The notes beneath the pieces were generated by a model. The model worked only from the letters and a program-made list of their open reading frames with translations, had not been told where the DNA came from and ran no database searches. The position numbers were made by a program, and so were the translations under genes. DNA of 64,000 nt from Solirubrobacterales bacterium (GTDB taxonomy: Bacteria > Actinomycetota > Thermoleophilia > Solirubrobacterales > JACPNS01), in contig JASGFX010000011.1 in the NCBI GenBank assembly GCA_047605325.1, positions 534 through 64,533 on the forward strand. Direction: 5' to 3'. Numbering within the stretch: the first letter of the stretch is position 1; the number at the start of each line of letters is the position of its first letter. This document shows positions 1-64,000 of the stretch, in pieces.

Positions 1-3000
1 GACCTTCGAGTTCGGCTCCGTCGTTCCGCAGTTGCCCGCGGCGGAGTCGGCGTCGGCGCAGGTCGGTGCGGCGTCGGCGGAACCGACGAGACCGGCCGGC
101 AGGAAGAACTTCGTGCGCATGATCGACGTGTCGGTGTCGGGACGGTTGACCGTCAGGGTGACGTCCTGGCTCGAACCGGCCTTGTAGTAGTCGCTCGACG
201 GGTCGTCGAAGTGCGCCGTGTCGGTCGGGTCACCCATCTGCAGCTTGATCGCCGCCGACTGGGTGTCGGTGCAACCGGGCAGGCCGCCGGTCACGGTGAA
301 CGGAGCCTGGACGGCCGGCGCGGTGCGCTGACCAACCGGACGGTCCTGCCATGCCCACGGGTCCATCGTCGCCTGGACGGCGTAGTCGCCACAGGTGCGT
401 GGGTTGGTGAGCAGCGCGTGCTCGCCGGAGCCAGTGGTCTTGAAGTGGATCGTCATGTCCGTGAACTGCAGGTCGGGCAGATCGTCGAACGTCGCGGTCA
501 CCTGACCGGTCTGGCCGGAGCCGACATTGCCGGTGCCGCCGGTCGGGACGTCGGACGTGCCGTCGACGTTGACCTGGCCCTGGCTGTAGAGCGAGGCGCC
601 CGGCAGCTCGACGTAGAGGCCCAGGCGATAGCGCGTGCTGGCCTGGTTGCCGAGCGGCGGAAGCAGGTAGATCGCGCCGTACGCGGAGTGCGTCGTCGTG
701 TCCTGAGCGTCGTTCGGGTTCGGCTTGTCGTTCGGCAGCAGCGGCGTGTCGAGCGACACGAAGCCGAGGCGCGAACTCGCCGGGCAGGCGGCTCCGCCGT
801 CCTTGACATCGGACTCGTCACAGGTCATGCCCGAGCCATAGTTTCCGATGCCCGGGTTCACGTTCATGCCGACGGGGAAGGTCGTGGTGATCTTCTTCGT
901 CGAGGACGAGTTGCCGGAGAACTTGAACGACAGGTCGAGACCGACCGGCTTGCCGCGCTCAGTCGTGCTCGGGTCTGCGACGACCGTCGGGTGGTACTCG
1001 GCGTTGTCGCAGTTGGTCGTCGTGAAGTTCTTCGACGGAGTCACCGAAGCGCCACCCGGAGCCGTCATCGCGGCCTCGAGCGTGTGCGTGCCGCAGCGCG
1101 ACGGGCTGATCATGAACGGCTGGCCGTTGACCGTGCCGTTGATCTTGATCTGCATCTGGCGGATGCGGACCGGCATGCCTTCGTAACGCTGCGGGATGAC
1201 CGTGTGGGTGTCGATCGTCAGATCGCTGGCGGTGCTGCCGGTGACGATCTGCGTCGCGACCGGCAGGTTCAGCTTGCCCAGGTTGTACGGGCCGACCTGG
1301 ACCGGAATCGTCACGTACAGGCGTGCCGGCTCGTCGCTGTTGGGCTTGACGTTGAAGAGGTCGCCAGTCATCGTCAACAGGTCGGTGCTGCTCGACGTGC
1401 TTCCGCCGGTGCCGATCTTCGTCGTGACCGATCCGACCTTGCTGGCTGCGGCGCAGTTGCCGGCATCGGCGACCGCCTGGTCGCAGCGCGGGGTGAGGAC
1501 GGTGTTGGCGACGAGGCCCTTGGGCAGGTGCAGGTCGAACTCACGGATCTGCTGCGTGTAGTCGCTGCGACCGACCGTCAGCGTGACGTCGGGGTTGCCC
1601 GCCGCCTGCGTCTGGTTGACCGGGGTCTCGCCCGGCTTGTTGACCGTGGCGTCGAAGGTCGGGTTGAACGGCTCGCTCGCCTGGCTGCCCGATCCGCCGT
1701 AGACGGTCGAGTAGGTGCCGTCGGAGGTCTCGACCGCTCCACCGGACTGCGGCGTCATCGCCGCCGAGACGGTCTGTGTTCCCGCAGTCTCGGAGTTCGT
1801 GAACAGCGCGTTCTGGCCGCTCGCGAACGTGATCTTCAGCTGGGTGAAGCCGAGGTCCGGGATGTTGTCGAACGTCGCGATCACGCGGCCGGTACCGGTG
1901 TCGGTCGAGCCGGTGCCGTTGGTGATGTCGCTCGAGCCGTCGACTGCGGTGGTGCCGCGGACGACCATCTTGGTGCCCGGCAGGTCGACGATCATCGCGA
2001 TCTTGTAGCGCGTTGCCGCCGTCGTGCCCGGGGTTTCGAGGTAGACCGAACCGAACTTCGTGCCGGGCAGCAGCGGGGTGACCAGCGAGATGTCGCCGAT
2101 CTTGCTGCCACTCGGGCAGGCGCTTCCGCCGGCATCGATCGCCGCGGTCGAGCAGCTCTGGAGGCCACCCGGGATGTTCGCGACGACGGACGGGTTGAGC
2201 GTCATGCCGTCAGGCATCGTGGTGACGACCTTGCCGATCGTCGGGTTGGCCGGGTCGGAGTCGATCTGCAGGGTCATGCCGGTCGGCTGGGCCGTCTGGC
2301 CGTTGGTGCCGGAGATCGTCAGGCTCGGCTTCGGCGAGAAGTTGCGCGGGCAACCGTTGACCTCGTAGGCGGCGCTGCGGTTCACGGCGCTGCCATTCAG
2401 CGGAGTCAGCTCCGCTGTGATCTTCGTGTTGCTGCCGTCGTCGCAGCGGCTCGGGTTCTTGATGAAGCCCTTGTCGTCGGACGTGTCGCCCGAGGTGCCC
2501 TGGGTCGCCTTGGAGTAGAGCTTCATGTCGAGCTCGGCGATGCGCACGCTGATGCCCTCGTAGCGGTAGGGCATCGTCGCCGTCGCGTCGACTCCGTAGT
2601 CGCCCTCGCGCAGGTGCGTCGAGACCGGGACGGTCAACTTGCCGAGGTCGTACGGACCGACCACCACAGGGACGATGACCGCCATGCGGGCGGGCTCGTC
2701 GCTGCTCGGCACGACGTTGTAGATCGTGCCGGCCATGTCGAGTGTCTCGCTGCCGGTTCCGAGCTTCGTCGTGACCTCACCGACCTGGCTTGCGGCGGGG
2801 CAGTTTGCGGCCGCCGCAGCCGACTGCGTGCAGGTCGTGTTCGTCGCCGTGGTGTCGGCGACGAGACCGACCGGCAGGTGCAGCTTGAACTGGCGCAGGT
2901 ACTCATCCTTCGCGCCGCCGCTCACGGTCATCGAGAGGTTCGTGTTCGCGCCGCTGGTCTTGTTGTCAGCGCTCGCGCTGAACGCCGGGTTGAACGGCTT

Positions 3001-6000
3001 GCTCGAGGTGCAGCCCGCGGTGTTGCTGAGGCTGTAGGTCGAGGTCGCCGTGGCCGCGGTGCCGCTCGGGTTGCCGGGGGTCAGCGACGAGCTCGGCGTG
3101 ATCGCCGAGGTGACGGTCTGCGTTCCGCAGCTGTCCGGGTTGGTCAGCAGAGCGCGCGGGCCGGTGTTGAAGTTCACCGTCATCTTGCTGAACGCGAGGT
3201 CCGGCACTGTGTCGAAGTCGGTCGTGATGCGGCCGGTGCCGGTGTCGGTGGCCCCGAGGCCGCCGGTCACGTTGCTCGAGCCGTCGACGTTGACCTTGCC
3301 GCGCAGCACCAGGTCGGTGCCCGGAAGGTGGACGACGATCGCCAGCTTGTAGCGGTTCGCGGCGCCGACGCCCGGGTCCTCGAGATACACGTTGCCGGTC
3401 TTCTGGCCGCTGAGCAGCGGCGTCTCGAGCGTGACCGTGCCTTGGTTGGAGCCGGCCGGGCAGGTGCTGCCGCCCGCGTTGATCGCCGCGGTGCTGCAGG
3501 TGGCCAGGCCGTTGCCGGCAGCCGCGTTGAGCGACATGCCGTCGGGCAGGGTCAGCAGGAAGCGGCTGATCGTCGAGTTGCGGCGGTTCGAGTTGATCGT
3601 CACACCGAGACCCGTCGGGACCGTGGTGTCGGCCGGTGTCGCGGTGACGTCGACCGTCGGAGTCGCGAAGAAGTTCTGCGGGCAGCCCGTCGTGGTGATG
3701 TCCGAAGAGACGTCGACCGGAGTCGAGCCGGTGTCGGAAGTCAGGTGGCCGGTCACCGTGTAGGTGCCGCACTTGCTCGGGACCGAGACGAAGGAGTTGC
3801 CACCGGCCTGGCCGTAGAGCGTGATGTCCATCTTGGACAGACGCACGGCGATGCCCTCGTAGCGCTTCGGAATCGTCGTCTTGGTGCTGACCGTCAGGTC
3901 GGAGTTGAGCTTCGTGCTGACCGGGATCACCAGCTTGCCGAGGTCGTATGGACCGACCAGGACGTTGGTGATCGCGGCGAGGCGCGCAGGCTCGTTGGCG
4001 TCGGGCTCGACGTTGTAGATGCCGCCCTGGATGTTCAGGTTGGCGGCGTCGCTCGTGCCGTTGCCGATGAAGCTGTCGAAGTCACCGACGATCTGCTCGG
4101 TGTCGCAGTTGCCGGCATTGGCGTCGGCCTGCGAGCAGTGTGAGGTCGCGGTCGTGGAGGCGACCAGGCCGAGCGGCAGGTCGAGGTCCAGCTGACGCAG
4201 GTAGCGCTGGTTGATACCGGTCGGGCGGTCGTAGTGGATCCCGAGGTTCGGGTGACTGCCGGCCGTGGCCGACGAGCCGCCACCGACGGTCACACTGAAG
4301 TTCGGCTGGAAGACATCGACTCCTGTGGTCGGTGTCGTCGTGATGTTCGACGTCGCGGTGCGGTCGTCGGAGACTTCATCGGCCGAGCTCGGCGTGAACG
4401 TCGCGCTGAAGGCTTGCGTGCCGCCCGGCTGCGGAGTGATCAGCATCGGGTTGGTCGAACTGAAGGCCATCGATAGCTCGGTGAAGCCGAGGTCCGGGAT
4501 CGAGTCGAAGTCGGCCGTGATCTGGCCGGTTCCGCTGTCGGTCGCCCCGGTTCCGCCGGTGATGTCAGAGGAGCCGTTGACCTTGACCTTGCCGTGGACG
4601 ACCAGCTTGGCGCCTGGCAGGCTGACCACCATCGCGACGCGGTAGCGCGTGTCGCCGGTCGCACCGCCCTGCTCGAGGTAGACGTTGCCGCTGTAGACCG
4701 TGTTCGGGTCGAGCAGCTGGGTCTTCAAGCTGACAGTGCCGATCCTCGACTCGTTCGGGCAGTTGGTCGCGTCGGAGTCGATCGTAGAGGTGCTGCAGAC
4801 CTGCAGGTTGTTGGCGAAGCCGGGGTTGATCTCGGTGCCGACCGGCATCGCGACCTGGACCCGGCCCATCGTCGGGTTGCTGAATGACGAGGTGACCTTG
4901 AACGTGAAGTTCGTCGGCGTCGTACGCGGCATGCTCGTCTGGCCGGCGCTGTTGGTTGCCTGGAAGGTCGGGCTCGCGGCGAACGAGTTGCCGCAGCCAT
5001 TGATCGTGATGCCCGAGTTGATCGTCGACGTGTCGGAGGCGTCGCTCGTCATCGTCGCGGCGATCGTCTTGGCGCCGCACTTGCTCGGGGCGACGATGAA
5101 CTTCGCGCCCGGCGTCGGCTCGCCCTTGATCACCATGTTCATCTGGCGCACACGCACCGCGATGCCCTCGTAGCGGCTCGGCAGCGTCGCCGAGGCCGTG
5201 ACCGAGAGGTCGGAGTTGAGCGTGGTCGGGACCGGAACAGTCAGCTTGCCGAAGTCGAACGGACCGACCTGGACCGGAACGACGGCCTGCAGGCGAGCCG
5301 GCGAGTCGGCGCCCGGGACGACGTTGTAGATGTCACCGAGGACCGTGTAGTCCTCGCCGACCGTGTCGCTGGAACCGAATGTCGTGGTGACGGTTCCGAC
5401 CCAGCTGGCCGCGGTGGTCGCAGCGCAGGTCGCGGCATTGGCATCGGCCTGCGGGCACTGGCTGACTCCGCCGGCCTTGGTGTAGGCGACGAGGCCGACC
5501 GGGAGTTTCACGTCGAACTTCTTCAGTTCCTTCATGCCCAGCGGGTTGCCGACGTTCAGCGAGAGGTCGGGGTTGCCCGCCGAGGTCGACGACGAGAGCG
5601 CCGCGCTGAAGGTCGGGTTGAAGGCCGTCACCGTGCTCGTTCCGCCGCTGACCGAGAAGCTGCCGTTGCGCGCCGTCGTCGTCGACGTCGAGTTCGGGGT
5701 CAGCGTGGTGGCGACGTTGTAGCTGCCGGCCGTCTTCGGGTTGACGAACAACTTGTTCGAGCTGCTGAAGGCGATCGACATGTTCGTGAAGCCGAGGTCC
5801 GGGATACCGGCGAAGTCGGCCGAAACCTGGCCGGTCGCGGTGCCCGCGGCGTCGGTCGAACCGAGGCCGCCGGTCACGTTCGAGGAACCATTGACCAGCG
5901 AACTGCCGTGGATCACCATGTCGCGGCCCGGCAGGTGCAGGACCAGCGCCATCTTGTAGCGCGTGGCTGCCGTGTTGCCCGGAGTCTCGAGGTAGACCTC

Positions 6001-9000
6001 ACCGGAGACGGGGTTCGGCAGCAGCGGTGTGTTCAGGGTGATCGACGCAAGGTTCGAAGTCGTGAGCTTGCAGGGGTTCGTCGATGACGCGTCGGAGTCG
6101 ATCGTCGAGCAGGCCACGAGCGTGTTGCCGACGCCCGGGTTGAGCTCCATGCCCTGCGGGAAGGCGAGCTGGACGCGGTTCGTCGTGGCGTTGTCGTCCG
6201 GCAGGGCGATACCCATCGTCAGGGCCGTCGGCGTTCCGGCGGTCGCCGGGCTCACCGCGGTGGTGACGGTCGGGTTGTACGGCGGCATCGTGGCGTTGCA
6301 GCCGGTGGTGGTGAACGTCGACGAGTTGTCGGCTCCGTTGCCGCCCGACGCGAGGTCGGTCGAGTTGTCACTGGCGGTGAAATCGGCGCTGATCGTGTGC
6401 GTGGCGCACTTGCTCGGGTTGGTCATGTAGCTCTTGCTGTTGACCGAGGAGGCGAGCTGCATGTCGAGCGAGCGGAGGCGCACCTTGATGCCCTCGTAGC
6501 GCTGCGGCAGCGTGGCGTTGATGTCGATTCCATAGTCGGCACGCAGAGTGGTGGCGACCGGGATCGTCATGTTGCCGAGGTTGTACGGACCGACGACGAC
6601 CGGGATGATCGCGGCGAAACGGGCCGGCTCGTTGGCGTTCGGCGTGACCTGGAAGATCTTGCCGCCGGTCAGGCTGAGCAGACTCGAGTCGGACTCGCCG
6701 ATCGCTGTGGTGAAGGTTCCGACCTGCGAGCTGGCTGCGGTCGTCGCGCAGGATGCGGCGGCGGCGCTGGCCTGGGAGCACGGCGTGGTCACCGCGCTGG
6801 TGTTGGCGACCATGCCGGTCGGCAGGTGGATCGTCATCGCCTTGAGCAGCTTGTTGCCGTTCGGGCGCTCGACCTTGAGGCCGAGGTTGCCGTGACCGGC
6901 CGGCGCGGTGCTCGCGTTGGTCGCGGTCAGCTTGACGTTGAACGGCGAGGTGCCGCAGCCGGTCAGCGGGTACGACGGGTTCGTCGTGCGCGTCGCACCG
7001 GTGTTCGAGTTCGGCGTGAAGATCGCGTTGAATGAGTTAGTGCAGGTCTCGGGGTTGACGACCATGGCGTTCGAGCCGCCGTTGAAGGTCATCGTCAGGT
7101 TCGTGAAGCCGAGGTCCGGGATGTTGTCGAAGTCGGCGCTGATCACACCCGAGCCGGTGTCGACGGTGCCGGTGGCGCCGGTCGAGGCCGTCGGGATGTC
7201 GCTGCTTCCGTCGATCCGGACCTGACCGCGGACGGTCAGCTTCTGGCCGGGCAGGTCGATGATCATCGCCAGCTTGTAACGGTCATCCTTCGTGTTGCCC
7301 GGGTTCTCGAGGTAGACCTTGCCGGTCTGAGTCGCCGCGAGCAGCGGAGTCGTCAGGCTGACGGTCGCGATCTGCGAGCCGCTCGGGCAGCCGGATCCAC
7401 CGGCATTGATCACTGCCGTCGAGCAGGTGGCCAAGCCGTTGGCGAAGGACGGGTTGATGTCCATGCCGTCGGGGAAGGTCAGCTGGATCCGTTTGAACGT
7501 CGGGTTGCCCTGGTCGGAGTTGATGTTGAAGATCAGTCCCGCGGGCGCGGCCGGCGTGCTGTTGTCGCTGGTGACCGCGATCGACGTGTTGCCGGTGAAA
7601 CCGGCGCAGCTGGTCGGGGTGAAACCGAACGAGCCGGTGGCCGTCTGCGGCGAACCGCCTTCGGACGTCATCGTCGTGCTGATCGTGTGCAGCGAGCAGA
7701 TGCTCGGGTTGACCATGAAGGCGTTGCCGGTGGCGGCCGTCTTGGCCAGGCCCATCTGCAGCGAACGCACGCGCACGGCGATGCCCTCGTAGCGCAGCGG
7801 CAACTGGGCCGTCGCGGTGATCGAGTAGTCGGCGTTGAGTGCGGTCGTGACCGGAATACTCAGCTTGCCGAGATCGAACGGTCCGACGACGACCGGCATG
7901 ATCGCGGCGAAACGTGCGGGCTCGTCGGCGTTGGCGGCGACGTTGTAGAGCGAACCGCTCAGCGGGTAGGTCGCCGAGCCGGAGCCGATCGTCGCCCCGA
8001 CGGATCCGACGACCTGGTTGGCGGCGCATCCACCTGCTGCGGCGGTGGCCTGCGAGCAGCGCGTGGTGGCCGTCGTGTTGGCGACCAGACCGGTCGGCAG
8101 GTTGACGACGATCTTGCGCAGGTTCAGGTTGTTGTCGGGACGGTTGAAGGTCAGCGTGACGTCGGGGTTGCCGGCCGAGGTCAACGGCGTGACGCCGCCG
8201 GCGAAGGTCGGGGCGAAGCCCTGCGAGCAGTTCGTGTCCGGCGTGTATCCGTCGGTCACCGTCTTCGTGGCGCCGGTTCCGTTCGGCGTCCAGATCGCGC
8301 TGAACTGCGAAGCGGTGCAGGCCGTCGGATTGACGAACAGCGCGTTGCTGCCGCTGTTGAAGGCAACCTTCATCGTCGAGAAACCGAGGTCCGGAATGCC
8401 GCTGAACTCAGCGCTGATCTGTCCGGTTCCGCTGTCGACCGCGCCGGTTCCACCGGTCGGGATCGTCGAGGAGCCGTCGACCAGAACCTGGCCGTGGAGG
8501 ATCAGGTCCTTGCCCGGCAGGTGCACGACGATCGCGGTCTTGTAGCGCGTCGAGGCGGTGTTGCCCGGCTGCTCGAGGTAAACGGCGCCGGTCTGCGGGT
8601 TCGAGAGCAGCGGCGTCGTCAGCGTGACGGTTCCGAGCTTGGAGCCGTTGCTGTCGCAGGCGGCCTGGTTGCTTGCGAGGTTGCTGTCGCTGCAGTAGGC
8701 GAGACCCGTGCCGGCGGCGGGGTTGAGTTCGAAGCCGGCCGGGAAGGTCAGCTTGACGCCCTTGGTCGTCGGGTTGTTCAGCGTCGTGCCGAGGTCGAAG
8801 GTCAGACCGACCGGCTGGCCGGCAGCCTTCGTCGACGGCGTGACGGTGAGCGTCGGCGTGTCGGTGTAGGGGCGGTTGCAGCCGGTGAAGTTCGCGGCGC
8901 TGGTGCGCGAGACCGTCGTGCCGTCGCCGGCCTTCAGGTCGGCGCCGATCGTGCCGGAGAGACAGGCGCTCGGGTTGATCATGAACGGCTGACCGCCGAC

Positions 9001-9675
9001 CATGCCGTTGATCGTCAGGTTGACTGCGCGGACGCGGACGTCGATGCCCTCGTAGCGCTCTGGCAAGGTCGAGAAGGTGTCGACACCGTAGGTGCGCGTG
9101 CCGGAGTCGGTCGTTCCGTCGTTGAGCGCGGTCGAGATGTCGACCGGCATGTTGCCGAGATTGAACGGTCCGACCTGGACCGGGATCAGAGCGGCGAGGT
9201 GCGCCGGCTCATTGCTGCCCGGGACGACGTTGTAGACCGTGCCGCTGAGCGAAAGACGCTCGGCCGCGGCGCCGATCTCGGTCGAGATCGTTCCGACCGC
9301 GCTGCTCGGCGTGCTGCTGACGCAGGTGCCAGCGGTCGCGTCTGCCTGCGGGCAGCGGGCGACGTTGGTCGTGTTGGCCACCAGGCCGACGGGCAACTTC
9401 ACATTGAAGTTCTTGATCGTCCTGACGTTCGTGTCGGTGCCGTTGTTGGTGCCGACGGCGATGTTCAGGTTCGGGTGCGCTCCGGCCGTGTAGTCGGAGA
9501 GCGTCGCGCTGAACGTCGGGTTGAAGGCCTGGGTGCAGTTGGCCGTCGTGTCGAACGTCTTGGTTCCGGTGGAGGCAGTCGCGCCGGTGCCGTTGGCGGT
9601 CACGCTGGTGCCGATCTGCCAACCGGTCTGGCAGGACGACGGCGTGATCAGCATCGCGCGGTTGCCGCCGTTGAG
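1..9675 (-). CDS. Giant tandem-module secreted protein, distal segment (3' end lies beyond window start)
   Basis: Minus frame whose codons end on coordinates divisible by 3. My spot translations are open and have almost all G/C at third positions: 9601-9675 (LNGGNRAMLITPSSCQTGWQIGTSVTANG), 4981-5040 (ASDTSTINSGITINGCGNSF) and 1-60 (CADADSAAGNCGTTEPNSKV). The ORF track lists no minus ORF in this frame between 1 and 9675. That fits one ORF with no in-window stop; the track also omits the open-ended ORF at 63024->64000. Seven copies of the module motif RYEG(I/M) occur (antisense GATGCCCTCGTAGCG-like) at 1174, 2551, 3850, 5161, 6487, 7780 and 9043. A gene caller would probably start it at ATG 9654. 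Confidence 0.8.
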
Positions 9676-9677
9676 GG

Positions 9678-12068
9678 TCAGGTCAGGGTGCCGAACGCGA
9701 GGTCCGGAATCGCCGGGAAGTCGGTGACGATCTGACCGGTTCCGGAGTCCTTGGCGCCGGTTCCACCCGACGGGATCGTCGACGAGCCGTCGACCGTGGC
9801 GCCGCCGTGGACGATCAGCATGCGGCCCGGAAGCTTGACCACGAGCGCCAGCTTGTAGCGGGTGCTGGCGAGCGAGCCCGGCGTCTCGAGGTAGAGCTTG
9901 CCGGTGTAGGTGCCGGAGATCAATGGCGTGGTCAGCGAGACCGTTCCCTGCTGCGCCGCGGCCGGGCAGTTGTCGGTCGTCGTCGTGATCGCGTCGATCA
10001 CGGCCGTGTCGCAGGTCATGTTCGAGCCGGCGTTTCCGACGGCCGGGTTGATCGACATGCCGACCGGGAAGGTCAGCTTGACGTCGCCGATCGACGGGTT
10101 GCCGTCAGGCGAGGTGACGCCGACGGTCATGCCGGTCGGGGTCTGGGCCGAAGTGCTGATACCACTGATCGCGAAGGTCGGGGTACCGGCGCTGAATGCG
10201 GTCGGGCAACCGGTGGCGACGTAAGCGGAGGAGTTGTTCGCGGCGCTGGTGTCGTTGGTCGAATCAGCGGACGTGAAGTCTGCGCTGATCGTCGCACCGG
10301 CGTTGCACTTGCTCGGGTTGTTCAGGTAGTTCTTCGAGTTGACGGTGCCGTTGATCACCATCTGCATCGTGCGGATGTAGACAGCGATGCCCTCATAACG
10401 CGTCGGCAGCGTTGCCGCGAGGTCGATGCCGTAGTCGCTGCGCAGTGACGCCGAGATCGGAAGCGTCAGGTTTCCGAGGTTGAACGGACCTACCTGGACC
10501 GGGATGACAGCCTGGAAACGAGCTGGCTCCTCGGCGTTCGGCACGACGGCGAAGATCTTCCCGCCGGCGAGCGACACGTTCTCGTTGCCCGAGCCGATCG
10601 CCGTGGTGAAGGTTCCGACCTGCGAAGTCGGCTGAGTGGTCGCGCAGCTCGCCGCAGCGGCCGACGCCTGGGTGCACTGGGGTACGTAGCCGGTGCTGGT
10701 GTTGGCGGTGAGGCCGGTCGGGAAGTGGATCGCGAGGTTCTTGAGCTGACGCTCCTTGTCGTTGCGCGCGATGTTCATCGTCAGCGTCGGGTGGGCGCCC
10801 GCCACGTAGGTGCTGGCGGTCGCCGTGAACGACGGGTCGAAGGCGTTGGTCGAGCCGGTCGGCGTGTAAGTCGCCGAAGCGGTCGTGTCCGTCCCCGGGT
10901 TGCTGTCGGAGTTCGGCGTGAAGATCGCGTCGAAGGTCGCGGCGTCGTTGGTGCGCGGGTTCACGACCATTGCGCGGTCACCGCTGTTGAAGGCCATCGT
11001 CAGACCGGTGAAACCGAGGTCCGGGATGTTGTTGAAGTCAGCGACCATGCGGTGCGAGTCGAGCGTGTGCGCGCTGTCGATCGTTCCGGTCGCGCCAGTT
11101 GAGGCAGTCGGGATGTCACTCGAACCCGGGATCGTCAGCGAGCCGGCGACGACCAGCGGCTGGCTCGGGACGTTGACGATCATCACGACCTTGTAACGCG
11201 TGGCCGCGGTGTTGCCCGGCGCGACCACGTAGACGTTGCCGGCGATCGGGCTGGTCGAGAGCAGCGGGGTCGTCAGCGAGACGGTCGCGATCGAGGTCGC
11301 ACCCGAGCAGCCCGCGACGGTGGCGGCGCTGCAGGTGGCGCCGGCGGAGCTCAGCAGGTTGCCGAAGGCCGGGTTGATGTCCATGTTCAGCGGGAACTTC
11401 AGCTGGACGCGCTTGATCGTCGGGTTCGACTGGGTCGCGGCGTCGGAGCCGATCGCGAAGGTCAGTCCGACCGGCGCGGCGGCCTGCAGCGTGCTCGGAG
11501 TCACCGACATCGTCGGCTCCTTGCCCGAGGTGAAGTTCTTCGGGCAGCTGCTGATCGCGAAGGACGGCGAGGTGGCCGTGGTGAAGCTTGCGCTGTCGTC
11601 CTTGTAGACATCGGCGCTGAAGTCGCTGACGGTGCGGCAGATCGACGGGTTCTCGAAGAACTGGCTTCCGCTCACCGTGCCGTTCAGCGTGACGCTGAGG
11701 CTGCGGGTGCGGATGTCGATGCCCTCGTAGACCTTCGGCAGCGTCGCAGTCGCGTCGATGCCGTAGTTGCTGCGCAGCGAGGTCGTGACCGGGACCGACA
11801 GCTTTCCGAGGTTGTACGGACCGACGGTGACCGGTATCACGGCCTGCAGGCGTGCGGGCTCGGTGCTGTTCGGGACGACGTTGTAGACCGAACCGGCCGG
11901 GAGCGTAAGCGTCTCGGCGTCGGATCCGACTGTGGCCGTCGCAGTTCCGACGACCGGCGTGGCGCAGTTGCCGGCGGCAGCGACGGCCTGCGTGCACGTC
12001 GCGACGTTGCCGGTGTTGGCGACGAAGCCGACCGGCAGGTGGTAGACGACCTTGCGCAGGTAGTCGAC
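9678..12068 (-). CDS. Giant tandem-module secreted protein, middle segment (read in a different frame from its neighbours)
   Basis: ORF track 9678..11840 (720 aa) shows the same module architecture, e.g. LPTRYEGIAVYIRTMQMVINGTVNSKNYLNNPSKC and TPLISGTYTGKLYLETPGSLASTRYK. I extended the frame upstream to 12068, where it reads DYLRKVVYHLPVGFVANTGNVA. It ends at a TGA created by the 5-bp duplication at 9676-9685. Confidence 0.75.
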   Translation of the reverse strand, partial: VDYLRKVVYHLPVGFVANTGNVATCTQAVAAAGNCATPVVGTATATVGSDAETLTLPAGSVYNVVPNSTEPARLQAVIPVTVGPYNLGKLSVPVTTSLRSNYGIDATATLPKVYEGIDIRTRSLSVTLNGTVSGSQFFENPSICRTVSDFSADVYKDDSASFTTATSPSFAISSCPKNFTSGKEPTMSVTPSTLQAAAPVGLTFAIGSDAATQSNPTIKRVQLKFPLNMDINPAFGNLLSSAGATCSAATVAGCSGATSIATVSLTTPLLSTSPIAGNVYVVAPGNTAATRYKVVMIVNVPSQPLVVAGSLTIPGSSDIPTASTGATGTIDSAHTLDSHRMVADFNNIPDLGFTGLTMAFNSGDRAMVVNPRTNDAATFDAIFTPNSDSNPGTDTTASATYTPTGSTNAFDPSFTATASTYVAGAHPTLTMNIARNDKERQLKNLAIHFPTGLTANTSTGYVPQCTQASAAAASCATTQPTSQVGTFTTAIGSGNENVSLAGGKIFAVVPNAEEPARFQAVIPVQVGPFNLGNLTLPISASLRSDYGIDLAATLPTRYEGIAVYIRTMQMVINGTVNSKNYLNNPSKCNAGATISADFTSADSTNDTSAANNSSAYVATGCPTAFSAGTPTFAISGISTSAQTPTGMTVGVTSPDGNPSIGDVKLTFPVGMSINPAVGNAGSNMTCDTAVIDAITTTTDNCPAAAQQGTVSLTTPLISGTYTGKLYLETPGSLASTRYKLALVVKLPGRMLIVHGGATVDGSSTIPSGGTGAKDSGTGQIVTDFPAIPDLAFGTLT

Positions 12069-12069
12069 G

Positions 12070-15000
12070 GCGCCCGTTCGTGACGGTCATCGTCAGGTTC
12101 GGGTTGGCCGCCGGGGCGCCGCTGGTCACGCTGGCGCTGAAGCTCGGGGCGAAGCTGACCGTGCGGCAGTTCGTGTTCGTGTTGAACGAACTCGAGCTGG
12201 TCGCGGTGGTCGTCGGGTTCGTGTACGCGTACATCGTCGCCGTGATCGTGTTCGTCGCCGCGCAGGTCGTCGGCGTGATCAGCAGCGCCTTGCTGCCGGA
12301 GTTGAGCACGACGCTCAGCGCCGTCCAGGCGATGTCGGGCATGTTGTCGAAGTCGACCGTCAGCGCACCGGTGCCGCCGTCGACCTTGCCGGTTGCGCCG
12401 GAGGGCACGTTGCTGTCACCGTCGAGGCGCACGACACCGCGGGCCACAACGGTCTGACCCGGGATGTTGATCAGCACCGCGACACGGAAGCGCGTGGCCG
12501 CGTTGCCCGAGGGGTCCGGAGTCTCGAGGTAGACCTTGCCGGTGAACGGTCCGCCGGAGATCAGCGGAGTGGTCAGCGAGACGGTGCCGAACTGCGTGGC
12601 GCCGGCAGTGGAGCAGAGATCGCTGCTCGGGGTGGAGTTGTTGATGTTCGCCGTCGAGCAGGTGGCGGCGCTGCCGAGGTTGCCGACCGCCGGGTTGACT
12701 GTGGTGCCCGCCGGGAAGGTGAGCTTGAGCTCCTTCATCGTCGAGTTGCCGGCCGCGTTGGTCACCGCCGTGGTCAGGCCGATCGGAGCCTGGTTCTGCG
12801 GCGCTGCCGGGCTCGTCGTCATCGTGGCCGTCGGCGCGGTGGCTCCGAAGGTCGTACCGGTGCATGTGCCGGTCGTGAAGCTGGCGCTGCCGTTCGCGGT
12901 GGTGCCGAGCGCCGACGTCATCGTGACGTTGGTCGTCTTGGCCGTGTTGCACTGACTCGGGTTGGTCAGGAAGTTCGCGCTGTTGCCGGGGGCGACTCCG
13001 TTGATCGTCACCTTGAGCTGGCGGTACCGGACCTTGACACCCTCGTAACGACCCGGCAGCGTGACCGAGGCGTTGAGGCCGTACGGGTCAGCATCAGAGG
13101 CGCCGCGCATCGAGACGTCGACCGGGAGGGTCATCGAACCGAGGTTGTACGGGCCGAGCACGACCGGGACGATCGCGGTCAGCTTGGCCGGGGCGGTCGC
13201 CGGGGCGACGGTGTTGTAGAGCTTGCCGGTGAGAGTCGCGAGACCGACCGTCGGGGTCGCGATCAGCGCTGAGCCGACCGATGCGGTGACGGTTCCGACC
13301 TGGGTGTTGGCCGGGCAGTTGGCCGCGTCAGCCAACGCCTGCGTGCAGGTCGGGACGTTTGCGGGAGCGCCGGTCAGGCCGGATGGCAGCTTGAAGGTCG
13401 CGCCGGCGAGCTGCTGGTTGACCTCCGGACGGTCGACCTGGAGCGTGAGATCGGGGTGCGCGTTCGGGGTCGTGGTCGAGACGGTCTGGCTGAACGTCGG
13501 CGCCCAAGCGCCGCCGCCGTTGGCGGTGGTCGTGTAGCTGGAGGTGGCCGACGCCGTGTTCGGCGTCGCGGAGGTGTTCGTCGCGGTGAACGCCGCGTTG
13601 AACTGCTGCGAGGCGCCAGAGATCTCGGAGTTCACGAACATGCGCGGACTCTGGTTGAAGTTGAGCGACATCGACGAGTAGGCGACGTCGGGCAGTCCGG
13701 TGAAGGTCGCGACGATCTGGCCGGTCGAGACCTCAGAAGTCGAGCCGAGTCCGCCAGTCACGCCGCCTGCGGTCGAACCGGAGACGGTCGCTCCGCCGCG
13801 CACGATCACGAGACCGCCCGGCATGTTCAGGTACATCACGAACTTGTAGCGATCGGCCGTGCCCGAGCCGGGCTGCTCGAGATAGACCGAGCCCGTGACC
13901 GCGGTCGGCAGCAGCGGTGTGTTCACGGTCACATCGGCAACCTTCGAAGCGACCGCCGCACATGTGTTGGTCGTGTTGTTGAGGTCGTTGGTGACGTTGG
14001 CCGTCGGGCAGGCGGTGGCGCCGTTGGCGAAGCCGGGGTTGATCTCGAGACCGGCTGGCATCGTCACGGTGACGGCGTTGATCGTCGACTGTTGGACCGT
14101 CGTGCCGGTGACACCCGACTCGGTCTGAGCCTGGTTGACCGTCACGTTCAGCCCGGTCGGCTGGGCGGCCACCGTGGTTTCCGGAGTGACCGTCACGGTC
14201 GGCGAGAAGCCCTGGGCAGCGCATCCGCTCGTCGTCTGGTCAGTGTCGGACGGCGTCATCGTCGAAACGGTGCCGCTGCCGGGCGTGTTGCCCGAGAGAT
14301 CACCGTTCGAGGTGATCGAACTGTTGAAGTTGAGGACCTGATTGCACTTGGACGGGTTGATCAGGAAGGGCTTGCCGTTGACGTAACCGTTGAGTCGCAG
14401 GTTGATCGACTTGTAGGCGATCGGCACGCCGAGAATCGACTGCTGGAGTCCCAGTGTCGAAGCGCGCAGGCGGAAGGTCGACGCCGAAGGAAGCGTCATG
14501 TGCGTGATGTTCACGACGTTGCCGAGGTTGAACGGACCGACCACGGCCGGCGTGATGATCGCCAAGCGCGCAGTGTCGCCGGAATCTGGCTCGGCCATGT
14601 AGACCGTTCCGCCCAGCGTCGCGGGGCTCGAACCGGTCCCGGCCACGACCGTGACCGTTCCGACCGCGGCGGCGGCCGGGCAGCCGTTGGCCTGAATCGT
14701 CGCGAGGTTGCCGGTACAGCGATTTGCCGCGTCGATCACCTTGACGGAGCCGGCCATGCCGGTCGGAAGGTCGACCACGAAGTCGCGGATGTTGTCCTGG
14801 CGGTCGCCACGGGTGACCGTGAGGTCGAGTCGCGGGGACTTGCCGACGCCGGTCTCCGGCGTCGTGGCGGTCGCGTCGGACATGCTCGTGAGATTCGCGG
14901 AGAAACCAGGGTTGAAAGCGCTGAACGCGCAGGTCGCGTCGCCGGATTCGCTGATGGTGCGGCGCTGGCCGTTGGCGACAGACGCCGTCGGGCTGAGCGC

Positions 15001-16581
15001 ACCCTGTCCGGTCGTGGTCCACGGAGTCAGCGTGATGCCGAAGTCCGCGGTCGTGGTGCAGACGTTCGGGTTGAGCAGCAGCTGCTGCGCGGCGTTCGGA
15101 CTCGATACCGGGCCCGATGAAGGCGTGCCGACACCGGTCGATGCGGAGTTGAAGTCGAGGATGAACGATCGATAGTTGAACTGCGGCAGGCCGGCGCCGG
15201 CGTTGTCGAAGCTCACGACGACATTTCCGGTCGTCGAGTTGACGGTCGCGGTTCCCTGGAACTTCGTCGCAGTCGCGCCACGCGCGGCATAAACGTAGAG
15301 GCGGTACTTGCCGGCCGCTTCGTCACCAGTCTGAGGCTGCCCGAGATAGAGCTTTCCGACAAGGTTGTCGGTGAACTCAGGTGCATCGACCGCGACCGTT
15401 CCGATCTCGCTACTGCTCGGACAAGTCGGCGCGTTGCCGCTCGTTGTCATACCGGCCACCGGCATCAAGAACTGAGCCTCGGTGCAGCCGGTTGAGCCGA
15501 GGCGCGTCGCCACGCCCGGGTTGATCTTGTAGCCCGACGGCAGAGTCATCGCGAAGACCTTCGCGTAAGCGCCCTGCGCGACGTTGGTTGTCGGGACGGT
15601 GTTCGTCAGCGTTGCACGGATTCCGACCGGGGCTCCGGCCTCGTCGGTCGTCGTCGACATCGAGAACCCGAGGTTCAGCGCGGGGTAGCTCGCGCAGTTG
15701 GGTGTGCTGGTACCAGTCCCCGCACGCGAATCCAGCGTGCCGTCAACCGGGTGGACGTCGGCGGTCGGGCTGGCGTTGGAGTCGTAGCCCATCGTGTACG
15801 CCGTCGTGTTCCAAGCATCACAGCGCGTCGGGTTGGTCAGGAACGGCTTGCCGCTGGGCGCGATGCCGTTGATCGTCTGGCTGATCGTCTTGACACGGAT
15901 GCTCGCGGTGCCGCCCAGCGCACCGGTGTACTGGGTGCGCGGAAGCGTGTCCAGAATCTCGAGGCGCAGACCGTTGTCCCAAGGTCGCAGCGTGATCTTC
16001 GCCGTCATGTCCATCGACTGCGTACCGGCCAGTGAACATGCGCCGAGGGCGCCTCCGCTCGGCGTACCGCTGACGTGGACGCCGACGTAGGTCGGCACTT
16101 CAGGCGTTGCGGTCGGCCGGTTCTTCAGCAGATAGAGGTTTCCGGTCAGGGTCAGGCCGCACTCGCCGACCCACGCCGATGCGGTCACGCCGACAGAAAT
16201 CGTTCCGATCACACTGCTGGCCGGGCAGGTGCTGTAGCCGTCGGTGTTCGATGCCGGCGAGCCCGCGGTGTAGTCGACGGTGTTGCAGCGGTTGGCCTCG
16301 GTGATCGCGTTCGGATCACCGATCAGTCCGGCAGGCCAGTCGAATGAGAGGCGCTGGATGTCGTCGCCGCTGTCTCCGTTGCCGTTTCCGTCGGCGTAGT
16401 TGAGCGACAGCGATTGCGTGACGTTGCCGTGGGCGCCGGGAGTGTTGGTCGAGTAGGTGGTCGACGTGGTCGGCCAGACGGTCGCGCCTGCGTTCTGCGT
16501 GAAGGCGACCGTAAAAAGGCATGCAGCGGCCAGGGCACTCAGCCAGAGAAGAGCAATTCGCGACGTCCGTGTCACGTTCAT
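12070..16581 (-). CDS. Giant tandem-module secreted protein, N-terminal segment with signal peptide
   Basis: ORF track 11116..16821. The plausible start is ATG 16581 (MNVTRTSRIALLWLSALAAACLFTVAFTQNAGA-TVW), with GGGGG 5 nt upstream. The sequence is protein-like down to ...NPNLTMTVTNGR at about 12070. Beyond that the same frame becomes Arg/Pro/Gln-rich nonsense (RRRLPAQGRLPPAGRLRRQHRQ) until its nominal stop at 11116. Confidence 0.85.
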
Positions 16582-16946
16582 ACGAACCCCCGCGCTTGCG
16601 GAAAGATTCGGTGCTCCTTCAATACAGCTGGCAGCCGGGCCGTCGTGACCCTTGGCACTTGCGTGCATTCTCTGCATCCCCTTGATTTGATTCATGTCCC
16701 CGGTTTCGAAAGCGAATCCGTTCGTCCGAAAATCTGCACCGGACGGTGAAGTACTTGTTTGTGTCGGCGCGAGGCCTCTAACCCTTGAGTAACAACAGGT
16801 TCTTGTCAGCGCGCGGACCACGCACCCTTGCGTCGTCCGGGCAGCTCAGGCGACCCCCCTCCCTGGTGGCCGTATGGTTGAGCCGCGCGATCAGCGCGAA
16901 TCAAGAGTAGCCGTGAGCAGGTCAGCCCACAATGCTGATTTTTCAG

Positions 16947-18023
16947 CTAATTGAAAAGTCCTTCAATCACGCTGGTGAGCGCGGAAACCGAGGGTCTTCC
17001 CTCATCCAGGACGGTGCGCCGGCCGGGCCGCGTGGCCGGTGACCAGGCCACGATTTCGGCCAAACGGGCCGGAGCGATGCCAAATCCGCCCAATGCGGAC
17101 TTCATCCCGACTTCATCCAGGATGGTCTTGACGGCATCGATGTCGCCGCCCTGGAGGGCGGTTGCGACAAGCGTTCCGAAGGCGACCTGCTCGCCATGGG
17201 GGGCCGTTCCAGGCTCCAGCGCGTCCAGCGCGTGGCTGATCAGGTGCTCCGACCCCGAGCAGGGCCGTGACGATCCGGCGATCTCCATCGCGAGGCCGCT
17301 GAGCACGAGTCCGTCGAGCAGTCTTTGCGCCAGATCGAGCGGCAGCTCGCCTGAGCCGAGCGGCGTGAGATCGAGCCCTTCGATCAACAGATGCGCGCAG
17401 GAGCTGAGCAGCGCCGCGAAGTCGTCGACCTGCTCTTCGCCCGATTGCGCGGCGATCCGCCAGTCGATCAGCGCCGTGCGGTTTCCCAACAGGTCGCCGA
17501 CTCCGGCGCGCGCGAAGGCGATCGGCGCAGCCGCGATCGTCGTGAGGTCGGCGAGCACCGCGACGGGCAGCGCCGAGCGTTCGCTCACGACCTCGCCGGT
17601 GGTTTCGCGGATCACGGAGATCGGCGAGGCGATGCCGTCGGCCGAGAGCTGCGTCGGGATCACGATCACCGGTAGCTCGGAGGCAAGCGCCGCGGACTTG
17701 GCGACGTCGATCGGGCGACCGCCGCCGATCGCGATCAATACGTCACGGGCCCGGGCGATCTCGGCGATGCGCGCGACTTCGGCGCGCGAGTTGTCGGTCA
17801 CGACCTCACGCGACGCCGATTCGACCTTCAGGTCGCTGCAGACTGCGGCAGATTGCGAACTGCCCGAGACCAGCAGCGGCGCCGTGGCGCCGAGCGCTTC
17901 GAGCACGCCTGCGAGCTCGGCGGAGAGCTCATCGACGCCCTGCGTCGCGCGCAGGAACTGAGGTAGCTCGATCTGACGCTTCGCGGCGATCGCCCCGATC
18001 AGCTGATCGAAGCCGTCAGACAC
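16947..18023 (-). CDS. sn-glycerol-1-phosphate dehydrogenase family protein (AraM/EgsA-like, iron-ADH/DHQS-like fold)
   Basis: In-frame part of ORF 16947..18269. Motifs: IAIGGGRPIDVAK, IVIPTQLSADGIASP, RAGVGDLLGNRTALIDW, GSSRPCSGSEHLISHALD, PHGEQVAFG. The GTG start at 18023 overlaps the upstream stop by 8 nt (GTGTCTGA). The upstream part of the ORF is Ser/Arg/Thr-rich and looks non-coding. Confidence 0.75.
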   Translation of the reverse strand: MSDGFDQLIGAIAAKRQIELPQFLRATQGVDELSAELAGVLEALGATAPLLVSGSSQSAAVCSDLKVESASREVVTDNSRAEVARIAEIARARDVLIAIGGGRPIDVAKSAALASELPVIVIPTQLSADGIASPISVIRETTGEVVSERSALPVAVLADLTTIAAAPIAFARAGVGDLLGNRTALIDWRIAAQSGEEQVDDFAALLSSCAHLLIEGLDLTPLGSGELPLDLAQRLLDGLVLSGLAMEIAGSSRPCSGSEHLISHALDALEPGTAPHGEQVAFGTLVATALQGGDIDAVKTILDEVGMKSALGGFGIAPARLAEIVAWSPATRPGRRTVLDEGRPSVSALTSVIEGLFN

Positions 18024-18741
18024 GACTCTCGCGCTCCGCGATCGCGGGAGCGATCGTGTTGTCGGCGCGGTCGAGATCGTCGTGATCGTCGATCTCAACC
18101 CACTTCGTGCCGCCGACGCGTTCGATTCGCACGCGGCGCTCTTTCGCGAGTGCTTCGATCGCGTCTTCGTAGTAGACCTGCGTGTTGCCGCCGGAGACGA
18201 ATTCCTCGAGGATCTCGGCAAGGCGCGGGCCGTCAGCCGGATCGATACGGGTGAGGCCGATGTACTCACCGACGGCCCGGTCGAGCGCTATCGACTTGTG
18301 CAGACGGTCGAGGCCGTCGCCGGCCTCGGTCGCCTTCATCGACTCCTCGTCGACTGCGAGCTCGTCGTCGACGAGGATCGCGGTGCCTTCGGTTTGCGCG
18401 AGGCGGCGCGCCAGTTCCGGCTCGAACAGCAGGTCGCAATTGACGATCGTGCAACCCCGTGCGACGACCTCGCGCGCCTGCCACAGCGAGGTGATGTTGT
18501 TCTCGGTGTCCCAGCGCTCGTTGAAGATCGTTTCGACGTCGTAGCCATCAAACGCGTCGGCGGCGTGGCCCGTGATCGCGATGATCCGCTCGAACCCGGC
18601 GGCGCGCAGGTACTCGAGACTGCGATCGACCAGCGGACGTCCACCGGCCTCGACCATCGCCTTGGGTCTGTCGCCGGTCAAATCGCCCAGCCGAGAACCG
18701 CGGCCGGCGGCGAGGTAGATGACAGGAAGCTGATCGCTCAC
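18016..18741 (-). CDS. Nucleotidyltransferase (GxGxRL-type sugar-/alcohol-phosphate nucleotidylyltransferase, LicC/RmlA-like)
   Basis: In-frame part of ORF 18016..18921. Begins VSDQLPVIYLAAGRGSRLGDLTGDRPKAMVEAGGRPL from GTG 18741. The upstream portion of the ORF lies over the palindrome region and looks non-coding. Confidence 0.8.
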   Translation of the reverse strand: MSDQLPVIYLAAGRGSRLGDLTGDRPKAMVEAGGRPLVDRSLEYLRAAGFERIIAITGHAADAFDGYDVETIFNERWDTENNITSLWQAREVVARGCTIVNCDLLFEPELARRLAQTEGTAILVDDELAVDEESMKATEAGDGLDRLHKSIALDRAVGEYIGLTRIDPADGPRLAEILEEFVSGGNTQVYYEDAIEALAKERRVRIERVGGTKWVEIDDHDDLDRADNTIAPAIAERESRV

Positions 18742-18774
18742 GCAACAACCGTACCCGCCACCCCTCCACAGGCT

Positions 18775-18795
18775 TTGCAAGCTTCGAGCTTGCAG
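18775..18795. promoter_or_regulatory. Palindrome copy 1: TTGCAAGC-TTCGA-GCTTGCAG
   Basis: Read directly. It has 8-5-8 inverted-repeat geometry with a 7/8 arm match and lies 34 bp upstream of the nucleotidyltransferase GTG. Confidence 0.5.
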
Positions 18796-18837
18796 GCCGA
18801 AGTTGGCGAGATTTGGCCCTTGTCCATGGGGTTTTCT

Positions 18838-18858
18838 TTGCAAGCCCGAAGCTTGCAA
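18838..18858. promoter_or_regulatory. Palindrome copy 2: TTGCAAGC-CCGAA-GCTTGCAA
   Basis: Perfect 8-bp arms, exactly 63 bp from copy 1. Confidence 0.5.
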
Positions 18859-18900
18859 GAAATTCCCGTTGTTCAAGGGGTTTCTCGCGGCGGGATTCCG

Positions 18901-18921
18901 TTGCAAGCTCGAAGCTTGCAA
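18901..18921. promoter_or_regulatory. Palindrome copy 3: TTGCAAGC-TCGAA-GCTTGCAA
   Basis: Perfect 8-bp arms, exactly 63 bp from copy 2. Its last base is the A of the candidate ATG 18921. Confidence 0.5.
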
Positions 18922-19865
18922 TGAAGGACGTGTTGGTTAGGGTGCGCGGGATGGAGAATGCGGTTACGCGTAAGAACCTTCCAGCGCTTCCCGAACTGAT
19001 CGCTATCTGCGGCGGTGAGGGGACGGCCGGTCGCGACGAGCCACGCGACTTTCGGAGGATCTACGCCCGCGGCGTGCGCAAGCTCTCGATCCGCATCACG
19101 CGCGTGCTGCTCCCGACCGGCATCAGCGCCAACCAGACCACCGTGTTCGGGATCCTCGTCGGCATCGCCGGTGGCCTGCTGCTCGCGATCAACAGCTATT
19201 GGGCGCAGATCCTCGCGATCATCCTGATGCAGCTGGCCTTCGTGCTTGATTTCTGCGACGGCGAGATCGCGCGCTTCGAGCGGCAGATCGAGGGCAAGAG
19301 TTCCGGCGCCGGCGGCGCCTACCTCGACTGGGTCGGGCACTACTACATGCCCGCCGCGATCACGGCGGGCCTCACCTGGGGCGTATTCCGCGAAAACGGC
19401 GACTGGTGGTGGCCGGCACTGGGCCTGATCGTGATCCTTTCACTGGTGCGCGTGCCCTACAGCGCGCGCGACCACATCATGTGGGGCGTCTACCGCGACA
19501 AGCCCGAGCTACGCGGGTCCGACACCATGGTGCGCGCAGCGCTTGCGCGGATGGGCGGCGACCCCGACGCGCTGAACCTGGAAGCCCAGGGCGCCGAGGC
19601 GATGGCCGGCTCCGAGGGCCGCGGATTGCTCTGGAGCCGGTACACCAACTTCGGCCAGTTGATCGTCTTCCCAGGCTTCATCAACCTAGTCGCGGCGGCG
19701 AGCATCATCGACATGCTGATCAGCGCGTTCTCCGCACCGAGCTACTTCGAGGTATCGAGCGTCTGGGCGCGCGGCGCGGTGCTGGCCCTACTCGGGGCCG
19801 TGCACTTCCTGCACCAGATCCGGGCGATCGCCCAGGGATTTCGAATCACGCGCGCGCTGCAATAG
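18921..19865 (+). CDS. CDP-alcohol phosphatidyltransferase family membrane protein (atypical motif)
   Basis: In-frame part of ORF 18813..19865. Motif LDFCDGEIARF (D-x2-DG-x2-AR) is followed by ...GAYLDWVGH, where the terminal Asp position is His. Several hydrophobic segments are present. The start could be ATG 18921 or ATG 18951 (MENAV). Confidence 0.75.
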   Translation: MKDVLVRVRGMENAVTRKNLPALPELIAICGGEGTAGRDEPRDFRRIYARGVRKLSIRITRVLLPTGISANQTTVFGILVGIAGGLLLAINSYWAQILAIILMQLAFVLDFCDGEIARFERQIEGKSSGAGGAYLDWVGHYYMPAAITAGLTWGVFRENGDWWWPALGLIVILSLVRVPYSARDHIMWGVYRDKPELRGSDTMVRAALARMGGDPDALNLEAQGAEAMAGSEGRGLLWSRYTNFGQLIVFPGFINLVAAASIIDMLISAFSAPSYFEVSSVWARGAVLALLGAVHFLHQIRAIAQGFRITRALQ

Positions 19866-21323
19866 CGAGCGCGCGTCGCGCAGCTGCCGAAGCTCCGCAC
19901 GGCTGAAGAAGCCGGTCAGCAACAGCAGCGCCGGATAGAGCAGGCACCAGAACGCGCGCTCGATGGCTGCGGTCGTGCCGATCGGACCCAGCAGCGCCTC
20001 TCCCGAATACGCGACCACGACCGCCACCGCCGCGATCTGCAGAATCCTGCGCCACTCGAGCACGAGCCCGAGCGTCTGGCGCGCGCGCATGTACATCAAG
20101 CCGTTGAGCACGAGGTACGCGCCGATCAACGCGATACCCGCGCCGACGATCCCGTGATCCGGTATCAGCAGCCAGCAGAGCGCGACGTTCGCCACAAGAC
20201 CCGCCGCCGCAACGGGAAAGAGCGAGCCGGTCTTTCCCATCCGGGCGACCGACGAGACCATCACGAGGTATGCGCCATAGAGCACGACACCCGTCGCGAC
20301 CAGCGGTAGCGCGCGGTGCGCGTCGTAGAACTGCGGATTCGAAGTGAGCACCCGCACCAGCGGTCCGGCGAGAAGCGAAAGCGCTGTCACGACGGCACCG
20401 GTCACGAGCAGGTAGTAGGTCAGCACCCGCCCGTACACGACGCTCGCCTCGGCGTCGGACTTGATCGAGTACGCAAGCGGCGGCCAGGCCATCTGGAAGG
20501 CACGCACGAAGATCGTCACGCCCTGCGCAAGCTTGTACGCGATCGAATACGTGCCGACCATCGTCGCGCCGACGAGGCGCGACGATGGCAGGTGAAGCAG
20601 AAACAGGCGGTCGACCCAGTTGAGCGCGTACAGCGAGATCTCACCCGGCACGGTCGGCAGGCCGAAACGCAGCATCGGCGAGAGGAGCGGCAACCCGGGG
20701 CGCGGGATCCGCCCACGACTGATGTGGAGAACGAACAGTGCCAGCACGACGATCGCGGTGCCCACCGCGTTTCCGAGCACGAGGCCTTCCGCACCCTGAT
20801 CGCGGCCGATCACCAGCCACAGCGTCAACGGCACAGTGACCAGCACATTCGCGCTGGTCGCGAGCGCGTAAGCGCCGGCCTTCTCCTCGACGCGGAAGAA
20901 CGCCAGCAGCAGTTCGTAGAAGGTCGAGAACCAGAACCAGATCACGCCGATCACGACGAGCTGGCGTGCATCCGGCGCATCGCGCAGCAACAGCGACTCG
21001 AGCAACGGGACAGCCGCGAGACACAACACCACGCCGAGCGTCGTGCTCGTCAACAACCCCCAGAATGCCGTCTGGGTCACCTTGCGCTGGTCGTATTCGT
21101 CTTTCAGGAAGTAGAAACGCAGGAAGGCCTCGATCGCGCCGAGCCGGAAGAAGATCGACAGCACGATCACCGTCGTCGCGATGATCTCGGCGTAGCCGAA
21201 GCCGCGTGGGCTGACGTATTTCGTATAGATCGGCAGCGTGAAGAGCGCGATCAGCTTCGCCAGTACGCTCGACGCGGTGTAGGCGGTGCCGGTCCTGGCC
21301 AGGCGCTTGAGATAACCGATCAT
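19788..21323 (-). CDS. Polysaccharide/oligosaccharide flippase (MOP superfamily, Wzx-type)
   Basis: 511-aa polytopic protein. The N-terminus MIGYLKRLARTGTAYTASSVLAKLIALFTLPIYTKYVSPRGFGYAEI is typical of 'polysaccharide biosynthesis protein' flippases. ATGA overlap with the upstream gene at 21320-21323. Confidence 0.8.
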   Translation of the reverse strand: MIGYLKRLARTGTAYTASSVLAKLIALFTLPIYTKYVSPRGFGYAEIIATTVIVLSIFFRLGAIEAFLRFYFLKDEYDQRKVTQTAFWGLLTSTTLGVVLCLAAVPLLESLLLRDAPDARQLVVIGVIWFWFSTFYELLLAFFRVEEKAGAYALATSANVLVTVPLTLWLVIGRDQGAEGLVLGNAVGTAIVVLALFVLHISRGRIPRPGLPLLSPMLRFGLPTVPGEISLYALNWVDRLFLLHLPSSRLVGATMVGTYSIAYKLAQGVTIFVRAFQMAWPPLAYSIKSDAEASVVYGRVLTYYLLVTGAVVTALSLLAGPLVRVLTSNPQFYDAHRALPLVATGVVLYGAYLVMVSSVARMGKTGSLFPVAAAGLVANVALCWLLIPDHGIVGAGIALIGAYLVLNGLMYMRARQTLGLVLEWRRILQIAAVAVVVAYSGEALLGPIGTTAAIERAFWCLLYPALLLLTGFFSRAELRQLRDARSLLQRARDSKSLGDRPDLVQEVHGPE

Positions 21324-22846
21324 GCGGGATCAGTATCGCGGCGCGGGATGGCGGCAAGCGAGACCGCGCAGCCGAGCAGCACCCAGGTCAGCGGATCCTC
21401 GAGGAACGCCGCGTAGGCCAGGGTGTGAACGAAGATCGCCGTGAAGCAGGCCGCGACGGCGACGCGCGCCACCAGGCCCGGTCGACCGCGTGAGCCGTCC
21501 TCCCGCCCCACGCGCCGGAAGACCGCGCCGAATCCGGCGATCAGCAGGGCGACAAACGCAGCGAGTCCGACGATGCCCTGCTCGGCTGCGACCGTGAGCG
21601 GCGCGGTGTGCGACTTGGTCGTGACAGCCGGGCCGTAGGTCGTGCGCTTGGCGAGATCATTGGCCCGGTAGGCGCTGGAGAAGTCACCGGAGCCCTGGCC
21701 GAAGATCGGCTTGTCGCCCCACAGCGTCAGCGCGCCGGTGACGAGATCGAAGCGCCCACTGGTGGTCGTCTCGGCGCTCTTGCTGCTGGTGAGATTGACG
21801 CCGGTGACCGACGGGAAGGCCAGGGCGAAGATCAGCCCGGCCAGCAGCACGCCTCCGGTCACGAGCAGAACCGGCTTGGCCTTCCAGCGCAGCGCCGCCA
21901 GCACCACGAGTCCGGCCAGCAGCGCGGCGAAGCTCGACTGGCTGAGACTGAGCACCAGGCCGGCCCAGAGCAGCGCGAGGACCCCGGCCGCCCCGAGCAC
22001 CCGGCGGGTCTTCTGCGTGTAGAGCATCACCGCCGTGACGACGAGCATCACCATCGCGAGGAAACGCCCGTAGATGTTCGGATCGAAGAAGAACGACTGC
22101 ACGCGGAAGTACGGATCGAAGTCGGAGGGCTGCGCGCCGCCGATCGTGATCAGGTAGCGCCCGCGCGCGAACTCGATGAAGCCGCCGAGCACGAGGATCC
22201 CAGCCACGCTGACCAGCGTGATCGCGCAGGTGCGCAGCAGCTTGGCGTCCCACTTCTGCGCGGCGGCGATGCCGTAGAGCAGCGCAAACGGCGCGTAGAA
22301 GAAGCAGAAGTTCTGCGTTGCGACAGAAACATCGTTGGCGTAGAGACTCTGCAGCGCGTAGAGCGCGAGGTAGATCACGATCGTGACGTCGAGCAGTTTC
22401 GGGCCGCGCGGAGCGTCTTCGATGCGACCGCGCCAGACTGCCCACCCGCGCGCGATCACAGCCCCAGCGATCGTCAGATAGAGCGGCAGCAGCAGCTTGA
22501 CCGAATCGCCGCCTATCTCGAGTGGCACACGGAACGCAAGCGTGGCGAGCGCGGCCGGAATCACCGCGCGCGGCCAGCGCATGAAGAACGCCGCGACGCC
22601 GGCGAGCACGATCAGGCCGGTCACCGCGCCTGCCCCGATCAGCGGCAGCGAGAGCGAGGGGAGGCTGGAGGTCTGGTCACCGATCACCGAGCCGGCGAGC
22701 ACGAGCGGGCTGAAGATCAGCACGGCCAACGCGGAGGCCCAGCGCAGGCGCTCACTCGAGGCGAGCAGCCAGCCACCGATCAGGCCGGCGAGCATGATCA
22801 GTCCGAGACTCTCGAGCACCGGCGCGGCTGCGAGCGGCATGGTCAC
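21320..22846 (-). CDS. O-antigen ligase/polymerase-like (Wzy_C family) polytopic membrane protein
   Basis: 508 aa with many TM segments. Contains LVLSLSQSSFAALLAGLVVLAAL and a periplasmic-loop-like region ending TKSHTAPLTVAAEQGIVGLAAF. GTGA overlap with the upstream gene. Confidence 0.7.
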   Translation of the reverse strand: MTMPLAAAPVLESLGLIMLAGLIGGWLLASSERLRWASALAVLIFSPLVLAGSVIGDQTSSLPSLSLPLIGAGAVTGLIVLAGVAAFFMRWPRAVIPAALATLAFRVPLEIGGDSVKLLLPLYLTIAGAVIARGWAVWRGRIEDAPRGPKLLDVTIVIYLALYALQSLYANDVSVATQNFCFFYAPFALLYGIAAAQKWDAKLLRTCAITLVSVAGILVLGGFIEFARGRYLITIGGAQPSDFDPYFRVQSFFFDPNIYGRFLAMVMLVVTAVMLYTQKTRRVLGAAGVLALLWAGLVLSLSQSSFAALLAGLVVLAALRWKAKPVLLVTGGVLLAGLIFALAFPSVTGVNLTSSKSAETTTSGRFDLVTGALTLWGDKPIFGQGSGDFSSAYRANDLAKRTTYGPAVTTKSHTAPLTVAAEQGIVGLAAFVALLIAGFGAVFRRVGREDGSRGRPGLVARVAVAACFTAIFVHTLAYAAFLEDPLTWVLLGCAVSLAAIPRRDTDPA

Positions 22847-24741
22847 TTCAGCACCTCGAGGATCGCGTTGGTCGACCAGGCCACGTTCGACTGCGCCGGA
22901 TCGCCGAGCTGCGCAAGCCAGCCACCGGCGCCGACACGGATCACCTCACCCTTGCCGAGCTTGTAGCCGACGAAGGCGGGAGCATCTGGCTCGCGCCCGC
23001 CGGAGGTCAGCACCTGAGCGCCGCTTGCAAGACCCTTCGACTGCTGGAAGAGCGTGAACAGGCCGGTCGGTCCGCGCAGCAGTCCGAGCTCGTCCTTGAA
23101 CTTCGCAACCGGCGCCGGCGCTTCGGTGACGTTCGCAGTCGACTCGCCGAAGATGTCGCGGCCGCGCTGCTCGGACGGACCGGCAAGCTCGGTGGCCGAA
23201 AGCGTGACCGTGCGACGGAACGCGCTGAGCGAGAAGAACGCAACCTTGCCCCCGCCCTCGACGAAGCGGCGCAGTTGCGTGCCGAGCGCGGCCGGCAACC
23301 AGCGCTCATCCCCGGCCAGCAGCACGGCGTCGTGGCCGCGCAGCGCTGCGGCAGGGTTGGCAGCGAGCGCGATATCGGTCGTGTACTGAGCCTTGAGCGT
23401 CGGCTGCGCGGTCTCGAGGTATTGCGCCAAGGCGCCCTCGGCCTCGCCAAAACCGGTGGTGCCGGCGGCGCGCGCGAGCAGACGGTTGAGCGGAACGCGC
23501 AGCGTCTCGCCGGCCGGCAGCGACTGGTAGGGATCGGGGAAGCCGTCGCCCGACATGTCGACGGGGTTGGTCGCCTGCCAGGCGATCGCCGGCTGCACGA
23601 TCAGCAGGCGACTGCGGTGGCCCGAGGCGATCGGCAGTGGCGCGCGCGCGACGCCGGAGTCACCGGCCACGCGCCGCTTGGCCTGGATGCGCAGCACGTA
23701 GAGGCCACTCGACGTGTCCGGAACGGTCAGGTGGAGTGTCCCGCCGCGCGCCGTGCCCGACGCCACCGACGATCCCGAGACGCTCGCGATCCGCCAGCGG
23801 TAGCCGCCGCTCGGCGGAGCGACGCGGAAGCTCGCTCGCGTGCCGACAACTGCAGCCCGGGTGGGCGGCGCGATCTGCACACCGGTCAGCGTCACGCCCG
23901 AGAGCCCGCGGGTGCTCCCCGAACGCGGCGGATCGGCATCGCTGCTGCTCCCGACATTGCCGGCCGCGTCACAGGCGCGAGCGACGATCACGTAACTGCC
24001 GGTTGGCGCCGGGCGGGCTCGGCCACTGTGCCTGGTGCCGTAGCAATGCGGCGACTCGGCTGTGTTGTCCCAACCCGAGAAGGCGCCGACGGTCTGATCC
24101 CACGCGCCGCTGCTCGAGCGGCGTGTACTGAGGAACGAGGCCACCGGGTCAGACGACGTGCGCTGACCACGCACGCGATATACGAGGAACTCTGCCCGCA
24201 ACGACGTGCCGGCCCCGGAGAAATTGACCTTCACCGGCGAGCGTCCGCGCAGAATCGAAACAGTGTGGCTGCCGACGACGTTCGCGGTGATCTTCGGCGC
24301 TTCGGTGTCGACGACAAAGAACTGATCCGGCACAAAAGTTCGACCGTTGCCCCGCAGGGTGATGCGCACGCGGTAGGCGCCGTCGGGCACTGGCTGCCCG
24401 CGATGCTTGTGGCCGTTGTGGTCGACCGTCCCGCGGTAGCGACCGTTCCAGTAGTACGTGTGCGGGCCCGCCGAGAGCCGCTCCTCGTCGGCCAGCACCC
24501 GCACCGGTGAGCCTGTGCGGTCGATCACCGTCACCGTCACATAGTCTGACTTCTTGATCCGGAAGCGCACGCGGCCCTTCTCGCGCAAACCATCATCGTT
24601 GGGCGAGATGTAGCGCTTGAAGCTGACCGAATAGACCAGCGGATCGGTGTGCTTGAGCCGCTGCGCAGCGAAGAACGCAAAGAACGTCGCGAGCACCAAC
24701 AGCCCGAAGACAACTCGCGAGATCTGCGTCGCCCGGGTCAC
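22843..24741 (-). CDS. Membrane-anchored hypothetical protein (Ig-like FlgD-type segment plus unknown C-terminal domain)
   Basis: 632 aa with a GTG start. N-terminal TM (ISRVVFGLLVLATFFAFFAA). Contains YVTVTVIDRTGSPVRVLADEERLSAGPHTYYWNGRY. The C-terminal half has AWQATNP and LLAGDERW...FVEGGGKVAFF, which weakly recall dimethylformamidase-beta-like / GATase1-like domains. Good GC3 bias. Confidence 0.6.
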   Translation of the reverse strand: MTRATQISRVVFGLLVLATFFAFFAAQRLKHTDPLVYSVSFKRYISPNDDGLREKGRVRFRIKKSDYVTVTVIDRTGSPVRVLADEERLSAGPHTYYWNGRYRGTVDHNGHKHRGQPVPDGAYRVRITLRGNGRTFVPDQFFVVDTEAPKITANVVGSHTVSILRGRSPVKVNFSGAGTSLRAEFLVYRVRGQRTSSDPVASFLSTRRSSSGAWDQTVGAFSGWDNTAESPHCYGTRHSGRARPAPTGSYVIVARACDAAGNVGSSSDADPPRSGSTRGLSGVTLTGVQIAPPTRAAVVGTRASFRVAPPSGGYRWRIASVSGSSVASGTARGGTLHLTVPDTSSGLYVLRIQAKRRVAGDSGVARAPLPIASGHRSRLLIVQPAIAWQATNPVDMSGDGFPDPYQSLPAGETLRVPLNRLLARAAGTTGFGEAEGALAQYLETAQPTLKAQYTTDIALAANPAAALRGHDAVLLAGDERWLPAALGTQLRRFVEGGGKVAFFSLSAFRRTVTLSATELAGPSEQRGRDIFGESTANVTEAPAPVAKFKDELGLLRGPTGLFTLFQQSKGLASGAQVLTSGGREPDAPAFVGYKLGKGEVIRVGAGGWLAQLGDPAQSNVAWSTNAILEVLK

Positions 24742-24768
24742 GCGGGAGAGGCTAACCGCGCAGGCGCG

Positions 24769-25974
24769 CTATTGCTGCTGGAAGTCGGCGCCGAGCACAA
24801 CGATCACCGGTACCGATCCCCCCTGCGCGAGGATCTCTTCGGTCGCCGGTTTGAGCGTCTTGACCGCGAGTTCGGTCGCCACCTCCTGGGCTTCGGGTTT
24901 GCTGCCCGCGGCGTAGTAGACGACCGTCTCCGCCTGGTTGTTGGCGTCCGGGAGGTTGCCGGTGGTGGTGTCGGTGAAGCCGGCCTTGTTCAGACCGGTG
25001 GCTGCGCTCGCGGCGAGCCCGGCCGTGCTGGTTCCGTTGAGCACCGAGACCGTGACCGCGGCGCGGTTGATCCGCGTGTTGCGGTCGTTGGATGTGTTCG
25101 CCTGCTGGCGGTTGGCGGCGCTGCCGCCTGTGCCCTTGGTCGTCGTGGTGTCGTCGCCGCCGAGCAGTTGCGTGGCGATCAGGATCACCGCGAAGACCGC
25201 GACCAGAACACCAGCCACGGCGAACGGCACGCGGCTCTTGTGCTCAGGGGCCTGGTCGATCGCCTCAAATGTGCCGGATCCGGTCGTGCCGGTCGAGAGG
25301 TAGTAGTCGGGGATCGGCGGCGTCGAAGGCGCGCGTACGGCGGTGAACTCAGACGTGTCGAGCGGGGGCAGCGGCGGAAGCGGACCTGCCGAGCGCGCTG
25401 CCGCCGGGGTCGAAGGGCTGAGGCGGTTGGCCTCGGCTTCGCCCTCGGGCTCGGCGGCGGGCTCTTCGGTCTCTGCGGCTGGCTCGTCTTCGGAGTCCGG
25501 TGCGGGCTGGATCGCAGTCTCACCGACGGCCGCGGACTCGGCGACGACATGGTGTTCCTCAGGCGCCTGCTCGGCCGCTTCGCCGCCGAACTCTTCGCCG
25601 ATCACATCATGGGCCTGAGTGGCTCCCGGGTCGTGCTCGGGAACGGCCGGCGCTTCGGCTGGCGGCTCGCTCTCCGCGACGATCGCCGGCGACGGCGTGG
25701 TACCCGCGTCTTCGGCGATACCCGCCGCGGCCTGGGCCTCGGACTGGCGATAAGCCATCGACTCGTAGGCCTGGGCGATCGCTTGAGAAGCGATCTGCTG
25801 CGCGCGCAGCTCGACCTCGGCGGCGCGCTCGGGCTCGCGACCGGCCCACTCGCGCAGGCGCTTGACATCGCGCGCCTGGCTGAAGTAGAGCATCGCCAGC
25901 ACGGCAAGACCGATGATCCCGGCGAAGCCGGCAATCGCGCCGAAGTTAAGAAGTATGTCTTTGAGTTCGCCCAC
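24769..25974 (-). CDS. LytR_C (LytR cell-envelope-related C-terminal) domain membrane protein
   Basis: N-terminal TM, then an acidic Pro/Ala/Glu-rich linker. The C-terminus reads VTVSVLNGTSTAGLAASAATGLNKAGFTDTTTGNLPDANNQAETVVYYAAGSKPEAQEVA. Confidence 0.75.
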   Translation of the reverse strand: MGELKDILLNFGAIAGFAGIIGLAVLAMLYFSQARDVKRLREWAGREPERAAEVELRAQQIASQAIAQAYESMAYRQSEAQAAAGIAEDAGTTPSPAIVAESEPPAEAPAVPEHDPGATQAHDVIGEEFGGEAAEQAPEEHHVVAESAAVGETAIQPAPDSEDEPAAETEEPAAEPEGEAEANRLSPSTPAAARSAGPLPPLPPLDTSEFTAVRAPSTPPIPDYYLSTGTTGSGTFEAIDQAPEHKSRVPFAVAGVLVAVFAVILIATQLLGGDDTTTTKGTGGSAANRQQANTSNDRNTRINRAAVTVSVLNGTSTAGLAASAATGLNKAGFTDTTTGNLPDANNQAETVVYYAAGSKPEAQEVATELAVKTLKPATEEILAQGGSVPVIVVLGADFQQQ

Positions 25975-25985
25975 GTTGCTGATTT

Positions 25986-26012
25986 GTCGGCGCGCGCATT
26001 CCGCGCGCCGAC
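25986..26012 (-). terminator. GC-rich hairpin GTCGGCGCGCG-cattc-CGCGCGCCGAC downstream of the dehydratase gene
   Basis: Perfect 11-bp stem with a 5-nt loop, between stop 26040 and the next start at 25974. No U-tract, so it could be an attenuator or RNA-stability element rather than a terminator. Confidence 0.3.
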
Positions 26013-26039
26013 GGGGGAAGCAGGGGAAGTGCGAGCAGT

Positions 26040-27965
26040 CTAGGCGTCGGGCAACGCGGATTCGGAGGTAAGTCCCGCCGCGGCCTGCACCAGATCGGCC
26101 AACGCCTGCGGGCGGCCATTGATCATCAGCCGCTCAACTTCGTCGAAGACCTCGTCGACGCGCCCCGGCTCCATCGCCTCGCGCTCGGCGCGGACGATCT
26201 TCTCGGCGGCCGTCGGCTGGGGACGCTCGTCGGGGTTGAAGAGGTCCTCGTGGAGCTTCTCTCCCGGCGAGGGCGCGGTCACGACGATCGGAATGTCGAC
26301 ATCGGGCTCGAGGCCGGCGAGGCGGATCATGTTGCGCGCGAGGTCGATGATCTTGACCGGCTCGCCCATCTCCAGCACGAAGACCTCGCCGCCGCGTCCG
26401 AGGTCGCCGGCGCGGATGATCAGCTGCACAGCCTCGGGGATCGTCATGAAGTAGCGCGACATCTCCGGGTGGGTCACGGTGACCGGACCGCCCGCGGCGA
26501 TCTGGCGGCGGAAGATCGGCACGACGCTGCCCGACGAGCCGAGCACGTTGCCGAAGCGCACGCCGCAATAGGTGGTGTCCTCGTGGCGTGCCTGGGCCGA
26601 CTCGATCGCCCACTCCGCGAGGGCCTTGGAGGCGCCCATCGTGGTCTTGGGCTTGACGGCCTTGTCGGTCGAGACGAGCACGAAGCGGCGCACGCCGTGC
26701 TGACCGGCGAGTTCGGCGACGGTGCGCGTGGCGATCGCGTTGTTGCGGATCGCCTCGACCGGGTTCTCCTGCATCAGCTGGACGTGCTTGTAGGCCGCGG
26801 CATGAAAGACGATCTCGGGCTTGAACTCCTCGAAGATCTCCTGCATGCGCGGGAGCTCCTTGCAGTCGCCGAGCACCGCCTCGACGCTGCCGAAATGGCG
26901 GTCTTCCTCGAGCTCGCGGCGAATGTTGAAGAGGTTGTCCTCGGCATGGTCGACGAGGATGATCTTCCTCGGCCGCACCCGCGCGATCTGGCGGCAGAGC
27001 TCAGAGCCGATCGAGCCGCCGGCGCCGGTGACCATCACGACGGCGCCCGCGAGGTACGCGCCCACGCGGTCGAGCTGCATGATGATCGGGTCACGGCCGA
27101 GAATGTCCTCGACCTGGACCTCACGCAACTGCTTCACGAGATTGACGTCGCCGCGCAGCAGTTCGAACACGGTCGGCAGCGTCTTGACCGGGATGTTGCG
27201 CTCGCGGCAGGCCGAGACGACGTTCTCGCGCAGCGTGCCCGGTGCGGAGGGGATCGCGATGATCACCTCGTCGGGCTCGACGTCTTCGAGGATCTTCGGA
27301 AGCTCGCGGGTTCGGCCGAGCACCTTCAGGCCGAGCATGCGCGAGCCGGCCTTGCGCGGATCGTCGTCGACGAATCCGACCGGAGCCTCACCGAGTTCGG
27401 GGTTCTTCAGCATCTCACGCGCGACCATCTGGCCCCCGTCTCCGGCGCCGACGATCAGGATCTCGCGGCCCTTGGGCAGGCGGTAGCCGCGCGTCGGCTT
27501 CTCGACGATCGTGCGCACGGCGAAGCGCGAGCCGGCCACCAGCAGCAGCGTGAGCAGGAAGTCGAGCGCGACGATGCCGCGCGGGAGGTCGAGGTCGACG
27601 ACGCTCCTCACGTGGTCGTGCACCTGCGTGACCTGAACCGGCTTGAACAGCCAGACGGCGGTCAGCAGGATCAGCGAGCTCAGCACGACGGCCTGGACGA
27701 TCCGGCGGAAGTCGTGGGCGTCGGTGTAGCGCCACCACTTCGAGTAGGTGCCGAAGGCGGCGAAGATGACGATCTTGCCGACGATCACCCACGGCAGAAG
27801 CGTGGTGAGCAGGTCCTTGTAGTGCTCGGGGATGCCGCTGTCGAAGCGCAGCAGGAACGCGCCGTAGAAGGCGATTCCGACGAGCACCGCGTCGACGAGG
27901 ATCTGCTGGATGCGGTGAAGGATCACCGAACGCCGCATCCTGCGGGTCAGGCTGCTTGCGGGCAT
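26040..27965 (-). CDS. Membrane-bound nucleotide-sugar 4,6-dehydratase (CapD/PglF/WbpM family)
   Basis: 641 aa. N-terminal TM segments are followed by ILIVGAGDGGQMVAREM, VMVTGAGGSIGSELCRQI and FHAAAYKHVQLMQENPVEAIRNN. Confidence 0.9.
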   Translation of the reverse strand: MPASSLTRRMRRSVILHRIQQILVDAVLVGIAFYGAFLLRFDSGIPEHYKDLLTTLLPWVIVGKIVIFAAFGTYSKWWRYTDAHDFRRIVQAVVLSSLILLTAVWLFKPVQVTQVHDHVRSVVDLDLPRGIVALDFLLTLLLVAGSRFAVRTIVEKPTRGYRLPKGREILIVGAGDGGQMVAREMLKNPELGEAPVGFVDDDPRKAGSRMLGLKVLGRTRELPKILEDVEPDEVIIAIPSAPGTLRENVVSACRERNIPVKTLPTVFELLRGDVNLVKQLREVQVEDILGRDPIIMQLDRVGAYLAGAVVMVTGAGGSIGSELCRQIARVRPRKIILVDHAEDNLFNIRRELEEDRHFGSVEAVLGDCKELPRMQEIFEEFKPEIVFHAAAYKHVQLMQENPVEAIRNNAIATRTVAELAGQHGVRRFVLVSTDKAVKPKTTMGASKALAEWAIESAQARHEDTTYCGVRFGNVLGSSGSVVPIFRRQIAAGGPVTVTHPEMSRYFMTIPEAVQLIIRAGDLGRGGEVFVLEMGEPVKIIDLARNMIRLAGLEPDVDIPIVVTAPSPGEKLHEDLFNPDERPQPTAAEKIVRAEREAMEPGRVDEVFDEVERLMINGRPQALADLVQAAAGLTSESALPDA

Positions 27966-28011
27966 GAAGGAGATTCTACGGGCGAAGCCTGAGAATTTCC
28001 TGCGCGTGCAC

Positions 28012-29022
28012 TCAGCGCTGCGCTGCGCCGAGGGCCAGGTCTGCCAGCAGCCGCGGGTCGCGGCGGATTCGGTCGCTGCCCGGGGCTCCGCGTTTGGCGA
28101 TCGTCAGGGAGTCGAGATCTTCCAGGCGGTTGAGGCGGCCTTCGGCCAGCAGCTGCTCATCGACCGCGCCGATCCTGCCCGCGAAGGTCGTCCAGACCGG
28201 GGTGCCGAGGGCGACTGCTTCGCGGTTCATCGTGCCGCCGGCGCCGATCACGGCGTCGACCAGCGCGACGAGTGACGGCCCGTCGACCACACCGTCGGGA
28301 ATCACGATGTTCTCGTGCGCAAGCTTCACCAGCTCCGCGCGTTGCTCGGGCGTGCGCGGCAGCGCGACCACCTGCACGTCGGGGTCGTGCGCGAGCTTCT
28401 CGATCAGCTTCGGGAAGAGTTCGTTCTCGTGGCGGTGGTAGAGCGAGACATCGGGCGGAGTGCGCAGAAGCACGAGCTTCTTCGCGCGGTCGAGGCCGAG
28501 CTGATCCAGCACGGCTTCGTCCGGCTCGAAGTCGGAGAGGTAGTACTCCTCTTTGAGACCCGGATACTGGAATACCTTGCCGTGCGCCCCGTACTGATCG
28601 AGCACAGCCGGGTCGATCGCATCGGGCACGATCGTTCGCGCCGCCCAGCGACAGTTGATCGAGTGCTGCTCGCGCGCCCACTCGTAGTCGAACATCGTCA
28701 CCGAGGGGATCCCGCGCAGCTTCGCGGCGATCGTGATGTCGTTCGAGCCGTGGCCGATCGCAAGATCGAACCTGCGCCCACGCGACCAGCGCCACAGCGC
28801 GAACGACCGGCTGACCAGCCCGATCCCCTTCGCGAACTTCTTCTCACCGCGGTGATGGCCGATCGCAGTGTGCGGCATCTCGTATTGATCGAGCAACGCG
28901 AGCGTCTGCGCAAAGTCGCGCGCGGTCACCTCGACCTCGTGCCCGTCGGCGCGCAGCGCGTCGATCACCGGCCGCAGCACGAGCACGTGCGGGCTGTTGG
29001 TCAGATCGACCCAGATCTTCAT
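28012..29022 (-). CDS. DUF354 family protein (GT-B/epimerase-like fold, function unknown)
   Basis: The N-terminus MKIWVDLTNSPHVLVLRPVIDALRADGHEVEVTARDFAQT matches my recollection of the DUF354 signature. Confidence 0.7.
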   Translation of the reverse strand: MKIWVDLTNSPHVLVLRPVIDALRADGHEVEVTARDFAQTLALLDQYEMPHTAIGHHRGEKKFAKGIGLVSRSFALWRWSRGRRFDLAIGHGSNDITIAAKLRGIPSVTMFDYEWAREQHSINCRWAARTIVPDAIDPAVLDQYGAHGKVFQYPGLKEEYYLSDFEPDEAVLDQLGLDRAKKLVLLRTPPDVSLYHRHENELFPKLIEKLAHDPDVQVVALPRTPEQRAELVKLAHENIVIPDGVVDGPSLVALVDAVIGAGGTMNREAVALGTPVWTTFAGRIGAVDEQLLAEGRLNRLEDLDSLTIAKRGAPGSDRIRRDPRLLADLALGAAQR

Positions 29023-29026
29023 CGCT

Positions 29027-30124
29027 TCAGGCCGCGGCGCGAGCGGCCGAGAGCGCGGCCACGACCGACTGCACCTGCTCCTCGCGCAGCGTCGGGCTCA
29101 TCGGCAGCGCGAGGTTGCGCGCGGCCGCCGCGTCAGTGCCTGGCAGCTCGGCGGACCGCTCGGTGGCGGGCTGACGATGGATCGGCGTGCGGTAGTAGCC
29201 GCGCGCCTCGACTCCGGCCTCCGCGAGCCGCGCCGCCACGCCATCGGGATCGTCGAGCTGGACCACGTAGAGGTGATGCACCGAATCTGCGCCCTCGGGC
29301 ACGAGCTGCGGAACGGCGAAGTCGCTCACACCGGCTGCCGCGTAAGCGGCGGCGGCCTCTTGGCGTCCGGCATTCCAGCGATCAATGTGCGGCAGCACCA
29401 CCCGCAGCAGCGCGGCCTGCATCGCATCGAGTCGCGAGTTGTATCCGACGAGCGTGTGCAACTGCTTGTTGGTCGTGCCGTGGTGGCGCAGCAGGCGCGC
29501 GGTCGTCGCGATCTCTTCGTTGCCAGTCGTGATGATGCCGGCATCGCCGAAGGCGCCGAGGTTCTTCGACGGGAAAAAGCTGAAGGTCGCAACATCGCCG
29601 AGCGCCCCCGCGCGCACGCCATGCAGCGTCGCGCCGACTGCCTGGGCCGCGTCTTCGACGATCTTGAAGCCATGCTCATCGGCCAGTGGGCGCAGCGCTC
29701 CGACCGGAGCTGGCAGGCCGAAGAGGTGGACGGCAATCACCGCGGTGGTCTTATCGGTCAGTGCGGCGGCGACCGTCTCGGCCGTGACGTTCATCGTCTC
29801 GGGGTCGATGTCGCAGTAGATGACGTTGGCGCCGATCGTGAGGGCCGCCTCGGCGCTGGCGTAAAACGTGAAGGAAGGAACAACGACGTCATCGCCCGGC
29901 TGGACCCCGGCCGCGCGCAACGCGATCGAAAGCGCGTCGGTGCCGTTGCCGACGCCGACAGCATGCTCGACGCCGACGTACTCGGCGAACTCCTGCTCGA
30001 AAGCCAAGACCTCCGGACCAAGGATGTAACGGCCACTGTCCATCACCCGAGCGATCGCGGCGTCGAGCTGCGGACGCAGTCCGTCGAGCTGGGTGGCGGT
30101 GTCGAAAAGAGGAATCGCTGTCAT
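29027..30124 (-). CDS. DegT/DnrJ/EryC1/StrS family PLP-dependent sugar aminotransferase
   Basis: In-frame part of ORF 29027..30364, from ATG 30124: MTAIPLFDTATQLDGLRPQLDAAIARVMDSGRYILGPEV. Also contains GNGTDAL and FSFFPSKNLGAFGDAG. Confidence 0.9.
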   Translation of the reverse strand: MTAIPLFDTATQLDGLRPQLDAAIARVMDSGRYILGPEVLAFEQEFAEYVGVEHAVGVGNGTDALSIALRAAGVQPGDDVVVPSFTFYASAEAALTIGANVIYCDIDPETMNVTAETVAAALTDKTTAVIAVHLFGLPAPVGALRPLADEHGFKIVEDAAQAVGATLHGVRAGALGDVATFSFFPSKNLGAFGDAGIITTGNEEIATTARLLRHHGTTNKQLHTLVGYNSRLDAMQAALLRVVLPHIDRWNAGRQEAAAAYAAAGVSDFAVPQLVPEGADSVHHLYVVQLDDPDGVAARLAEAGVEARGYYRTPIHRQPATERSAELPGTDAAAARNLALPMSPTLREEQVQSVVAALSAARAAA

Positions 30125-30137
30125 ACTCGCGCCCCAA

Positions 30138-30833
30138 ATGCTGGCACCCAACACTTTGATCTTCGCGTCGGTCACCGAGCCGATCGTCAACTTCGCTGTC
30201 GACGTCACCGAGAAACTCGGCCTCTGGGGGATCTTCATCCTAATGGTGCCCGAGAGCGCACTGATCCCGATCCCGAGCGAGGCGACGATGCTGTTCGCCG
30301 GGTTCAACGTCTCCGAGGGCACGTACCCGTTCTGGGCGGCGGTGCTGACTGCCTGCATCGCCAACGTGATCGGTTCGTGGATCGCGTACGCAATCGGCTA
30401 CTACGGCCGTATGGATCTGATCGAGAAGCACGGCCACAAGCTGCACATCAAGCCTTCGCATCTGCAGTGGACCGACCAGTGGTTCGAGAAGCACGGGAAC
30501 GCGACCGTCTTCTGGGCGCGCATGCTGCCGATCGTGCGCACGTTCATCTCACTGCCGGCCGGCGTCGCGAAGATGCCGTTCTGGAAGTTCACGCTCTACA
30601 CCTTCCTCGGCTGCATCCCGTGGATGATTCTGCTGACCACGATCGGCTACTACGCCGGCGAGAACTGGGAGCAGTGGAAGGATCACCTGCACTACGTCGA
30701 CTACGCCGTCGCGGTGATCATCCTCGGCGCGATCGTCTACTTCGCGCTGCGCTGGCGCAAGAACCGCGACAACGGTTCCGCCGAGGTGACGCGCGCCGTC
30801 GACGCGGTCAACGAGGAGAACCAGGACATCTAA
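30138..30833 (+). CDS. DedA family membrane protein
   Basis: Contains WGIFILMVPESALIPIPSEATMLFAGF and ARMLPIVRTFISLPAGVAKM. The start is ATG 30138, or GTG 30093 which would overlap the degT-like 5' end. Confidence 0.85.
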   Translation: MLAPNTLIFASVTEPIVNFAVDVTEKLGLWGIFILMVPESALIPIPSEATMLFAGFNVSEGTYPFWAAVLTACIANVIGSWIAYAIGYYGRMDLIEKHGHKLHIKPSHLQWTDQWFEKHGNATVFWARMLPIVRTFISLPAGVAKMPFWKFTLYTFLGCIPWMILLTTIGYYAGENWEQWKDHLHYVDYAVAVIILGAIVYFALRWRKNRDNGSAEVTRAVDAVNEENQDI

Positions 30834-30843
30834 CCTCGCTCGC

Positions 30844-31660
30844 ATGAGCGACGAAGACGTCAAGCTCGGCCTGATCGAGGCTCTGGGCTACGGCGTGCTC
30901 CAGGGTCCGACCGAACTTCTGCCGATCTCCAGCTCGGGGCATCTGGTGCTCGCGCCGCACCTGCTCGGCAGCGACTACGTGAAGCTCGACCCGGAGCTGC
31001 GCAAGACCTTCGAGGTCGCCCTGCACGCCGGCACCGCGGCGGCGCTCGTGATCGTTCTGCGCGAAGAGGTCTTCGAGGCGGTACGCGATCTCGACGGGCG
31101 CCGCCTCGGGATGATCGTCAGCTCGATCGCCCCGGCCGCGGCGCCGCCCTCGGACTCGGGAAGGTGATCGAAGGCAAGCTGAGTCGCCGGAGATCGTGGT
31201 CGTCGGCCTCGTGGCGGGCTCCGCCGCGATGGCGTGGGCCGACGGTTTGAAGGGCGATCGTGCTCGTTCGGCGGCCGATTGGCGCGATGGGCTCGCGCTC
31301 GGACTCGCCCAGGCGGTCGCGCTGATCCCGGGCGTCTCGCGCAGCGGGTCGACGATCGCCTGCGCCCGCGCGCGCGGCTTTGACCCGCTCAGCGCAACCG
31401 AGCTCTCGATGCACGTCGCGTTGCCAGTGATCGCGGGAGCGACGCTGCTCAAGGGCGTGCGCGCGAAGCAGAACGGTCTGCCGGCCGGCATGCGCGCGCC
31501 GATCGCCGTCGGCACGCTCGGCGCCTTCGCGAGTTCGTTCGCGAGCGCCCGCCTGCTGGCCTCGAAGAACCGCGGCCGCGGACTGATGAAGTACGTGATC
31601 TACCGCCTGCTGCTGGCGGCGGGCGTGACGTGGTTTCTCTCCAAGGACCGCAGCGGCTAG
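30844..31660 (+). pseudogene. uppP: Undecaprenyl-diphosphate phosphatase (UppP/BacA) with the reading frame broken twice
   Basis: The N-terminal part (ORF 30844..31167) has LQGPTELLPISSSGHL. The C-terminal part (ORF 31196..31660) has PGVSRSGSTI. My three-frame reading gives ...IVSSIAPAA (frame 1), then AALGLGKVIEGKLSR (frame 0), then PEIVVVGLVAGSAAM (frame 2). That implies two 1-nt deletions, near 31129-31146 and 31185-31187. Confidence 0.8.
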
Positions 31661-31670
31661 ATTCCCACGC

Positions 31671-32753
31671 GTGAGCGAGCAGGACGCATACGCAGCCGCA
31701 GGCGTGAGCACGACCGAGGCCGAATCGGCCACCGGCGCGCTCGTCTCGATCCTCGCGGGCATCGACACCGGCAAGCCTTCGCTCCAGCAGCTTCGCAACG
31801 GCCACTACGCCAACGTCTTGAAGGTCGCCGACAACCTCGGCATCGCGATCAGCACCGACGGCGTCGGCAGCAAGGTGATCGTCGCCGAGCAGATGGGCAA
31901 GTTCGACACGGTCGGCATCGACTGCATGGCGATGAGCGTCAACGACCTGATCTGCGTCGGCGCCACGCCGATCGCACTGGTCGACTACATCGCCGTCGAG
32001 AAGGCCGACAAGGCGATGCTCTCTGGGATCGCGACCGGTCTGAAGATCGGCGCCGAGCAGGCCGGGGTCGAGATCCCCGGCGGCGAGCTCGCGCAACTGC
32101 CCGAACTGATCAAGGGTCACCCAAGTCCGAACGGCTTCGATCTCGTCGGCGCCGCCTTCGGGACGATCGCCCTCGACGAGATCGTCGAGGGCGACAGGAT
32201 CGTGCCCGGCGACGTGATCATCGGCCTGCCGAGCAGCGGCATCCACAGCAACGGCCTCACGCTCGCAAGAAAGGCGCTGCTCGAAGACGCCGGCCTCGCG
32301 CTCGCCGACACGCCGTCTGAGTTCGGCGGAAAATCGGTCGGCGAAGAGCTGCTCACGCCCACCGAGATCTATGTGAAGCCGATCATGGAGTTGCTGCGCT
32401 CGCCCGTCGAGGTGCGCGGCCTCGCTCACCTGACTTCAGGCGGCGTGCTGAACCTGCTGCGCTTGAACAAAGAGGTCGGCTACGTCTTCGAGCACCCGCT
32501 GCCCGCGCAGCCGGTCTTCCAGCTGATCCAACAGGCGGCCGGTGTGCCCGATGCCGAGATGGCCGAGGTCTTCAACATGGGCTGCGGCTTCTGCGTCGTC
32601 GTGCCGCCCGAGCACGCCGACGCCGCGGACACCCTCCTGCGAACGCATTACGACGGCGCACATGTGATCGGCCATGTCACCGACCAGGCGGGTCAGGTGG
32701 CGGTCACGCCGCTCGGCCTCGTCGGCGACAAGAGCGGTCTGCGCCCGGCCTGA
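31671..32753 (+). CDS. purM: Phosphoribosylformylglycinamidine cyclo-ligase (AIR synthetase)
   Basis: 360 aa with a GTG start. Contains ISTDGVGSKV, GIDCMAMSVNDLICVGATP, LPSSGIHSNGLTLARK and AHLTSGG. Confidence 0.9.
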   Translation: MSEQDAYAAAGVSTTEAESATGALVSILAGIDTGKPSLQQLRNGHYANVLKVADNLGIAISTDGVGSKVIVAEQMGKFDTVGIDCMAMSVNDLICVGATPIALVDYIAVEKADKAMLSGIATGLKIGAEQAGVEIPGGELAQLPELIKGHPSPNGFDLVGAAFGTIALDEIVEGDRIVPGDVIIGLPSSGIHSNGLTLARKALLEDAGLALADTPSEFGGKSVGEELLTPTEIYVKPIMELLRSPVEVRGLAHLTSGGVLNLLRLNKEVGYVFEHPLPAQPVFQLIQQAAGVPDAEMAEVFNMGCGFCVVVPPEHADAADTLLRTHYDGAHVIGHVTDQAGQVAVTPLGLVGDKSGLRPA

Positions 32754-32777
32754 CGGCCGCGCCTGTAGGTTGAGCCC

Positions 32778-33368
32778 GTGGAGGGCTCCGCAAATCTGCC
32801 CGACCCGGGCCCGGCGATCGGCGAGTTCGCGCCTGTGCCCGGCACGATGGCCGAGTACGAGATGGGCAGCGATCTCACGCGGGTTTTCGCCGACCCGCCG
32901 CGCGGGCTTGTCGTGCACTACGCGGGGCCGATCGACGACCTCGTGCTTTCGGGCAGTCTGTGGGCGCGCAGGCAATCGGCCCTCGACTTCTTCTCAGAGC
33001 GGGTCGGCGACGCGCTGACCGAGCTGGTGCGACGACTGATGTCGGCCGAGCGCGACCCCGATCTCTCCTATGAACTGCTGCCGGTCGACGAGATCGTCGT
33101 CGGACCGGCAGCCCCTGATTTCGTACTGCGCCCGCGCGGCGAGGCCGGCGGCGCGGTGTTGGTGCGCACGCCGGGCGGCGCGATGCCCGACCCACAGGAG
33201 CAGGGCCTGATCCTCGCTGCCGCGCGCCGGAGCGGCCCGAACACGATGCTCTACGAATTTCACGCCGACCGTCCGGACTCGATCGATGAGCGCGCTGAGC
33301 TGATCACGCTGCACTCGATCTTCTTGACCGAACCCGGCCTGGCTGCGGTCTCCGGGCGTTCAGCCTGA
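32778..33368 (+). CDS. Hypothetical protein
   Basis: 196-aa ORF with coding-like composition and GC3 bias. No motif recognised. Confidence 0.45.
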   Translation: MEGSANLPDPGPAIGEFAPVPGTMAEYEMGSDLTRVFADPPRGLVVHYAGPIDDLVLSGSLWARRQSALDFFSERVGDALTELVRRLMSAERDPDLSYELLPVDEIVVGPAAPDFVLRPRGEAGGAVLVRTPGGAMPDPQEQGLILAAARRSGPNTMLYEFHADRPDSIDERAELITLHSIFLTEPGLAAVSGRSA

Positions 33369-34937
33369 AACGATGAAGTCGGCTCCGCGTTCGCCGATCA
33401 TCATCGAGGCAGCGTTGGTGTTGGCGCGAACGACCTTCGGCATCACCGATGCATCCGCAACGCGCAGATTCTCGACCCCGTGCACGCGCAGCTCGGGATC
33501 GACCACTCCGCCATCCTCCGGCTTGCCGATCCGCGCAGTGCCCACCGGGTGGTAGAGGTGCTCGCCGTGCGCGCGAATGAAATGTTCGATCTCGATGTCG
33601 CTGTCGAGGCCGCCGGGGATCTGCACATTCGAACCGAGCGCATCGCCGAATCCGGCGGCCTCCACGAGTTCTGCGGCCAGCCTGGTCGCGGTGATCATGC
33701 GCGGCATGTCTGAGGGATCGGTGTAGAAGCGCAGTTCGATCTCCGGGTGCTGGGCGGGATCGGTCGAGCGAATCGCCACACGCCCGCGGCTCTCCTGCTG
33801 CAGCAGCACCGCCCCAACAGTCAGCGCGGCGCCGTCGATCGTCTCGAAGCCGTGGTTGAAAAAGAACGCAGGTGCCAGCGGAATCTGCAGGTCAGGTGCC
33901 GGCTGGCCCTCGCTCGAACGCGCGAGCACGTTGGCCTCCATGACGTTGCTCGTGAGTTTTCCGCTCTTGCGCAGCAGCCACTCGGCGACGTGCCTTGGCT
34001 TGGTGGCGTCGGAAAGCCCGAAGTACTCGTTGCTCAGATGCCACGAAGTCGGCGCGCAGGGATGATCGATCAGGTTCTCGCCGACACCGGGGAGGTCCGC
34101 GACTACCGAAATCCCGAGACCACCGAGGTGTTCCGGCGCACCGATCCCGCTCAGTTGGAGCAGCTGCGGTGTACCGAAAGCACCGGCCGAGAGAACGATG
34201 TCGCTGCTCGCAGGGGCGGTGACCGGCTTGCCACGATGGACATACTCGACTCCGTTCGCCCGCCCGTCTTCGACCACCACGCGCCTGACCAGCGCATCAG
34301 TGACCATCGTGAGATTCGGGCGTTTCTTCACGACCGGCCTGATGAACGCATCCGCGGCGCTGCAGCGACGACCGTTCTTGATCGTCGCCTGGAGCCGGCC
34401 GACACCCTCCTGGGTGTTGCTGTTGAAATCCTCGACGTAGGGATGCCCGCAAGCGACCGCGCCGTCGATCAGCTTGGCGACGATCGGATCAAGTCGTGCC
34501 AGCCGCACGTTGAGCGGCCCGCCCTTGCCGTGATACTCCCCGCCGAAGTCTTCGTTGTGCTCGGACTTCTTGAAGAACGGCAGAACCTCAGCGGCCGACC
34601 ATCCGCTGGCGCCCATGTCGACCCATTCCGCGAAGTCCTGGTCATTGCCGCGCAGGTAGACCATCGCGTTGATCGAACCGCTGCCGCCGAGGCCTTTGCC
34701 GCGCGGCATATAGATCTCCCGGCCTTGCTGGTTCTCCTCGGGCTGGGAGTAGTACTCCCAGTCGCGCTTGCTCTTGAAGTTCTCGCCGAAGGCTGCAGGG
34801 ATCGCGACGTTCGGGTGTTTTGCCTTCCCGCCCGCTTCGATCAGCAGCACTTTGCGCGCGGGATCCTCGGACAGCCGCGACGCGACGATGCATCCTGCAG
34901 AACCCGCACCGACCACTATGTGGTCGAACGTCTTCAC
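33360..34937 (-). CDS. GMC family FAD-dependent oxidoreductase (choline/alcohol dehydrogenase-like)
   Basis: Begins MKTFDHIVVGAGSAGCIVASRLSEDPARKVLLIEAGG. The C-terminus has HPVGTARIG. GTG start, with a GTGA overlap onto the sulfatase stop. Confidence 0.9.
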   Translation of the reverse strand: MKTFDHIVVGAGSAGCIVASRLSEDPARKVLLIEAGGKAKHPNVAIPAAFGENFKSKRDWEYYSQPEENQQGREIYMPRGKGLGGSGSINAMVYLRGNDQDFAEWVDMGASGWSAAEVLPFFKKSEHNEDFGGEYHGKGGPLNVRLARLDPIVAKLIDGAVACGHPYVEDFNSNTQEGVGRLQATIKNGRRCSAADAFIRPVVKKRPNLTMVTDALVRRVVVEDGRANGVEYVHRGKPVTAPASSDIVLSAGAFGTPQLLQLSGIGAPEHLGGLGISVVADLPGVGENLIDHPCAPTSWHLSNEYFGLSDATKPRHVAEWLLRKSGKLTSNVMEANVLARSSEGQPAPDLQIPLAPAFFFNHGFETIDGAALTVGAVLLQQESRGRVAIRSTDPAQHPEIELRFYTDPSDMPRMITATRLAAELVEAAGFGDALGSNVQIPGGLDSDIEIEHFIRAHGEHLYHPVGTARIGKPEDGGVVDPELRVHGVENLRVADASVMPKVVRANTNAASMMIGERGADFIVSG

Positions 34938-36850
34938 GGCGTCACGATGTCGAACCAGAACTCGAATTCGTCGAGCAGCTTCACGAAATCACCAAGCACG
35001 GCAGCATCGCCGTCCAGTCTGGCAGTGCCCGATCCGATCAACTCGTCGAGCGTCTTCACGCCGAGGATCACCTCATTGAGATCCGCGCGATCGATCGTCA
35101 CCGTGACATCGGCATCACCGGAGAGCCCGCTGCGATGGCTGAGAGTGCCGTGCCGCAGCATCAGCGTCCACTCCTCACCGAGATCGGGAAGCGCGAGCGC
35201 GATCGTCGCGCGACGGTCGCCGGCCGCAGTGCCGTTGAGCCGCACCCCGAGAAAATCGAAGAACAATGTCGTGTCCATCGCGCGAACTGAATCCGGACTC
35301 GCAGCGTTGGGCGTGGGGAGCTGCTGCACGCCGTCGCGCAGTTCCTGGGCTCCAGTCAGATAGAAGTTGCGCCAAGGGCCGGCCTCGGACTGGTAACCAA
35401 GCTGCTCAAGCGTGTCGGCCTGGAGATTCCGTGCCTCCTGGTTGTCGGGGTCGGCGAAGACGACGTGGTTGACGACCTCCGCCACCCAGCGATACTCGCC
35501 GCCCTCAAATGCCTCTCGCGCCTTCGCCAGCGTCGCTTCCGCCCCGCCCATGAAATCGACGTACCTCGCACTTGCCTCGGTCGGTGGCAGCGGGTGGAGT
35601 GTCGCCGGGTTTCCGTCGAACCAACCCAGATAGTTCACGTACGTCGCCTTGACGTTGTGACTGAGCGTGCCGTAGTACCCGCGCATCGCCCAGTGGGTGC
35701 TCATCTCTTCGGTGAACTCGATCTGCTCGGCGATCTCATCGGCGGTGTAGCCGTGATTGGCGAGACGCAGCGTCTCGTCGTTGATGAAGCGGTAGCCGTC
35801 GCGTCCCATGTTCAGGAGTTCGTGGATCCGGTCGTGGCCCCACGCCGGCCAGTGATGCATGCCGAACATCACCTCGACCTTGTCGCCCCACAGCTCGAGC
35901 GTCTGCTCGAGGTACTTCGACCATGCCAGCGGATCGCGGATCTTGGCGCCGCGGATCGTGTAGGTGTTGTGCAGCGTGTGGCAGCAGTTCTCGGCGCAGG
36001 TGAGTGCCTTGAACTGGTCGATGTACCAGTGCATCTCTGCCGGCGCTTCGCTGTCGGGCGCCATCATGAACTCGAAGTCGAGACCGGCGATGTTCTCCCT
36101 CTGGCCGGTCTCAGAGATCGTGTGCGTCGGCGGCACCAAACTGATCGTGCCCGAGGAGCTGCTGACTCCCAGACCGGCGCCCACCTGACCGCGCTCGTCG
36201 GCCGGAAGCAGGTTGCCGTACATGTAAGAGGCGCGGCGGCTCATCGCGTTGCCGGCGAGGACGTTCTCGGCGACCGCAGCCTCGAGAAAGCCCTCCGGGG
36301 CATAGATCTTCACCCTGCCGGCCTTGATGTCGTCGTCGTTCACGAGTCCGCGCGCGCCGCCGAAATGGTCCACGTGGCTATGCGAATAGACGATCGCGAC
36401 AATCGGTTTGCGCGGACGATGCTCGTAGTAGAGGTCGAGCGCTGCCTTCGCAGTTTCTGTTGAAATCAACGGATCGAACACGACGATGCCGTCGTCGCCC
36501 TCGGCGAAGGTGATGTTCGAGAGATCGAGTGTGCGCACCTGGTAGAGACCGGGCACAACCTCGTAGAGACCGCCCTGCACGACCACGCGCATCTGCCGCC
36601 AGAGGCTCGGGTTGACCGTGTCGGGAGCGTGGTCGTGGTCGTGGATGAAGTCGAACCGGGAGAGATCCCAGACGAGTTCGCCGGCTTCGTTCTTCACGCG
36701 CCCGCCATCGGGAAGCGGGGCGATCAGACCCTTCATGGCCTCATCGAAATCGCGCGTGTCCTCGAAGTTGAGGCCGGCTGCCAGCTGATCGTTTGCGTCA
36801 CGCGTGAACTGCGATGCGCCTGCGCGACCGTGGTCGTCTCGCTCGGTCAT
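34934..36850 (-). CDS. Metallo-beta-lactamase-fold alkyl/aryl-sulfatase (SdsA1/Bds1/YjcS family)
   Basis: In-frame part of ORF 34934..37081 from ATG 36850, with GGGGGAAGA upstream. Contains VYSHSHVDHFGG, and the C-terminal part is SCP2-like. No signal peptide. Confidence 0.85.
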   Translation of the reverse strand: MTERDDHGRAGASQFTRDANDQLAAGLNFEDTRDFDEAMKGLIAPLPDGGRVKNEAGELVWDLSRFDFIHDHDHAPDTVNPSLWRQMRVVVQGGLYEVVPGLYQVRTLDLSNITFAEGDDGIVVFDPLISTETAKAALDLYYEHRPRKPIVAIVYSHSHVDHFGGARGLVNDDDIKAGRVKIYAPEGFLEAAVAENVLAGNAMSRRASYMYGNLLPADERGQVGAGLGVSSSSGTISLVPPTHTISETGQRENIAGLDFEFMMAPDSEAPAEMHWYIDQFKALTCAENCCHTLHNTYTIRGAKIRDPLAWSKYLEQTLELWGDKVEVMFGMHHWPAWGHDRIHELLNMGRDGYRFINDETLRLANHGYTADEIAEQIEFTEEMSTHWAMRGYYGTLSHNVKATYVNYLGWFDGNPATLHPLPPTEASARYVDFMGGAEATLAKAREAFEGGEYRWVAEVVNHVVFADPDNQEARNLQADTLEQLGYQSEAGPWRNFYLTGAQELRDGVQQLPTPNAASPDSVRAMDTTLFFDFLGVRLNGTAAGDRRATIALALPDLGEEWTLMLRHGTLSHRSGLSGDADVTVTIDRADLNEVILGVKTLDELIGSGTARLDGDAAVLGDFVKLLDEFEFWFDIVTP

Positions 36851-36917
36851 TCTTCCCCCGTCTTCTTCCTGGATGATGTCTCTCCGTATTGTTGCGTAAG
36901 CAGCTCGGCCGAGACGA

Positions 36918-37634
36918 TCAGCGCCTGATCCGTACCGGCGTTCCGGCAGCGATCCGCGAGGACATGTAGCGCACGAACGCATTGGGTACACGCACGCAGC
37001 CGTGCGAGCGCGCGCTGCCGAGCGGGTCGCCCATCGCCGCGGCGCCGCGACCGTGAATGCCGATCGTGCCGTCACCGCCATCGAAGCTCTTCAGCTTTTG
37101 CGAGTTGGCGTTTAGGTGGAATATCCAGGGACCGGAGAATCCGCTCGCGTCGGGCTGGCGCACGACTTCACGGATCGCAAACTCGCCGGTCGGGGTGGGC
37201 GTGCCCTTCGCGCCGACGACCGCGCGGGTGCTGCGCACGGGCCTGCCGTCCCGGAAGATCGTCGTGCGCCGCTCGGAGAGATCGACGACGACGCGCCAAC
37301 GGTTCTCATGCAACTGTGCGTAGTCGGCCGGGATCCAGCCATAGCTGCCGTTGGGCTTCTTCGCCAGCAGCAGTTTGATCCACAGGTGGCCGTCGGCGTC
37401 GGTCGCCACGTCGGCCACGAGCAGTTGCATCGGCCCCTCATTCCAGGGTGCACGGGTGCGCACCTTGCCGACGACTCGAGCACCGTCCCGCGGCTCGGCC
37501 CGCGCGCTCGTGGCCATCACGATCCGCGCCGACCAAGAGACCGAATCCGTCGGCGCGGCGACCGCCCCGGCCGAGGCCGGGAGCGCCGCGGCCGCCACGC
37601 AGGCGACCGCGAGCCATCCGAGCCTTCGAATCAT
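36918..37634 (-). CDS. L,D-transpeptidase (YkuD domain) with signal peptide and SH3-like N-domain
   Basis: Begins MIRRLGWLAVACVAAAALPASAGA. Catalytic motif IGIHGRGAAAMGDPLGSARSHGCVRV. Its ATG overlaps the stop of the upstream DUF11 reading frame (ATGA at 37631-37634). Confidence 0.9.
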   Translation of the reverse strand: MIRRLGWLAVACVAAAALPASAGAVAAPTDSVSWSARIVMATSARAEPRDGARVVGKVRTRAPWNEGPMQLLVADVATDADGHLWIKLLLAKKPNGSYGWIPADYAQLHENRWRVVVDLSERRTTIFRDGRPVRSTRAVVGAKGTPTPTGEFAIREVVRQPDASGFSGPWIFHLNANSQKLKSFDGGDGTIGIHGRGAAAMGDPLGSARSHGCVRVPNAFVRYMSSRIAAGTPVRIRR

Positions 37635-38161
37635 CCGGTCGTGCCGCCGCCGTGCGAACGTCTCGCCGGAACGCGGATGCGGCCGTAGGCGCGCACAGTC
37701 CTGGCGTTGTAGGCGCCGGCCCGAGCCGGATTGGTGACGATCGACCCGCGACCATTGCTCACGCGGAACTGCGGCTTGTAGGTGCGCGTCGCGCCCGGGG
37801 CCAGCGAGCTGATCTGCCAGCAGAGGTTTCCGCTCTTGAGCTTGCCGTGATCCTTGTAGACCACACTCAGACGATCGGGGATAAGGTCGCAGACCTCGAC
37901 ATTCACGGCCCGCGTCTTCGAGACGTTCTTGACCTTGATCGTGAACGTGACCTTCCCTCCGACCTTGACCGACTTCTTGTTCGGGACCTTCGTGATGCGC
38001 AGCACGGCGGTGCTCTTCTTCGCTTCAACTGGCGAGGTCGCGGTGTTGTCGTTCGGATTGCGGTCGTTCTCTGCCGTCACCACCGCCACGTTGACCGTGC
38101 TGCCGGTACGGGCGATGATCGTCTTCAACTCGATCGTGCGCGACTCGCCGTTGGGGATGTC
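37631..38161 (-). CDS. C-terminal continuation of the DUF11 surface protein, downstream of an in-frame TGA
   Basis: Same frame as 38162..45520 (38164-38128 = 36 nt). It reads DIPNGESRTIELKTIIARTGSTVNVAVVTAENDRNPNDNTATSPVEAKKSTAVLRITKVPNKKSVKVGGKVTFTIKVKNVSKTRAVNVEVCDLIPDRL, i.e. further DUF11 repeat sequence. Confidence 0.7.
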   Translation of the reverse strand, partial: DIPNGESRTIELKTIIARTGSTVNVAVVTAENDRNPNDNTATSPVEAKKSTAVLRITKVPNKKSVKVGGKVTFTIKVKNVSKTRAVNVEVCDLIPDRLSVVYKDHGKLKSGNLCWQISSLAPGATRTYKPQFRVSNGRGSIVTNPARAGAYNARTVRAYGRIRVPARRSHGGGTTG

Positions 38162-41100
38162 TCAGAGCTGACAGGTCAGCAGCGGCGCCTTGAACGTGCA
38201 CGAACCCTGCGCGCTCGCCGAGACATAGATCAGTCCGGCCGGAAGCGTGTCCGTGACGACGACTCCGCGCGCAGTGTCCGGACCCTTGTTCGTCGCGACG
38301 ATCGAGAACGTCACGATGTCACCGACGCTCGGATTGGCGTTGGACGCCGTCTTCGTGATCGTCACGTCCGAGCTGGTCGGGTATGCATGATTCTCGATCG
38401 GAGTGTCGGCGTCATCGGTGTTGTTCGACGTATTCGGATCTGGCGTCGGCGAAGTCGCCGTGGCGACGTTGTGCACCGTCGTGCCGACGACCGAAGCATC
38501 GGGCACGACCGTGACCGTGATCTGCGCCGTGTCACCCGGATCCATGTCACCGAGCTGGCAGGTCACCGTGCCGTTGGATTCAGCACAGCTGCCGACGCTC
38601 GCCGTGTACGACTGGTAGGTCAGACCCGCCGGCAGTGGATCGGTGACCTCGACGTCCTCGGCCGTCGCCGGTCCGTTGTTGACCACGGCGAGCGTGTAGG
38701 TCATCGGGTAGCCCTCGGCGCCATAGGCCGGACCACTCTTGACGATCGCAACATCGGCGTTCGGGCCGATGTCGGTGTCGGCTTCGTCGTGGTCGTTGCT
38801 CGGATCTGTATCGGTGGTGTCGGATTCGACATCGGCCAGGTTCGTGATCGTCGACTCCGAATGCCCGAAGCCGACGTTGATCGTCACGGTGAAGACGAAC
38901 TCATCGCCAGACGCCATGTCACCGAGGTCGCAGCTGAACGCCCCGCCACTGACCGCACCGCAGGTCGGGCCGGTCGGAACCGAGATCGCCGAGACGAACA
39001 TCGTGCCGGCCGGCAGCGTGTCGGTCAGCTCGGCGTTCTCGGCCGTGTCGGGCCCGTGGTTGGTGACGGTCACGGTGTAGGCGATCGTCGATCCCGAAGC
39101 CGCCGTGGCCGGGCCGGTCTTGGTGACTCCGAGATCGGCCATCGGCAGCACCGTCACCTCCGCGTCGTCGGAGCTGTCGGTCGGGTCGGTCGGACTCGAG
39201 ACCGTCGCCACGTTGTCCCAGTCCTCGCCGACTTCCTCGCCGCGCACGACCATCTTCAGAACGACGGTTCCGTTGGCCTCGACGGTGCCGAGGTTCCAAC
39301 TCACGGTGCCCCCGGCCGCGCTCGGGCATCCGGTCGAAGCCGGCGTCGTACTGACGCACGAGAGGCCGTCCGGCAACTCATCCTCGACCGTGGTGCTCAG
39401 CGCATCCGACGGGCCGTTGTTGTGGACCGTGATCGTGAACTCGGTCTCGTTGGCGTTGTAGATCGTCGACGGCTTGCCACTCGACACGTCCTTGGTGATC
39501 GTGAGGTCGGCGACCGTGCCAAGCGGGATCACCTCGGTGTCGGTGTTGTTGTCGGGGTCAGGGTCGGGCTCATCGCCGTCGACCGTTGCGGTGTTCGAGA
39601 CCGGATCGACCAGACCCGACTTGACCTTCAGCACCACTGTGAACGAACGCGTCGCTCCGACGCCCAGCTCGCTGTTGACATCGCAGTCGATCTGGTCGAT
39701 GTCGGGGGTGCCGCTGGTCGTGCAGCTGTCGGTGCCGTTGGTCGGCGTGACCGAGACGAACTCGAACTGGTCGGTGTCGATCGTGTCGTGAACCTGGACT
39801 CCATTGGCGGTGCTCGGTCCGTTGTTCGTCGCCGTCAGCGTGTAGGTGATGTTCTCACCCGCAGTGCCCGGGTTCGGAGTTCCGACCTTCGTGATCGCAA
39901 GGTCGGCGCTGCGGTCGGTCGTCCACTCACCCGGGTCGGTGATCTCGGTCGGACGCTCGGTCGAGTGCGTGTAGGCGTTGTTGGTGTAGACCGTGCCACT
40001 GGCAACGTTCGCCTGCACGTACATCGGCAGCGTGATCGTCACCGACTGGTTCGGGGCCAACGAGTCGAGCGTCCAGTGAATGCTGTGCGGACCGGTGCCG
40101 CTCGTCACCGGGGTGTTCCCGACATTCAGCGGGCCGGTCGGGTTGTCGCACGGTCCGGGCACACAGACGACGGTCGCCGGGTGGGTCGCGACGTTGTAGA
40201 ACAGGTCGGCCGGGACGGCGTCGCGGATCTCGACGTTGCGCGCTGTGGCCGGACCGGTGTTGGTCACGACGATCGTCCAGTTGTTCCAGGTGCCGGCGTG
40301 GACCGTTGCGTTGTTGGGCGTCTTGGCGATCGTCAGGTTCGGCATCTGGATGTTGGCGTCCTCGCTGTCGGAAGCCGAGTACGGCGTATTCGGAGTGCCG
40401 TGCCCAGTCGCGCCGGAGTTGTCGGCGCCGAGGATGCTGACGTTGTTCGTGTACGGGTTGGTCGGATTGCCGCCGACCAACGCGGCCATCGTCGGCGTCG
40501 CCTCGAAGCTGATCACGATCGGAGATCCGCCACCGGCGATGTCGCCGATGTTGGTCCACTTGAGCGTCTGCCCCGTGATCGACGGATCGGCATACGCCAC
40601 CGCGTTGCGCAGCGTCGACCCGGCGACGTAGTTCCAGCCGGTCGGCAGCAGATCCGTGACGTCGATGTCATTGAGCTGGGCGACTGTGCTCGAGTTTCCG
40701 ACGGTGAGCGTCCAGCGCAGCGGCTGGTTGATCTCGGCGTTGCCAGAGTTCGCCACGGTCTTGACCACAGTCGGCTGCGGCAGGAAGACCGTCAGGTCGA
40801 CCGCGTCGGTCGGCTTGGCGCCTTCCGGGTAGGGTCGCGCCTGGGGATTGCCGGCACGCTCAGCCGCCGGGAGTCCCCAGTAGCTCGAAACCTCGGCCAT
40901 GTTGATCACGTGCTGGAGGTTGGTGAGGTTCGCCGAGGCGGCCAGATCAGCCGTGTACGTGATCGTCACCGACGCATTCGGCGCCAGTGAAGCGATGTTC
41001 CATGCATGCGTGTTCGAACCCGTCGGCGTGGCGGTCGTCACGCCGCCGGGGAGCGCCCCGACGACGACGTTGACCAGCGAGCTCGGAACCTGATCCTGGA

Positions 41101-44100
41101 TCAGGGCGTCGTAGGCCGTCGTGTTGCCGGTGTTGGCGACCGTGATCGAGTAGCTGAACGAACTGCCCGGCTGGACATTGCAGGTGTCGTTGTCGGCCGT
41201 CTGGCAGTTGACGTCCTTGTTGATCGTGAGGTTCGGCTCGGTGACGGTGACTGTCGCGTTGACGGCCGGTGGCGAGACAGCGCTTCCGCCCGGGCACGGA
41301 GTCGTGGCGACGATGCACCAGGCTTGGCGGGCCGAGTTGTTGAGGATCGTTCCGCTCTGGTTACCCGACACGTCCGTGACGACGGCCGTGTAGGTGATCG
41401 TCAACGTTCGCGCAGACGCGCTGGAGGCAATCGCCCCATATGACCAGGTGAGGTTCTGTCCCACCTGCGTGGAAGTCGGCGCCCCGATTCCGCAGGCCGT
41501 CGCGCAAGTCGCGGAGTCAAAGCTGACGAACCCCATACCGGCCGGAAGCGTGTCGGTCACGCGATAGTCGTAGAACTGGGTGTTCGCCGGCAACGTGACG
41601 TTGACCGTGTACTGGACGTGCTTGCCGACCGGAGCGGAGGTTGGGTTCGCGGTCTTCGTGATCGTCGAGCCGGCGACGGTCATCGTGTCGGTGGCCTGCT
41701 TCGAGTAGGGACGTTCACCCGCCACCGTGCCCGCCATCGAAGTGCCGGCGATGGTCGCCGTGTTGACCAGCGTCTGTCCGGCGGACGGTGCAGGCGAGGA
41801 GTCGACCTCGGCGCAGTAGCGCAGGTTTGTGATCGTCGCTCCCGGCGCGAGCGTGCCGATCGTCCAGGTGATCGTGCGCGTCCCGGAACTCCACGTTCCC
41901 GTCGGCGTCGAGGCGCCTCCGTTGCAGAGCACGACCGCTGCGCCGTCGGCGAGCGGTGTGCCACTGCCGTCGGTCGGCGTCAGCCCGACCGGAACAAGGT
42001 CGGTGACCGTCGTTTCATGCAAGGGGCTGCTGGCGGGTCCGCTGCCGCGGTTCGGATTGGAGATGTTCACCGAGTACTGGATCTCCTGGCCCGGCGAGAC
42101 GATGTTGTCAGTGTCGTCGTCCGACTTCGTGATCGTCGGATTGGGTTCGACGATCGTGACGTTCGTGGCGTTGGTGTTTCGACTCGTCAGCTGGTCGTAC
42201 TGGTCGCGATAGGTCGCGGTGGCCTGGTTGGCGAGCGTCGCCCCGGAGATGTTCGCGGGAACGTCGGCGACCTTCACCTGGTAGGTCAGCGTGATGGCCT
42301 GGTCGCTCGCCGTGCTGTTCGTATAGGCGCCGTTCCACTGCAGCGACACGGCGCTCGCCGATCCGCTGACCGTCGCGGTGCCACAGATGTCAGGCACAGT
42401 CGTCGAGCTGCAGCCGGCGCTGCCGGCGACGTACACCTGCTGCGCCGGCGTTTGGATCGTGTCATTGATGTTCAGCTGCTGGACACCCGCCTCGGGCGAA
42501 GGAATCGAGGTGCCGTGCGGCACCTGGAGCGTCACCGCATAGGTGATCGTCTCGCCGATCGTCGCCTGGCCGCTTGCGTTGTTGTTGGTTTCGTCGACCG
42601 AGGTCGTCGCGGTCTTGGTCAGCGTGCCGCGGGCCGTTACGAACGAGTCGTCGGTCGCCTCTGCAGCGCGCTGGCCGGTGGCGTTGGGGCCGCAGATGTC
42701 GGTCGGGTTCTCGGGCGCCCAGGTGAAGGTCGGGTCGTCTGGATCGTTGGTCTCGTTGTCATAGGAGTCGACGCAGACGTTGTCGGGGATCACGACACCG
42801 GGCACGATGACGCTGCCGGGCTTGAAGTCCCAGTTGAGTTCGACGCTGCTGTTGGCGTCAACCGCGAGACCGGTCCACTTGATGATCGTGAGCGAAGTCG
42901 GACCCGGCGTCGGGTCGTCCGTACAAGTCGCGCTCGAGCCGCCCGGCGTCGTGATGTTCGAGATCATGTCGCAGTCGTATGGTCCTACGAGCCGCTCGCT
43001 GACCACGCCGTCAACGGTGTCGATCGAAGTCTCGTTCGTGACGTCGGCTCGATACGTGACCGTGGAATCACCGTCGATCGATCCGCCGTCGTGGTCAGGC
43101 CCGAACGGACCCGCAGCCGGGTTGTCAATCGACTTGACGCCCTTCGTCACCGACAGGACCGGCGCGGTCGCCTCGAAGTTCGCGACATCGCGCGAGGTCG
43201 TCGCGACGCCCTCGGTGTTCTCGCTCGTGAGTTTGAGCAGGTTGCCGCGGATCGGTGCGAACACCGCATCGGGGTCGGGATTTCCCGCGTCCTGGTTGGT
43301 GATCTTCGTGGCGATGATCCACTCGAAGACCTGATCCGAGCCGGCGTAGGGGGTCGGCTCGTTGAGTTCAAAGTCGACGAGGCGCCCACTGGCGTTGGCG
43401 ACGACGTTGGGGAACTCGTTGTTCGGAGTCGCGCCGCTGCCCGGCGGCCCGGGATTGACGTACTCGGTGCCCGGCGGCAGGAAATCGGTCAGGGAGATCC
43501 CGCCCGTCGAGAGGTTGGCCGGAAAGTCGACGCGCAGCTTCCAGCAGACGATGTCGCCGACGCGATAAACGCCGACCGTGCCGCTGCTGTAGGTGCCGGT
43601 GCCGCAGTTGACGGGGTTGGTCAGCCCTGGCACCCGACCCTGCTTCGAGAGTGTCGGCTCGCCACCCGACTGGGCAACGATCGAGTCGTCGTCGACGAGC
43701 GGCTCGGGATCGGGGCGGGTGTGGAAGATCGGACCTGCGAGCGGATCCGAGCAGTCGACCGGCGAGTTCAACGGAGTGGAGCAGATCACGTTGGCGGTGC
43801 CCTGCGTGTGCACGCTGTTGGAAGTCGAGTCGCCGGCCAGAACCGGAGTCGTGTCCTGATAGTTCGCCTGGTAGTACTTCCGCGTCTTCGACTTGAACTT
43901 CACGTCGAAATCGGCGTTCGACTGCGCCGCGGAATCGGGCACGTCGAAATTGACCGTCCATGTGCCGTCTGCGTTCTCGACGGCGCTCGCATCACTCGCC
44001 GCAAAGTTCGTCTGCACGCCGTCGATCGTCGGATCGTCGCTCGCGCTGCCGGTGCCGTCGCACTCGGGGTCGGCCGGCGGCGGAGTGTGTTCGTAGTTGT

Positions 44101-45520
44101 TGGTTGTGCCGTCGATCGGGCAGTAAGCGTTGGGCAGCGTGTCGGTGACCGTCAGACCGGTGAAGTAGCGGTATTCGCTGGTGCGCACATGCAGCGTCCA
44201 CGTTGTCAACGCGCCGACCGCGAGCGTCGGGCTGCTGACGGTCTTCTGGATCGAGAGGTCCTCGGCCGTGACGGTGTGCGAATCGCTGTCGCTCACCTGT
44301 CCCCCATTCGTGCCGTGATAATCGCCAGTGACGCCGGCGCGGTTGGTCAACCCAGCTTCATCATTGAGTTCAGCACCGCAAGCGTTGTTGTCGAGGTTCG
44401 AACCCTGCGGTCCATCATCGGCGGGCTCACCGTTGCTCCAGGTCGTCGTGTTCGGACAGATCGGAATCGCCGCTCCGTACTTGAGCGTCAGCGAAGCGCC
44501 CGGAGCAAGGGCGTTGTTCGGCGGAGTGAGATTCCAGACCACATGCGTGTAGGTACCGAGGCTGGGAGCCGCGAGGTCGTTCGAAACGGTCTCGACGATG
44601 TCTGGCGCGATGCAGCCGGAGACGGGGTTCGAAGGGATCGGACCCGACCCCGGGTACTCGAACGGCGAGCCGGTATTGGTCGGAGCGTTGGTGGTGTTGT
44701 CCGGACCGCCGCAGCCGAGAAACTCGAGACCGGCCGGGATGTAGTCCTCGATCACCAATCCGTCGGTCGGGGAGATCTGGTTGTTGTTGACCGTCAGGGT
44801 GTAGACGGTCTGGTGGTCGTGCACGCCGCGCAGCAACTCACCCTCGGGACTCGGTTCAGACTTCTCGATCTGGATCGCTTTGAGTTCGGTCGAGCTGGGA
44901 GCTGTCGTCGCCGACCCGGAATACGAGTTCGTGAAATTCCCGATCGGCTGACCGGTGGTGCTGTCGAACCGGGGTTCTTGGCGAGGGTTGCAGTTCACAT
45001 ACGCGCCAGCAGCCGCAGTGCCGGTCACGGTTCCCGTGGTCAGCGTGTCCCCGGCGAAGAAACCGTCCGGTCCGCTGGTGTCGTAAGTCACCTGGTAGCT
45101 GACCGAGTAACTCGAGTTGGGAGCGAGATCGGCGACGTTCGACCAGATCAGTGTTGTCTGGCCGGCCGTAGGCGCGTCGGCGATCACGGTCGGCGCCGGG
45201 CTTCCCGATCCGGGGACGTAATGCACGCCGACGGGAAGGACGTCGCGAAAGGAAAGATTGAAACCGCCGTAGGTTTCGCCGCTCGGCTCATTCGCCGTCA
45301 GGGTCACCGGAATCGGGTCTCCGTAGAGCACCTCGCCGGGCTGGGTCTTGGCGATGTTGATCGTCGGCGCGCCACCCACCGGCGGCTGGCACTGGGTGGC
45401 TGCTGCAGCCTCTTCCGGTGACAGAGCGATGGCGATCGCGGCGACGATCAGTGCGATCGAAAGGAACAGGGCACGAACGTCGACTGCCGACCGGGCGACG
45501 GAAAGCTGAGGAGTGAGCAT
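38162..45520 (-). CDS. Giant DUF11 ('conserved repeat domain') surface protein / adhesin-like
   Basis: In-frame part of ORF 38162..46453. The first 311 codons of that ORF are antisense to the kinase gene and intergenic DNA. The plausible start is ATG 45520 (MLTPQLSVARSAVDVRALFLSIALIVAAIAIALSPEEAAAA). Many ~110-130-aa units carry ADLxITK...NxGPxxA...DxLPxGL...C.LG.L..G...N.A.V....DP...NN. Confidence 0.85.
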   Translation of the reverse strand: MLTPQLSVARSAVDVRALFLSIALIVAAIAIALSPEEAAAATQCQPPVGGAPTINIAKTQPGEVLYGDPIPVTLTANEPSGETYGGFNLSFRDVLPVGVHYVPGSGSPAPTVIADAPTAGQTTLIWSNVADLAPNSSYSVSYQVTYDTSGPDGFFAGDTLTTGTVTGTAAAGAYVNCNPRQEPRFDSTTGQPIGNFTNSYSGSATTAPSSTELKAIQIEKSEPSPEGELLRGVHDHQTVYTLTVNNNQISPTDGLVIEDYIPAGLEFLGCGGPDNTTNAPTNTGSPFEYPGSGPIPSNPVSGCIAPDIVETVSNDLAAPSLGTYTHVVWNLTPPNNALAPGASLTLKYGAAIPICPNTTTWSNGEPADDGPQGSNLDNNACGAELNDEAGLTNRAGVTGDYHGTNGGQVSDSDSHTVTAEDLSIQKTVSSPTLAVGALTTWTLHVRTSEYRYFTGLTVTDTLPNAYCPIDGTTNNYEHTPPPADPECDGTGSASDDPTIDGVQTNFAASDASAVENADGTWTVNFDVPDSAAQSNADFDVKFKSKTRKYYQANYQDTTPVLAGDSTSNSVHTQGTANVICSTPLNSPVDCSDPLAGPIFHTRPDPEPLVDDDSIVAQSGGEPTLSKQGRVPGLTNPVNCGTGTYSSGTVGVYRVGDIVCWKLRVDFPANLSTGGISLTDFLPPGTEYVNPGPPGSGATPNNEFPNVVANASGRLVDFELNEPTPYAGSDQVFEWIIATKITNQDAGNPDPDAVFAPIRGNLLKLTSENTEGVATTSRDVANFEATAPVLSVTKGVKSIDNPAAGPFGPDHDGGSIDGDSTVTYRADVTNETSIDTVDGVVSERLVGPYDCDMISNITTPGGSSATCTDDPTPGPTSLTIIKWTGLAVDANSSVELNWDFKPGSVIVPGVVIPDNVCVDSYDNETNDPDDPTFTWAPENPTDICGPNATGQRAAEATDDSFVTARGTLTKTATTSVDETNNNASGQATIGETITYAVTLQVPHGTSIPSPEAGVQQLNINDTIQTPAQQVYVAGSAGCSSTTVPDICGTATVSGSASAVSLQWNGAYTNSTASDQAITLTYQVKVADVPANISGATLANQATATYRDQYDQLTSRNTNATNVTIVEPNPTITKSDDDTDNIVSPGQEIQYSVNISNPNRGSGPASSPLHETTVTDLVPVGLTPTDGSGTPLADGAAVVLCNGGASTPTGTWSSGTRTITWTIGTLAPGATITNLRYCAEVDSSPAPSAGQTLVNTATIAGTSMAGTVAGERPYSKQATDTMTVAGSTITKTANPTSAPVGKHVQYTVNVTLPANTQFYDYRVTDTLPAGMGFVSFDSATCATACGIGAPTSTQVGQNLTWSYGAIASSASARTLTITYTAVVTDVSGNQSGTILNNSARQAWCIVATTPCPGGSAVSPPAVNATVTVTEPNLTINKDVNCQTADNDTCNVQPGSSFSYSITVANTGNTTAYDALIQDQVPSSLVNVVVGALPGGVTTATPTGSNTHAWNIASLAPNASVTITYTADLAASANLTNLQHVINMAEVSSYWGLPAAERAGNPQARPYPEGAKPTDAVDLTVFLPQPTVVKTVANSGNAEINQPLRWTLTVGNSSTVAQLNDIDVTDLLPTGWNYVAGSTLRNAVAYADPSITGQTLKWTNIGDIAGGGSPIVISFEATPTMAALVGGNPTNPYTNNVSILGADNSGATGHGTPNTPYSASDSEDANIQMPNLTIAKTPNNATVHAGTWNNWTIVVTNTGPATARNVEIRDAVPADLFYNVATHPATVVCVPGPCDNPTGPLNVGNTPVTSGTGPHSIHWTLDSLAPNQSVTITLPMYVQANVASGTVYTNNAYTHSTERPTEITDPGEWTTDRSADLAITKVGTPNPGTAGENITYTLTATNNGPSTANGVQVHDTIDTDQFEFVSVTPTNGTDSCTTSGTPDIDQIDCDVNSELGVGATRSFTVVLKVKSGLVDPVSNTATVDGDEPDPDPDNNTDTEVIPLGTVADLTITKDVSSGKPSTIYNANETEFTITVHNNGPSDALSTTVEDELPDGLSCVSTTPASTGCPSAAGGTVSWNLGTVEANGTVVLKMVVRGEEVGEDWDNVATVSSPTDPTDSSDDAEVTVLPMADLGVTKTGPATAASGSTIAYTVTVTNHGPDTAENAELTDTLPAGTMFVSAISVPTGPTCGAVSGGAFSCDLGDMASGDEFVFTVTINVGFGHSESTITNLADVESDTTDTDPSNDHDEADTDIGPNADVAIVKSGPAYGAEGYPMTYTLAVVNNGPATAEDVEVTDPLPAGLTYQSYTASVGSCAESNGTVTCQLGDMDPGDTAQITVTVVPDASVVGTTVHNVATATSPTPDPNTSNNTDDADTPIENHAYPTSSDVTITKTASNANPSVGDIVTFSIVATNKGPDTARGVVVTDTLPAGLIYVSASAQGSCTFKAPLLTCQL

Positions 45521-45742
45521 TGAGTTGTGGCCGGAATCTCCGTCCGGCGCGGTTCTGGAATACCGAAACGCTTTTGGGGAAGGCGTGTCCTTACAAGTCG
45601 AGCTGCCTGACGATATTCCCCCCACTACTTGTAGGTAAACCCGATTGAGATCGTGACCCGGCCACAAAAGCATTGGACATTCAATTGCCGCGCGGATGGA
45701 TTGACGGCGATCCGCATCGATTCGGCGTAACTTCTCACTCTG

Positions 45743-47263
45743 ATGGCGATTTCGGCGACACAGGACGGCCCGGAGCTCGTAGGCGAGATCGTCGGCGACC
45801 GCTACCGGATCGACGAGGTTGTCGGAGCCGGCGGGATGGCGACGGTCTACAAAGCCTTCGACCAGACGCTCGAGCGTCCGGTCGCGGTCAAGGTTATGCG
45901 TCGCGAGGTCGTCAAGGAGGCCGATCAGCTCGAGCGCTTCCGGCGTGAGGCCCGCGCCGCCGCGAAGCTCAGCCACGCGCACATCGTCACCGTGATCGAC
46001 GCCGGTGAGGAGAACTCGCGCCCCTACATCGTCTTCGAATATGTACCCGGCGAGACGCTCAAGCAGCGGATCAAGAGCGAGGGTCCGCTGCCGATCCCGG
46101 AGGCCGTGGCCTACGCGATCGAGATCGGGTCGGCGCTGGTGGCCGCGCACGCCGCCGGACTCGTCCACCGCGACGTCAAGCCGCAGAACGTGCTGCTCGA
46201 CCCCCACGGTCACGCCAAGGTCGCCGACTTCGGCATCGCCCGTGAGCTCGAGGCGAGCGACGGCCTGACCAAGACAGGCCGCGTGCTCGGCACGACCGAC
46301 TACGTCAGCCCCGAGCAGGCGATGGGCGAGGACGTCACAGGCCAGAGCGACGTCTACTCGCTCGGCATCGTGCTGTTCGAGATGCTGACCGGCGACGTGC
46401 CGTTCAAGGGCGAGAACCACGTCGCCGTGGCGATGAAGCACGTCAAGGACCAACTCCCAGACATCCAGGCGAGTCGGCCCGAGGTGTCGAACGCGCTTGC
46501 GGCAGTCGTCGAGAAGATGACCGCCAAAGAGCCTGTCGACCGCTACCTCACGGCCGCGTCAGCCGTCTCCGACCTCGAGGACGTGCTCGCGATCGAGTCG
46601 GCCCGTGCGGGCGGGATCACCGGCGAGGCCACCGTCGTCTTCGACTCGCTGCCCAAGCGCTCGCGCAGGCTCGCCCCTGAGGGGGTCTCCCACCCCGCGC
46701 GCACGCGCATCGCCTGGCTCGTCGCGGCGCTCGCGGCGATCGGCATCGTGCTGCTGCTGATCAGCCAGCTCGAACCCGGCTCGGGTGGCCGCGCCGGCGG
46801 TCAGAGTTCGACGGCCGGCACCGTGATCCCGTTCAAAACCTCGGGCAGCTTCGATCCGTATGCGCTCGGCGGCGGCAACGACGAGCACAGCGAGGAGACG
46901 CACAACGCCTTCGACGGCAACGCCAACACCGACTGGACGACCGAGCAGTACCAGAACGGCGTGCTCGGCAAGCCCGGCGTCGGCCTCTGGGGACGCACAT
47001 ATAAACCGGCCACCGCCGCCACCGCGACGATCCGCACCCCCGACGACAAGCTCTCGGTCACCTTCTACGGCGCAAAGTCTCTGCCGAGCGACCTGGCCGG
47101 ATGGACCAAGCTCGGCTCTGCCAGCGGCGACATCAACGGCAAGCGCTTCAAGCTCGACAAAGTCGCCGGCCTGCGCTACTACATGGCTTGGATCACCGAG
47201 CTGCCGACGCCGCAGAATGGCTTCAGCAAGGCGCACATCTCAGAATTCATCGTCCGTCGCTGA
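45743..47263 (+). CDS. Ser/Thr protein kinase with single TM and discoidin/galactose-binding-like ectodomain
   Basis: Kinase motifs YKAFD...VAVKVM, GLVHRDVKPQNVLL, DFGIA and VSPEQ. TM segment IAWLVAALAAIGIVLLLI. The ectodomain has HNAFDGNANTDWTTEQYQNG...GVGLW. Confidence 0.85.
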   Translation: MAISATQDGPELVGEIVGDRYRIDEVVGAGGMATVYKAFDQTLERPVAVKVMRREVVKEADQLERFRREARAAAKLSHAHIVTVIDAGEENSRPYIVFEYVPGETLKQRIKSEGPLPIPEAVAYAIEIGSALVAAHAAGLVHRDVKPQNVLLDPHGHAKVADFGIARELEASDGLTKTGRVLGTTDYVSPEQAMGEDVTGQSDVYSLGIVLFEMLTGDVPFKGENHVAVAMKHVKDQLPDIQASRPEVSNALAAVVEKMTAKEPVDRYLTAASAVSDLEDVLAIESARAGGITGEATVVFDSLPKRSRRLAPEGVSHPARTRIAWLVAALAAIGIVLLLISQLEPGSGGRAGGQSSTAGTVIPFKTSGSFDPYALGGGNDEHSEETHNAFDGNANTDWTTEQYQNGVLGKPGVGLWGRTYKPATAATATIRTPDDKLSVTFYGAKSLPSDLAGWTKLGSASGDINGKRFKLDKVAGLRYYMAWITELPTPQNGFSKAHISEFIVRR

Positions 47264-47390
47264 TTTTCGGCAACTTGAAGTGCGGGTTAAGCGGCTTGCC
47301 GGAATAACCCCGGGCGCGGCGAATGGCGTTATGGTCATCACACTTTTTCGGGGAATCCCGATTGAACAATTCTGAAGGGGATGTCTGAGC

Positions 47391-48176
47391 GTGGCGTCAC
47401 GTAAGGAACAGAAGGAAGAGGCGCGCCTGGCGCGCGAGGCCAAGGAGCAGCAGCACGCCGCGGACGCGGCCAAGAAGCGTCGGCTCTCGATCATCGGCGG
47501 GGTCGTCGGACTCGCGCTGCTCGCGGTCGTGATCGCAGTGGTCGTCAGCGCCAGCAGCAACAGCGGCACGAGCACGTCCTCCGACGCCAAGACGGTCAAC
47601 GCCCGCTACGCGAACATCCCGCAGGACGGCGTCACCCTCGGCGAACCGGCCGCGAAGGCCACGATCGTCGAATTCGCCGACTTGCGCTGCCCCTACTGCA
47701 AGGACTTCGAAGAAGGCAGCATGCCGACGATCGTCGACGAGCTGATCAAGACCGGCAAGGCCAAGCTCGTCTTCCGCAACCTCACGATCCTCGACGCGGC
47801 GAGTCCGAGCGGCAAGGATTCGACGAACGCCGCCCAGTATGCGGCCGCGACGAGTCTGCAGAACAAGATGTTCCCATTCATCAACCTCTTCTACCTCAAC
47901 CAGCAGCCCGAGAACACGGACTACGTGACCGAGAGCTTCCTAAAGGGGATCGCCAACCAGATCACCGGCCTGAACGCCGACGAAGCCTGGACCAACCGCT
48001 CGAACCCGAAGGCCACGAACGAGCTCTCCAAGGCCGACGAGCAGGGTCAGGACCTCGGCGTCTCCGGCACCCCGACGATCTTCGTCGGCAAGGACGAGGA
48101 CTCGCTCGAGAAGGTCGACCTCTCCGACCTGACCAACCCGCAGCCGATCATCGACGCGGTCAACAACCTGCAGTAA
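47391..48176 (+). CDS. DsbA-family thiol:disulfide oxidoreductase, membrane-anchored
   Basis: GTG start, N-terminal TM, active site FADLRCPYCKDFE. Confidence 0.85.
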   Translation: MASRKEQKEEARLAREAKEQQHAADAAKKRRLSIIGGVVGLALLAVVIAVVVSASSNSGTSTSSDAKTVNARYANIPQDGVTLGEPAAKATIVEFADLRCPYCKDFEEGSMPTIVDELIKTGKAKLVFRNLTILDAASPSGKDSTNAAQYAAATSLQNKMFPFINLFYLNQQPENTDYVTESFLKGIANQITGLNADEAWTNRSNPKATNELSKADEQGQDLGVSGTPTIFVGKDEDSLEKVDLSDLTNPQPIIDAVNNLQ

Positions 48177-48195
48177 CGCGCAAGGAGCCCGGCCC

Positions 48196-48648
48196 GTGAA
48201 GACCGACCGCAACCTCGGGATCGCCATCGCGATCGTCTCCGCGCTCGGCCTTTGCGTGGCCGGCTACCTCGCTTACCACAAGCTCTTCGGCGGCACGTTG
48301 CAGTGCGTCGCCGGACACGGCTGCCAGATCGTCCAGAAGTCGAAATACGCGACCTTCCTCGGCGTGCCTGTCCCCTACATCGGCTTCGTCGGCTGGATCG
48401 GGATCCTGCTCAGCCTCCTCGTGCCCGGCGACATCGGCCGCGGAATCACCGCGGCGATGACGCTCTTCGGCGCGCTCTTCACGATCTACCTCACCTACCT
48501 CGAGCTGTTCGAGATCCACGCGATCTGTCCGTGGTGCGTGACCAACGGCGTGCTGATGGTGATCGCGGCTGGCCTGAGCATCTGGCGCCTGCTGGCGTAC
48601 CAGCCGCCGATTCTAGCGGCGATCTCAGCCGACGATCAGAACGAGTAG
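48196..48648 (+). CDS. Vitamin K epoxide reductase (VKOR) family protein
   Basis: 150 aa with 4 TM segments. Loop cysteines LQCVAGHGC and motif HAICPWCV. Confidence 0.85.
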   Translation: MKTDRNLGIAIAIVSALGLCVAGYLAYHKLFGGTLQCVAGHGCQIVQKSKYATFLGVPVPYIGFVGWIGILLSLLVPGDIGRGITAAMTLFGALFTIYLTYLELFEIHAICPWCVTNGVLMVIAAGLSIWRLLAYQPPILAAISADDQNE

Positions 48649-49694
48649 CCGCGTTCGCGGCGATGCTGCTCGTCGGCGAGCTCGAGCAGCCGGTCGAGCA
48701 ACTCGCCGTACGGCAGCCCCGACACCTCGAAGAGCTTCGCGTAGACGCTGGTGCTCGTGAACCCCGGGATCGTGTTGATCTCGTTGACGAGAATCGTCGG
48801 CGCCTCGCCCTCCTCGCCGTACTCGACGAAGAAGTCGACGCGGGCCATGCCGGCGCAGCCGACCAGCTTGAAGACGCGGGCGGCCAGCTGGGCGAGTTCG
48901 ATCTCGAGCGCCTCACCGATCGGCGCTGGCGCGACCAGTCGCATCCCGCCGCTCTCGTACTTGGCGTCGAAGTCGTACCAGTCGGCGTCGAACTCGAGCT
49001 TGCCCGGCTGGGAGAGTTCGAGCTCCTGATTGCCGAGCACGGAGATCTCGATCTCATCGCCGGATGAGCCGGCCTCGACGATCACGCGCGGATCGAACTT
49101 CAGCGCCTCGTCGATCGCCGACGCGAGCTGGCTCGCTTCGGTGACACGCGAGATGCCGACCGACGAGCCGAGCCGGGCGGGCTTGACGAAACAGGGGAAG
49201 CCGAGGCGCGTCGCCTCTTCGAGCAGGCGTGGACGGATGCGCTCATCGCCATGCCACTCGGCCGCGAGGATCGCGCAGTAGTCGACCTGCGGGATTCCGG
49301 CGCGGCCGGCAACTTCCTTGAAGAGCAGCTTGTCGAGGCAGACGGCCGACGCCGCGACGCCCGATCCGACGTAGGGAATCTCGAGCGAGTCGAGCGTGCC
49401 CTGGATCACGCCGTCCTCGCCGAACGGGCCGTGCAACGCAGGAAAGACGACATCGCCACCGAGCAGGCCCTCGCCGGGAGTGATCGAGATCGGCTCACCT
49501 GTGGGCATCTCTTCCGGGCCGAAGCGCACGACCTGGAACCACCGACCGTCGCGACCGATCTCGACGCGTACAACGTCGTGGCCCTGTGCGTGGAGGCCCT
49601 TCGCGACGGCCTCGCCGGAGGCCAGCGAAACTTCGCGCTCACTCGAGCGGCCGCCGGCCAGGAGCACGACACGCTTGCGATTCGGGGAAGCCAT
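48636..49694 (-). CDS. ddl: D-alanine--D-alanine ligase
   Basis: Contains VVLLAGGRSSEREVSLASG, GFPCFVKPARLGSSVGISRV and LVNEINTIPGFTSTSVY. Confidence 0.92.
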   Translation of the reverse strand: MASPNRKRVVLLAGGRSSEREVSLASGEAVAKGLHAQGHDVVRVEIGRDGRWFQVVRFGPEEMPTGEPISITPGEGLLGGDVVFPALHGPFGEDGVIQGTLDSLEIPYVGSGVAASAVCLDKLLFKEVAGRAGIPQVDYCAILAAEWHGDERIRPRLLEEATRLGFPCFVKPARLGSSVGISRVTEASQLASAIDEALKFDPRVIVEAGSSGDEIEISVLGNQELELSQPGKLEFDADWYDFDAKYESGGMRLVAPAPIGEALEIELAQLAARVFKLVGCAGMARVDFFVEYGEEGEAPTILVNEINTIPGFTSTSVYAKLFEVSGLPYGELLDRLLELADEQHRRERGYSF

Positions 49695-49789
49695 GCGCGG
49701 ACAGTACCCACAAGCGCGCGGCTGTTGGTTGTACCGGCGTCCAAGGAGCGGTGCTTTCGTCCGACCGGGGGGACGGCGCCGTCGTCCGT

Positions 49790-51583
49790 CTAGGGGACGG
49801 TGCCGTCGTCGACAAACTTGCCGACTTCGATCGTCACCACAGAACCGACATCGGCGGTGCCGTCAGAAGGATCCTGGTTCTGAACGATCCCGTCCTCGTC
49901 CTGGTCGGTCACGTCGATGCTCTTGGTCTTGGCGGTGAAACCGGCGTCCTGGAGCTGCGCCTTGGCGTCCGACGACTCGAGCCCTGTCACGTCGGGCACG
50001 CTGTTCTGACCGGAGGCGACCGTCAGCTTGATCTTCGATCCCTCGTCGGCCTTCGATGCGGCGGCCGGAGACTGTTTGGTGACCTCGTTCTCGGGCTTGT
50101 TGCTGTCGACCTCGGTGGAGGTGACGTCGAAGCCCGCGTCTTCGAGTGTCTTGGTCGCCTCTTCCTCGGACTGGCCGACGACATCTGGCACCACGACCTG
50201 CTTGGCGCCGCGACTGATGTAGAGCTCGACTTCGCTGCCCTTGTCGGCCTTCTCGCCGGCATCCGGCACGGTGCGCGTCGCCTTTCCGGCGTCGATGTCG
50301 CTGTTGTATTCCTTGACGATCTTCACCGTCAGGCCGAGCGCCTCGAGTTGTTTGGTCGCGGCGGCCTGACTCAGGCCCTCGACATCGGGCATCGTCACCT
50401 CACCCGGCCCCGAACTGACGTTGAGGATCACGGTCGAGTTCTTCTTGGCCTTCTGGCCACCGGACGGGCTCTGGCTGATCACTTCGCCCTTGGGCGCCTT
50501 GTTCGTCTGCAGGAAGATCTGACTCTTGAACCCGGCTTCGGCGACCCGCGACTGCGCATCGCCAGAGGCGCGGCCGACGACGTTGGGCACGACGGCTTTG
50601 TTTCCGATCAACAGGAAGTAGAGGAGGCCGGCCAGCAGCAGCGCCGCGACGACACAGCCGGCGATTATCCAGTTGCGCTTCTTGTTGTCCTTCTTGGCGT
50701 CGGGGGTGGCCGCCACCGCGCCGCGGATCTCGGTCTTGCCGGCCGGCGCGCCGAGGTTGTCCCGGGCGCGCTCAAGTGCTTGGCTGAACTCCTCGGCCGA
50801 GGCGTAGCGCTCGACCGGTGACTTCGCCATCGCCTTCATCGTCACGGCATCCAGCACCGGCGGCACGGAAGGATTGGCGGACGACGGCTTGGGCGCGGGC
50901 TGGTTGATGTGCTGAAGCGCGATCGCGACCGACGAGTCGCCGTCGAATGGCACCTTGCCGGTCAGCAGCTCGAACAGCACGACGCCGATCGAGTAGAGAT
51001 CAGAGCCGTTGGAGACCGGCTTGCCCTGAGCCTGCTCGGGAGAGATGTACTGCGCGGTGCCGACCATCTGACCGGTCTGCGTGATGTCGCCGTCGACCGG
51101 GTTGTGGGCGATGCCGAAGTCGGTGACCTTGACATTCCATTCGTCGTCGATCATCACGTTCTGCGGCTTGAGATCGCGGTGCACGAGACCCTTGCTGTGC
51201 GCGAAGCGGGCCGCGGCGAGGATCTGCAGGGTGATGTGGATCGCCAACTTCGGATCGAGCGCGCCCATCGCATTGACGACATCCTTCAGCGTGCGCCCCG
51301 GCAGGTACTCCATCGCGATGTAGTACGTGCTGCCGACTTGGCCGCGATCGAAGACGTTGACGACGTTCTTGTGCTGCAAGCCGGCGGCAGCCTGAGCCTC
51401 GCGCTGGAAACGCTGCACGAACGATTGATCCGCGGCGAAGCGTTCGTGCATCACCTTGAGCGCCACCGGGCGACCAAGGTGTTGGTCGTCACAGAGGTAG
51501 ACGTCGGCCATCCCGCCCGAGCCGATCCGGCTGCGCACGGTGTAGCGGTTGTCGATCAGTGTTCCGTTGGCAAGCACGCTCAT
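49790..51583 (-). CDS. pknB: Ser/Thr protein kinase PknB-type with four PASTA domains
   Basis: Contains GLVHRDLKPQNVMI, DFGIA and ISPEQ, then a TM and four ~65-aa PASTA-like repeats (VPNVVGR..., MPDVEGL..., VPDVVGQ..., VPDVTGL...). Confidence 0.92.
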   Translation of the reverse strand: MSVLANGTLIDNRYTVRSRIGSGGMADVYLCDDQHLGRPVALKVMHERFAADQSFVQRFQREAQAAAGLQHKNVVNVFDRGQVGSTYYIAMEYLPGRTLKDVVNAMGALDPKLAIHITLQILAAARFAHSKGLVHRDLKPQNVMIDDEWNVKVTDFGIAHNPVDGDITQTGQMVGTAQYISPEQAQGKPVSNGSDLYSIGVVLFELLTGKVPFDGDSSVAIALQHINQPAPKPSSANPSVPPVLDAVTMKAMAKSPVERYASAEEFSQALERARDNLGAPAGKTEIRGAVAATPDAKKDNKKRNWIIAGCVVAALLLAGLLYFLLIGNKAVVPNVVGRASGDAQSRVAEAGFKSQIFLQTNKAPKGEVISQSPSGGQKAKKNSTVILNVSSGPGEVTMPDVEGLSQAAATKQLEALGLTVKIVKEYNSDIDAGKATRTVPDAGEKADKGSEVELYISRGAKQVVVPDVVGQSEEEATKTLEDAGFDVTSTEVDSNKPENEVTKQSPAAASKADEGSKIKLTVASGQNSVPDVTGLESSDAKAQLQDAGFTAKTKSIDVTDQDEDGIVQNQDPSDGTADVGSVVTIEVGKFVDDGTVP

Positions 51584-51585
51584 GT

Positions 51586-53076
51586 TCAGATTCCTATTGG
51601 CCGCGCGGGGCCTGCTCCCTGCCGGGGGGCCGTCCTCTCATTGATTTCGAAGCAAATACTGCAACACCGTCGCGGGCGATCGGACCGCGACTCGCCGCCA
51701 ACTGGTGAGTCCTGAATCGAGACCGCGACGGCGTATTTCGGATCGTCGTACGGAGCAAAGCCGATGAACCACGCTTGGTTCAAGCCGTTGGAGAGTTCGG
51801 CGGTGCCGGTCTTGCCGGCCATCTTCAGGTTGCCGACGTTGGCCGCAGAACCCGTACCCTCCTCGACGACCTTGCGCATCATCTCGTTGAGCTGCTGTGC
51901 GGTCTTGGGCTTCATCACGCGCGTCGCGCGCTTCGGGCTGATATTGAAGGTCGTGCGCCCGTACTCGTCACGGAACATGCGCGCGAGTCGCGGTTCCATG
52001 CGCACCCCGCCGTTGGCCACGGTCGCCGCGACCTCGGCCATCTGAATCGGCGTGACGAGCAGACGCTCCTGGCCGATCGCGGTGCGCGCAAGGTCGATGT
52101 TCGCGTCTGACGGCAGCAGCGAGGCGCCACTGCGCAGACCACTCGCGCTGAGTTCGCCGACCGGAAGATCGACAGGCGGCGGGGCGTAGAAGCCGTATCG
52201 CTTCATGTATTCGAGCAGCCTGCTCTTGCCGAGTTCGACGCCGATGTTGCCGAAAGCAGTGTTGACCGAGTAGGTCAGCGCTGTCTCGAGGTCGGTCGGA
52301 CCGAACTGCTGATTGAAGTCGTTCTTCAGCGGTTTGCTGGCGAACGTCTGCGGCGAGTTGCCGTCGACGGTGCTCGTCGTGCTCATCACGCCGGTGTCGA
52401 GCGCGGCTGTCGCGGTCACCACTTTGAAGGTCGAACCGGGCGGGTAGGTCGCCTTCGACACACGGTCGAACAGCGGCGCGTTCTTCTCGTCGGCGTTCAG
52501 CGCGCTCACCCCGGCGGCGGTGTTCATCTGCTGCGGGTCGTAGCTCGGGCGGCTGAGATAGACCGGGATGCGCCCGGTCGAAGGGTCGATCACGACGACC
52601 GCCCCCTTCAGCCCGGCCATCTGCTGCTCGGCGACGCGCTGCGCGCCGACATCGAGGTTCGTGACCATGTTCTGCTCTTCGCCCCCGCGCCCGAGGATCT
52701 GGTCGATCACCGAAAGGGTCGAGCGACTCTCGCCGGTCAGCTTCTCGTTCCAGTACTTCTCGAGGCCGGACTGGCCATAGAAGGCGTATGAGTATCCGAC
52801 CGGATGGGCGAACAGCTCACCGGTCGGGTAGCGGCGCACGTACTCGCCGCTCGCGCGCTTCGTGCTGCGCGCCAGCGTGCGACCGCCCGCCGCGTAGATC
52901 GCACCACGCGGTTTCTTCGCATTCTTCTGTGCCGGAATCTTGTTCAACGCGTTCTGGTTCAACGAGCGCGCGTCGAACACGGTCCAGCGCGCCGTGTAGA
53001 AGAGCAGCAGCGCAAACAGCGCGACCACGACATAGAACACCCGCCGGATCGGCTTGTTCATCTTGCTCGTGCCCAC
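51586..53076 (-). CDS. pbpA: Class B penicillin-binding protein (PbpA-type transpeptidase); the 3' end may carry indels
   Basis: Contains GSTFKVVTA (SxxK), YSVNTAF (SxN) and AGKTGTA (KTG). The start is GTG 53076 (GGGGTGA 5 nt upstream) or ATG 53061 (MNKPIRR). The last ~35 aa (RSDRPRRCCSICFEINERTAPRQG...) look out of frame; see findings. Confidence 0.88.
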   Translation of the reverse strand: MGTSKMNKPIRRVFYVVVALFALLLFYTARWTVFDARSLNQNALNKIPAQKNAKKPRGAIYAAGGRTLARSTKRASGEYVRRYPTGELFAHPVGYSYAFYGQSGLEKYWNEKLTGESRSTLSVIDQILGRGGEEQNMVTNLDVGAQRVAEQQMAGLKGAVVVIDPSTGRIPVYLSRPSYDPQQMNTAAGVSALNADEKNAPLFDRVSKATYPPGSTFKVVTATAALDTGVMSTTSTVDGNSPQTFASKPLKNDFNQQFGPTDLETALTYSVNTAFGNIGVELGKSRLLEYMKRYGFYAPPPVDLPVGELSASGLRSGASLLPSDANIDLARTAIGQERLLVTPIQMAEVAATVANGGVRMEPRLARMFRDEYGRTTFNISPKRATRVMKPKTAQQLNEMMRKVVEEGTGSAANVGNLKMAGKTGTAELSNGLNQAWFIGFAPYDDPKYAVAVSIQDSPVGGESRSDRPRRCCSICFEINERTAPRQGAGPARPIGI

Positions 53077-53077
53077 G

Positions 53078-54391
53078 TCAGATCACCCCGCCCAGTTCCG
53101 CCTCCTGGCGACGCGCGTCGTTGCTGATCTTCATCAGCAACGCGACGAGCACGAAGTTCGCGACGATGCTGGATCCGCCGTACGAGACGAACGGCAACGT
53201 GACTCCAGTCAGCGGGATGACCGTGGTGACTCCGCCGACGATCACGAAGACCTGCAGCGCGAAGACGAATGTCAGCCCGGTCGCGAGCAGCTTCGAGAAG
53301 GCGTCGCGCGCGATGATCGCGGTCTTCAGGCCGCGCTCGATGAACACCACATAGAGCAGCAGCAGTCCGATCGCGCCGATCAGTCCGGTCTCGCCGGTGT
53401 AGAGCGCGTAGATCGAGTCGGTCTGCACGGCCGGAAGGATCGGCGTGCCGCCGGAACTGATCAGAGCTCCGCCGAAGCCGCTGCCGAGCGTGCCGCCGTC
53501 GGCCATCGTGAAGAGCCCCTGGGCGATCTGGTAGCTGCCGCCCTCAGCGCGGTAGAGGTCGGGATTGAGCGGGTGATGCCAGATGTCGGCGCGCGCCTGC
53601 ACGTGGCCGACCGTGTGACTGAAGAATTCGAAGCCGAAGACGAACATCACCACGCCGAGCACCACATACGAGAGCCGACCAGTGGCCACGTAGAGCAGCG
53701 CGAGGAATCCGCCGAAGAACATCACCGCGCTGCCGAGGTCGCGGATGAACACGAGCATGAACATCGCGAAGGCCCAGATCACCACCATCGGGCCGAAGAA
53801 GCCCATCGGCGGAAAGCTGACCCCGAGAATTCGCTTCTCCTGGGTGACGAGGATCTCGCGCGTCTCAGCCAGATAGGCCGCGACGAAGATCACGATCGCG
53901 AGCTTCGCCAGCTCGGTCGGTTGGAAGGCCAGCGGCCCGAGCTTGATCTGCAGATAGGCGCCGTTGACCACGCCGCCGGTCAGGCGCGGCAGCACCAGCA
54001 GGATGAACGCGCCGATCGCGATCGTGTAGCGATAGCGCTCGAGGATCGAGAGGTCGCGCACGAGGATCACGGTCGCCGCGAAGGCGAGCAGAGCGATCAC
54101 GAACCACTGCGCCTGGTCGCGCGCAAGCTCCGGGCTGATCCGATAGACGGTGACGATTCCGACACCCGCGAGCGCGGCGGTGACCGGATAGATGTAGGGA
54201 TCGGCGTCGGGCAGCTGCCAGCGGATGAACAGGTGGCCGGCCAGGCACAGGCCGAGGAAGATCGCGCCGTAGGTGACGGTGAGGTCGTTGACCTCAGCCT
54301 CGCGCGCGATCAGCACGCCCGCGAAACCGGCCGCCGTCGCAAGGGCGACGGGGATCAGTCCGAAGAGTTCGCGATTGCGCGCGCTGAGCAT
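53078..54391 (-). CDS. rodA: FtsW/RodA/SpoVE family peptidoglycan glycosyltransferase
   Basis: 437-aa polytopic protein containing IPLTGVTLPFVSYGGSSIVAN. Confidence 0.9.
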   Translation of the reverse strand: MLSARNRELFGLIPVALATAAGFAGVLIAREAEVNDLTVTYGAIFLGLCLAGHLFIRWQLPDADPYIYPVTAALAGVGIVTVYRISPELARDQAQWFVIALLAFAATVILVRDLSILERYRYTIAIGAFILLVLPRLTGGVVNGAYLQIKLGPLAFQPTELAKLAIVIFVAAYLAETREILVTQEKRILGVSFPPMGFFGPMVVIWAFAMFMLVFIRDLGSAVMFFGGFLALLYVATGRLSYVVLGVVMFVFGFEFFSHTVGHVQARADIWHHPLNPDLYRAEGGSYQIAQGLFTMADGGTLGSGFGGALISSGGTPILPAVQTDSIYALYTGETGLIGAIGLLLLYVVFIERGLKTAIIARDAFSKLLATGLTFVFALQVFVIVGGVTTVIPLTGVTLPFVSYGGSSIVANFVLVALLMKISNDARRQEAELGGVI

Positions 54392-54410
54392 CTCTCGCCC
54401 CCCGGCGCGG

Positions 54411-55715
54411 CTATTGGCCGGTCGAGCCTGAATCCTCGGAATCGGTCTTGCTCACGCCGTTGACGTCGTCGACGTCGATCTTGCCGAGTTCGATCTGCTG
54501 CGCGAGGTCGAGCGCGTCAGAACGCGAGCGCAGCTTGTGGTCGAGGATGTGCTCGCGCAGGTTGTCGGGCAGCTCGCTGACCGGCGTGCCGGTCACGTAG
54601 TCGCGCGTGTAGAGCGAGACGCCGAGCGGCAGGTCGTACGGCAGGCCGCGGTAGACCGTGACCAGGCCCTGATCGTTGCCGCCGATGAAGTAGACGTTGA
54701 GCGATCCGACGATCGCGCCGCCGATCATCACCAGGACGACGAACCCAGCGATCACCGCGCCGACCCAGCGCCGCGACTTCTTCGTGTTCTGTCTGCGCCG
54801 CTCGAACTCACGACGCGAGTGAGCCTCGCGCGAGGCGGTGCTGTCGCCGTTGCCACTTGCCGCGGCGGCCGCGGCCGTCTGCGGGACAGGCGCGGTGGCG
54901 GCCGGCTCTGTGGACGGAACGTCCGGAACGACCACAGCCGGGGCGACGACCGTCTCGTCCGGTCCCGGCTCGGTGGCGGCCGGCTCGGGTGTTCTGGCGC
55001 CGGCGCCGTCGACCTTGAAGACGACCGCGGTGATGTTGTCGACGCCGCCGTTCTCGTTGGCGCGGCGGATCAGGTTGTCGGCGATCTCCTTGGACGGCCT
55101 GCCCGAAGCCAACTCCTGTTCGATCGTCGCCTCGTCGACCATGCCGGTCAGGCCGTCGCTGCAGACAAGAAAGACGTCGCCGGCCTTGACCGAATGACTC
55201 AGCGTGTCGATCTCGACATCGTCTTCCGGTCCGAGCGCGCGCGTGAGGATTGAGCGCTGTGGGTGCACCTCTGCTTCTGCCTCGGTGATCGCGCCGCGGC
55301 GCACCATCTCGCCGACCAACGAGTGGTCGCGCGTCAGACGGGTGAGTTCACCGTCACGAACTCGGTAGGCACGGCTGTCGCCGACGTGGGCGATCGTGAT
55401 CTCGTCGTCGCCGAGCAGCAGCGCCGTGATCGTCGTGCCCATCCCCTGGAACTCGTCGCCGCTGCGCGACTTCTCGTGGATTGAGTGATTGGCACGGCGC
55501 ACGGCCTGCGCCATCCGCGGCTCAGGGGCGACCGATTCGTCGAGCGGCTGCTTGAAGGCGTCGACGGCCAGACCCGAAGCGACCTCGCCGGCCTGCGCGC
55601 CGCCCATGCCGTCGGCGACGACGAACAACGGGACTCGCACGTAGTAGGAGTCCTCGTTCGCCTTGCGAACGCGGCCGACGTCGGAAGACGCAGCGTGATC
55701 GACTACGCGGAGCAT
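54411..55715 (-). CDS. pstP: PP2C-family Ser/Thr phosphatase with C-terminal TM
   Basis: Contains SDVGRVRKANEDSYYV, VADGMGGAQAGEVAS and GGVDNITAVV, with a TM near the C-terminus. Confidence 0.9.
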   Translation of the reverse strand: MLRVVDHAASSDVGRVRKANEDSYYVRVPLFVVADGMGGAQAGEVASGLAVDAFKQPLDESVAPEPRMAQAVRRANHSIHEKSRSGDEFQGMGTTITALLLGDDEITIAHVGDSRAYRVRDGELTRLTRDHSLVGEMVRRGAITEAEAEVHPQRSILTRALGPEDDVEIDTLSHSVKAGDVFLVCSDGLTGMVDEATIEQELASGRPSKEIADNLIRRANENGGVDNITAVVFKVDGAGARTPEPAATEPGPDETVVAPAVVVPDVPSTEPAATAPVPQTAAAAAASGNGDSTASREAHSRREFERRRQNTKKSRRWVGAVIAGFVVLVMIGGAIVGSLNVYFIGGNDQGLVTVYRGLPYDLPLGVSLYTRDYVTGTPVSELPDNLREHILDHKLRSRSDALDLAQQIELGKIDVDDVNGVSKTDSEDSGSTGQ

Positions 55716-55718
55716 CGA

Positions 55719-56189
55719 TTACTCCTCATACCTGAACTCGGTGTCGCCAATCGTGATCTTGTCGCCGGGGTGGAGCTGCTGCGGCCCTTCGACGCGCGCG
55801 CCGTTCAAATAGGTGCCGTTGGTTGAGCCGAGGTCCTCAAGATAGTTGTAGGGACCACGGGCGGTGATCCGCGCGTGACGCGCCGAGGCGAAGACGTCAT
55901 CGACGATCACCTCGGCCGGCTTGTCGCGGCCCAGCAGCAGGCCCCCGAGCAGGTCGAACGAGCTGCCGGTCTCGTACCGGCTCGCGGCCACAACGACGAG
56001 TCTCGGGCGGACGCCCGCCTTCAGGTCGATCGGGGCGCGTCCGCCGTCTCCGCCATCGAGCAGCGGGTCGAAGTCGGCCTGTTCGCTCCCCACAAGGTCG
56101 CGCGAGCTGCTGCGCACCACCCAGACGATGAACAGGAAAAGAAGGAGTAGAAACGCGAACTTCAGCGCGACTGCGATCGGGTCGTCCAT
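55719..56189 (-). CDS. fhaB: FHA-domain protein (FhaB/FipA-like) with N-terminal TM
   Basis: Contains LLLGRDKPAEVIVDDVFASARHARI and LEDLGSTNGTYLNG. Confidence 0.88.
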   Translation of the reverse strand: MDDPIAVALKFAFLLLLFLFIVWVVRSSSRDLVGSEQADFDPLLDGGDGGRAPIDLKAGVRPRLVVVAASRYETGSSFDLLGGLLLGRDKPAEVIVDDVFASARHARITARGPYNYLEDLGSTNGTYLNGARVEGPQQLHPGDKITIGDTEFRYEE

Positions 56190-56192
56190 CGC

Positions 56193-56963
56193 TTACTCCA
56201 AGACAAAGTTGAGGACGGTGTTGCCGAGCTGCACGACGTCGCCGGAGCGCAGCACTGCCGGACCACCCAGGCTGCCGCCGTTGAGGCGCGTGCCGTTGGT
56301 CGAGCCGAGATCCTCGACGATCCAGTCGGATCCGTCGGCGCGGAAACCTACGTGGCGACGCGAGATGTTCGGATCGTCGAGTCGCACGTCGGCATCGCGA
56401 CCACGGCCGACGACGGTCTGCGGCGGAGTCAGCGCATAGCGGCGATCGCCCGACTCGATCACGGCGCGCGTGGCCGGACGCGAAGAGGCGCGCGGCTCAA
56501 GCTCTTCCGGCGGAGCCTGCAGATCGCGCACGTTGTAGACCTGTGTGTGCCCCGACGCCGCCTGCGGCTCGACCGGCTCGACCTCCTCGTCGGGCGCATC
56601 GGCGAGGCGTGCCTGGATTCCGAACAGCCCCAACTCGAGACGATCGTCGGTCTCGAAGGAGACCGTCGGACGGCTGAGCAGCGAGTAGCCGCGCTTCCTG
56701 GCGTGCTCGAGCAGGTAGAGCGAGAGCTCGCGCTGCAGGCCATCCTCGTAGTGCGAGAACTGCTCGCGGTCGCGCGGCGAGAGAAAGACCGTGTACTCGT
56801 TGGGCGCATAGGTGCGTGACACCGAGGCGGCACGATGCGCGTCCATCTCGCGCGCCAACTTGCGCGCCAGCTCGATCGGCTGCACCTCTGATTTGAAGGC
56901 GGATTTGAATCCGCCCTCGATCAGCCGCTCCAGCTTCGATTCAAAGTTCTTGAGGAAGTTCAC
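56193..56963 (-). CDS. fhaA: FhaA-like protein (DUF3662 N-domain plus C-terminal FHA domain)
   Basis: Begins MNFLKNFESKLERLIEGGFKSAFKSEVQPIELARKL. The C-terminus has VGRGRDADVRLDDPNISRRHVGF...VEDLGSTNGTRLNG. The GTG start overlaps the upstream kinase stop (GTGA). Confidence 0.88.
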   Translation of the reverse strand: MNFLKNFESKLERLIEGGFKSAFKSEVQPIELARKLAREMDAHRAASVSRTYAPNEYTVFLSPRDREQFSHYEDGLQRELSLYLLEHARKRGYSLLSRPTVSFETDDRLELGLFGIQARLADAPDEEVEPVEPQAASGHTQVYNVRDLQAPPEELEPRASSRPATRAVIESGDRRYALTPPQTVVGRGRDADVRLDDPNISRRHVGFRADGSDWIVEDLGSTNGTRLNGGSLGGPAVLRSGDVVQLGNTVLNFVLE

Positions 56964-58687
56964 ACTCTCGGGCGCCCAGCCTGCTCTGGGGCGTATCGGG
57001 GTTCAAAAACCCTACCCGTCGAACGCCCGATGAAAGCCGCGCCGACCAGAGCGAAAACGGCGAGCACACCGGCCGCGATCGCGAGCGCTGGCACCGGCGC
57101 CTCGAGCACTTGACCGATCGTGATCTGGGAGGCGACGAAGACCGCCGCGAGCGCGGCCCAGGCGGGAGTGCGCGCGCCGCGATCCCACAGCAGCACGGCG
57201 GCTGCGCCGCCGAGCGCCCACAGGCCCAGCGAGGCCAGGTATGCCGGCTGGGCGAACGCGAGCATCGCGCTCGCCGCGACGTCGGCATACTCACGCAGGT
57301 CCTGCGGATCGCCGACCTCGTCGGGAACGCTGAGTGCGAGCGAAGTTCCGGACATCGCCTGCATCGCCACGACCCACGCGAACGCCCCGGCACCCGAAAG
57401 CGCGCCGTCGAGCGTGCGCGAGAGCGGCATCATCGCCGCGATGGCGGCCACCGCCGCCGGAAGCACGAGAAACATCGCCGCGCCCACCTGTCCGCCGATC
57501 GCGAGCGCCACCGCGCCGCCGGTCGCGGCCAGCGCCCAGCCGGCGCGCGGCATCACGAAGACCAGCACGGCGGCGATCAACGGCTCGATGAATGAGAGTT
57601 CTACCTGCGCCGCGAGCATCGAGACGGCGCAGACCGCCGCCGCGAGCGCGGCGATCCCGAAGCGCCAGATCCGGCCGCTGCCGGGCTCGGCGTACTCGGC
57701 GGCCGCGCGCGGCGCGCGGATAGCCGGGCGGTCGTGCGTGTAACTGTCGGAACGTTCACGCGGCGAGCGACCGAACAATCCGCGCACACGCGAGCGAAAA
57801 GTCGGCGCGGCGAGTGAATGGCTGAGCTCGGGGAGCGAGTCGTAGATCGCCTGGCCGAGCTCGGCGACATCTGGGCGCAGCTCCGGCTGCGGGTCGAGAC
57901 AGCTGTCGATCGTCCAGGTCAGCTCAGCCGGGAGATCGCGGCGCACCTTGGCCAGTCGCGAGCGGCGGCCCTTTCCGGGACCGGCGCCGGTGAAGCATTC
58001 GAACAGCACCAGCGCCAACGAATAGACATCGCTGGCCGGCGTCGCGGCATGGCCGGCCTCCTGCTCCGGCGCGACGTAGCCGCGCGAGCCCGCGTGTGGA
58101 CCCGCGTGCACGCGGCCACCGTGCTCGCTCGGATCGACGATGCTCGCAATCCCGAAATCCATCAGCTTCGCCGGCTGCACACGCCAGCCGCCCGAACCCT
58201 CGAGCCAAGCACTGGTGACCATCACGTTGGCCGGCTTGACGTCCCGGTGCACGACACCTTGGTCGTGCGCGTGCGCCAGCGCCTCACAGAGGGCGTAACC
58301 GATGCGTCCGGCGTCATTGTCGGACATCAAGCCTTCATCGATCATCGAGCCGAGTGTGTGGCCGTGGACCAGCTCGTTGATCATGTAGATGCGGTCCTGC
58401 TCGCTGACCACTTCGTAGAGCGAAACGATCGCCGGGTGGTTCAGCCGCGCCGTCGCGCGCGCCTCGCGCAGCGCATCGGCGGTGTCGGTGAGTTCCTGGT
58501 CGAGCACGAGCTCCTTGATCGCCACCGGCCGCTCGAGCAACATGTCGAAGCCCTCCCAGACCGTGCCGAAGCCGCCGCTGCCGAGCGGGACCAGCAATTC
58601 GAAGCGGTCCCGCAGCCGCACCTGGCGTGTGCTTGGCCGCAGTGCGCGCGTCGTGCGCTCACGCAGGGAGAGAGTGCGAAATCCCAT
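56960..58687 (-). CDS. Ser/Thr protein kinase with polytopic C-terminal membrane domain
   Basis: In-frame part of ORF 56960..59167 from ATG 58687 (MGFRTLSLRER). Contains GSGGFGTVWEG, AIKEL, VVHRDVKPANVMV and DFGIASI. The C-terminal ~230 aa form several hydrophobic Ala/Leu/Val-rich segments. Confidence 0.85.
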   Translation of the reverse strand: MGFRTLSLRERTTRALRPSTRQVRLRDRFELLVPLGSGGFGTVWEGFDMLLERPVAIKELVLDQELTDTADALREARATARLNHPAIVSLYEVVSEQDRIYMINELVHGHTLGSMIDEGLMSDNDAGRIGYALCEALAHAHDQGVVHRDVKPANVMVTSAWLEGSGGWRVQPAKLMDFGIASIVDPSEHGGRVHAGPHAGSRGYVAPEQEAGHAATPASDVYSLALVLFECFTGAGPGKGRRSRLAKVRRDLPAELTWTIDSCLDPQPELRPDVAELGQAIYDSLPELSHSLAAPTFRSRVRGLFGRSPRERSDSYTHDRPAIRAPRAAAEYAEPGSGRIWRFGIAALAAAVCAVSMLAAQVELSFIEPLIAAVLVFVMPRAGWALAATGGAVALAIGGQVGAAMFLVLPAAVAAIAAMMPLSRTLDGALSGAGAFAWVVAMQAMSGTSLALSVPDEVGDPQDLREYADVAASAMLAFAQPAYLASLGLWALGGAAAVLLWDRGARTPAWAALAAVFVASQITIGQVLEAPVPALAIAAGVLAVFALVGAAFIGRSTGRVFEPRYAPEQAGRPRV

Positions 58688-58822
58688 CCGTTGCTTTTTC
58701 GCGCACGAGCGGCTCTCGCCTGCAACAAAACTCGCACAATCGCGCATTCGAAAGGGGGAATCCGCCCGGTGCGCGGTGAATACTTCGTTACGATCCTCGC
58801 GCTCAATGCGGAGGGCACCTTT

Positions 58823-59893
58823 ATGGCTTCGTTTCCAGGCGATGAACACGACCGTCCGACCCGCGCGATGCGCGGCGGAGGCGACGATTCCGAGCACCAG
58901 CAGGTGATGCAGCGCCGCGCGATCGCCGGCGGCGTGATCGTGCTGTTCCTGATCCTCGTTCTTCTGCTCGCCAAGGGCTGCCAGAGCTCGCGCCAGACCA
59001 ACGCGATCAAGGAGTTCGTCAAGCAGACCAACTCGATCGTCACGCAATCGAACCAGACCTCCAAAGACTTCTTCGCGATGCTCAACGACCCGGGCGACGC
59101 CAGCGCGACCGACATCGAGACGTCTGTCAACGTGCAGCGTTCGCAGGCCTCTGAGCTCGTCCGCCAAGCTGCAGACCTGAAGGCATCCGGCGAAAACCTG
59201 CAGGCCGCCAAGCAGTACCTCGTCGACACGCTCGAGTTCCGCCGCGACGGCCTGACCGCGATCTCCAAGGAAATCGGTCAGGCGCTGGGCGACCAGGACC
59301 CCGACGCCGCGACCGAGAAGATCGCCGCCAACATGCAGCAGTTCCTGACCAGCGACGTGATCTACTCACAGCGTGCCTACGCATACATGAACGCCGCAGT
59401 CAAGGACAAGAAGATCGAAGGCGTCGAGCTGCCGGCAAGCCAGTTCCTGCCGAGCCTCGAATGGCTCGACCCGGCGCAGGTCTCCGACGCCTTCTCGCGC
59501 ATCTCCGGCAGCAGCAGCGACGAGACCGCCACGCCCGGAACACACGGCACCGGCATCACCGGCGTGACCGCTCAGCCGTCCGGGACGGCACTGACCGACG
59601 GCGCCACAGCAGATCTCAACGGGGCTTCTTCGATCGAGGTCGACGTGCAGAACCAGGGCGAGAACGACGAGACGAACGTCGTCGTCTCCTACAGCATCAC
59701 CGGATCGGGTTCGGCGATCAAGCAGAACAAGACGATCCCATCGATCAAGGCTGGCGAGACCACCAAGGTCACCCTGCCGCTGACCAAGATCCCCGCCTCT
59801 GGAGCGACGGCGACGATGAAGGTCAGCGTCAAGAAGGTCGCTGGCGAGCAGAACCTCGACAACAACTCGCAGACGTTCCAGGTCACCTTCTGA
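58823..59893 (+). CDS. Membrane-anchored hypothetical protein with CARDB-like C-terminal domain
   Basis: In-frame part of ORF 57818..59893 from ATG 58823, with GGAGGG 7 nt upstream. TM segment AIAGGVIVLFLILVLLLA. The C-terminus reads IEVDVQNQGENDETNVVVSYSITGSGSAIKQNKTIPSIKAGETTKVTLPL. Confidence 0.7.
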   Translation: MASFPGDEHDRPTRAMRGGGDDSEHQQVMQRRAIAGGVIVLFLILVLLLAKGCQSSRQTNAIKEFVKQTNSIVTQSNQTSKDFFAMLNDPGDASATDIETSVNVQRSQASELVRQAADLKASGENLQAAKQYLVDTLEFRRDGLTAISKEIGQALGDQDPDAATEKIAANMQQFLTSDVIYSQRAYAYMNAAVKDKKIEGVELPASQFLPSLEWLDPAQVSDAFSRISGSSSDETATPGTHGTGITGVTAQPSGTALTDGATADLNGASSIEVDVQNQGENDETNVVVSYSITGSGSAIKQNKTIPSIKAGETTKVTLPLTKIPASGATATMKVSVKKVAGEQNLDNNSQTFQVTF

Positions 59894-59896
59894 TTG

Positions 59897-59920
59897 CCTG
59901 AAAGGTTGCCACCTTTCAGG
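59897..59920 (+). terminator. Hairpin CCTGAAAGGT-tgcc-ACCTTTCAGG just after the stop codon
   Basis: Perfect 10-bp stem with a 4-nt loop, starting 4 nt after stop 59893. No T-tract follows. Confidence 0.45.
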
Positions 59921-59934
59921 GCAGTAGGCTGGAT

Positions 59935-60561
59935 GTGATGAGCTCTCCGCAGGGTCTTTACGAGTGGTTGGCGCTGGCCGGCGCAGCGGTCGCCGTGCTC
60001 TGCCTGATCGTGTTGCTCTGGAACAGCTTGGCGCTGCGCCGTCTGCGCCGCGCTCAGAAGCTCGTGCTGGCCGGCGGCGAGCGTGACGTCGTCGCCCACG
60101 CCGAGGCGTTGCAGCGCGAGTTCGTCTCGCTGCGCGACTGGCTGGAAGATGTGTCGGTCGTGCTCAACAAGCGCATGGAGCGGCTGGAGACCCGTCTCGA
60201 CGGCGCGGTGACCCACACCGCGATGGTCCGCTACGACGCATTCGGCGCGAAGTCCGGCAAGCAGTCGAGCAGCGTCGCATTGCTCGACGAGCACAGGAAC
60301 GGCGTGGTGCTCACGGCGATCGTCAGCCGCAACTTCTCGCACCTCTATGTCAAGAACCTCACCGCCGGCGTCTCCGACATCGAGCTCTCGCCCGAGGAGC
60401 GCCACGTCGTCGAGTTGGCCTTCGCGGCCCCTGGCGAGCCGCCCGCTCCACCTGCGCCGCCCGCTCCGCCACGCGTCGTGAGCAACGCACCGACCAGGCC
60501 GCCGGAGCCTCCCGGCGAGCCCGAGATCCGCGAAGCGCGGCAAGCCGGCGTTGAACACTGA
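59935..60561 (+). CDS. DUF4446 family protein
   Basis: N-terminal TM, a coiled region, then MVRYDAFGAKSGKQSSSVALLDEHRNGVVLTAIVSRNFSHLYVKNL...LSPEERHVVE. The tail is Pro-rich. Start is GTG 59935 or ATG 59938. Confidence 0.75.
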   Translation: MMSSPQGLYEWLALAGAAVAVLCLIVLLWNSLALRRLRRAQKLVLAGGERDVVAHAEALQREFVSLRDWLEDVSVVLNKRMERLETRLDGAVTHTAMVRYDAFGAKSGKQSSSVALLDEHRNGVVLTAIVSRNFSHLYVKNLTAGVSDIELSPEERHVVELAFAAPGEPPAPPAPPAPPRVVSNAPTRPPEPPGEPEIREARQAGVEH

Positions 60562-61438
60562 CGTCTCCAGCACACCGCGCCGGATCGGGCACCTCGGGCC
60601 GCCCGGGACCCACGGCGAGGAAGCGCTGCGCGCCGCGCTCGGCGGGCACGCGGCGAGCGCCGAGATGGTCGCGCTCGACTCGAATGGTGACGTCGTACGC
60701 GCGGTCGAATCGGGCGAGGTCGACGCCGGTTTCGTGCCGATCGAGAATTCGATCGAGGGCGCCGTCACCGAGACATTGGATGCCCTGGTGCACGACGCGC
60801 CGCGCGTACGAATCGTCGGCGAGGTCATCTGGCCGGCTCATCACGCGCTGATCGCGGCCGACGACATCCCGCTCGAGGAGATCGCGATCGTCACCTCGCA
60901 CCCGCAGGCGCTGGCCCAGTGCGCAGGATTCATCAAGGACTCGCTTCCGTGCGCAGAGCGGCTGGCCCAGGTGTCGACGGCCGGTGCGGTGCGCCACGCG
61001 GTTTTGCAGGGCGGGGGCTACGCGGCGATCGGGTCGCGCATCGCCGCCGAGATCTACGGCGGCGTGGTGCTCGCCGAACAGATTGAGGACGTCGCGGGCA
61101 ACAAGACACGCTTCGTCTGGCTTGCGCGCGAAGAATTCGTGCCACCGTGGGCCGGCGAGAACGACGCGCAGACGGTCAAGACCTCACTGGTCTTCTCGGG
61201 ATTCAACGACACGTCACCGGGCGGCCTGGTCAGCATCCTCGACGAGTTCGCCAAGCGCGAAGTGAACATGAGCAAGATCGAATCGCGCCCCGAGCGCACG
61301 TCACTCGGCCACTACCTGTTCTTTGTGGACCTCGACGGCAGCGCCGAAGACGCGCAGCTCGCCGCAGCGATTGAAGCGGTGCGGGCGAAGGTCAAAACGC
61401 TGCGGGTTCTGGGGTCTTTCGAGGCTTTCGAGGCCTGA
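60551..61438 (+). CDS. pheA: Prephenate dehydratase with ACT domain
   Basis: Contains IGHLGPPGTHGEEAL, TRFVWL and MSKIESRPERTSLGHYLFFVDLDG. The only in-frame start nearby is TTG 60551, giving an 11-nt overlap with the upstream gene. Confidence 0.88.
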   Translation: MNTDVSSTPRRIGHLGPPGTHGEEALRAALGGHAASAEMVALDSNGDVVRAVESGEVDAGFVPIENSIEGAVTETLDALVHDAPRVRIVGEVIWPAHHALIAADDIPLEEIAIVTSHPQALAQCAGFIKDSLPCAERLAQVSTAGAVRHAVLQGGGYAAIGSRIAAEIYGGVVLAEQIEDVAGNKTRFVWLAREEFVPPWAGENDAQTVKTSLVFSGFNDTSPGGLVSILDEFAKREVNMSKIESRPERTSLGHYLFFVDLDGSAEDAQLAAAIEAVRAKVKTLRVLGSFEAFEA

Positions 61439-61467
61439 CCGGGTTGGCTCATACTGCTGCTGGTTGA

Positions 61468-61505
61468 CAGGGCGGATGTTTGGATCAATCCAAACATCCG
61501 CCCTG
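61468..61505 (+). terminator. Perfect 18-bp inverted repeat CAGGGCGGATGTTTGGAT-ca-ATCCAAACATCCGCCCTG
   Basis: Read directly, 30 nt downstream of the pheA stop. No T-tract. It could equally be a protein-binding palindrome. Confidence 0.4.
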
Positions 61506-61510
61506 CGGTC

Positions 61511-61560
61511 GAGGTAGCGACCTGATCCAGTCGCGGGCTGCCTGAGGTAGCGACCTGATC
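61511..61560. repeat. Direct repeat GAGGTAGCGACCTGATC x2 (33-bp period)
   Basis: Identical 17-mers at 61511-61527 and 61544-61560, immediately after the 18-bp inverted repeat. Confidence 0.6.
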
Positions 61561-61773
61561 GCGCTCTAGACTTTCCGCTGTCCGATGTCAGGCAAGGCGC
61601 CACGCTCGAGCAGTGACTGCTCCGGGTCCGGCGATGTTCCCGGGCTCACCCGGTCGGAGAATCTCGACTCCCCGGCCGTCGGAGCGCTTGCGCCAAAAAC
61701 GCCCGCCGGAGCGCGCTACTCCTCACTTTCCGCACCCGCTCCTTCGCTGCACGTCCGTCGCAACGGCAACGCG

Positions 61774-62322
61774 ATGGGCGGCCGTGTGCTCGTGCTCAAC
61801 GCCTCGTACGAACCAATCAACGTCTGCACCGTGCGGCGCGCGATCGTCCTGATCCTCAAGCAGAAGGCCGAGGTGCTCGACGAGCACGACATCGAACTGC
61901 ACTCCGAGCGCAGCTCGATCACCAGGCCGAGCGTGATCCGGCTGCGTGCCTACGTGCGCATCCCGTACCAATCGCTGCGCCGCAAGATCACCCGCCGTGC
62001 TGTCTTCGCCCGCGATGGCTGGGAGTGCCAGTACTGCGGCCGCCGGGGCAGCCTGACGATGGACCACGTGATCCCACGCTCAAAGGGCGGCGACACCTCC
62101 TGGGAGAACGTCGTCGCGTGCTGCGCCGGCTGCAATCGGCGCAAAGGCGATCGCAGCGTCTCTCAGTCGGGCATGAAGCTGCGCACCCGCCCGCGGCCGC
62201 CGCACGCGACGATCTTCATCCACGTCGCCTCTCCGACGATTCCCACGCAATGGCTCCCCTACGTGCCGGCCACACCCGTGCTGCCCGAGGACGAGCCGCG
62301 CGAGCATGCCGACGCGGCCTGA
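61774..62322 (+). CDS. HNH endonuclease family protein
   Basis: In-frame part of ORF 61585..62322 from ATG 61774 ([17 protein letters not shown]). HNH motif: [41 protein letters not shown]. Confidence 0.85.
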
Positions 62323-62399
62323 CTCCGCGCAACCAGCTCGGATATAGGATTCGCCCGAACTTCCACTCGGCAATCCATCCGAATCACAAAGGAATCCAC

Positions 62400-63002
62400 A
62401 TGCCTTACGAAGTCCCCGCACTGCCGTACCCCTACGACTCGCTCGCTCCGACAATCGACGAAGAGACGATGCACCTGCACCACGACAAGCACCACCAGGC
62501 TTACGTGGACAAGGCCAACGCCGCCCTCGAGGGCACCGAGTGGGCCGACAAGTCGATCGAGGACGTCGTCGCGAACCTCTCGAGCCTCCCGGCCGACAAG
62601 CAGGGTCCCGTCCGCAACAACGGCGGTGGCCACTACAACCACACGCTTTTCTGGGAGTCGATGAAGCCCGGCGGCAGCGAGCCGTCCGGTGAGCTCGCCG
62701 ATGCGATCAACGCCAAGTTCGGCTCGCTCGACGCCTTCAAGGAGCAGTTCGAGGCCGCCGGCGTGAACCAGTTCGGCTCCGGCTGGGCCTGGCTCGTGCT
62801 CGACGGCGGAGAGCTGGCGATCACCAGCACCGCCAATCAGGACAACCCGATCACCGACGGCAAGACGCCGCTGCTCGGCAACGACGTCTGGGAGCACGCC
62901 TACTACCTGACCTACAAGAACGTCCGCCCGAACTACCTCAAGGCTTGGTGGGACGTGGTCAACTGGGACGTCGTCGCGGAGCGTTACGCCGCGGCCAAGT
63001 AG
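62400..63002 (+). CDS. sodA: Fe/Mn superoxide dismutase
   Basis: In-frame part of ORF 62025..63002 from ATG 62400, with AAAGGAA upstream. Contains [20 protein letters not shown] and DVWEHAYY. Confidence 0.92.
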
Positions 63003-63023
63003 TCCTACAGCGGACGCTCACGG

Positions 63024-64000
63024 GTGGCTGGGCCGAAGACACTCACCACCCGTGAGCTGAACCGCGCTCTGCTTGCGCGCCAAGGGTTGCTCACGCGCAA
63101 GCGAGTCTCGATCCCCCGCATGGTCGCGCAGACAGGCGGTCTGCAGACCCAAGAACCGCGCGACGCCTTCGTCTCCCTCGCCGCGCGGATCGACGGATTC
63201 GATCCGGAAAAGTTCCGCCGGGCCACCGAGCGACGCGAGATCGTTCGCGGCAGCTTCTATCGCTGCACGCTGCACACGGTCACGCGTGAGGACTTCCTGA
63301 GTTTCCGGCTCGCGCTCTCCGAAGTGATCGCACGTGACTCAGCCAACTGGCGGGATGCATACGCAACGTTCGACAAAGGCAAGGTGATTGCGGCGATCGA
63401 GCAACTGCTCGCCGACGGTGAGCCGCGCAGCCCAAAGGTGATCGGTGATGCGCTCGCCGCGCAGTTCCCCAAGGCCAGCCGCGAGGGGCTGATGAACTGC
63501 GCGCGCTGCCAGGTGCCGGTGGCGATGACCCCGACCGATGATCGCTGGGGCTACTCGCGTCCCGCGACGCTCGCACTGCCCGAACTCTTCCTCGGCGCCG
63601 AACTCGCCCCGGACACCCCCGAAGCCAAGACCGAGATCCTGCGTCGCGGAATCGCCGCGATCGGACCGGCGACGATCGCCGACCTGCGTACCTGGTCGCG
63701 TCTGACCGGCGTCAAGGAACTGCTCGAGCCACTCATCCCGCGGCTGCGCGAGTTCCGCGACGAGGCCGGGCGCACACTCTACGATCTGCCGCGCGCTCCG
63801 CGCCCGCGTCCCGACACTCCGGCGCCGGTGCGTTTTCTCGGCGAGTTCGACAACGTCTTCCTCTCGCACGACGATCGCGAACGGATCATCGATGCCGGTC
63901 ACTCCGACCGGTTCAAGATCAGCACGAACGGCCGACGCCGCTACACGTTCATGGTCGACGGCTTCGTCGCCGGCACGTGGAAACCGAAACCCTCCAGACA
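63024..64000 (+). CDS. Winged-helix DNA-binding / DNA glycosylase-like protein (YcaQ/AlkZ family), 3' partial
   Basis: My own translation from GTG 63024 is open to the window end: VAGPKTLTTRELNRALLARQGLLTRKRVSIPRMVAQTGGLQTQEPRDAFVSLAARI...FLGEFDNVFLSHDDRERII. It is absent from the ORF track because it has no in-window stop. Confidence 0.7.
   Translation, partial: MAGPKTLTTRELNRALLARQGLLTRKRVSIPRMVAQTGGLQTQEPRDAFVSLAARIDGFDPEKFRRATERREIVRGSFYRCTLHTVTREDFLSFRLALSEVIARDSANWRDAYATFDKGKVIAAIEQLLADGEPRSPKVIGDALAAQFPKASREGLMNCARCQVPVAMTPTDDRWGYSRPATLALPELFLGAELAPDTPEAKTEILRRGIAAIGPATIADLRTWSRLTGVKELLEPLIPRLREFRDEAGRTLYDLPRAPRPRPDTPAPVRFLGEFDNVFLSHDDRERIIDAGHSDRFKISTNGRRRYTFMVDGFVAGTWKPKPSR

Follow-up and report, generated by a model that had tools for sequence, protein, structure and literature searches.

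A predicted giant surface protein of tandem Ig-like modules from a Thermoleophilia-type actinobacterium, encoded beside a glycan gene cluster

Introduction

Giant bacterial adhesins such as Salmonella SiiE with its 53 BIg domains, the Pseudomonas and Marinomonas RTX adhesins LapA and MpIBP, and Staphylococcus Ebh are linear extracellular proteins of thousands of residues, made of diverged Ig-like sandwiches with few charged residues and with a divergent N-terminal (distal) module. Loss of giant surface-protein genes is common. Other surface proteins are encoded next to their glycosylation genes, as in the S-layer genes with adjacent slg loci of Geobacillus stearothermophilus (SgsE, with WsaB) and Paenibacillus alvei (SpaA), where the surface gene lies by genes for a flippase, a Wzy_C-family enzyme, glycosyltransferases and an initiating phosphoglycosyl transferase. 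Wzy_C-type O-oligosaccharyltransferases, for example WsaB and PglL, occur both in S-layer and in general O-glycosylation systems. The Thermoleophilia (Solirubrobacterales, Thermoleophilaceae) are abundant actinobacteria of soil and groundwater, and no published account of their surface proteins came up in our literature search.

Here, we analyse a 64,000-nt stretch of DNA (the window) from a Thermoleophilia-type actinobacterium, in which positions 1 to 16581 of the minus strand are predicted to be the 5′ part of a gene for a secreted surface protein of about 7,000 residues. This protein, as predicted, is like the giant adhesins in all the features listed above, but it has no sequence relationship to SiiE, LapA/MpIBP or Ebh and no Pfam/NCBIfam match. 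It carries a Sec signal peptide instead of a type 1 secretion signal, repeats an alternating A/B unit of ~215 aa with conserved Cys pairs in place of Ca2+ sites, and has a basic C-terminal domain as its likely anchor. Its locus resembles the slg loci in the four kinds of gene named; however, the giant protein is 5–7 times larger than SgsE or SpaA and lacks SLH domains, and its locus also encodes a glycerol-1-phosphate dehydrogenase (G1PDH)-like enzyme, a nucleotidyltransferase and a CDP-alcohol transferase.

Results

One gene with two frameshifts

A preliminary description of this DNA had placed the start of the gene at ATG 16581, followed by a Sec-type signal peptide, and the translation, which begins MNVTRTSRIALLWLSALAAACLFTVAFTQNAGA, bears this out. 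A G-rich, ribosome-binding-like GCGGGGG lies 7 nt 5′ of the ATG, and the stretch upstream, in which no gene was identified (Table 1), is likely to be the gene's own promoter region. The claim of a single reading frame of more than 5,500 codons was not confirmed: 5,527 codons are reached only after repair of two frame changes. Beyond about codon 1502 the entry frame encodes Arg-rich nonsense, and it meets a stop at 11116–11118; coding between ~12075 and 9681 lies in another frame (open from 12086 to 9681) and then returns to the 16581 frame. The latter is open from 10104 to 1, which includes the stretch 1–9675 inferred before to be open. The coordinates of the module HMM (see below) run on across both sites (1–92 then 94–428 at the first, 428 then 11 at the second), and the orthologous genes (n = 9) are uninterrupted single ORFs of 4,600–7,200 codons. 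Because the protein similarity crosses both sites and the nine orthologues are uninterrupted, we read this as one gene with two frameshifts. With both repaired, the 5,527-aa translation contains no stop and is colinear with residues 115–5361 of an intact orthologue, P0002; the 3′ end, which amounts to about 1,800 codons by comparison with the latter, lies beyond coordinate 1.

The mechanical ORF list gives three ORFs in this region (1,901 aa, 720 aa and >3,217 aa), which could be taken for three separate genes (16581–11116, 11840–9678 and ~9654 to <1) encoding independent proteins of the same family. This is extremely improbable, as both boundaries cut modules mid-domain while the HMM coordinates continue exactly, the first ORF ends in ~320 aa of Arg-rich nonsense, signal peptides are absent from the second and third pieces, and every orthologue is a single ORF. 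For annotators, this frameshifted copy would come out of gene callers as three unrelated ORFs.

At the first site, the orthologue L005 reads AAC CCG GGC GCC ACG GTG, and on this basis the window lacks CC at the boundary of the C-run and the G-run, in addition to a natural length difference of one codon. At the second site a single base has been lost ahead of TG. The simplest candidate is a C, which would restore ACC CTG ACC CTG ACC CTC; the protein then reads IPDLAFGTLT(L/M)TLNGGNRAM, equal in length to the orthologues. The two frameshifts (~12075 and ~9685) stem either from errors in sequencing or from inactivating mutations that arose very recently. In the second case the gene would be a pseudogene in the source organism, with translation ending after ~1,500 correct and ~320 nonsense residues, and the giant protein, and hence a full-length fibre, would not be made in the source strain. 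The two frame changes, the stops that follow in the entry frame, the intactness of all orthologues, the frequent loss of giant surface-protein genes and the state of bacA/uppP, another gene of the window that is likewise disrupted by two changes of frame, are in line with this. However, third-position GC is still 0.91 in the shifted segment, which has no in-frame stops and shows no decay; both sites have bases missing at C-runs, the usual signature of homopolymer sequencing errors; and four frame breaks in 64 kb are also consistent with an indel-prone assembly. Real mutations are thus a serious possibility, which we rate at somewhat less than an even chance.

Table 1. Positions of the giant gene, its modules and frameshift sites, and the neighbouring genes in the window.
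Feature	Position	Strand	Remarks
Giant surface-protein gene	1..16581	-	5′ end and ~5,527 codons inside the window
Start codon and Sec-type signal peptide	16483..16581	-	aa 1-33, NAGA/T cleavage-like site
Module 1, divergent N-terminal copy	15232..16500	-	78 bits, HMM positions 55-405
Module 2, divergent	13699..15090	-	240 bits
Module 3	12343..13695	-	545 bits
Module 4, across frameshift site 1	11031..12342	-	411 bits
Module 5	9714..11027	-	610 bits
Module 6, across frameshift site 2	8401..9710	-	467 bits
Module 7, copy modelled with AlphaFold2	7123..8397	-	607 bits; pLDDT 88.8, pTM 0.82
Module 8	5809..7122	-	587 bits
Module 9	4501..5805	-	593 bits
Module 10	3208..4500	-	612 bits
Module 11	1864..3207	-	601 bits
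Module 12	481..1863	-	591 bits
Module 13, start only, cut by window edge	19..480	-	HMM positions 1-131
Middle segment, shifted frame	9681..12075	-	957 bits against module HMM; most of module 4, module 5, first residues of module 6
Frameshift site 1, 16581 frame to 11840 frame	12066..12081	-	DNA ACGAAC/GGGCGCC/GTCGAC
Frameshift site 2, back to 16581 frame	9678..9692	-	DNA ACC CTG ACC TGA CCC TC
Upstream stretch, 365 nt, no gene identified	16582..16946	-	sequence and ORF layout
G1PDH-like Fe-ADH enzyme	16947..18269	-	NF002022, 219 bits, below its cut-off
Nucleotidyltransferase (NTP_transf_3)	18016..18921	-	conserved neighbour
CDP-alcohol phosphatidyltransferase	18813..19865	+	conserved neighbour, opposite strand
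Wzx-type flippase (Polysacc_synt)	19788..21323	-	domain match, conserved neighbour
Wzy_C-domain protein	21320..22846	-	domain match, conserved neighbour
Rest of glycan cluster: DMFA2_C/FlgD_ig, LytR_C, PglF-like 4,6-dehydratase, DUF354, DegT aminotransferase	22843..30364	-	
DsbA-like thioredoxin and VKOR	47391..48648	+	encoded in window

An old array of two-domain modules

An HMM built from eight modules detects 12 full modules and a partial 13th (E-values down to 1e-186), in agreement with the at least 12 tandem modules claimed before. Modules 3–12 score 411–612 bits, compared to 240 for the divergent module 2 and 78 for module 1; the modules are ~430 aa long, with a pairwise identity of 42–47%. 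An R-Y-E-G motif occurs 10 times at a spacing of 421–459 aa, which reproduces the reported period of 1263–1377 nt. The antisense string GATGCCCTCGTAGCG, also reported to recur, is exact at six sites (2551, 3850, 5161, 6487, 7780 and 9043) and has 2 mismatches at 10386 and 11718; these 8 matches compare with 0.34 expected, and 8 were reached by no shuffle.

The halves of a module are homologous (hhalign probability 97.9%, E 3.5e-13, 191 columns), as the preliminary description had supposed. The unit of repetition had to be revised: two-half modules of ~430 aa do recur, but the basic unit, judging by these alignments, is a single ~215-aa domain in alternating old A and B versions, one A-B pair making up a module. 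P0002 contains 17 modules, and the window protein is colinear with it at 45–68% identity in nearly all 250-aa segments (one off-diagonal segment has 41%), which argues that the module array is old.

Six conserved Cys are present in each of the full-scoring modules 2–12 and five in the divergent module 1, with the pattern C-x9-C in A, NPSxC...TGC in A and C-x11-C in B, and the six columns are invariant over a 26-sequence family alignment. The idea of conserved disulfide-type Cys pairs in a secreted, modular protein is supported. A DsbA-like thioredoxin and a VKOR, both encoded in the window, would be the likely pair for oxidative folding of the modules with their six to eight Cys each. The composition is rich in Thr, Ser, Gly, Ala and Asn, as first described (T 14.5, A 10.8, G 10.0, S 9.2, N 6.6%; Thr+Ser 23.7%), with few charged residues (D+E 6.4%, K+R 5.1%) and a net charge of -72 for the 5,527-aa body in the window.

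Predicted fold and sequence family

The suggested prediction of a single module was run with AlphaFold2 on module 7 and gave a confident model (pLDDT 88.8, pTM 0.82) of almost entirely beta strand, with short helices only in the Cys loops. Domain-level Foldseek matches were to Ig-like sandwiches only (YcnI, BslA, YweA), at TM 0.48–0.61 normalised to the target, probability 0.98–1.0, E 0.004–0.09 and rmsd 6–9 Å. These best PDB structural matches point to the Ig-like beta-sandwich fold class, but at only 10–13% identity, and they cover about 130 residues of a ~215-residue domain. The modules are predicted to be all-beta, Ig-like sandwich domains, with matches of a generic kind only. A linear string of such sandwiches suggests a fibre.

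Foldseek also returned weak matches to cohesins (E 0.05–0.06, TM normalised to target ~0.28) and to phage tail fibres, as might be expected if the modules were binding or scaffold units, like those of cohesin-scaffoldin systems, or part of a toxin or phage-derived fibre. All these matches have low TM scores, with E>=1e-3. Neither dockerin nor toxin nor phage genes were found near the giant gene, and the chromosomal neighbourhood is conserved, which makes such a role very unlikely.

Searches of the modules against Pfam and NCBIfam gave no match at E<=1 except one noise hit (TTR-52, E 0.14), and a PDB profile search gave 0 matches. No profile of the Big/Ig-like, cadherin, FN3, Cna_B, RHS, RTX or collagen-type families matched at E<=1, and so the view that the modules belong to no characterised repeat family of these kinds is upheld. 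A DUF11 (PF01345) identity was likewise rejected by the Pfam search (no match at E<=1). The window also encodes a 2,763-aa DUF11 repeat protein at 38162–46453; it is, like the giant protein, a large secreted protein with an Ig-like repeat architecture, but there is no detectable homology (hhalign probability 0.1% with half A). An exhaustive profile search found 4,586 cluster representatives at E<=1e-3, 1,570 of them at E<=1e-30. Family members are mostly ~1,000 aa long and all are annotated as 'hypothetical'; intact orthologues of 6,729 and 7,161 aa are already public in databases. All members that were named or located, or checked for origin, come from Thermoleophilia-type MAGs (Solirubrobacterales, Thermoleophilaceae). 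The repeat family proposed as new is thus undescribed in Pfam, NCBIfam and PDB, but neither rare nor unique: the ~215-aa A/B domain appears from these searches to be common in Thermoleophilia, without name or description.

A conserved glycan gene neighbourhood

In 12 of 12 loci with a visible 5′ flank, the G1PDH-like gene and the nucleotidyltransferase gene lie directly upstream of the giant gene, and in loci with a longer flank the genes for the CDP-alcohol transferase, the flippase and the Wzy_C protein come next. The DMFA2_C/FlgD_ig, LytR_C and PglF-like genes are syntenic in the loci L001 and L002. Downstream of the giant gene, both loci carry GT2, GT4 and GT2 genes, followed in L001 by Bac_transf; the last gene visible in L002 is cut and has no assignment. 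Together, Polysacc_synt, Wzy_C, PglF-like and DegT in the window and Bac_transf and the glycosyltransferases downstream in L001 may form a set of the O-glycosylation type (PglL/WsaB). By its sequence, the Wzy_C protein may be an oligosaccharyltransferase, a polymerase or a ligase alike.

This neighbourhood could point to an S-layer glycoprotein, with the protein or the whole family forming a two-dimensional lattice and the adjoining cluster acting as an S-layer glycosylation locus. A structural gene in a glycan cluster with flippase, Wzy_C, PglF-like and DegT genes (and, in orthologues, glycosyltransferases and Bac_transf), the occurrence of WsaB and PglL in S-layer or general O-glycosylation, the acidic, Thr- and Ser-rich protein, and one weak Foldseek match to the S-layer protein 7ptp (E 0.04) are consistent with this. 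However, ~7,000 aa and 34 domains are far above known lattice subunits, and the protein has neither SLH domains nor any other domain for S-layer anchoring. The ~1,000-aa paralogues would be better lattice candidates, yet they lack the giant gene's glycan-cluster neighbourhood. We consider an S-layer role of the protein or of the family as a whole rather unlikely.

The C-terminal domain of the orthologues

The C-terminal domain lies outside the window, and anchoring is argued here from the orthologues. Over the last 200 aa, the median net charge of the 98 family proteins that have a C-terminal tail is +29, and the ~265-aa tails of P0002 and P0003 have net charges of +37 and +47. The C-terminus of P0002, ...VHSVKAGDKKLK, shows neither an LPXTG motif nor a hydrophobic segment, and a sortase-anchored LPXTG adhesin was rejected on this ground. 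An SLH-anchored S-layer protein was rejected as well, since Pfam gives no family at all, SLH included, on the window modules or on full-length orthologues. No SLH, LysM, GW or CWB2 domain and no LPXTG signal was recognised in the orthologues, and their C-terminal domain has no Pfam family match.

In Clostridioides difficile, CWB2 modules bind PSII and so anchor proteins non-covalently to the wall (PMC4973711). The present case is like CWB2, SLH and GW anchoring in its basic C-terminal region, in the lack of LPXTG and of a membrane anchor, and in the adjoining genes for a probably anionic glycopolymer; the orthologue C-terminal domain matches none of the three in sequence, and wall binding by it is putative.

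Discussion

Our best explanation, to which we give a probability of about 60%, is that the gene encodes a surface fibre with disulfide staples, whose basic C-terminal domain holds it on the wall and whose function is linked to that of the glycan cluster alongside. The Sec-exported chain of Ig-like ~215-aa domains would fold into a long, stiff, mildly acidic, Thr/Ser-rich fibre, in which the three conserved Cys pairs per module would probably form disulfides via the DsbA/VKOR encoded nearby. The orthologues suggest that the strongly basic domain of ~200 aa probably keeps the fibre on the wall non-covalently. The ligand of this domain would be a wall glycopolymer, anionic and bearing alcohol-phosphate, that the flanking cluster produces. 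Instead of this, or as well, the Wzy_C-type enzyme of the cluster may O-glycosylate the fibre. Its likely role would be in adhesion, spacing or protection of the cell surface. Against the tie to the cluster, the latter could produce an unrelated wall polymer and adjoin the giant gene for other reasons, and the paralogues of ~1,000 aa have no such neighbourhood. Of the S-layer-like or adhesin fibre first proposed, the fibre or adhesin part is in keeping with fold, signal peptide and gene neighbourhood; the protein may form either an S-layer or a fibre.

A bolder and doubtful extension is that the ~215-aa A/B family is the building block of an unseen envelope structure of Thermoleophilia, with the ~1,000-aa paralogues as a surface coat and the 17-module giant as long fibres, both anchored through a new kind of polycationic wall-binding domain whose ligand would be a glycerol-phosphate-bearing glycopolymer from the flanking cluster, which perhaps also O-glycosylates the fibre. 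Defining the boundaries, the A/B alternation and the Cys pattern of the domain would allow the annotation of thousands of 'hypothetical proteins' that are absent from Pfam, NCBIfam and PDB, and the strict linkage of the giant form with a glycan/alcohol-phosphate cluster provides a lead, open to testing, on the construction and decoration of the envelope in these bacteria.

A tandem array of paired domains

The repeats that the preliminary description had read along this minus-strand gene are sound: its DNA string gave six exact and two near matches at the places claimed for it, against 0.34 expected, and the RYEG motif recurs at a spacing of 421-459 residues. Eight intact modules are 42-47% identical when aligned, and an HMM built from them found 12 full modules and a 13th up to position 131; modules 1 and 2 diverge most. 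Each module consists of two halves (A and B) of ~205-250 residues, and their proposed relatedness was borne out by a profile-profile comparison (probability 97.9%, E 3.5e-13, 28% identity over 191 aligned columns). As the halves are homologous, the true unit is one ~215-aa domain present in two alternating versions. The window contains at least 24 of these domains, which are predicted to be of a sandwich type, and the intact orthologue contains 34. Six conserved Cys are found in each of modules 2-12, and all six columns stay invariant when 26 sequences, distant family members among them, are aligned. The composition is also as first described, rich in T, A, G, S and N with few charged residues (D+E 6.4%, K+R 5.1%), and the net charge of the window protein is about -72.

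Reading frames of the giant gene

The minus-strand translation from ATG 16581 starts, as expected, with a clean Sec-type signal peptide, followed by the repeated protein sequence. Past about residue 1,502, this frame gives Arg-rich nonsense and reaches a stop at 11116-11118. The stop-codon map contains three open stretches: the 16581 frame at 16845-11119, a second frame at 12086-9681, and the 16581 frame again at 10104-1, the last covering the interval 1-9675 that had been proposed to be free of stops. Reading all frames at both junctions showed that the protein carries on in the other frame: near 12075, ...NPNLTMTVTNG is continued by AVDYLRKVVYHLPVGFVANTG..., and near 9685, ...IPDLAFGTLT is continued by LTLNGGNRAMLITP.... 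Dropping one base at site 1 and adding one at site 2 gives a stop-free translation of 5,527 residues. At site 1, the match of the module HMM to the raw six-frame ORFs covers positions 1-92 before the frame change and 94-428 after it, while at site 2 module 5 ends at position 428 in one frame and module 6 resumes at position 11 in the other. Since the HMM coordinates are unbroken over both sites, the exact continuity of the protein across the frames is confirmed.

A DNA comparison with L005, a locus carrying the orthologue in another genome, showed that a CC is absent from the window at site 1 (AAC[CC]GGGCGCC). At site 2, one base is absent before TG in ACC CTG ACC TGA CCC TC; an added C would restore ACC CTG ACC CTG ACC CTC, and the orthologues, which have the same length there, carry CTG (L005) or ATG (L001 and L007) as the codon. 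At both sites, bases look to have been lost at C runs. In L001, L002, L005-L008, L010, L012 and L014, a single open frame of 4,643-7,210 codons makes up the orthologous gene, which implies that the two frame changes are confined to the window sequence. Hence, the single giant ORF proposed earlier exists for the gene in its relatives and not for the sequence in hand. Programmed frameshifting was rejected because there is no slippery motif, the nine orthologous genes run uninterrupted for 4,600-7,200 codons, and stops lie in the entry frame. A misassembly between repeats is unlikely, as module register and length are kept within 1-2 nt at both sites.

The third-position GC phase plot indicated no unexplained frame switch in the window beyond those of the giant gene and bacA/uppP, which encodes an undecaprenyl-diphosphatase and is also split. 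Positions 3-67 of its Pfam profile match an ORF at 30844-31167 and positions 118-256 an ORF at 31196-31660, with the similarity running through all three frames within ~60 nt near 31130-31195, implying two more frameshifts. The breaks in the two genes could stem from an assembly prone to indels or from a strain that carries a few genuine recent lesions, and we favour error at roughly 60:40. Metagenome scans with the exact DNA across site 2 and with a 236-aa segment gave no match, nor did scanning a genome collection with the N-terminal 560 aa, a unique stretch; the nearest fragment to the window protein among the matches checked was 76% identical. In a low-coverage MAG (1.5x), the giant orthologue at L009 has a single in-frame stop (5452-5456) parting 1,069 and 2,445 codons of the same frame, which is probably an assembly error.

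A large domain family centred on Thermoleophilia

The N-terminal 560 aa and a two-module stretch matched no Pfam or NCBIfam family, and searching every PDB sequence with a profile gave no match at E<=1; the initial failure to name a family thus holds against these resources. Comparison of half A with the small DUF11 protein of the window gave a probability of 0.1%. AlphaFold2 reached a pLDDT of 76 with the 8 window modules only, and a pLDDT of 88.8 and a pTM of 0.82 with 26 diverse family sequences; the module is predicted to be beta strand almost throughout, with two short helices per Cys loop. Foldseek found no match in the PDB for the whole module and, at the domain level, only the generic Ig-like sandwiches YcnI, BslA and YweA (probability 0.98-1.0, TM 0.48-0.61 normalised to target, 10-13% identity). 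A phage-fibre origin was dropped, since a viral fold library gave noise only.

Word-indexed protein searches under-report the family (one match with one module, nine with the 26-sequence alignment) because T/S/G/A-rich words swamp the index. An exhaustive profile search returned 4,586 cluster representatives at E<=1e-3, of which 1,570 reach E<=1e-30. The best-scoring are giants, namely P0002 (7,161 aa, 17 matched stretches), P0003 (6,729 aa, 16) and others of 2,500-5,300 aa, and most family proteins among the matches listed have ~900-1,050 aa, comprising two modules and a C-terminal region. Eight members of ~900-1,060 aa were examined, none of which passed the curated cut-off of a Pfam family or had an NCBIfam family; one had a sub-threshold DUF11 match (21.3 bits). 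Source names are all 'hypothetical protein' bar one evidently spurious 'CusF' label; in IMG, two giant members (P0004 and P0153) bear the label 'Cu/Ag efflux protein CusF', which looks wrong. The named source organisms are Conexibacter, Baekduia, Solirubrobacteraceae, Solirubrobacterales and unclassified Actinomycetota, and scanning a single genome for each species gave 21 loci, all in Thermoleophilaceae, Solirubrobacterales, Conexibacteraceae or unclassified actinobacterial MAGs. The NCBI entry P0173, a 358-aa fragment with 76% identity to the window protein, is assigned to a 'Mycobacterium sp.' MAG, probably through a binning error. In summary, the giant protein is a member of a large domain family that has no name and is centred on Thermoleophilia.

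The intact orthologue and the missing 3' end

Residues 115-5361 of P0002 are colinear with the window protein, at 45-68% identity over nearly all 250-aa segments and 41% at one off-diagonal segment. This colinearity, together with a segment identity that generally exceeds the identity between modules inside the window, means that the module array is old and is not being homogenised. By comparison with the orthologues, the window must lack ~1,800 residues past coordinate 1, corresponding to four to five modules and a C-terminal domain. Across 98 family proteins, the final 200 residues show a median net charge of +29, and the ~265-aa tails of P0002 and P0003 carry +37 and +47, respectively; no LPXTG motif, membrane segment or Pfam family was found in the orthologue tails.

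The locus and its surroundings

Features of the window, with the genes upstream of the giant gene counted outwards from its start
Feature	Coordinates	Strand	Place relative to giant gene
Frameshift site 1	12066-12081		within
Frameshift site 2	9678-9692		within
G1PDH-like Fe-ADH enzyme		same	first upstream
Nucleotidyltransferase		same	second upstream
CDP-alcohol phosphatidyltransferase		opposite	third upstream
Wzx-type flippase		same	fourth upstream
Wzy_C-domain protein		same	fifth upstream
DMFA2_C/FlgD_ig protein		same	sixth upstream
LytR_C protein		same	seventh upstream
PglF-like 4,6-dehydratase		same	eighth upstream
DUF354		same	ninth upstream
DegT aminotransferase		same	tenth upstream
bacA/uppP	30844-31660	+	
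Small DUF11 protein (165 aa)	37631-38128	-	
Large DUF11 protein (2,763-aa ORF)	38162-46453	-	
Ser/Thr kinase	45743-47263	+	
DsbA-like thioredoxin and VKOR, adjacent	47391-48648	+	
D-Ala-D-Ala ligase	48636-49694		
Conserved actinobacterial cell-growth cluster: FhaA, FHA protein, PP2C phosphatase, RodA/FtsW, PBP transpeptidase, PASTA kinase, further kinase	49790-59167	-	
HNH endonuclease	61585-62322	+	
AlkZ-like DNA glycosylase	63024-63998	+	

The upstream gene order is also found in L001 and L002, where GT2, GT4 and GT2 genes lie 3' of the giant gene, followed in L001 by an initiating transferase of the Bac_transf type; in L002 the outermost gene in view is truncated and has no assignment. The G1PDH-like gene and the nucleotidyltransferase are directly upstream of the giant orthologue in all 12 loci with a visible 5' flank, and the remaining cluster genes are present wherever a longer flank is visible. 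Neighbour proteins in other loci are 52-89% identical to those of the window, which indicates that the linkage of giant gene and cluster has persisted in species that are well separated. Two ~1,000-aa paralogues had neither partner genes in common nor the giant-gene context. Five or six such paralogues come after a secreted FN3/beta-propeller-like protein. In several Solirubrobacterales MAGs (L020-L024), a ~1,100-aa member directly follows a 780-1,340-aa ORF with a short overlap (for example L020 6156-8648 and 8519-11965; L024 has the pair twice). Weak FN3, PD40 or NHL (beta-propeller) matches occur in some of the upstream ORFs, and two have no Pfam match; from this arrangement, ORF and family member may form a two-gene cassette.

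Elsewhere in the window, the DsbA and VKOR genes are the actinobacterial disulfide-forming pair, of interest for the giant protein with its many Cys pairs, and the cell-growth cluster is the actinobacterial FhaA-FhaB-PstP-RodA-PbpA-PknB set; both agree with an actinobacterial chromosome at the observed GC of 66%. Besides the giant protein, the window encodes another very large secreted protein, which has 10 or more DUF11 repeats and additional weak DUF7507, DUF7619 and CARDB matches, and after which comes the small DUF11 protein. The N-terminal part of the large DUF11 protein overlaps a Ser/Thr kinase gene that lies on the opposite strand and is well supported, and the true start of the large protein is therefore probably near 45700.

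A possible envelope fibre

The Cys pairs would form disulfides made by DsbA/VKOR, and the domains would stack into a long fibre. Sandwich domains are typically 4-5 nm long, and by this typical length a fibre of 34 domains might measure roughly 150 nm. The acidic fibre could be tethered to an anionic polymer via the polycationic C-terminal domain, with the G1PDH-like enzyme, the nucleotidyltransferase and the CDP-alcohol transferase placing alcohol-phosphate groups on that polymer. Alternatively or in addition, the Thr/Ser-rich fibre may be glycosylated by the flanking cluster; Neisseria-type O-glycosylation and Geobacillus-type S-layer glycosylation use the same components, namely PglF-like, DegT, Bac_transf, flippase and Wzy_C proteins. 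The role of the protein could be adhesion, spacing or protection. It may work like the giant tandem-sandwich adhesins SiiE, LapA-type and Ebh, and its gene arrangement resembles that of S-layer glycoprotein loci; it is a member of none of these families, as all sequence-defined membership tests failed. Literature searches on S-layer or surface proteins of Solirubrobacterales, Conexibacter and Thermoleophilia yielded nothing relevant. In summary, the giant protein is a familiar kind of protein in a new form and not a new kind of system, and the value of the finding lies in the definition of an unannotated, abundant domain family and in a testable link of envelope to glycan.

Follow-up and report, generated by a model that had tools for sequence, protein, structure and literature searches.

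What do three adjacent genes of a soil actinobacterium, encoding relatives of a glycerol-1-phosphate dehydrogenase (G1PDH), a nucleotidyltransferase and a CDP-alcohol phosphotransferase, make together? The triad, genes (a), (b) and (c), comes from a Solirubrobacterales MAG, and was analysed within a stretch of 64 000 nucleotides (the window; Table 1). The initial annotation had proposed a route from DHAP through sn-glycerol-1-phosphate to a CDP-activated alcohol and its transfer to an acceptor, with a glycan decoration, a lipid headgroup or a phosphodiester solute as possible sinks. The three adjacent genes, all of the motifs quoted for them and the 8 nt overlap between (a) and (b) were confirmed.

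Table 1. Features of the triad and its surroundings, in positions of the window
Feature	Position	Strand	Evidence
Giant Ser/Thr-rich secreted protein, at least 5,600 aa, runs off the window	1..16845	-	Open-frame mapping
Gene (a), G1P-dehydrogenase-family (Fe-ADH_2), 358 aa	16947..18023	-	Pfam, NCBIfam, solved structures
Gene (b), LicC/PntC-type nucleotidyltransferase, 241 aa	18016..18741	-	Pfam, PDB alignments
Divergent intergenic region with three 19-bp palindromes TGCAAGCTnnnAGCTTGCA	18742..18920	.	Pattern search
Gene (c), six-helix CDP-alcohol phosphotransferase, 'DxxxH' subfamily, 314 aa	18921..19865	+	Pfam, AF2, Foldseek
Wzx-type flippase (Polysacc_synt)	19788..21323	-	Pfam, 60 bits
Wzy_C / O-antigen-ligase-family membrane protein	21320..22846	-	Pfam Wzy_C, 66 bits; in 6/6 loci
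632-aa protein, weak DMFA2_C and FlgD-Ig matches	22843..24741	-	Conserved in 6/6 loci
Membrane protein, C-terminal LytR_C domain	24769..25974	-	Pfam LytR_C, 61 bits; in 6/6 loci
PglF-like membrane-anchored UDP-HexNAc 4,6-dehydratase	26040..27965	-	Polysacc_synt_2, 362 bits; PseB, FnlA matches
DUF354 protein (28012-29022), DegT-family sugar aminotransferase (29027-30364)	28012..30364	-	
BacA/UppP undecaprenyl-diphosphatase, two split ORFs	30844..31660	+	

Conservation of the triad and its gene neighbourhood

The triad is found together with a glycan cluster in six loci, namely the window and L001, L002, L003, L083 and L084 (52-87% identity), and the recurrent cluster comprises the triad, Wzx, Wzy_C, the DMFA2_C-like protein, LytR_C, the PglF-like dehydratase, DegT and BacA. 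The wzx gene, the 3′ end of which overlaps that of (c) by 78 bp, adjoins (c) in the five other loci as well. The Wzy_C protein, which also has a weak TfpM match in NCBIfam, might act as polymerase, ligase or O-oligosaccharyltransferase. The DUF354 and DegT genes are conserved in L002, L083 and L084, and the position of BacA is matched in L001. The gene of the giant Ser/Thr-rich protein, with two frame changes, comes immediately downstream of (a) and shares its strand; L002, L083 and L084 have homologues of 6,404-6,656 aa in the corresponding place, and the protein may be a carrier or a partner of the glycan. Searches of the window's own cluster found no initiating phosphoglycosyltransferase or glycosyltransferase, these being present only in L001, which includes a Bac_transf initiating enzyme, and Pfam detected neither a PF01467 cytidylyltransferase nor a PF04464 glycerophosphotransferase there.

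The neighbourhood survey that the initial annotation had suggested also recovered 36 more distant triad loci with another gene order, 35 of them from Streptomyces and Kitasatospora (20 and 15 genomes, respectively) and one from a Thermoleophilia MAG. The triad is widespread in Streptomyces. In these 36 loci, its genes run collinearly in the order (b), (a), (c) and adjoin a TagGH-like ABC-2 exporter, which in Streptomyces and Kitasatospora is accompanied by hopanoid genes. Shared by five further loci of Solirubrobacterales type and these 36, the adjacency of the three genes is not due to chance. The association has been noted once before, in a Streptomyces synteny block of a CDP-alcohol phosphatidyltransferase, a sugar-phosphate nucleotidyltransferase, araM, tagG/tagH and crtB, for which co-location alone was reported, without a proposed mechanism (PMC13118837).

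In Micrococcales, the homologue of (c) is found inside canonical teichoic-acid operons: beside TagG, TagH, TagD (PF01467, 90.6 bits) and a TagF-type Glyphos_transf protein (PF04464) in Glutamicibacter, and beside TagG, TagH and Glyphos_transf (PF04464) in Knoellia, with (a) and (b) missing from both loci. Among 80 scanned loci, (a) and (b) occurred in 37, TagD in 10 and both in none, a count in which Pfam confirmed TagD in one locus only; this exclusivity follows taxonomy and is therefore not a set of independent observations.

Gene (a), a G1PDH-family enzyme

By sequence comparison, gene (a) falls among the G1PDHs, apart from both glycerol dehydrogenase and DHQ synthase. The protein has an Fe-ADH_2 domain (PF13685, 74.3 bits against a Pfam cutoff of 28) and carries the motifs GGGRPIDVAK (residues 100-109), PTQLSADG (123-130), AGVGDLLGNRTALIDW (173-188) and SGSEHLISHALD (256-267). 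Grouping with GldA or DHQS had been set in advance as evidence against a G1PDH; the protein scored 220.5 bits to the G1PDH family NF002022 and 80.4 bits to GldA (NF006941), with no DHQS match in NCBIfam and PDB comparisons, and the assignment held. Its best solved relatives are the archaeal G1PDHs 5FB3 (144 bits) and 4RGQ (114 bits), and GldA entries in the PDB reach at most 76 bits. Aligned with 5FB3, 4RGQ and 9H4X, the protein has D129, H260, H264, H276, G174xGD177, D187-W188 and S252-R-P-x-S-G in common with all three; every residue invariant among solved G1PDHs is kept, the metal ligands D129, H260 and H276 and the SRPxSGxEH loop among them. The predicted reaction is DHAP + NAD(P)H to sn-glycerol-1-phosphate. 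The earlier remark that bacterial homologues of G1PDH are uncommon did not stand: they are not rare, and a clan in Firmicutes and Actinobacteria is documented (PMC6431249, PMC5059525).

The enzyme might instead be a related, Gtp1-like reductase of a polyol or polyol phosphate, and the activated alcohol glycerol-2-phosphate, G3P or another alditol phosphate. The score of (a) falls short of the NCBIfam equivalog cutoff for G1PDH (413 bits), at about half its value, and 3CE9, deposited as a 'glycerol dehydrogenase', matches at 139 bits, nearly as high as the best G1PDH. Pneumococcal Gtp1 is said to have been described by Wang et al. in 2010 as the dihydroxyacetone reductase of a CDP-2-glycerol pathway, and a Gtp3-type glycerol-2-phosphotransferase reportedly lies beside the reductase and the cytidylyltransferase. 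The gtp1-3 genes for glycerol-2-phosphate and CDP-2-glycerol belong to capsule loci (PMC1391919). However, among the invariant G1PDH residues retained by (a) is the Arg of the SRP loop, which 3CE9 lacks, and no kinase-like gene that might take the part of the phosphotransferase Gtp3 was seen in the conserved clusters. We regard such a reductase as unlikely, and continue with (a) as a predicted G1PDH.

Gene (b), a putative cytidylyltransferase

The reading of (b) as a GxGxRL nucleotidyltransferase was borne out by its nucleotide loop, AAGRGSRL (residues 11-18), and it has an NTP_transf_3 domain (Pfam, 65 bits). The only full-length PDB alignments were with LicC (1JYK, 68 bits, residues 6-226) and PntC (6PD1, 65 bits, residues 8-238), which are cytidylyltransferases of small phospho-alcohols or phosphonates; sugar-1-phosphate transferases matched only in the N-terminal NTP loop (approximately residues 5-100). 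The protein is predicted to be a glycerol-1-phosphate cytidylyltransferase. Its TGA stop (18018-18016) and the GTG start of (a) (18023-18021) lie in the overlap GTGTCTGA, through which (b) is translationally coupled to (a); the overlap is also 8 nt in L002 and L083, and 4 nt in L084.

The palindromes between (b) and (c) lie at 18776, 18839 and 18902, with a period of 63 bp, and might represent operators or else a repeat that was inserted. Allowing up to three mismatches, three matches were found in the intergenic region, against 0.11 expected by chance, and none elsewhere in the window; the palindrome was not found in 82 related loci. No sigma-70-like promoter was found in the intergenic region.

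Gene (c), a transferase with His in place of Asp

Homologues of (c) are 295-310 aa in length and start at the equivalent of Met11, and because of this its true start may be 18951 (Met11, 304 aa). The protein matches CDP-OH_P_transf at 24.2 bits (Pfam cutoff 22) and shows the D1xxD2GxxAR...GxxxD3 pattern of class I CDP-alcohol phosphotransferases (PF01066), in the form DFCDGEIAR (110-118) followed by G132-AYL-D136-WVG-H140, just as had been quoted. The protein retains seven of the eight signature residues, and alignments A1-A3 show no variation at D110, D113, G114, A117, R118, G132 and D136. The fourth Asp (D4, four residues past D3) is missing, and His140 stands in its place. This His is invariant in all 120 close homologues and occupies the position in 90 of approximately 135 cluster representatives, a conservation that marks it, on the alignments, as a hallmark of a large 'DxxxH' subfamily and not as decay. 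The atypical motif that had attracted attention is thus real, but no one-off, and the spacer, which had been called long, exceeds that of AF2299 only modestly (13 versus 9 residues). In Streptomyces homologues, the fourth-Asp position is Ala, and an Asp follows one turn of the helix further on.

The annotation of (c) as a divergently transcribed membrane protein of the CDP-alcohol phosphotransferase family was supported by Pfam, an AF2 model (pLDDT 91.9, pTM 0.89) and Foldseek. The model, with which the hydropathy profile is concordant, has the six-helix transmembrane fold of AF2299, PIPS and DIPPS, which are its best Foldseek matches (AF2299 at probability 1.00), and the top 19 matches are all CDP-alcohol phosphotransferases; AF2299 (4O6M) is also the closest solved relative of (c), at 61 bits. 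In the members of the family that have been studied, the fourth Asp is the catalytic base. Its loss from (c) counts against the transferase role proposed below, for a D-to-N change at its position kills MtPIPS (PMC4634129), and catalysis by His is assumed. The donor pocket of AF2299 holds CDP-glycerol (PMC4634129), and (c) is predicted to be a CDP-glycerol:acceptor glycerophosphotransferase. A Woesearchaeota homologue adjoins a nucleotidyltransferase and an aminotransferase, and so, provided that these neighbours are read correctly, donor identity varies in the subfamily.

Proposed pathway and alternatives

From the family membership of the three proteins, their conserved residues and their linkage, we infer the substrates, stereochemistry and acceptor of the enzymes. 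On balance, our data favour a model where the triad is a glycerophosphate supply-and-transfer module feeding a lipid-linked cell-envelope glycan, which we class with teichoic-acid-type chemistry; the activated glycerol phosphate is probably the 'archaeal', mirror-image form. DHAP would be reduced by (a) to sn-glycerol-1-phosphate, which (b) would join to CTP, giving CDP-glycerol that is the enantiomer of the TagD product, and (c) would then move glycerophosphate onto an acceptor hydroxyl at the cytoplasmic face, with release of CMP. The route first proposed for the locus remains the best-supported reading. The acceptor would most likely be an undecaprenyl-PP-linked oligosaccharide built by the products of the neighbouring genes, the PglF-like dehydratase and the DegT aminotransferase, with glycosyltransferases encoded elsewhere; the glycan would be flipped by Wzx, and polymerized or ligated by the Wzy_C protein. 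Of the three sinks originally considered, the comparative context favours glycan decoration, and disfavours the solute and the lipid headgroup.

In a Kennedy-type phospholipid synthesis, (c) would move glycerophosphate to diacylglycerol or another lipid alcohol and yield phosphatidylglycerol directly, the head group of which has the sn-1 configuration. Most characterized CDP-alcohol phosphotransferases make phospholipids, the JGI automatic annotation of (c) homologues is 'phosphatidylglycerophosphate synthase', and a similar logic of nucleotidyltransferase and CDP-alcohol phosphotransferase has been proposed for inositol lipids of Bacteroidetes (PMC9246714). This sink is nevertheless quite unlikely, as (c) has six helices only, where lipid-acceptor members typically have three or four more helices at the C terminus (PMC4634129), the triad has no lipid-synthesis gene linked to it, and its conserved partners are Wzx, Wzy and LytR_C, or TagGH, TagF and TagD in relatives.

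We consider it very unlikely that (c) primes rather than decorates, placing glycerophosphate on undecaprenyl phosphate or a membrane glycolipid as the primer of a glycan or poly(glycerophosphate). Such a role would suit a cluster without a phosphoglycosyltransferase, like that of the window, and a second, DUF5941-fused CDP-alcohol phosphotransferase does stand beside the (c) homologue in Streptomyces and Micrococcales; His at the base position could likewise suit a different acceptor chemistry. However, the L001 cluster has its own initiating enzyme, and a phosphate acceptor is not known for any member of the family. Highly improbable is a compatible solute of IPCT/DIPPS logic, a diglycerol-phosphate-like phosphodiester made from CDP-glycerol and the soluble phosphate of glycerol or inositol: soluble acceptors are in keeping with the six-helix architecture (PMC4634129), and the two IPCT/DIPPS halves are among the best NCBIfam matches of (b) and (c), but these score 46 bits each against a cutoff of 580, there is no inositol-phosphate synthase (MIPS) or phosphatase among the neighbours, the linkage to glycan export and assembly genes is consistent, and the lineage is mesophilic and environmental.

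With glycan decoration as the preferred sink, a wider reading can be entertained, if only tentatively: Actinobacteria may have a cytoplasmic, mirror-image CDP-glycerol route, in which a G1PDH and a LicC-like cytidylyltransferase supply the donor and a His-type (or Ala/Asp-shifted) CDP-alcohol phosphotransferase puts sn-glycerol-1-phosphate on lipid-linked wall glycopolymers. It is just as tentative that this machinery, unrelated to TagD/TagB/TagF, spans Solirubrobacterales to Streptomyces. If true, the long-puzzling bacterial homologues of G1PDH serve cell-wall chemistry, and not archaeal-type lipids.

Comparison with known systems

The TagD/TagB/TagF pathway of wall teichoic acid makes its CDP-glycerol from sn-glycerol-3-phosphate. 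Like the route proposed here, it passes activated glycerophosphate, on the cytoplasmic side, to a wall glycopolymer that is lipid-linked, and homologues of (c) occur within TagG-TagH-TagD-TagF operons of Micrococcales. In contrast, GpsA, TagD (PF01467) and TagB/F (PF04464) are homologous to none of the three window enzymes, the glycerol phosphate predicted for the window is the sn-1 enantiomer, and export is of the Wzx/Wzy type, where the teichoic-acid pathway uses an ABC transporter.

AF2299 of Archaeoglobus fulgidus (PDB 4O6M/4O6N/4Q7C) shares the six-helix core of (c) and is its nearest relative in sequence and fold. Unlike (c), which has His140 and is unfused, AF2299 keeps the canonical Asp at the fourth position and is fused to a cytosolic domain resembling a cytidylyltransferase; in (c), moreover, helices 4 and 5 are separated by a hydrophilic insert of approximately 60 aa. 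The IPCT/DIPPS pair likewise couples a cytidylyltransferase to a CDP-alcohol phosphotransferase that works on the phosphate of a small polar alcohol, with weak homology in both halves, but the window genes are unfused, score far under cutoff and lie among glycan-assembly genes with no gene for inositol-phosphate supply.

AraM of Bacillus subtilis, like (a), is a bacterial G1PDH homologue, and supplies sn-glycerol-1-phosphate to PcrB for heptaprenylglyceryl phosphate. The enzyme of the window is nearer to the archaeal EgsA type (144 bits) than to 9H4X, which is probably AraM (78 bits), and its partner is a cytidylyltransferase instead of the prenyltransferase PcrB. The LicC/LicD phosphocholine and PntC aminoethylphosphonate systems, of which LicC and PntC are full-length homologues of (b), share with the triad the logic of joining a small phospho-alcohol to CTP and then decorating a surface glycan; the triad differs in that its transferase is a CDP-alcohol phosphotransferase and not of the LicD type, and its alcohol is predicted to be glycerol-1-phosphate. 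The published Streptomyces block (PMC13118837) has the same three gene families as the window, and the Streptomyces and Kitasatospora loci surveyed here bear it out. In Streptomyces, the fourth Asp of the transferase is replaced by Ala and a shifted Asp, and a DUF5941-fused paralogue is present.

Enzymes of the triad

Judged from its sequence, the triad of genes (a), (b) and (c) probably carries out a teichoic-acid-type glycerophosphorylation with three non-canonical enzyme families and inverted stereochemistry. All three genes of the initial annotation were located where it had placed them (see table), together with each motif that it had quoted and the 8-nt overlap, reading GTGTCTGA, between the stop codon of the nucleotidyltransferase gene (b) and the GTG start of the dehydrogenase gene (a). 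An 8-nt overlap is also present in two relatives, and one of 4 nt in a third.

The protein of gene (a) is 100% identical to one in NCBI from a Solirubrobacterales MAG. Gene (a) encodes an Fe-ADH_2 protein (Pfam) that matches the NCBIfam glycerol-1-phosphate (G1P) dehydrogenase (G1PDH) model over nearly its full length at 220.5 bits, under the equivalog cutoff of 413 bits, versus 80.4 bits for glycerol dehydrogenase; no NCBIfam dehydroquinate synthase (DHQS) model matched. The best solved-structure matches are the G1PDHs of Pyrobaculum (144 bits) and Methanocaldococcus (114 bits), and structures named glycerol dehydrogenase score 76 bits or less, with the exception of 3CE9 (139 bits). In an alignment of triad-linked homologs (Solirubrobacterales, a Thermoleophilia MAG, Streptomyces and Kitasatospora) with four solved proteins, no variation occurs at the metal ligands D129, H260 and H276 or at H264, GxGD177 and D187-W188; the SRPxSG loop is conserved, its Arg missing from 3CE9 alone. 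The neighbour-joining tree for (a) has no outgroup. A grouping with GldA or DHQS, which would have refuted the original G1PDH-like assignment, was not borne out: scores and residues ruled out both identities. We infer from these comparisons the activity of (a) and the sn-1 stereochemistry of its product.

Gene (b) is an NTP_transf_3 protein (Pfam). In the PDB its full-length alignments are restricted to LicC (CTP:phosphocholine cytidylyltransferase) and PntC (aminoethylphosphonate cytidylyltransferase), and this exclusive full-length likeness fits a small phospho-alcohol and CTP as the predicted substrates. A sugar-1-phosphate nucleotidyltransferase was ruled out, because the match to such enzymes is confined to the N-terminal nucleotide loop.

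Gene (c) lies narrowly above the Pfam threshold for CDP-alcohol phosphotransferases (24.2 versus 22 bits), the match covering the first half of the motif only. Its true start may be Met11 (18951) rather than 18921, since homologs of 295-310 aa start at the equivalent point. The nearest solved relative is AF2299 (61 bits), whose donor pocket holds the glycerol of CDP-glycerol (PMC4634129). An AlphaFold model made with 82 sequences as input (pLDDT 91.9, pTM 0.89) returned only CDP-alcohol phosphotransferases as its 19 best Foldseek matches, AF2299 first. Six helices are seen both in the model and in the hydropathy profile, and a hydrophilic stretch of about 60 residues separates the fourth from the fifth.

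Active site of the phosphotransferase

The family signature, D1xxD2GxxAR...GxxxD3xxxD4, comprises eight absolutely conserved residues, of which D4 is the probable catalytic base; a D-to-N change there abolishes PIP synthase activity (PMC4634129). Gene (c) keeps seven of the eight and has His140 in place of D4. Histidine occupies this position in all 120 close homologs and in 90 of about 135 representatives (50% clustering), and His140 is invariant in alignments down to 23% identity; a decayed or pseudo active site was ruled out by this invariance and by the spread of the His through the subfamily. Because the model places His140 one helical turn past D136 on a continuous helix, where D4 is located, it can reasonably be taken as the candidate general base. 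Triad-linked Streptomyces homologs have Ala at the D4 position and Asp one turn (four residues) on, and those of Kitasatospora have His followed one turn on by Glu; these differing states suggest that the position of the base is plastic within the subfamily. The subfamily would represent a natural variant of the active site, in which His or a shifted Asp replaces the 'absolutely conserved' catalytic Asp.

Genomic context

Features of the triad, its flanking junctions and the rest of the window
Feature	Position (nt)	Strand	Remarks
Giant Ser/Thr-rich secreted protein	1-16845	-	Continues beyond the left end of the window; open frames 1-10104, 9681-12086 and 11119-16845
Gene (a), G1P-dehydrogenase family	16947-18023	-	358 aa
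Gene (b), nucleotidyltransferase	18016-18741	-	241 aa
19-bp palindrome, three copies	18776-18794, 18839-18857, 18902-18920		Between (b) and (c)
Gene (c), CDP-alcohol phosphotransferase	18921-19865	+	314 aa
Overlap of (c) and Wzx 3' ends	19788-19865		78 bp, convergent
BacA/UppP undecaprenyl-diphosphatase, two ORFs	30844-31167, 31196-31660	+	Correspond to the family's N- and C-terminal portions
Second giant protein, with DUF11 protein and YkuD L,D-transpeptidase beside it	37631-46453	-	Giant protein 2,763 aa (38162-46453)
DsbA/VKOR, D-Ala-D-Ala ligase (Ddl), PknB(PASTA)-PbpA-RodA-PstP-FhaB-FhaA, second Ser/Thr kinase	47391-59167

The palindrome between (b) and (c), TGCAAGCTnnnAGCTTGCA, recurs at a spacing of exactly 63 bp; a search of the window that tolerated up to 3 mismatches gave these three copies alone, and 82 related loci lacked the palindrome. 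The copies may form an array of operators or belong to a repeat that was inserted here. Tandem Repeats Finder detected no repeat in this intergenic region, a scan for sigma-70 promoters and terminators gave nothing useful, and an Rfam search matched no family. The (b)-(c) gap is only 16-44 bp in the related loci L002 and L083. A third, L084 (L084:8583-11727), has an insertion of three small ORFs in this gap, with an HTH_31 regulator and another small ORF after (c), and the junction looks like a hot spot for insertions. The 78-bp overlap of (c) with Wzx is called identically in L083 and a further relative, L001.

We inspected five further loci, L001, L002, L003, L083 and L084, at 52-87% identity. 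All five carry the triad and then Wzx, a Wzy_C-family protein, a DMFA2_C-like protein, LytR_C and a PglF-like 4,6-dehydratase; DUF354 and DegT come next in L002, L083 and L084, and L001 and L003 have a DegT-like gene too. L001 additionally encodes a GNAT protein, three glycosyltransferases, a Bac_transf initiating enzyme and BacA. PDB searches with the Wzy_C and DMFA2_C-like proteins gave nothing informative. As an indirect check of linkage, 24 contigs, matched by their exact lengths, were apparently common to the homolog lists of (a) and (c).

The rest of the window (GC about 66%) is likewise envelope-themed, with the L,D-transpeptidase, Ddl and the PknB-to-FhaA genes, the last a conserved actinobacterial block; it contains no prenyltransferase or phospholipid gene. 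Homologs of the first giant protein (6,404-6,656 aa, no Pfam match) come immediately after (a), in the same orientation, in L002, L083 and L084, as the giant protein itself does in the window. Its frames in the window imply two frame changes, which could be assembly errors or real, and the split BacA/UppP is probably a frameshift or sequencing error.

A scan of species-representative genomes yielded 80 loci. The order b, a, c is collinear and tightly packed in 20 Streptomyces, 15 Kitasatospora and one Thermoleophilia loci, where an ABC-2 permease/ATPase pair of the TagG/TagH type comes after the triad. Streptomyces has an extra CDP-alcohol phosphotransferase, fused to DUF5941, upstream of the triad. 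The Streptomyces/Kitasatospora block abuts hopanoid genes, namely squalene synthase-like, HpnE-like and squalene-hopene cyclase (L058:6387-20303 of Streptomyces sp. NBC_00212, and 34 similar loci). In Knoellia, the (c)-homolog sits amid TagG/TagH, a DUF5941 fusion, a GT2-Glyphos_transf protein and CWB2 wall-binding amidases; the Glutamicibacter genes run TagG, TagH, GT2, (c)-homolog, GT2, TagD (PF01467, 90.6 bits) and two Glyphos_transf proteins. Genes (a) and (b) occur together in 37 of the 80 loci and a TagD-like gene in 10, with no locus holding both; the split is suggestive (naive p about 0.001) and tracks taxonomy, so it is not independent evidence.

A Woesearchaeota MAG (L049:3965-11533) carries a His-type (c)-homolog that adjoins a 451-aa nucleotidyltransferase, a class I/II aminotransferase, methyltransferases and a Wzx flippase. 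This archaeal glycan cluster suggests a different activated alcohol, possibly aminated or phosphonate. With such different supply genes beside it, the (c) subfamily looks like a group of phospho-alcohol transferases of glycan clusters, in which the neighbouring genes determine the donor.

Proposed pathway and alternatives

A four-step route from DHAP through G1P and CDP-glycerol to a glycan is the best-supported reading. Gene (a) would convert DHAP to sn-glycerol-1-P, gene (b) would form CDP-glycerol of the opposite hand to the TagD product, and gene (c), working at the cytoplasmic face, would transfer glycerophosphate to an envelope glycan linked to a lipid; Wzx would then flip the glycan for processing by the Wzy_C protein. 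The data show family placement, residue conservation, conserved linkage in two gene orders and TagD/TagF partners in relatives; from there we infer every substrate, the chirality and the acceptor.

The same enzymes might make a different polyol product, as pneumococcal Gtp1-3 do, or (c) might have a priming role, acting on undecaprenyl phosphate or a glycolipid. A Kennedy-like route to phosphatidylglycerol is disfavoured by both the six-helix architecture of (c) and the neighbouring genes. The DIPPS-like solute raised in the initial annotation was rejected, as no supporting gene was found among the neighbours.

Comparison with known systems

The debate on the 'lipid divide' has repeatedly invoked bacterial G1PDH homologs as a hint of archaeal-type lipids in bacteria, and the actinobacterial homologs, known for two decades, appear in its phylogenies without an assigned role; to describe G1PDH homologs as uncommon in bacteria, as was done at first, is an overstatement (PMC1586193, PMC5059525, PMC6431249). 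A 2026 synteny study listed araM, a sugar-phosphate nucleotidyltransferase, a CDP-alcohol phosphatidyltransferase, tagG/tagH and crtB as neighbours in Streptomyces and proposed no mechanism (PMC13118837). Among the papers searched, none described a G1P cytidylyltransferase or a CDP-alcohol phosphotransferase that acts in wall-polymer synthesis, and there was nothing on DUF5941.

That the gene of a G1PDH homolog is tied to a cytidylyltransferase and a membrane phosphotransferase in wall-glycan clusters of very distant Actinomycetota points to another role than in archaeal-type lipids, the supply of glycerophosphate for envelope polymers. As the module is present in Streptomyces, genetics and wall chemistry can test glycerophosphorylation by the triad directly. 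If true, it would represent a third, unrelated enzyme type for the glycerophosphorylation of glycans, besides the TagF-like and LicD-like enzymes.

Follow-up and report, generated by a model that had tools for sequence, protein, structure and literature searches.

What are three near-identical palindromes doing between two divergently oriented cell-envelope genes of a Solirubrobacterales bacterium: are they operators for a regulator of both genes, or the structural residue of some other process? The question comes from a first-pass annotation of a 64-kb stretch of DNA (the window, meaning here the whole 64,000 nucleotides analysed, along which all positions are counted), which had read them as sites for a dimeric regulator. 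The window has a GC content of 65-70%, and the closest homologues of its genes are labelled Thermoleophilaceae or Solirubrobacterales. The array is flanked by the following genes.

16947-18023, minus strand: Fe-ADH_2 dehydrogenase, glycerol-1-phosphate dehydrogenase-like (358 aa, the same in relatives)
18016-18741, minus strand: MobA-like nucleotidyltransferase (NTP_transf_3 by Pfam), start GTG 18741
18951-19865, plus strand: CDP-alcohol phosphatidyltransferase-family membrane protein, start corrected from homologues

The two minus-strand genes overlap by 8 nt. Downstream of the transferase gene come a Wzx-type flippase, Wzy_C, LytR_C, Polysacc_synt_2, DUF354 and a DegT aminotransferase, and the genes on both sides of the array belong to a cell-envelope glycopolymer cluster. 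The transferase had been given a candidate start at ATG 18921, touched by the third palindrome, which left a gap of 179 bp. In all eight transferase homologues the first residue aligns with ATG 18951, which is M11 in the ORF read from ATG 18921, so ATG 18921 is probably not the start, and the intergenic gap is corrected to 209 bp (18742-18950). The earlier remark that no transcription-factor gene is adjacent holds: a Pfam scan of approximately 35 of the ORFs in the window found no transcription-factor domains.

Within this gap lie three palindromes and the decayed remains of a fourth.

18775-18795, no strand assigned: copy 1, TTGCAAGCTTCGAGCTTGCAG (TTGCAAGC-TTCGA-GCTTGCAG, 15 of 16 arm bases)
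18838-18858, no strand assigned: copy 2, TTGCAAGCCCGAAGCTTGCAA (TTGCAAGC-CCGAA-GCTTGCAA)
18901-18921, no strand assigned: copy 3, TTGCAAGCTCGAAGCTTGCAA (TTGCAAGC-TCGAA-GCTTGCAA)
about 18790-18810, no strand assigned: decayed fourth copy, TTGCAGGCCGAAGTTGGCGAG, recognised from 73% identity over 41 nt with 18843-18883 and by sequence reading

The three 21-bp palindromes were re-found as described, with starts at 18775, 18838 and 18901 and steps of 63 and 63 bp. Their mismatches to the pattern TTGCAAGCNNNNNGCTTGCAA number one in copy 1 (the final base, G) and none in copies 2 and 3, in agreement with the perfect arms claimed for the latter two and the single arm mismatch for the first. The centre of copy 1 is 44 bp upstream of GTG 18741 and that of copy 3 is 40 bp upstream of ATG 18951. 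The decayed fourth copy overlaps the right arm of copy 1 and lies 48 bp before copy 2.

The annotation had not noticed the motif elsewhere, and when up to three mismatches to TTGCAAGCNNNNNGCTTGCAA are allowed the 64-kb window indeed holds these three sites and no others. Shuffled windows gave a mean of 0.12 matches to the same pattern and never reached three, by which a chance origin of the cluster is rejected. The 8-mer TTGCAAGC occurs six times in the window against 0.9 expected, five of the six inside the palindrome region; relaxed versions of the motif add matches elsewhere in the window at chance level only, and the approximately 50 other intergenic regions of the window hold no copy of the palindrome. 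The cluster is real, non-random and unique within the 64-kb window. The REP-like scattering that the annotation had named as evidence against its own reading is thus not supported within 64 kb. REP and BIME elements do share with this DNA short palindromic units in both orientations, conserved linkers and a mosaic build; they are, however, mostly found in transcribed 3′ regions and are frequent genome-wide, whereas here a single cluster lies between divergent starts, in a promoter region.

The palindrome arms of the three copies agree in 47 of 48 bases, against an in-register identity of 31% for the spacers that separate them. The sites are dyad-symmetric, of a size to fit a dimer, and more alike than their surroundings. 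Outside the palindromes the insert has diverged to 30-73% identity, and the contrast with the 47/48 of the arms is the chief internal argument for selection having preserved the palindromes themselves.

Conservation of the sites and their spacing in related genomes had been suggested as a check. Seven Thermoleophilia lineages served as relatives (L001/L002, L123/L124, L125/L126, L003, L004, L162 and L163); their transferase is 79-87% identical to the window protein and the gene order is the same in all seven. No palindrome was found in the eight relatives' loci scanned, even with up to four mismatches, nor at the L162 and L163 junctions by reading of the junction sequence. Sites and spacing are therefore absent from every syntenic lineage, upstream of orthologues at this level of protein identity, so that non-conservation, which the annotation had listed as counting against its reading, applies in part. 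In four of the lineages the two start codons are only approximately 16-25 bp apart, with the junction CAACAGTAATGTGCGCGAC-ATG. In it TAATGT precedes the plus-strand start by 7 nt, and TACTGT precedes the minus-strand start by 8 nt; these two putative -10 hexamers of the relatives share a single TA, in ACAGTAATGT. Alignment to the syntenic relatives delimits the extra DNA of the window.

18754-18937, no strand assigned: lineage-specific insertion of 184 bp
18752-18753, no strand assigned: left TA flanking the insert, part of the putative minus-strand -10; possible target-site duplication
18938-18939, no strand assigned: right TA flanking the insert, part of the putative plus-strand -10

Both hexamers are retained in the window, now 184 bp apart. 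TA stands at both ends of the insert, compared with one TA in the relatives, although as a mark of target-site duplication a 2-bp repeat is weak evidence. What is missing from the relatives is a whole segment, recently acquired in the present lineage, and not individual sites that have drifted. At the same junction L003 has a three-gene insertion of 1.4 kb and L162 has a small ORF, and so the divergent-start junction is an insertion hot spot.

The insert has an internal order of its own. Copies 1 and 3 are exact reverse complements of each other at 20 of 20 nt, including the asymmetric centre (TTCGA versus TCGAA), and copy 2 is the centre of dyad symmetry for the whole insert. The fold of the 209-nt region is a single long, imperfect, nested hairpin that has copy 2 at its middle and an energy of -109 kcal/mol (z -6.9; z -8.0 for the other strand). 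Outside the palindromes the outer flanks (18742-18774 and 18922-18954) have no mirror similarity that is significant against shuffles (p 0.44). This symmetry bears on the geometry argument of the annotation, by which 63 bp is six helical turns and all sites sit on one face of the DNA. The spacing stands, but the phasing argument is weakened: the two distances are equal because the insert is mirror-symmetric about copy 2. A single free spacing value is left, and of values drawn at random approximately three in ten would be no more than 1 bp away from a multiple of 10.5. The array is more structured than had been described, and its geometry is largely accounted for by mirror symmetry.

An absent-from-relatives segment, with TA at both ends and with a perfect 20-bp inverted repeat in copies 1 and 3, invites an explanation by transposition. 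The segment would be the remnant or single copy of a small non-autonomous palindromic element (MITE, Correia or ERIC-like) that duplicated TA on insertion, its palindromes being inverted repeats or internal structure without a dedicated regulator, and any new -35 element incidental. The very stable single hairpin, the mosaic of repeated modules described below and the other insertions taken by the same junction in L003 and L162 all fit. The Correia elements of Neisseria, the ERIC elements of enterobacteria and IS630/Tc1-type MITEs resemble the insert in their approximately 150-200 bp, their long imperfect hairpin and inverted repeats, an apparently duplicated TA, an intergenic position and the -35-like hexamer that they provide for an adjacent gene. 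Such elements are present in tens to hundreds of copies, however, and no second copy or fragment of the insert was found by blastn in the 64-kb window or in approximately 170 kb of the relatives' loci. A two-site pattern scan of 241 million metagenome records gave one match (L127), rejected as a source of the insert since it is an unrelated 53-bp tandem repeat on a low-GC contig; plasmids and phages (blastn) and viral contigs (pattern scan) gave nothing related, and no collection searched held an element related to the insert. The inverted repeats, unlike those of the named elements, stop short of the ends: between copies 1 and 3 and the insertion boundaries lie 21 and 16 bases that are not complementary. 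Nor does transposition explain why the internal copy 2 shares sequence with the ends, or why perfect arms persist amid a decayed remainder. We regard a functionless mobile-element remnant as less likely than not for the segment and its palindromes, yet as a serious competitor of the operator reading.

A further set of repeats runs out of register with the palindromes.

18808-18837, plus strand: motif B copy 1, GAGATTTGGCCCTTGTCCATGGGGTTTTCT, adjoining the left side of palindrome copy 2; forms a weak hairpin with a T-run after it
18859-18885, plus strand: motif B copy 2, GAAATTCCCGTTGTTCAAGGGGTTTCT, abutting palindrome copy 2 on its right

Motif B is approximately 28 nt long, is shared by the two spacers in direct orientation (p<0.0005 against shuffles) and is out of step with the palindromes by 12-13 nt; spacer similarity in inverted orientation is weaker (p 0.009). 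There is also a direct repeat of 30 nt at 87% identity (18829-18858 and 18892-18921) and a shifted one of 41 nt at 73%, with a shift of 49 bp. The insert is a mosaic of repeated modules. A 63-bp tandem repeat is rejected, for the units align in the palindromes only and Tandem Repeats Finder reports no rows for the region.

These shifted direct-repeat families, with the two occurrences of motif B and the decayed copy at approximately 18790, would favour an origin in which a promoter unit, consisting of palindrome, spacer and -10, was duplicated locally, either in tandem or inverted through a hairpin. Copy 3 alone would then be functional, as a -35 element with or without an operator, leaving copies 1 and 2 as duplicates in decay; degenerate -10-like sequences, CATGGG after the decayed copy and CAAGGG after copy 2, can be picked out by sequence reading. 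The empty Tandem Repeats Finder result tells against such an origin, as does the 31% in-register identity of the spacers, and what likeness spacer 2 has to the stretch following copy 3 is not significant (p 0.12). Copies 1 and 2, moreover, retain 15-16 of 16 arm bases amid decayed surroundings, which is unexpected for neutral duplicates. Duplication with a single functional copy seems to us improbable.

The insert stands between two sets of putative promoter elements.

18748-18753, minus strand: putative -10 TACGGT (top strand ACCGTA), 6 nt before GTG 18741
18916-18921, plus strand: putative -35 TTGCAA, the right arm of copy 3, from sequence reading; layout as in actinomycete XRE loci
18938-18943, plus strand: putative -10 TAGGGT, 7 nt before ATG 18951; position conserved in relatives

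At the plus-strand -10 position the relatives have TAATGT, TAGGGT or TAGAGT, and at the minus-strand position TACTGT or TACCGT. In neither the window nor the relatives is there a Shine-Dalgarno sequence before either divergent gene. From the conserved hexamers close to the starts and the lack of Shine-Dalgarno sequences we infer that both genes are read from leaderless mRNAs, from back-to-back promoters. This arrangement is common in Actinomycetota. At copy 3 the order is TTGCAA, 16 nt, TAGGGT, 7 nt, ATG 18951, so that this palindrome would overlie the -35 of the transferase promoter. Copy 1 adjoins the core promoter of the opposite operon, 21 nt from its -10, which is too distant for a -35 role. 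The earlier placement of dimer-type palindromes in a divergent promoter region is supported by this layout, in which copy 3 supplies the -35-like TTGCAA.

The same layout bears on a role at the RNA level, in which the palindromes would act as 5′-leader hairpins (the alternative that the annotation had offered), terminators or attenuators. Each copy can form an 8-9-bp stem, the fold of the region is very stable, and one weak terminator-like site is present, at 18815-18842. That site is in motif B, however, outside the palindromes, which are not followed by a T-run. With the conserved -10 hexamers 6-7 nt before the starts and without Shine-Dalgarno sequences, both genes look leaderless; with the two putative transcription starts downstream of the palindromes, RNA-level roles are unlikely. 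The region has no Rfam match near significance and is not conserved in relatives, and a known RNA family or terminator is rejected. Altogether an RNA-level role is very improbable.

The palindrome also occurs beyond the window. An exact-pattern scan of 185,579 genomes, one per species, gave at least 118 matching stretches. Most of the matches listed are single, scattered chance occurrences in unrelated phyla. At least 54 are in actinomycete genomes, and all 54 of those listed lie directly upstream of one conserved small XRE-family gene, in Streptomyces, Kitasatospora, Streptacidiphilus, Amycolatopsis, Prauserella, Pseudonocardia, Actinoplanes and relatives. At these listed sites the right arm TTGCAA stands as the -35, followed by a spacer of 17-18 nt and a -10 of the form (C/T)ANNNT, with the variants CATGGT, CAAGGT, TAACGT and TAGCGT. 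The XRE genes of Streptomycetaceae and Micromonosporales appear leaderless, with ATG 6-7 nt past the -10, and those of Pseudonocardiales have a short leader with GAGGAGG. A metagenomic lineage of 72% GC has TTGCTAGC-N5-GCTTGCAA at the same place in its XRE promoter.

The window sites and the actinomycete promoter palindrome share 8-bp arms around a 5-bp centre (TTGCAAGC-N5-GCTTGCAA), a TTGCAA -35 with a spacer of 16-18 nt before a (T/C)ANNNT -10, and a start codon often 6-7 nt past the -10; arms, spacing and position are thus as in at least 54 actinomycete loci. Chance sharing of the 8-bp arm and the 5-bp spacing seems unlikely, even though the TTGCAA core is self-complementary. Four differences stand beside this. 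The actinomycete loci have one site each, compared with three in the window. Their sites always adjoin the XRE gene, whereas those of the window face envelope-biosynthesis genes, and tblastn with the XRE protein found no homologue in the 64-kb window. Their central bases are (A/G)NNN(T/C), as against the TCGAA type of the window. Lastly, they have a third half-site-like GYTAGC 0-2 nt past the right arm, and the window copies do not: copies 1, 2 and 3 are followed by GCCGAA, GAAATT and TGAAGG.

The XRE genes at the listed actinomycete sites encode a conserved GVSNPYLSQIERGLRKPSAE helix, in a protein core of the form …LRQLA..AGVSNPYLSQIERGLRKPSAE…, and the protein family has 179 representatives at E<=1e-30. 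The actinomycete XRE protein presumably binds the palindrome in its own promoter. In mycobacterial members the gene order is XRE, HbhA-like, DUF2516, DUF2599; from this order, and with Rv0475 being hbhA in M. tuberculosis, we take the family to be of the Rv0474/MSMEG_0918 type. Rv0474 is reported to repress its own gene, according to two articles (PMC10884836 and PMC10961391, both citing Raghunandanan 2018). Of the articles searched that mention Rv0474, none states a binding motif for it; a literature search for TTGCAAGC returned primers only, and the literature searched contained no description of the XRE-promoter palindrome. The palindrome is absent at the XRE genes of marine Acidimicrobiaceae and one uncultured clade, and the Mycolicibacterium gene has a variant only (CTGCTAGC-N4-GCTTGCAA), so the link between protein and palindrome is not universal.

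Thermoleophilia are absent from the matches listed in the species-genome scan, and no XRE orthologue from this class is among the listed matches of the protein searches, where Pseudonocardiales and one environmental clade dominate. The named members of the three XRE protein clusters examined are Janibacter, Acidimicrobiaceae, Nanopelagicales, Kineosporia, Mycolicibacterium and one Myxococcota-labelled MAG, with no Thermoleophilia. The HTH_31 gene in the L003 insertion is unrelated to the XRE family, and the L161 contig is not a close relative, its SodA being only 42% identical to that of the window.

We give about an even chance to the palindromes being operators for a dimeric helix-turn-helix regulator, specific to this lineage and delivered by the 184-bp palindromic insertion. 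The insertion would have landed in the TA common to two back-to-back leaderless divergent promoters, one of them for the nucleotidyltransferase and G1PDH-like operon and the other for the CDP-alcohol transferase gene of the glycopolymer cluster. Copy 3 would overlap the transferase promoter and supply TTGCAA as its -35, copy 1 would sit a short way upstream of the opposite operon's core promoter, and copy 2 would be midway. A regulator on copy 3 might block RNA polymerase or make a contact like that of a class II activator, and with three sites on one DNA face (63 bp, approximately six turns) cooperative occupancy could couple both units. The likeliest regulator would be an orthologue of the Rv0474/MSMEG_0918-type XRE protein or a relative sharing its specificity, because the promoter of that gene itself carries the identical palindrome over its -35. 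Operators would explain why the arms are perfect, why the sites lie at a promoter and why they are identical to a palindrome that several actinomycete orders conserve over a -35; counting against them are the seven of seven relatives without the sites, the lack of a regulator in the window and the missing GYTAGC.

The operators OR1-OR3 of phage lambda, bound between PR and PRM by Cro and CI of the XRE superfamily, are a known parallel. There too, three similar dimer-type palindromes lie between divergent promoters, with one site over a -35 and with the potential for cooperativity and coupled two-way control. The lambda operators, however, are 17 bp long and approximately 24 bp apart and place dimers next to each other, whereas the window centres are 63 bp apart and would need looping or higher-order oligomers. 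The window array, unlike lambda-type arrays, has no flanking repressor gene.

Operators and a mobile element are not mutually exclusive. In a combined account, which we think unlikely, a palindromic cassette with three XRE operators landed in the shared TA and wired the envelope-polymer locus into XRE control. Both -10 boxes would have stayed intact while one promoter gained a new -35, and the regulon would have grown by a ready-made, possibly mobile, operator module and not by point mutations.

The array would be of a known kind, promoter-embedded palindromic operators, possibly insertion-borne, with a concrete candidate for the regulator family. Should the segment prove to be only a stray palindromic element, there is nothing out of the ordinary in it. 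Should a regulator bind the sites, the locus would be a clean natural example of a promoter acquiring regulation in one step, in which an insertion splits two overlapping leaderless promoters, destroys neither, and brings both operators and a -35. It would offer a testable handle on transcription control in Thermoleophilia, an abundant and almost unstudied soil class, and on the DNA target of Rv0474-type XRE regulators, whose promoters carry a conserved palindrome in genera from Streptomyces to Amycolatopsis and Actinoplanes.

The exact palindrome TTGCAAGC-N5-GCTTGCAA lies over the -35 element of a conserved XRE-family gene at no fewer than 54 loci (at least that many) among the stretches from the scan of species genomes (L005-L122), and also on one further XRE-bearing contig (L157:2920-2940); the taxa are Streptomycetales, Pseudonocardiales and Micromonosporales. 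At these actinomycete genes the palindrome is followed by a third half-site-like element, GYTAGC(ACTC), and no description of this arrangement was found in the literature searched. In an uncultured 65%-GC lineage (L161) the XRE gene lacks the palindrome; a run of CGGTTG hexamer repeats (L161:9840-9895) is found directly upstream of this gene.

In the gut MAG of Eubacterium sp. RGIG4416, the palindrome is contained in aaaggccTTGCAAGC..GCTTGCAAggcctttt on three contigs (L028:4235, L074:4725, L079:541), and looks like a repeated terminator-like hairpin without relation to the window. The sole two-site match in the metagenome scan, at L127:180-310 on a low-GC contig, is a 53-bp tandem repeat with TGCAAGC-N5-GCTTGCA in every unit, and was rejected as unrelated to the window's array.

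The window has broken reading frames in two genes. In relatives one ORF of 6400-6700 aa encodes the giant surface protein; here the gene is open in three segments in different frames, implying two frame changes on the sequence as assembled. The BacA/UppP (undecaprenyl-diphosphatase) gene is split between two ORFs, by either a frameshift or pseudogene formation or else an assembly indel. Taken together, the frame changes and the split gene hint at indel errors in the assembly.

Broken frames and other genes of the window.
1-16845, minus strand: giant surface-protein gene, segments 16845-11119, 12086-9681 and 10104-1
30844-31167 and 31196-31660: BacA/UppP ORFs, whose profile matches span positions 3-67 and 118-256
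38162-46453 (minus strand) and 37631-38128: second very large ORF, 2763 aa, with neighbours encoding a YkuD L,D-transpeptidase and a DUF11 protein
49790-59167: conserved actinobacterial cell-division and wall cluster, with a PASTA kinase (PknB-like), PbpA-type transpeptidase, FtsW/RodA, PP2C phosphatase, two FHA proteins (FhaB- and FhaA-like) and one more kinase
61585-62322: HNH endonuclease ORF, directly upstream of and overlapping the next
62025-63002: long ORF with Fe/Mn superoxide dismutase domains; Sod itself probably starts near 62400

The start-to-start gap of the two divergent genes, window 18742-18950, is 16-25 bp at the equivalent junction of relatives (L001:9985-10010, L123, L125, L163:6002-6028). 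Their inferred -10 hexamers, TACTGT on the minus strand and TAATGT on the plus, overlap by one TA, a layout that points to a back-to-back pair of leaderless promoters with 10 bp in common. Two further relatives have other insertions here, and in L003 an additional HTH_31 gene and a 162-aa gene follow the transferase.

Insertions at the equivalent junction.
L003:8566-10000: three genes, of 263 aa, 85 aa (ribbon-helix-helix-like protein) and 96 aa
L162:5716-6033: a single 86-aa ORF

The nucleotidyltransferase/transferase junction is an insertion hot spot.
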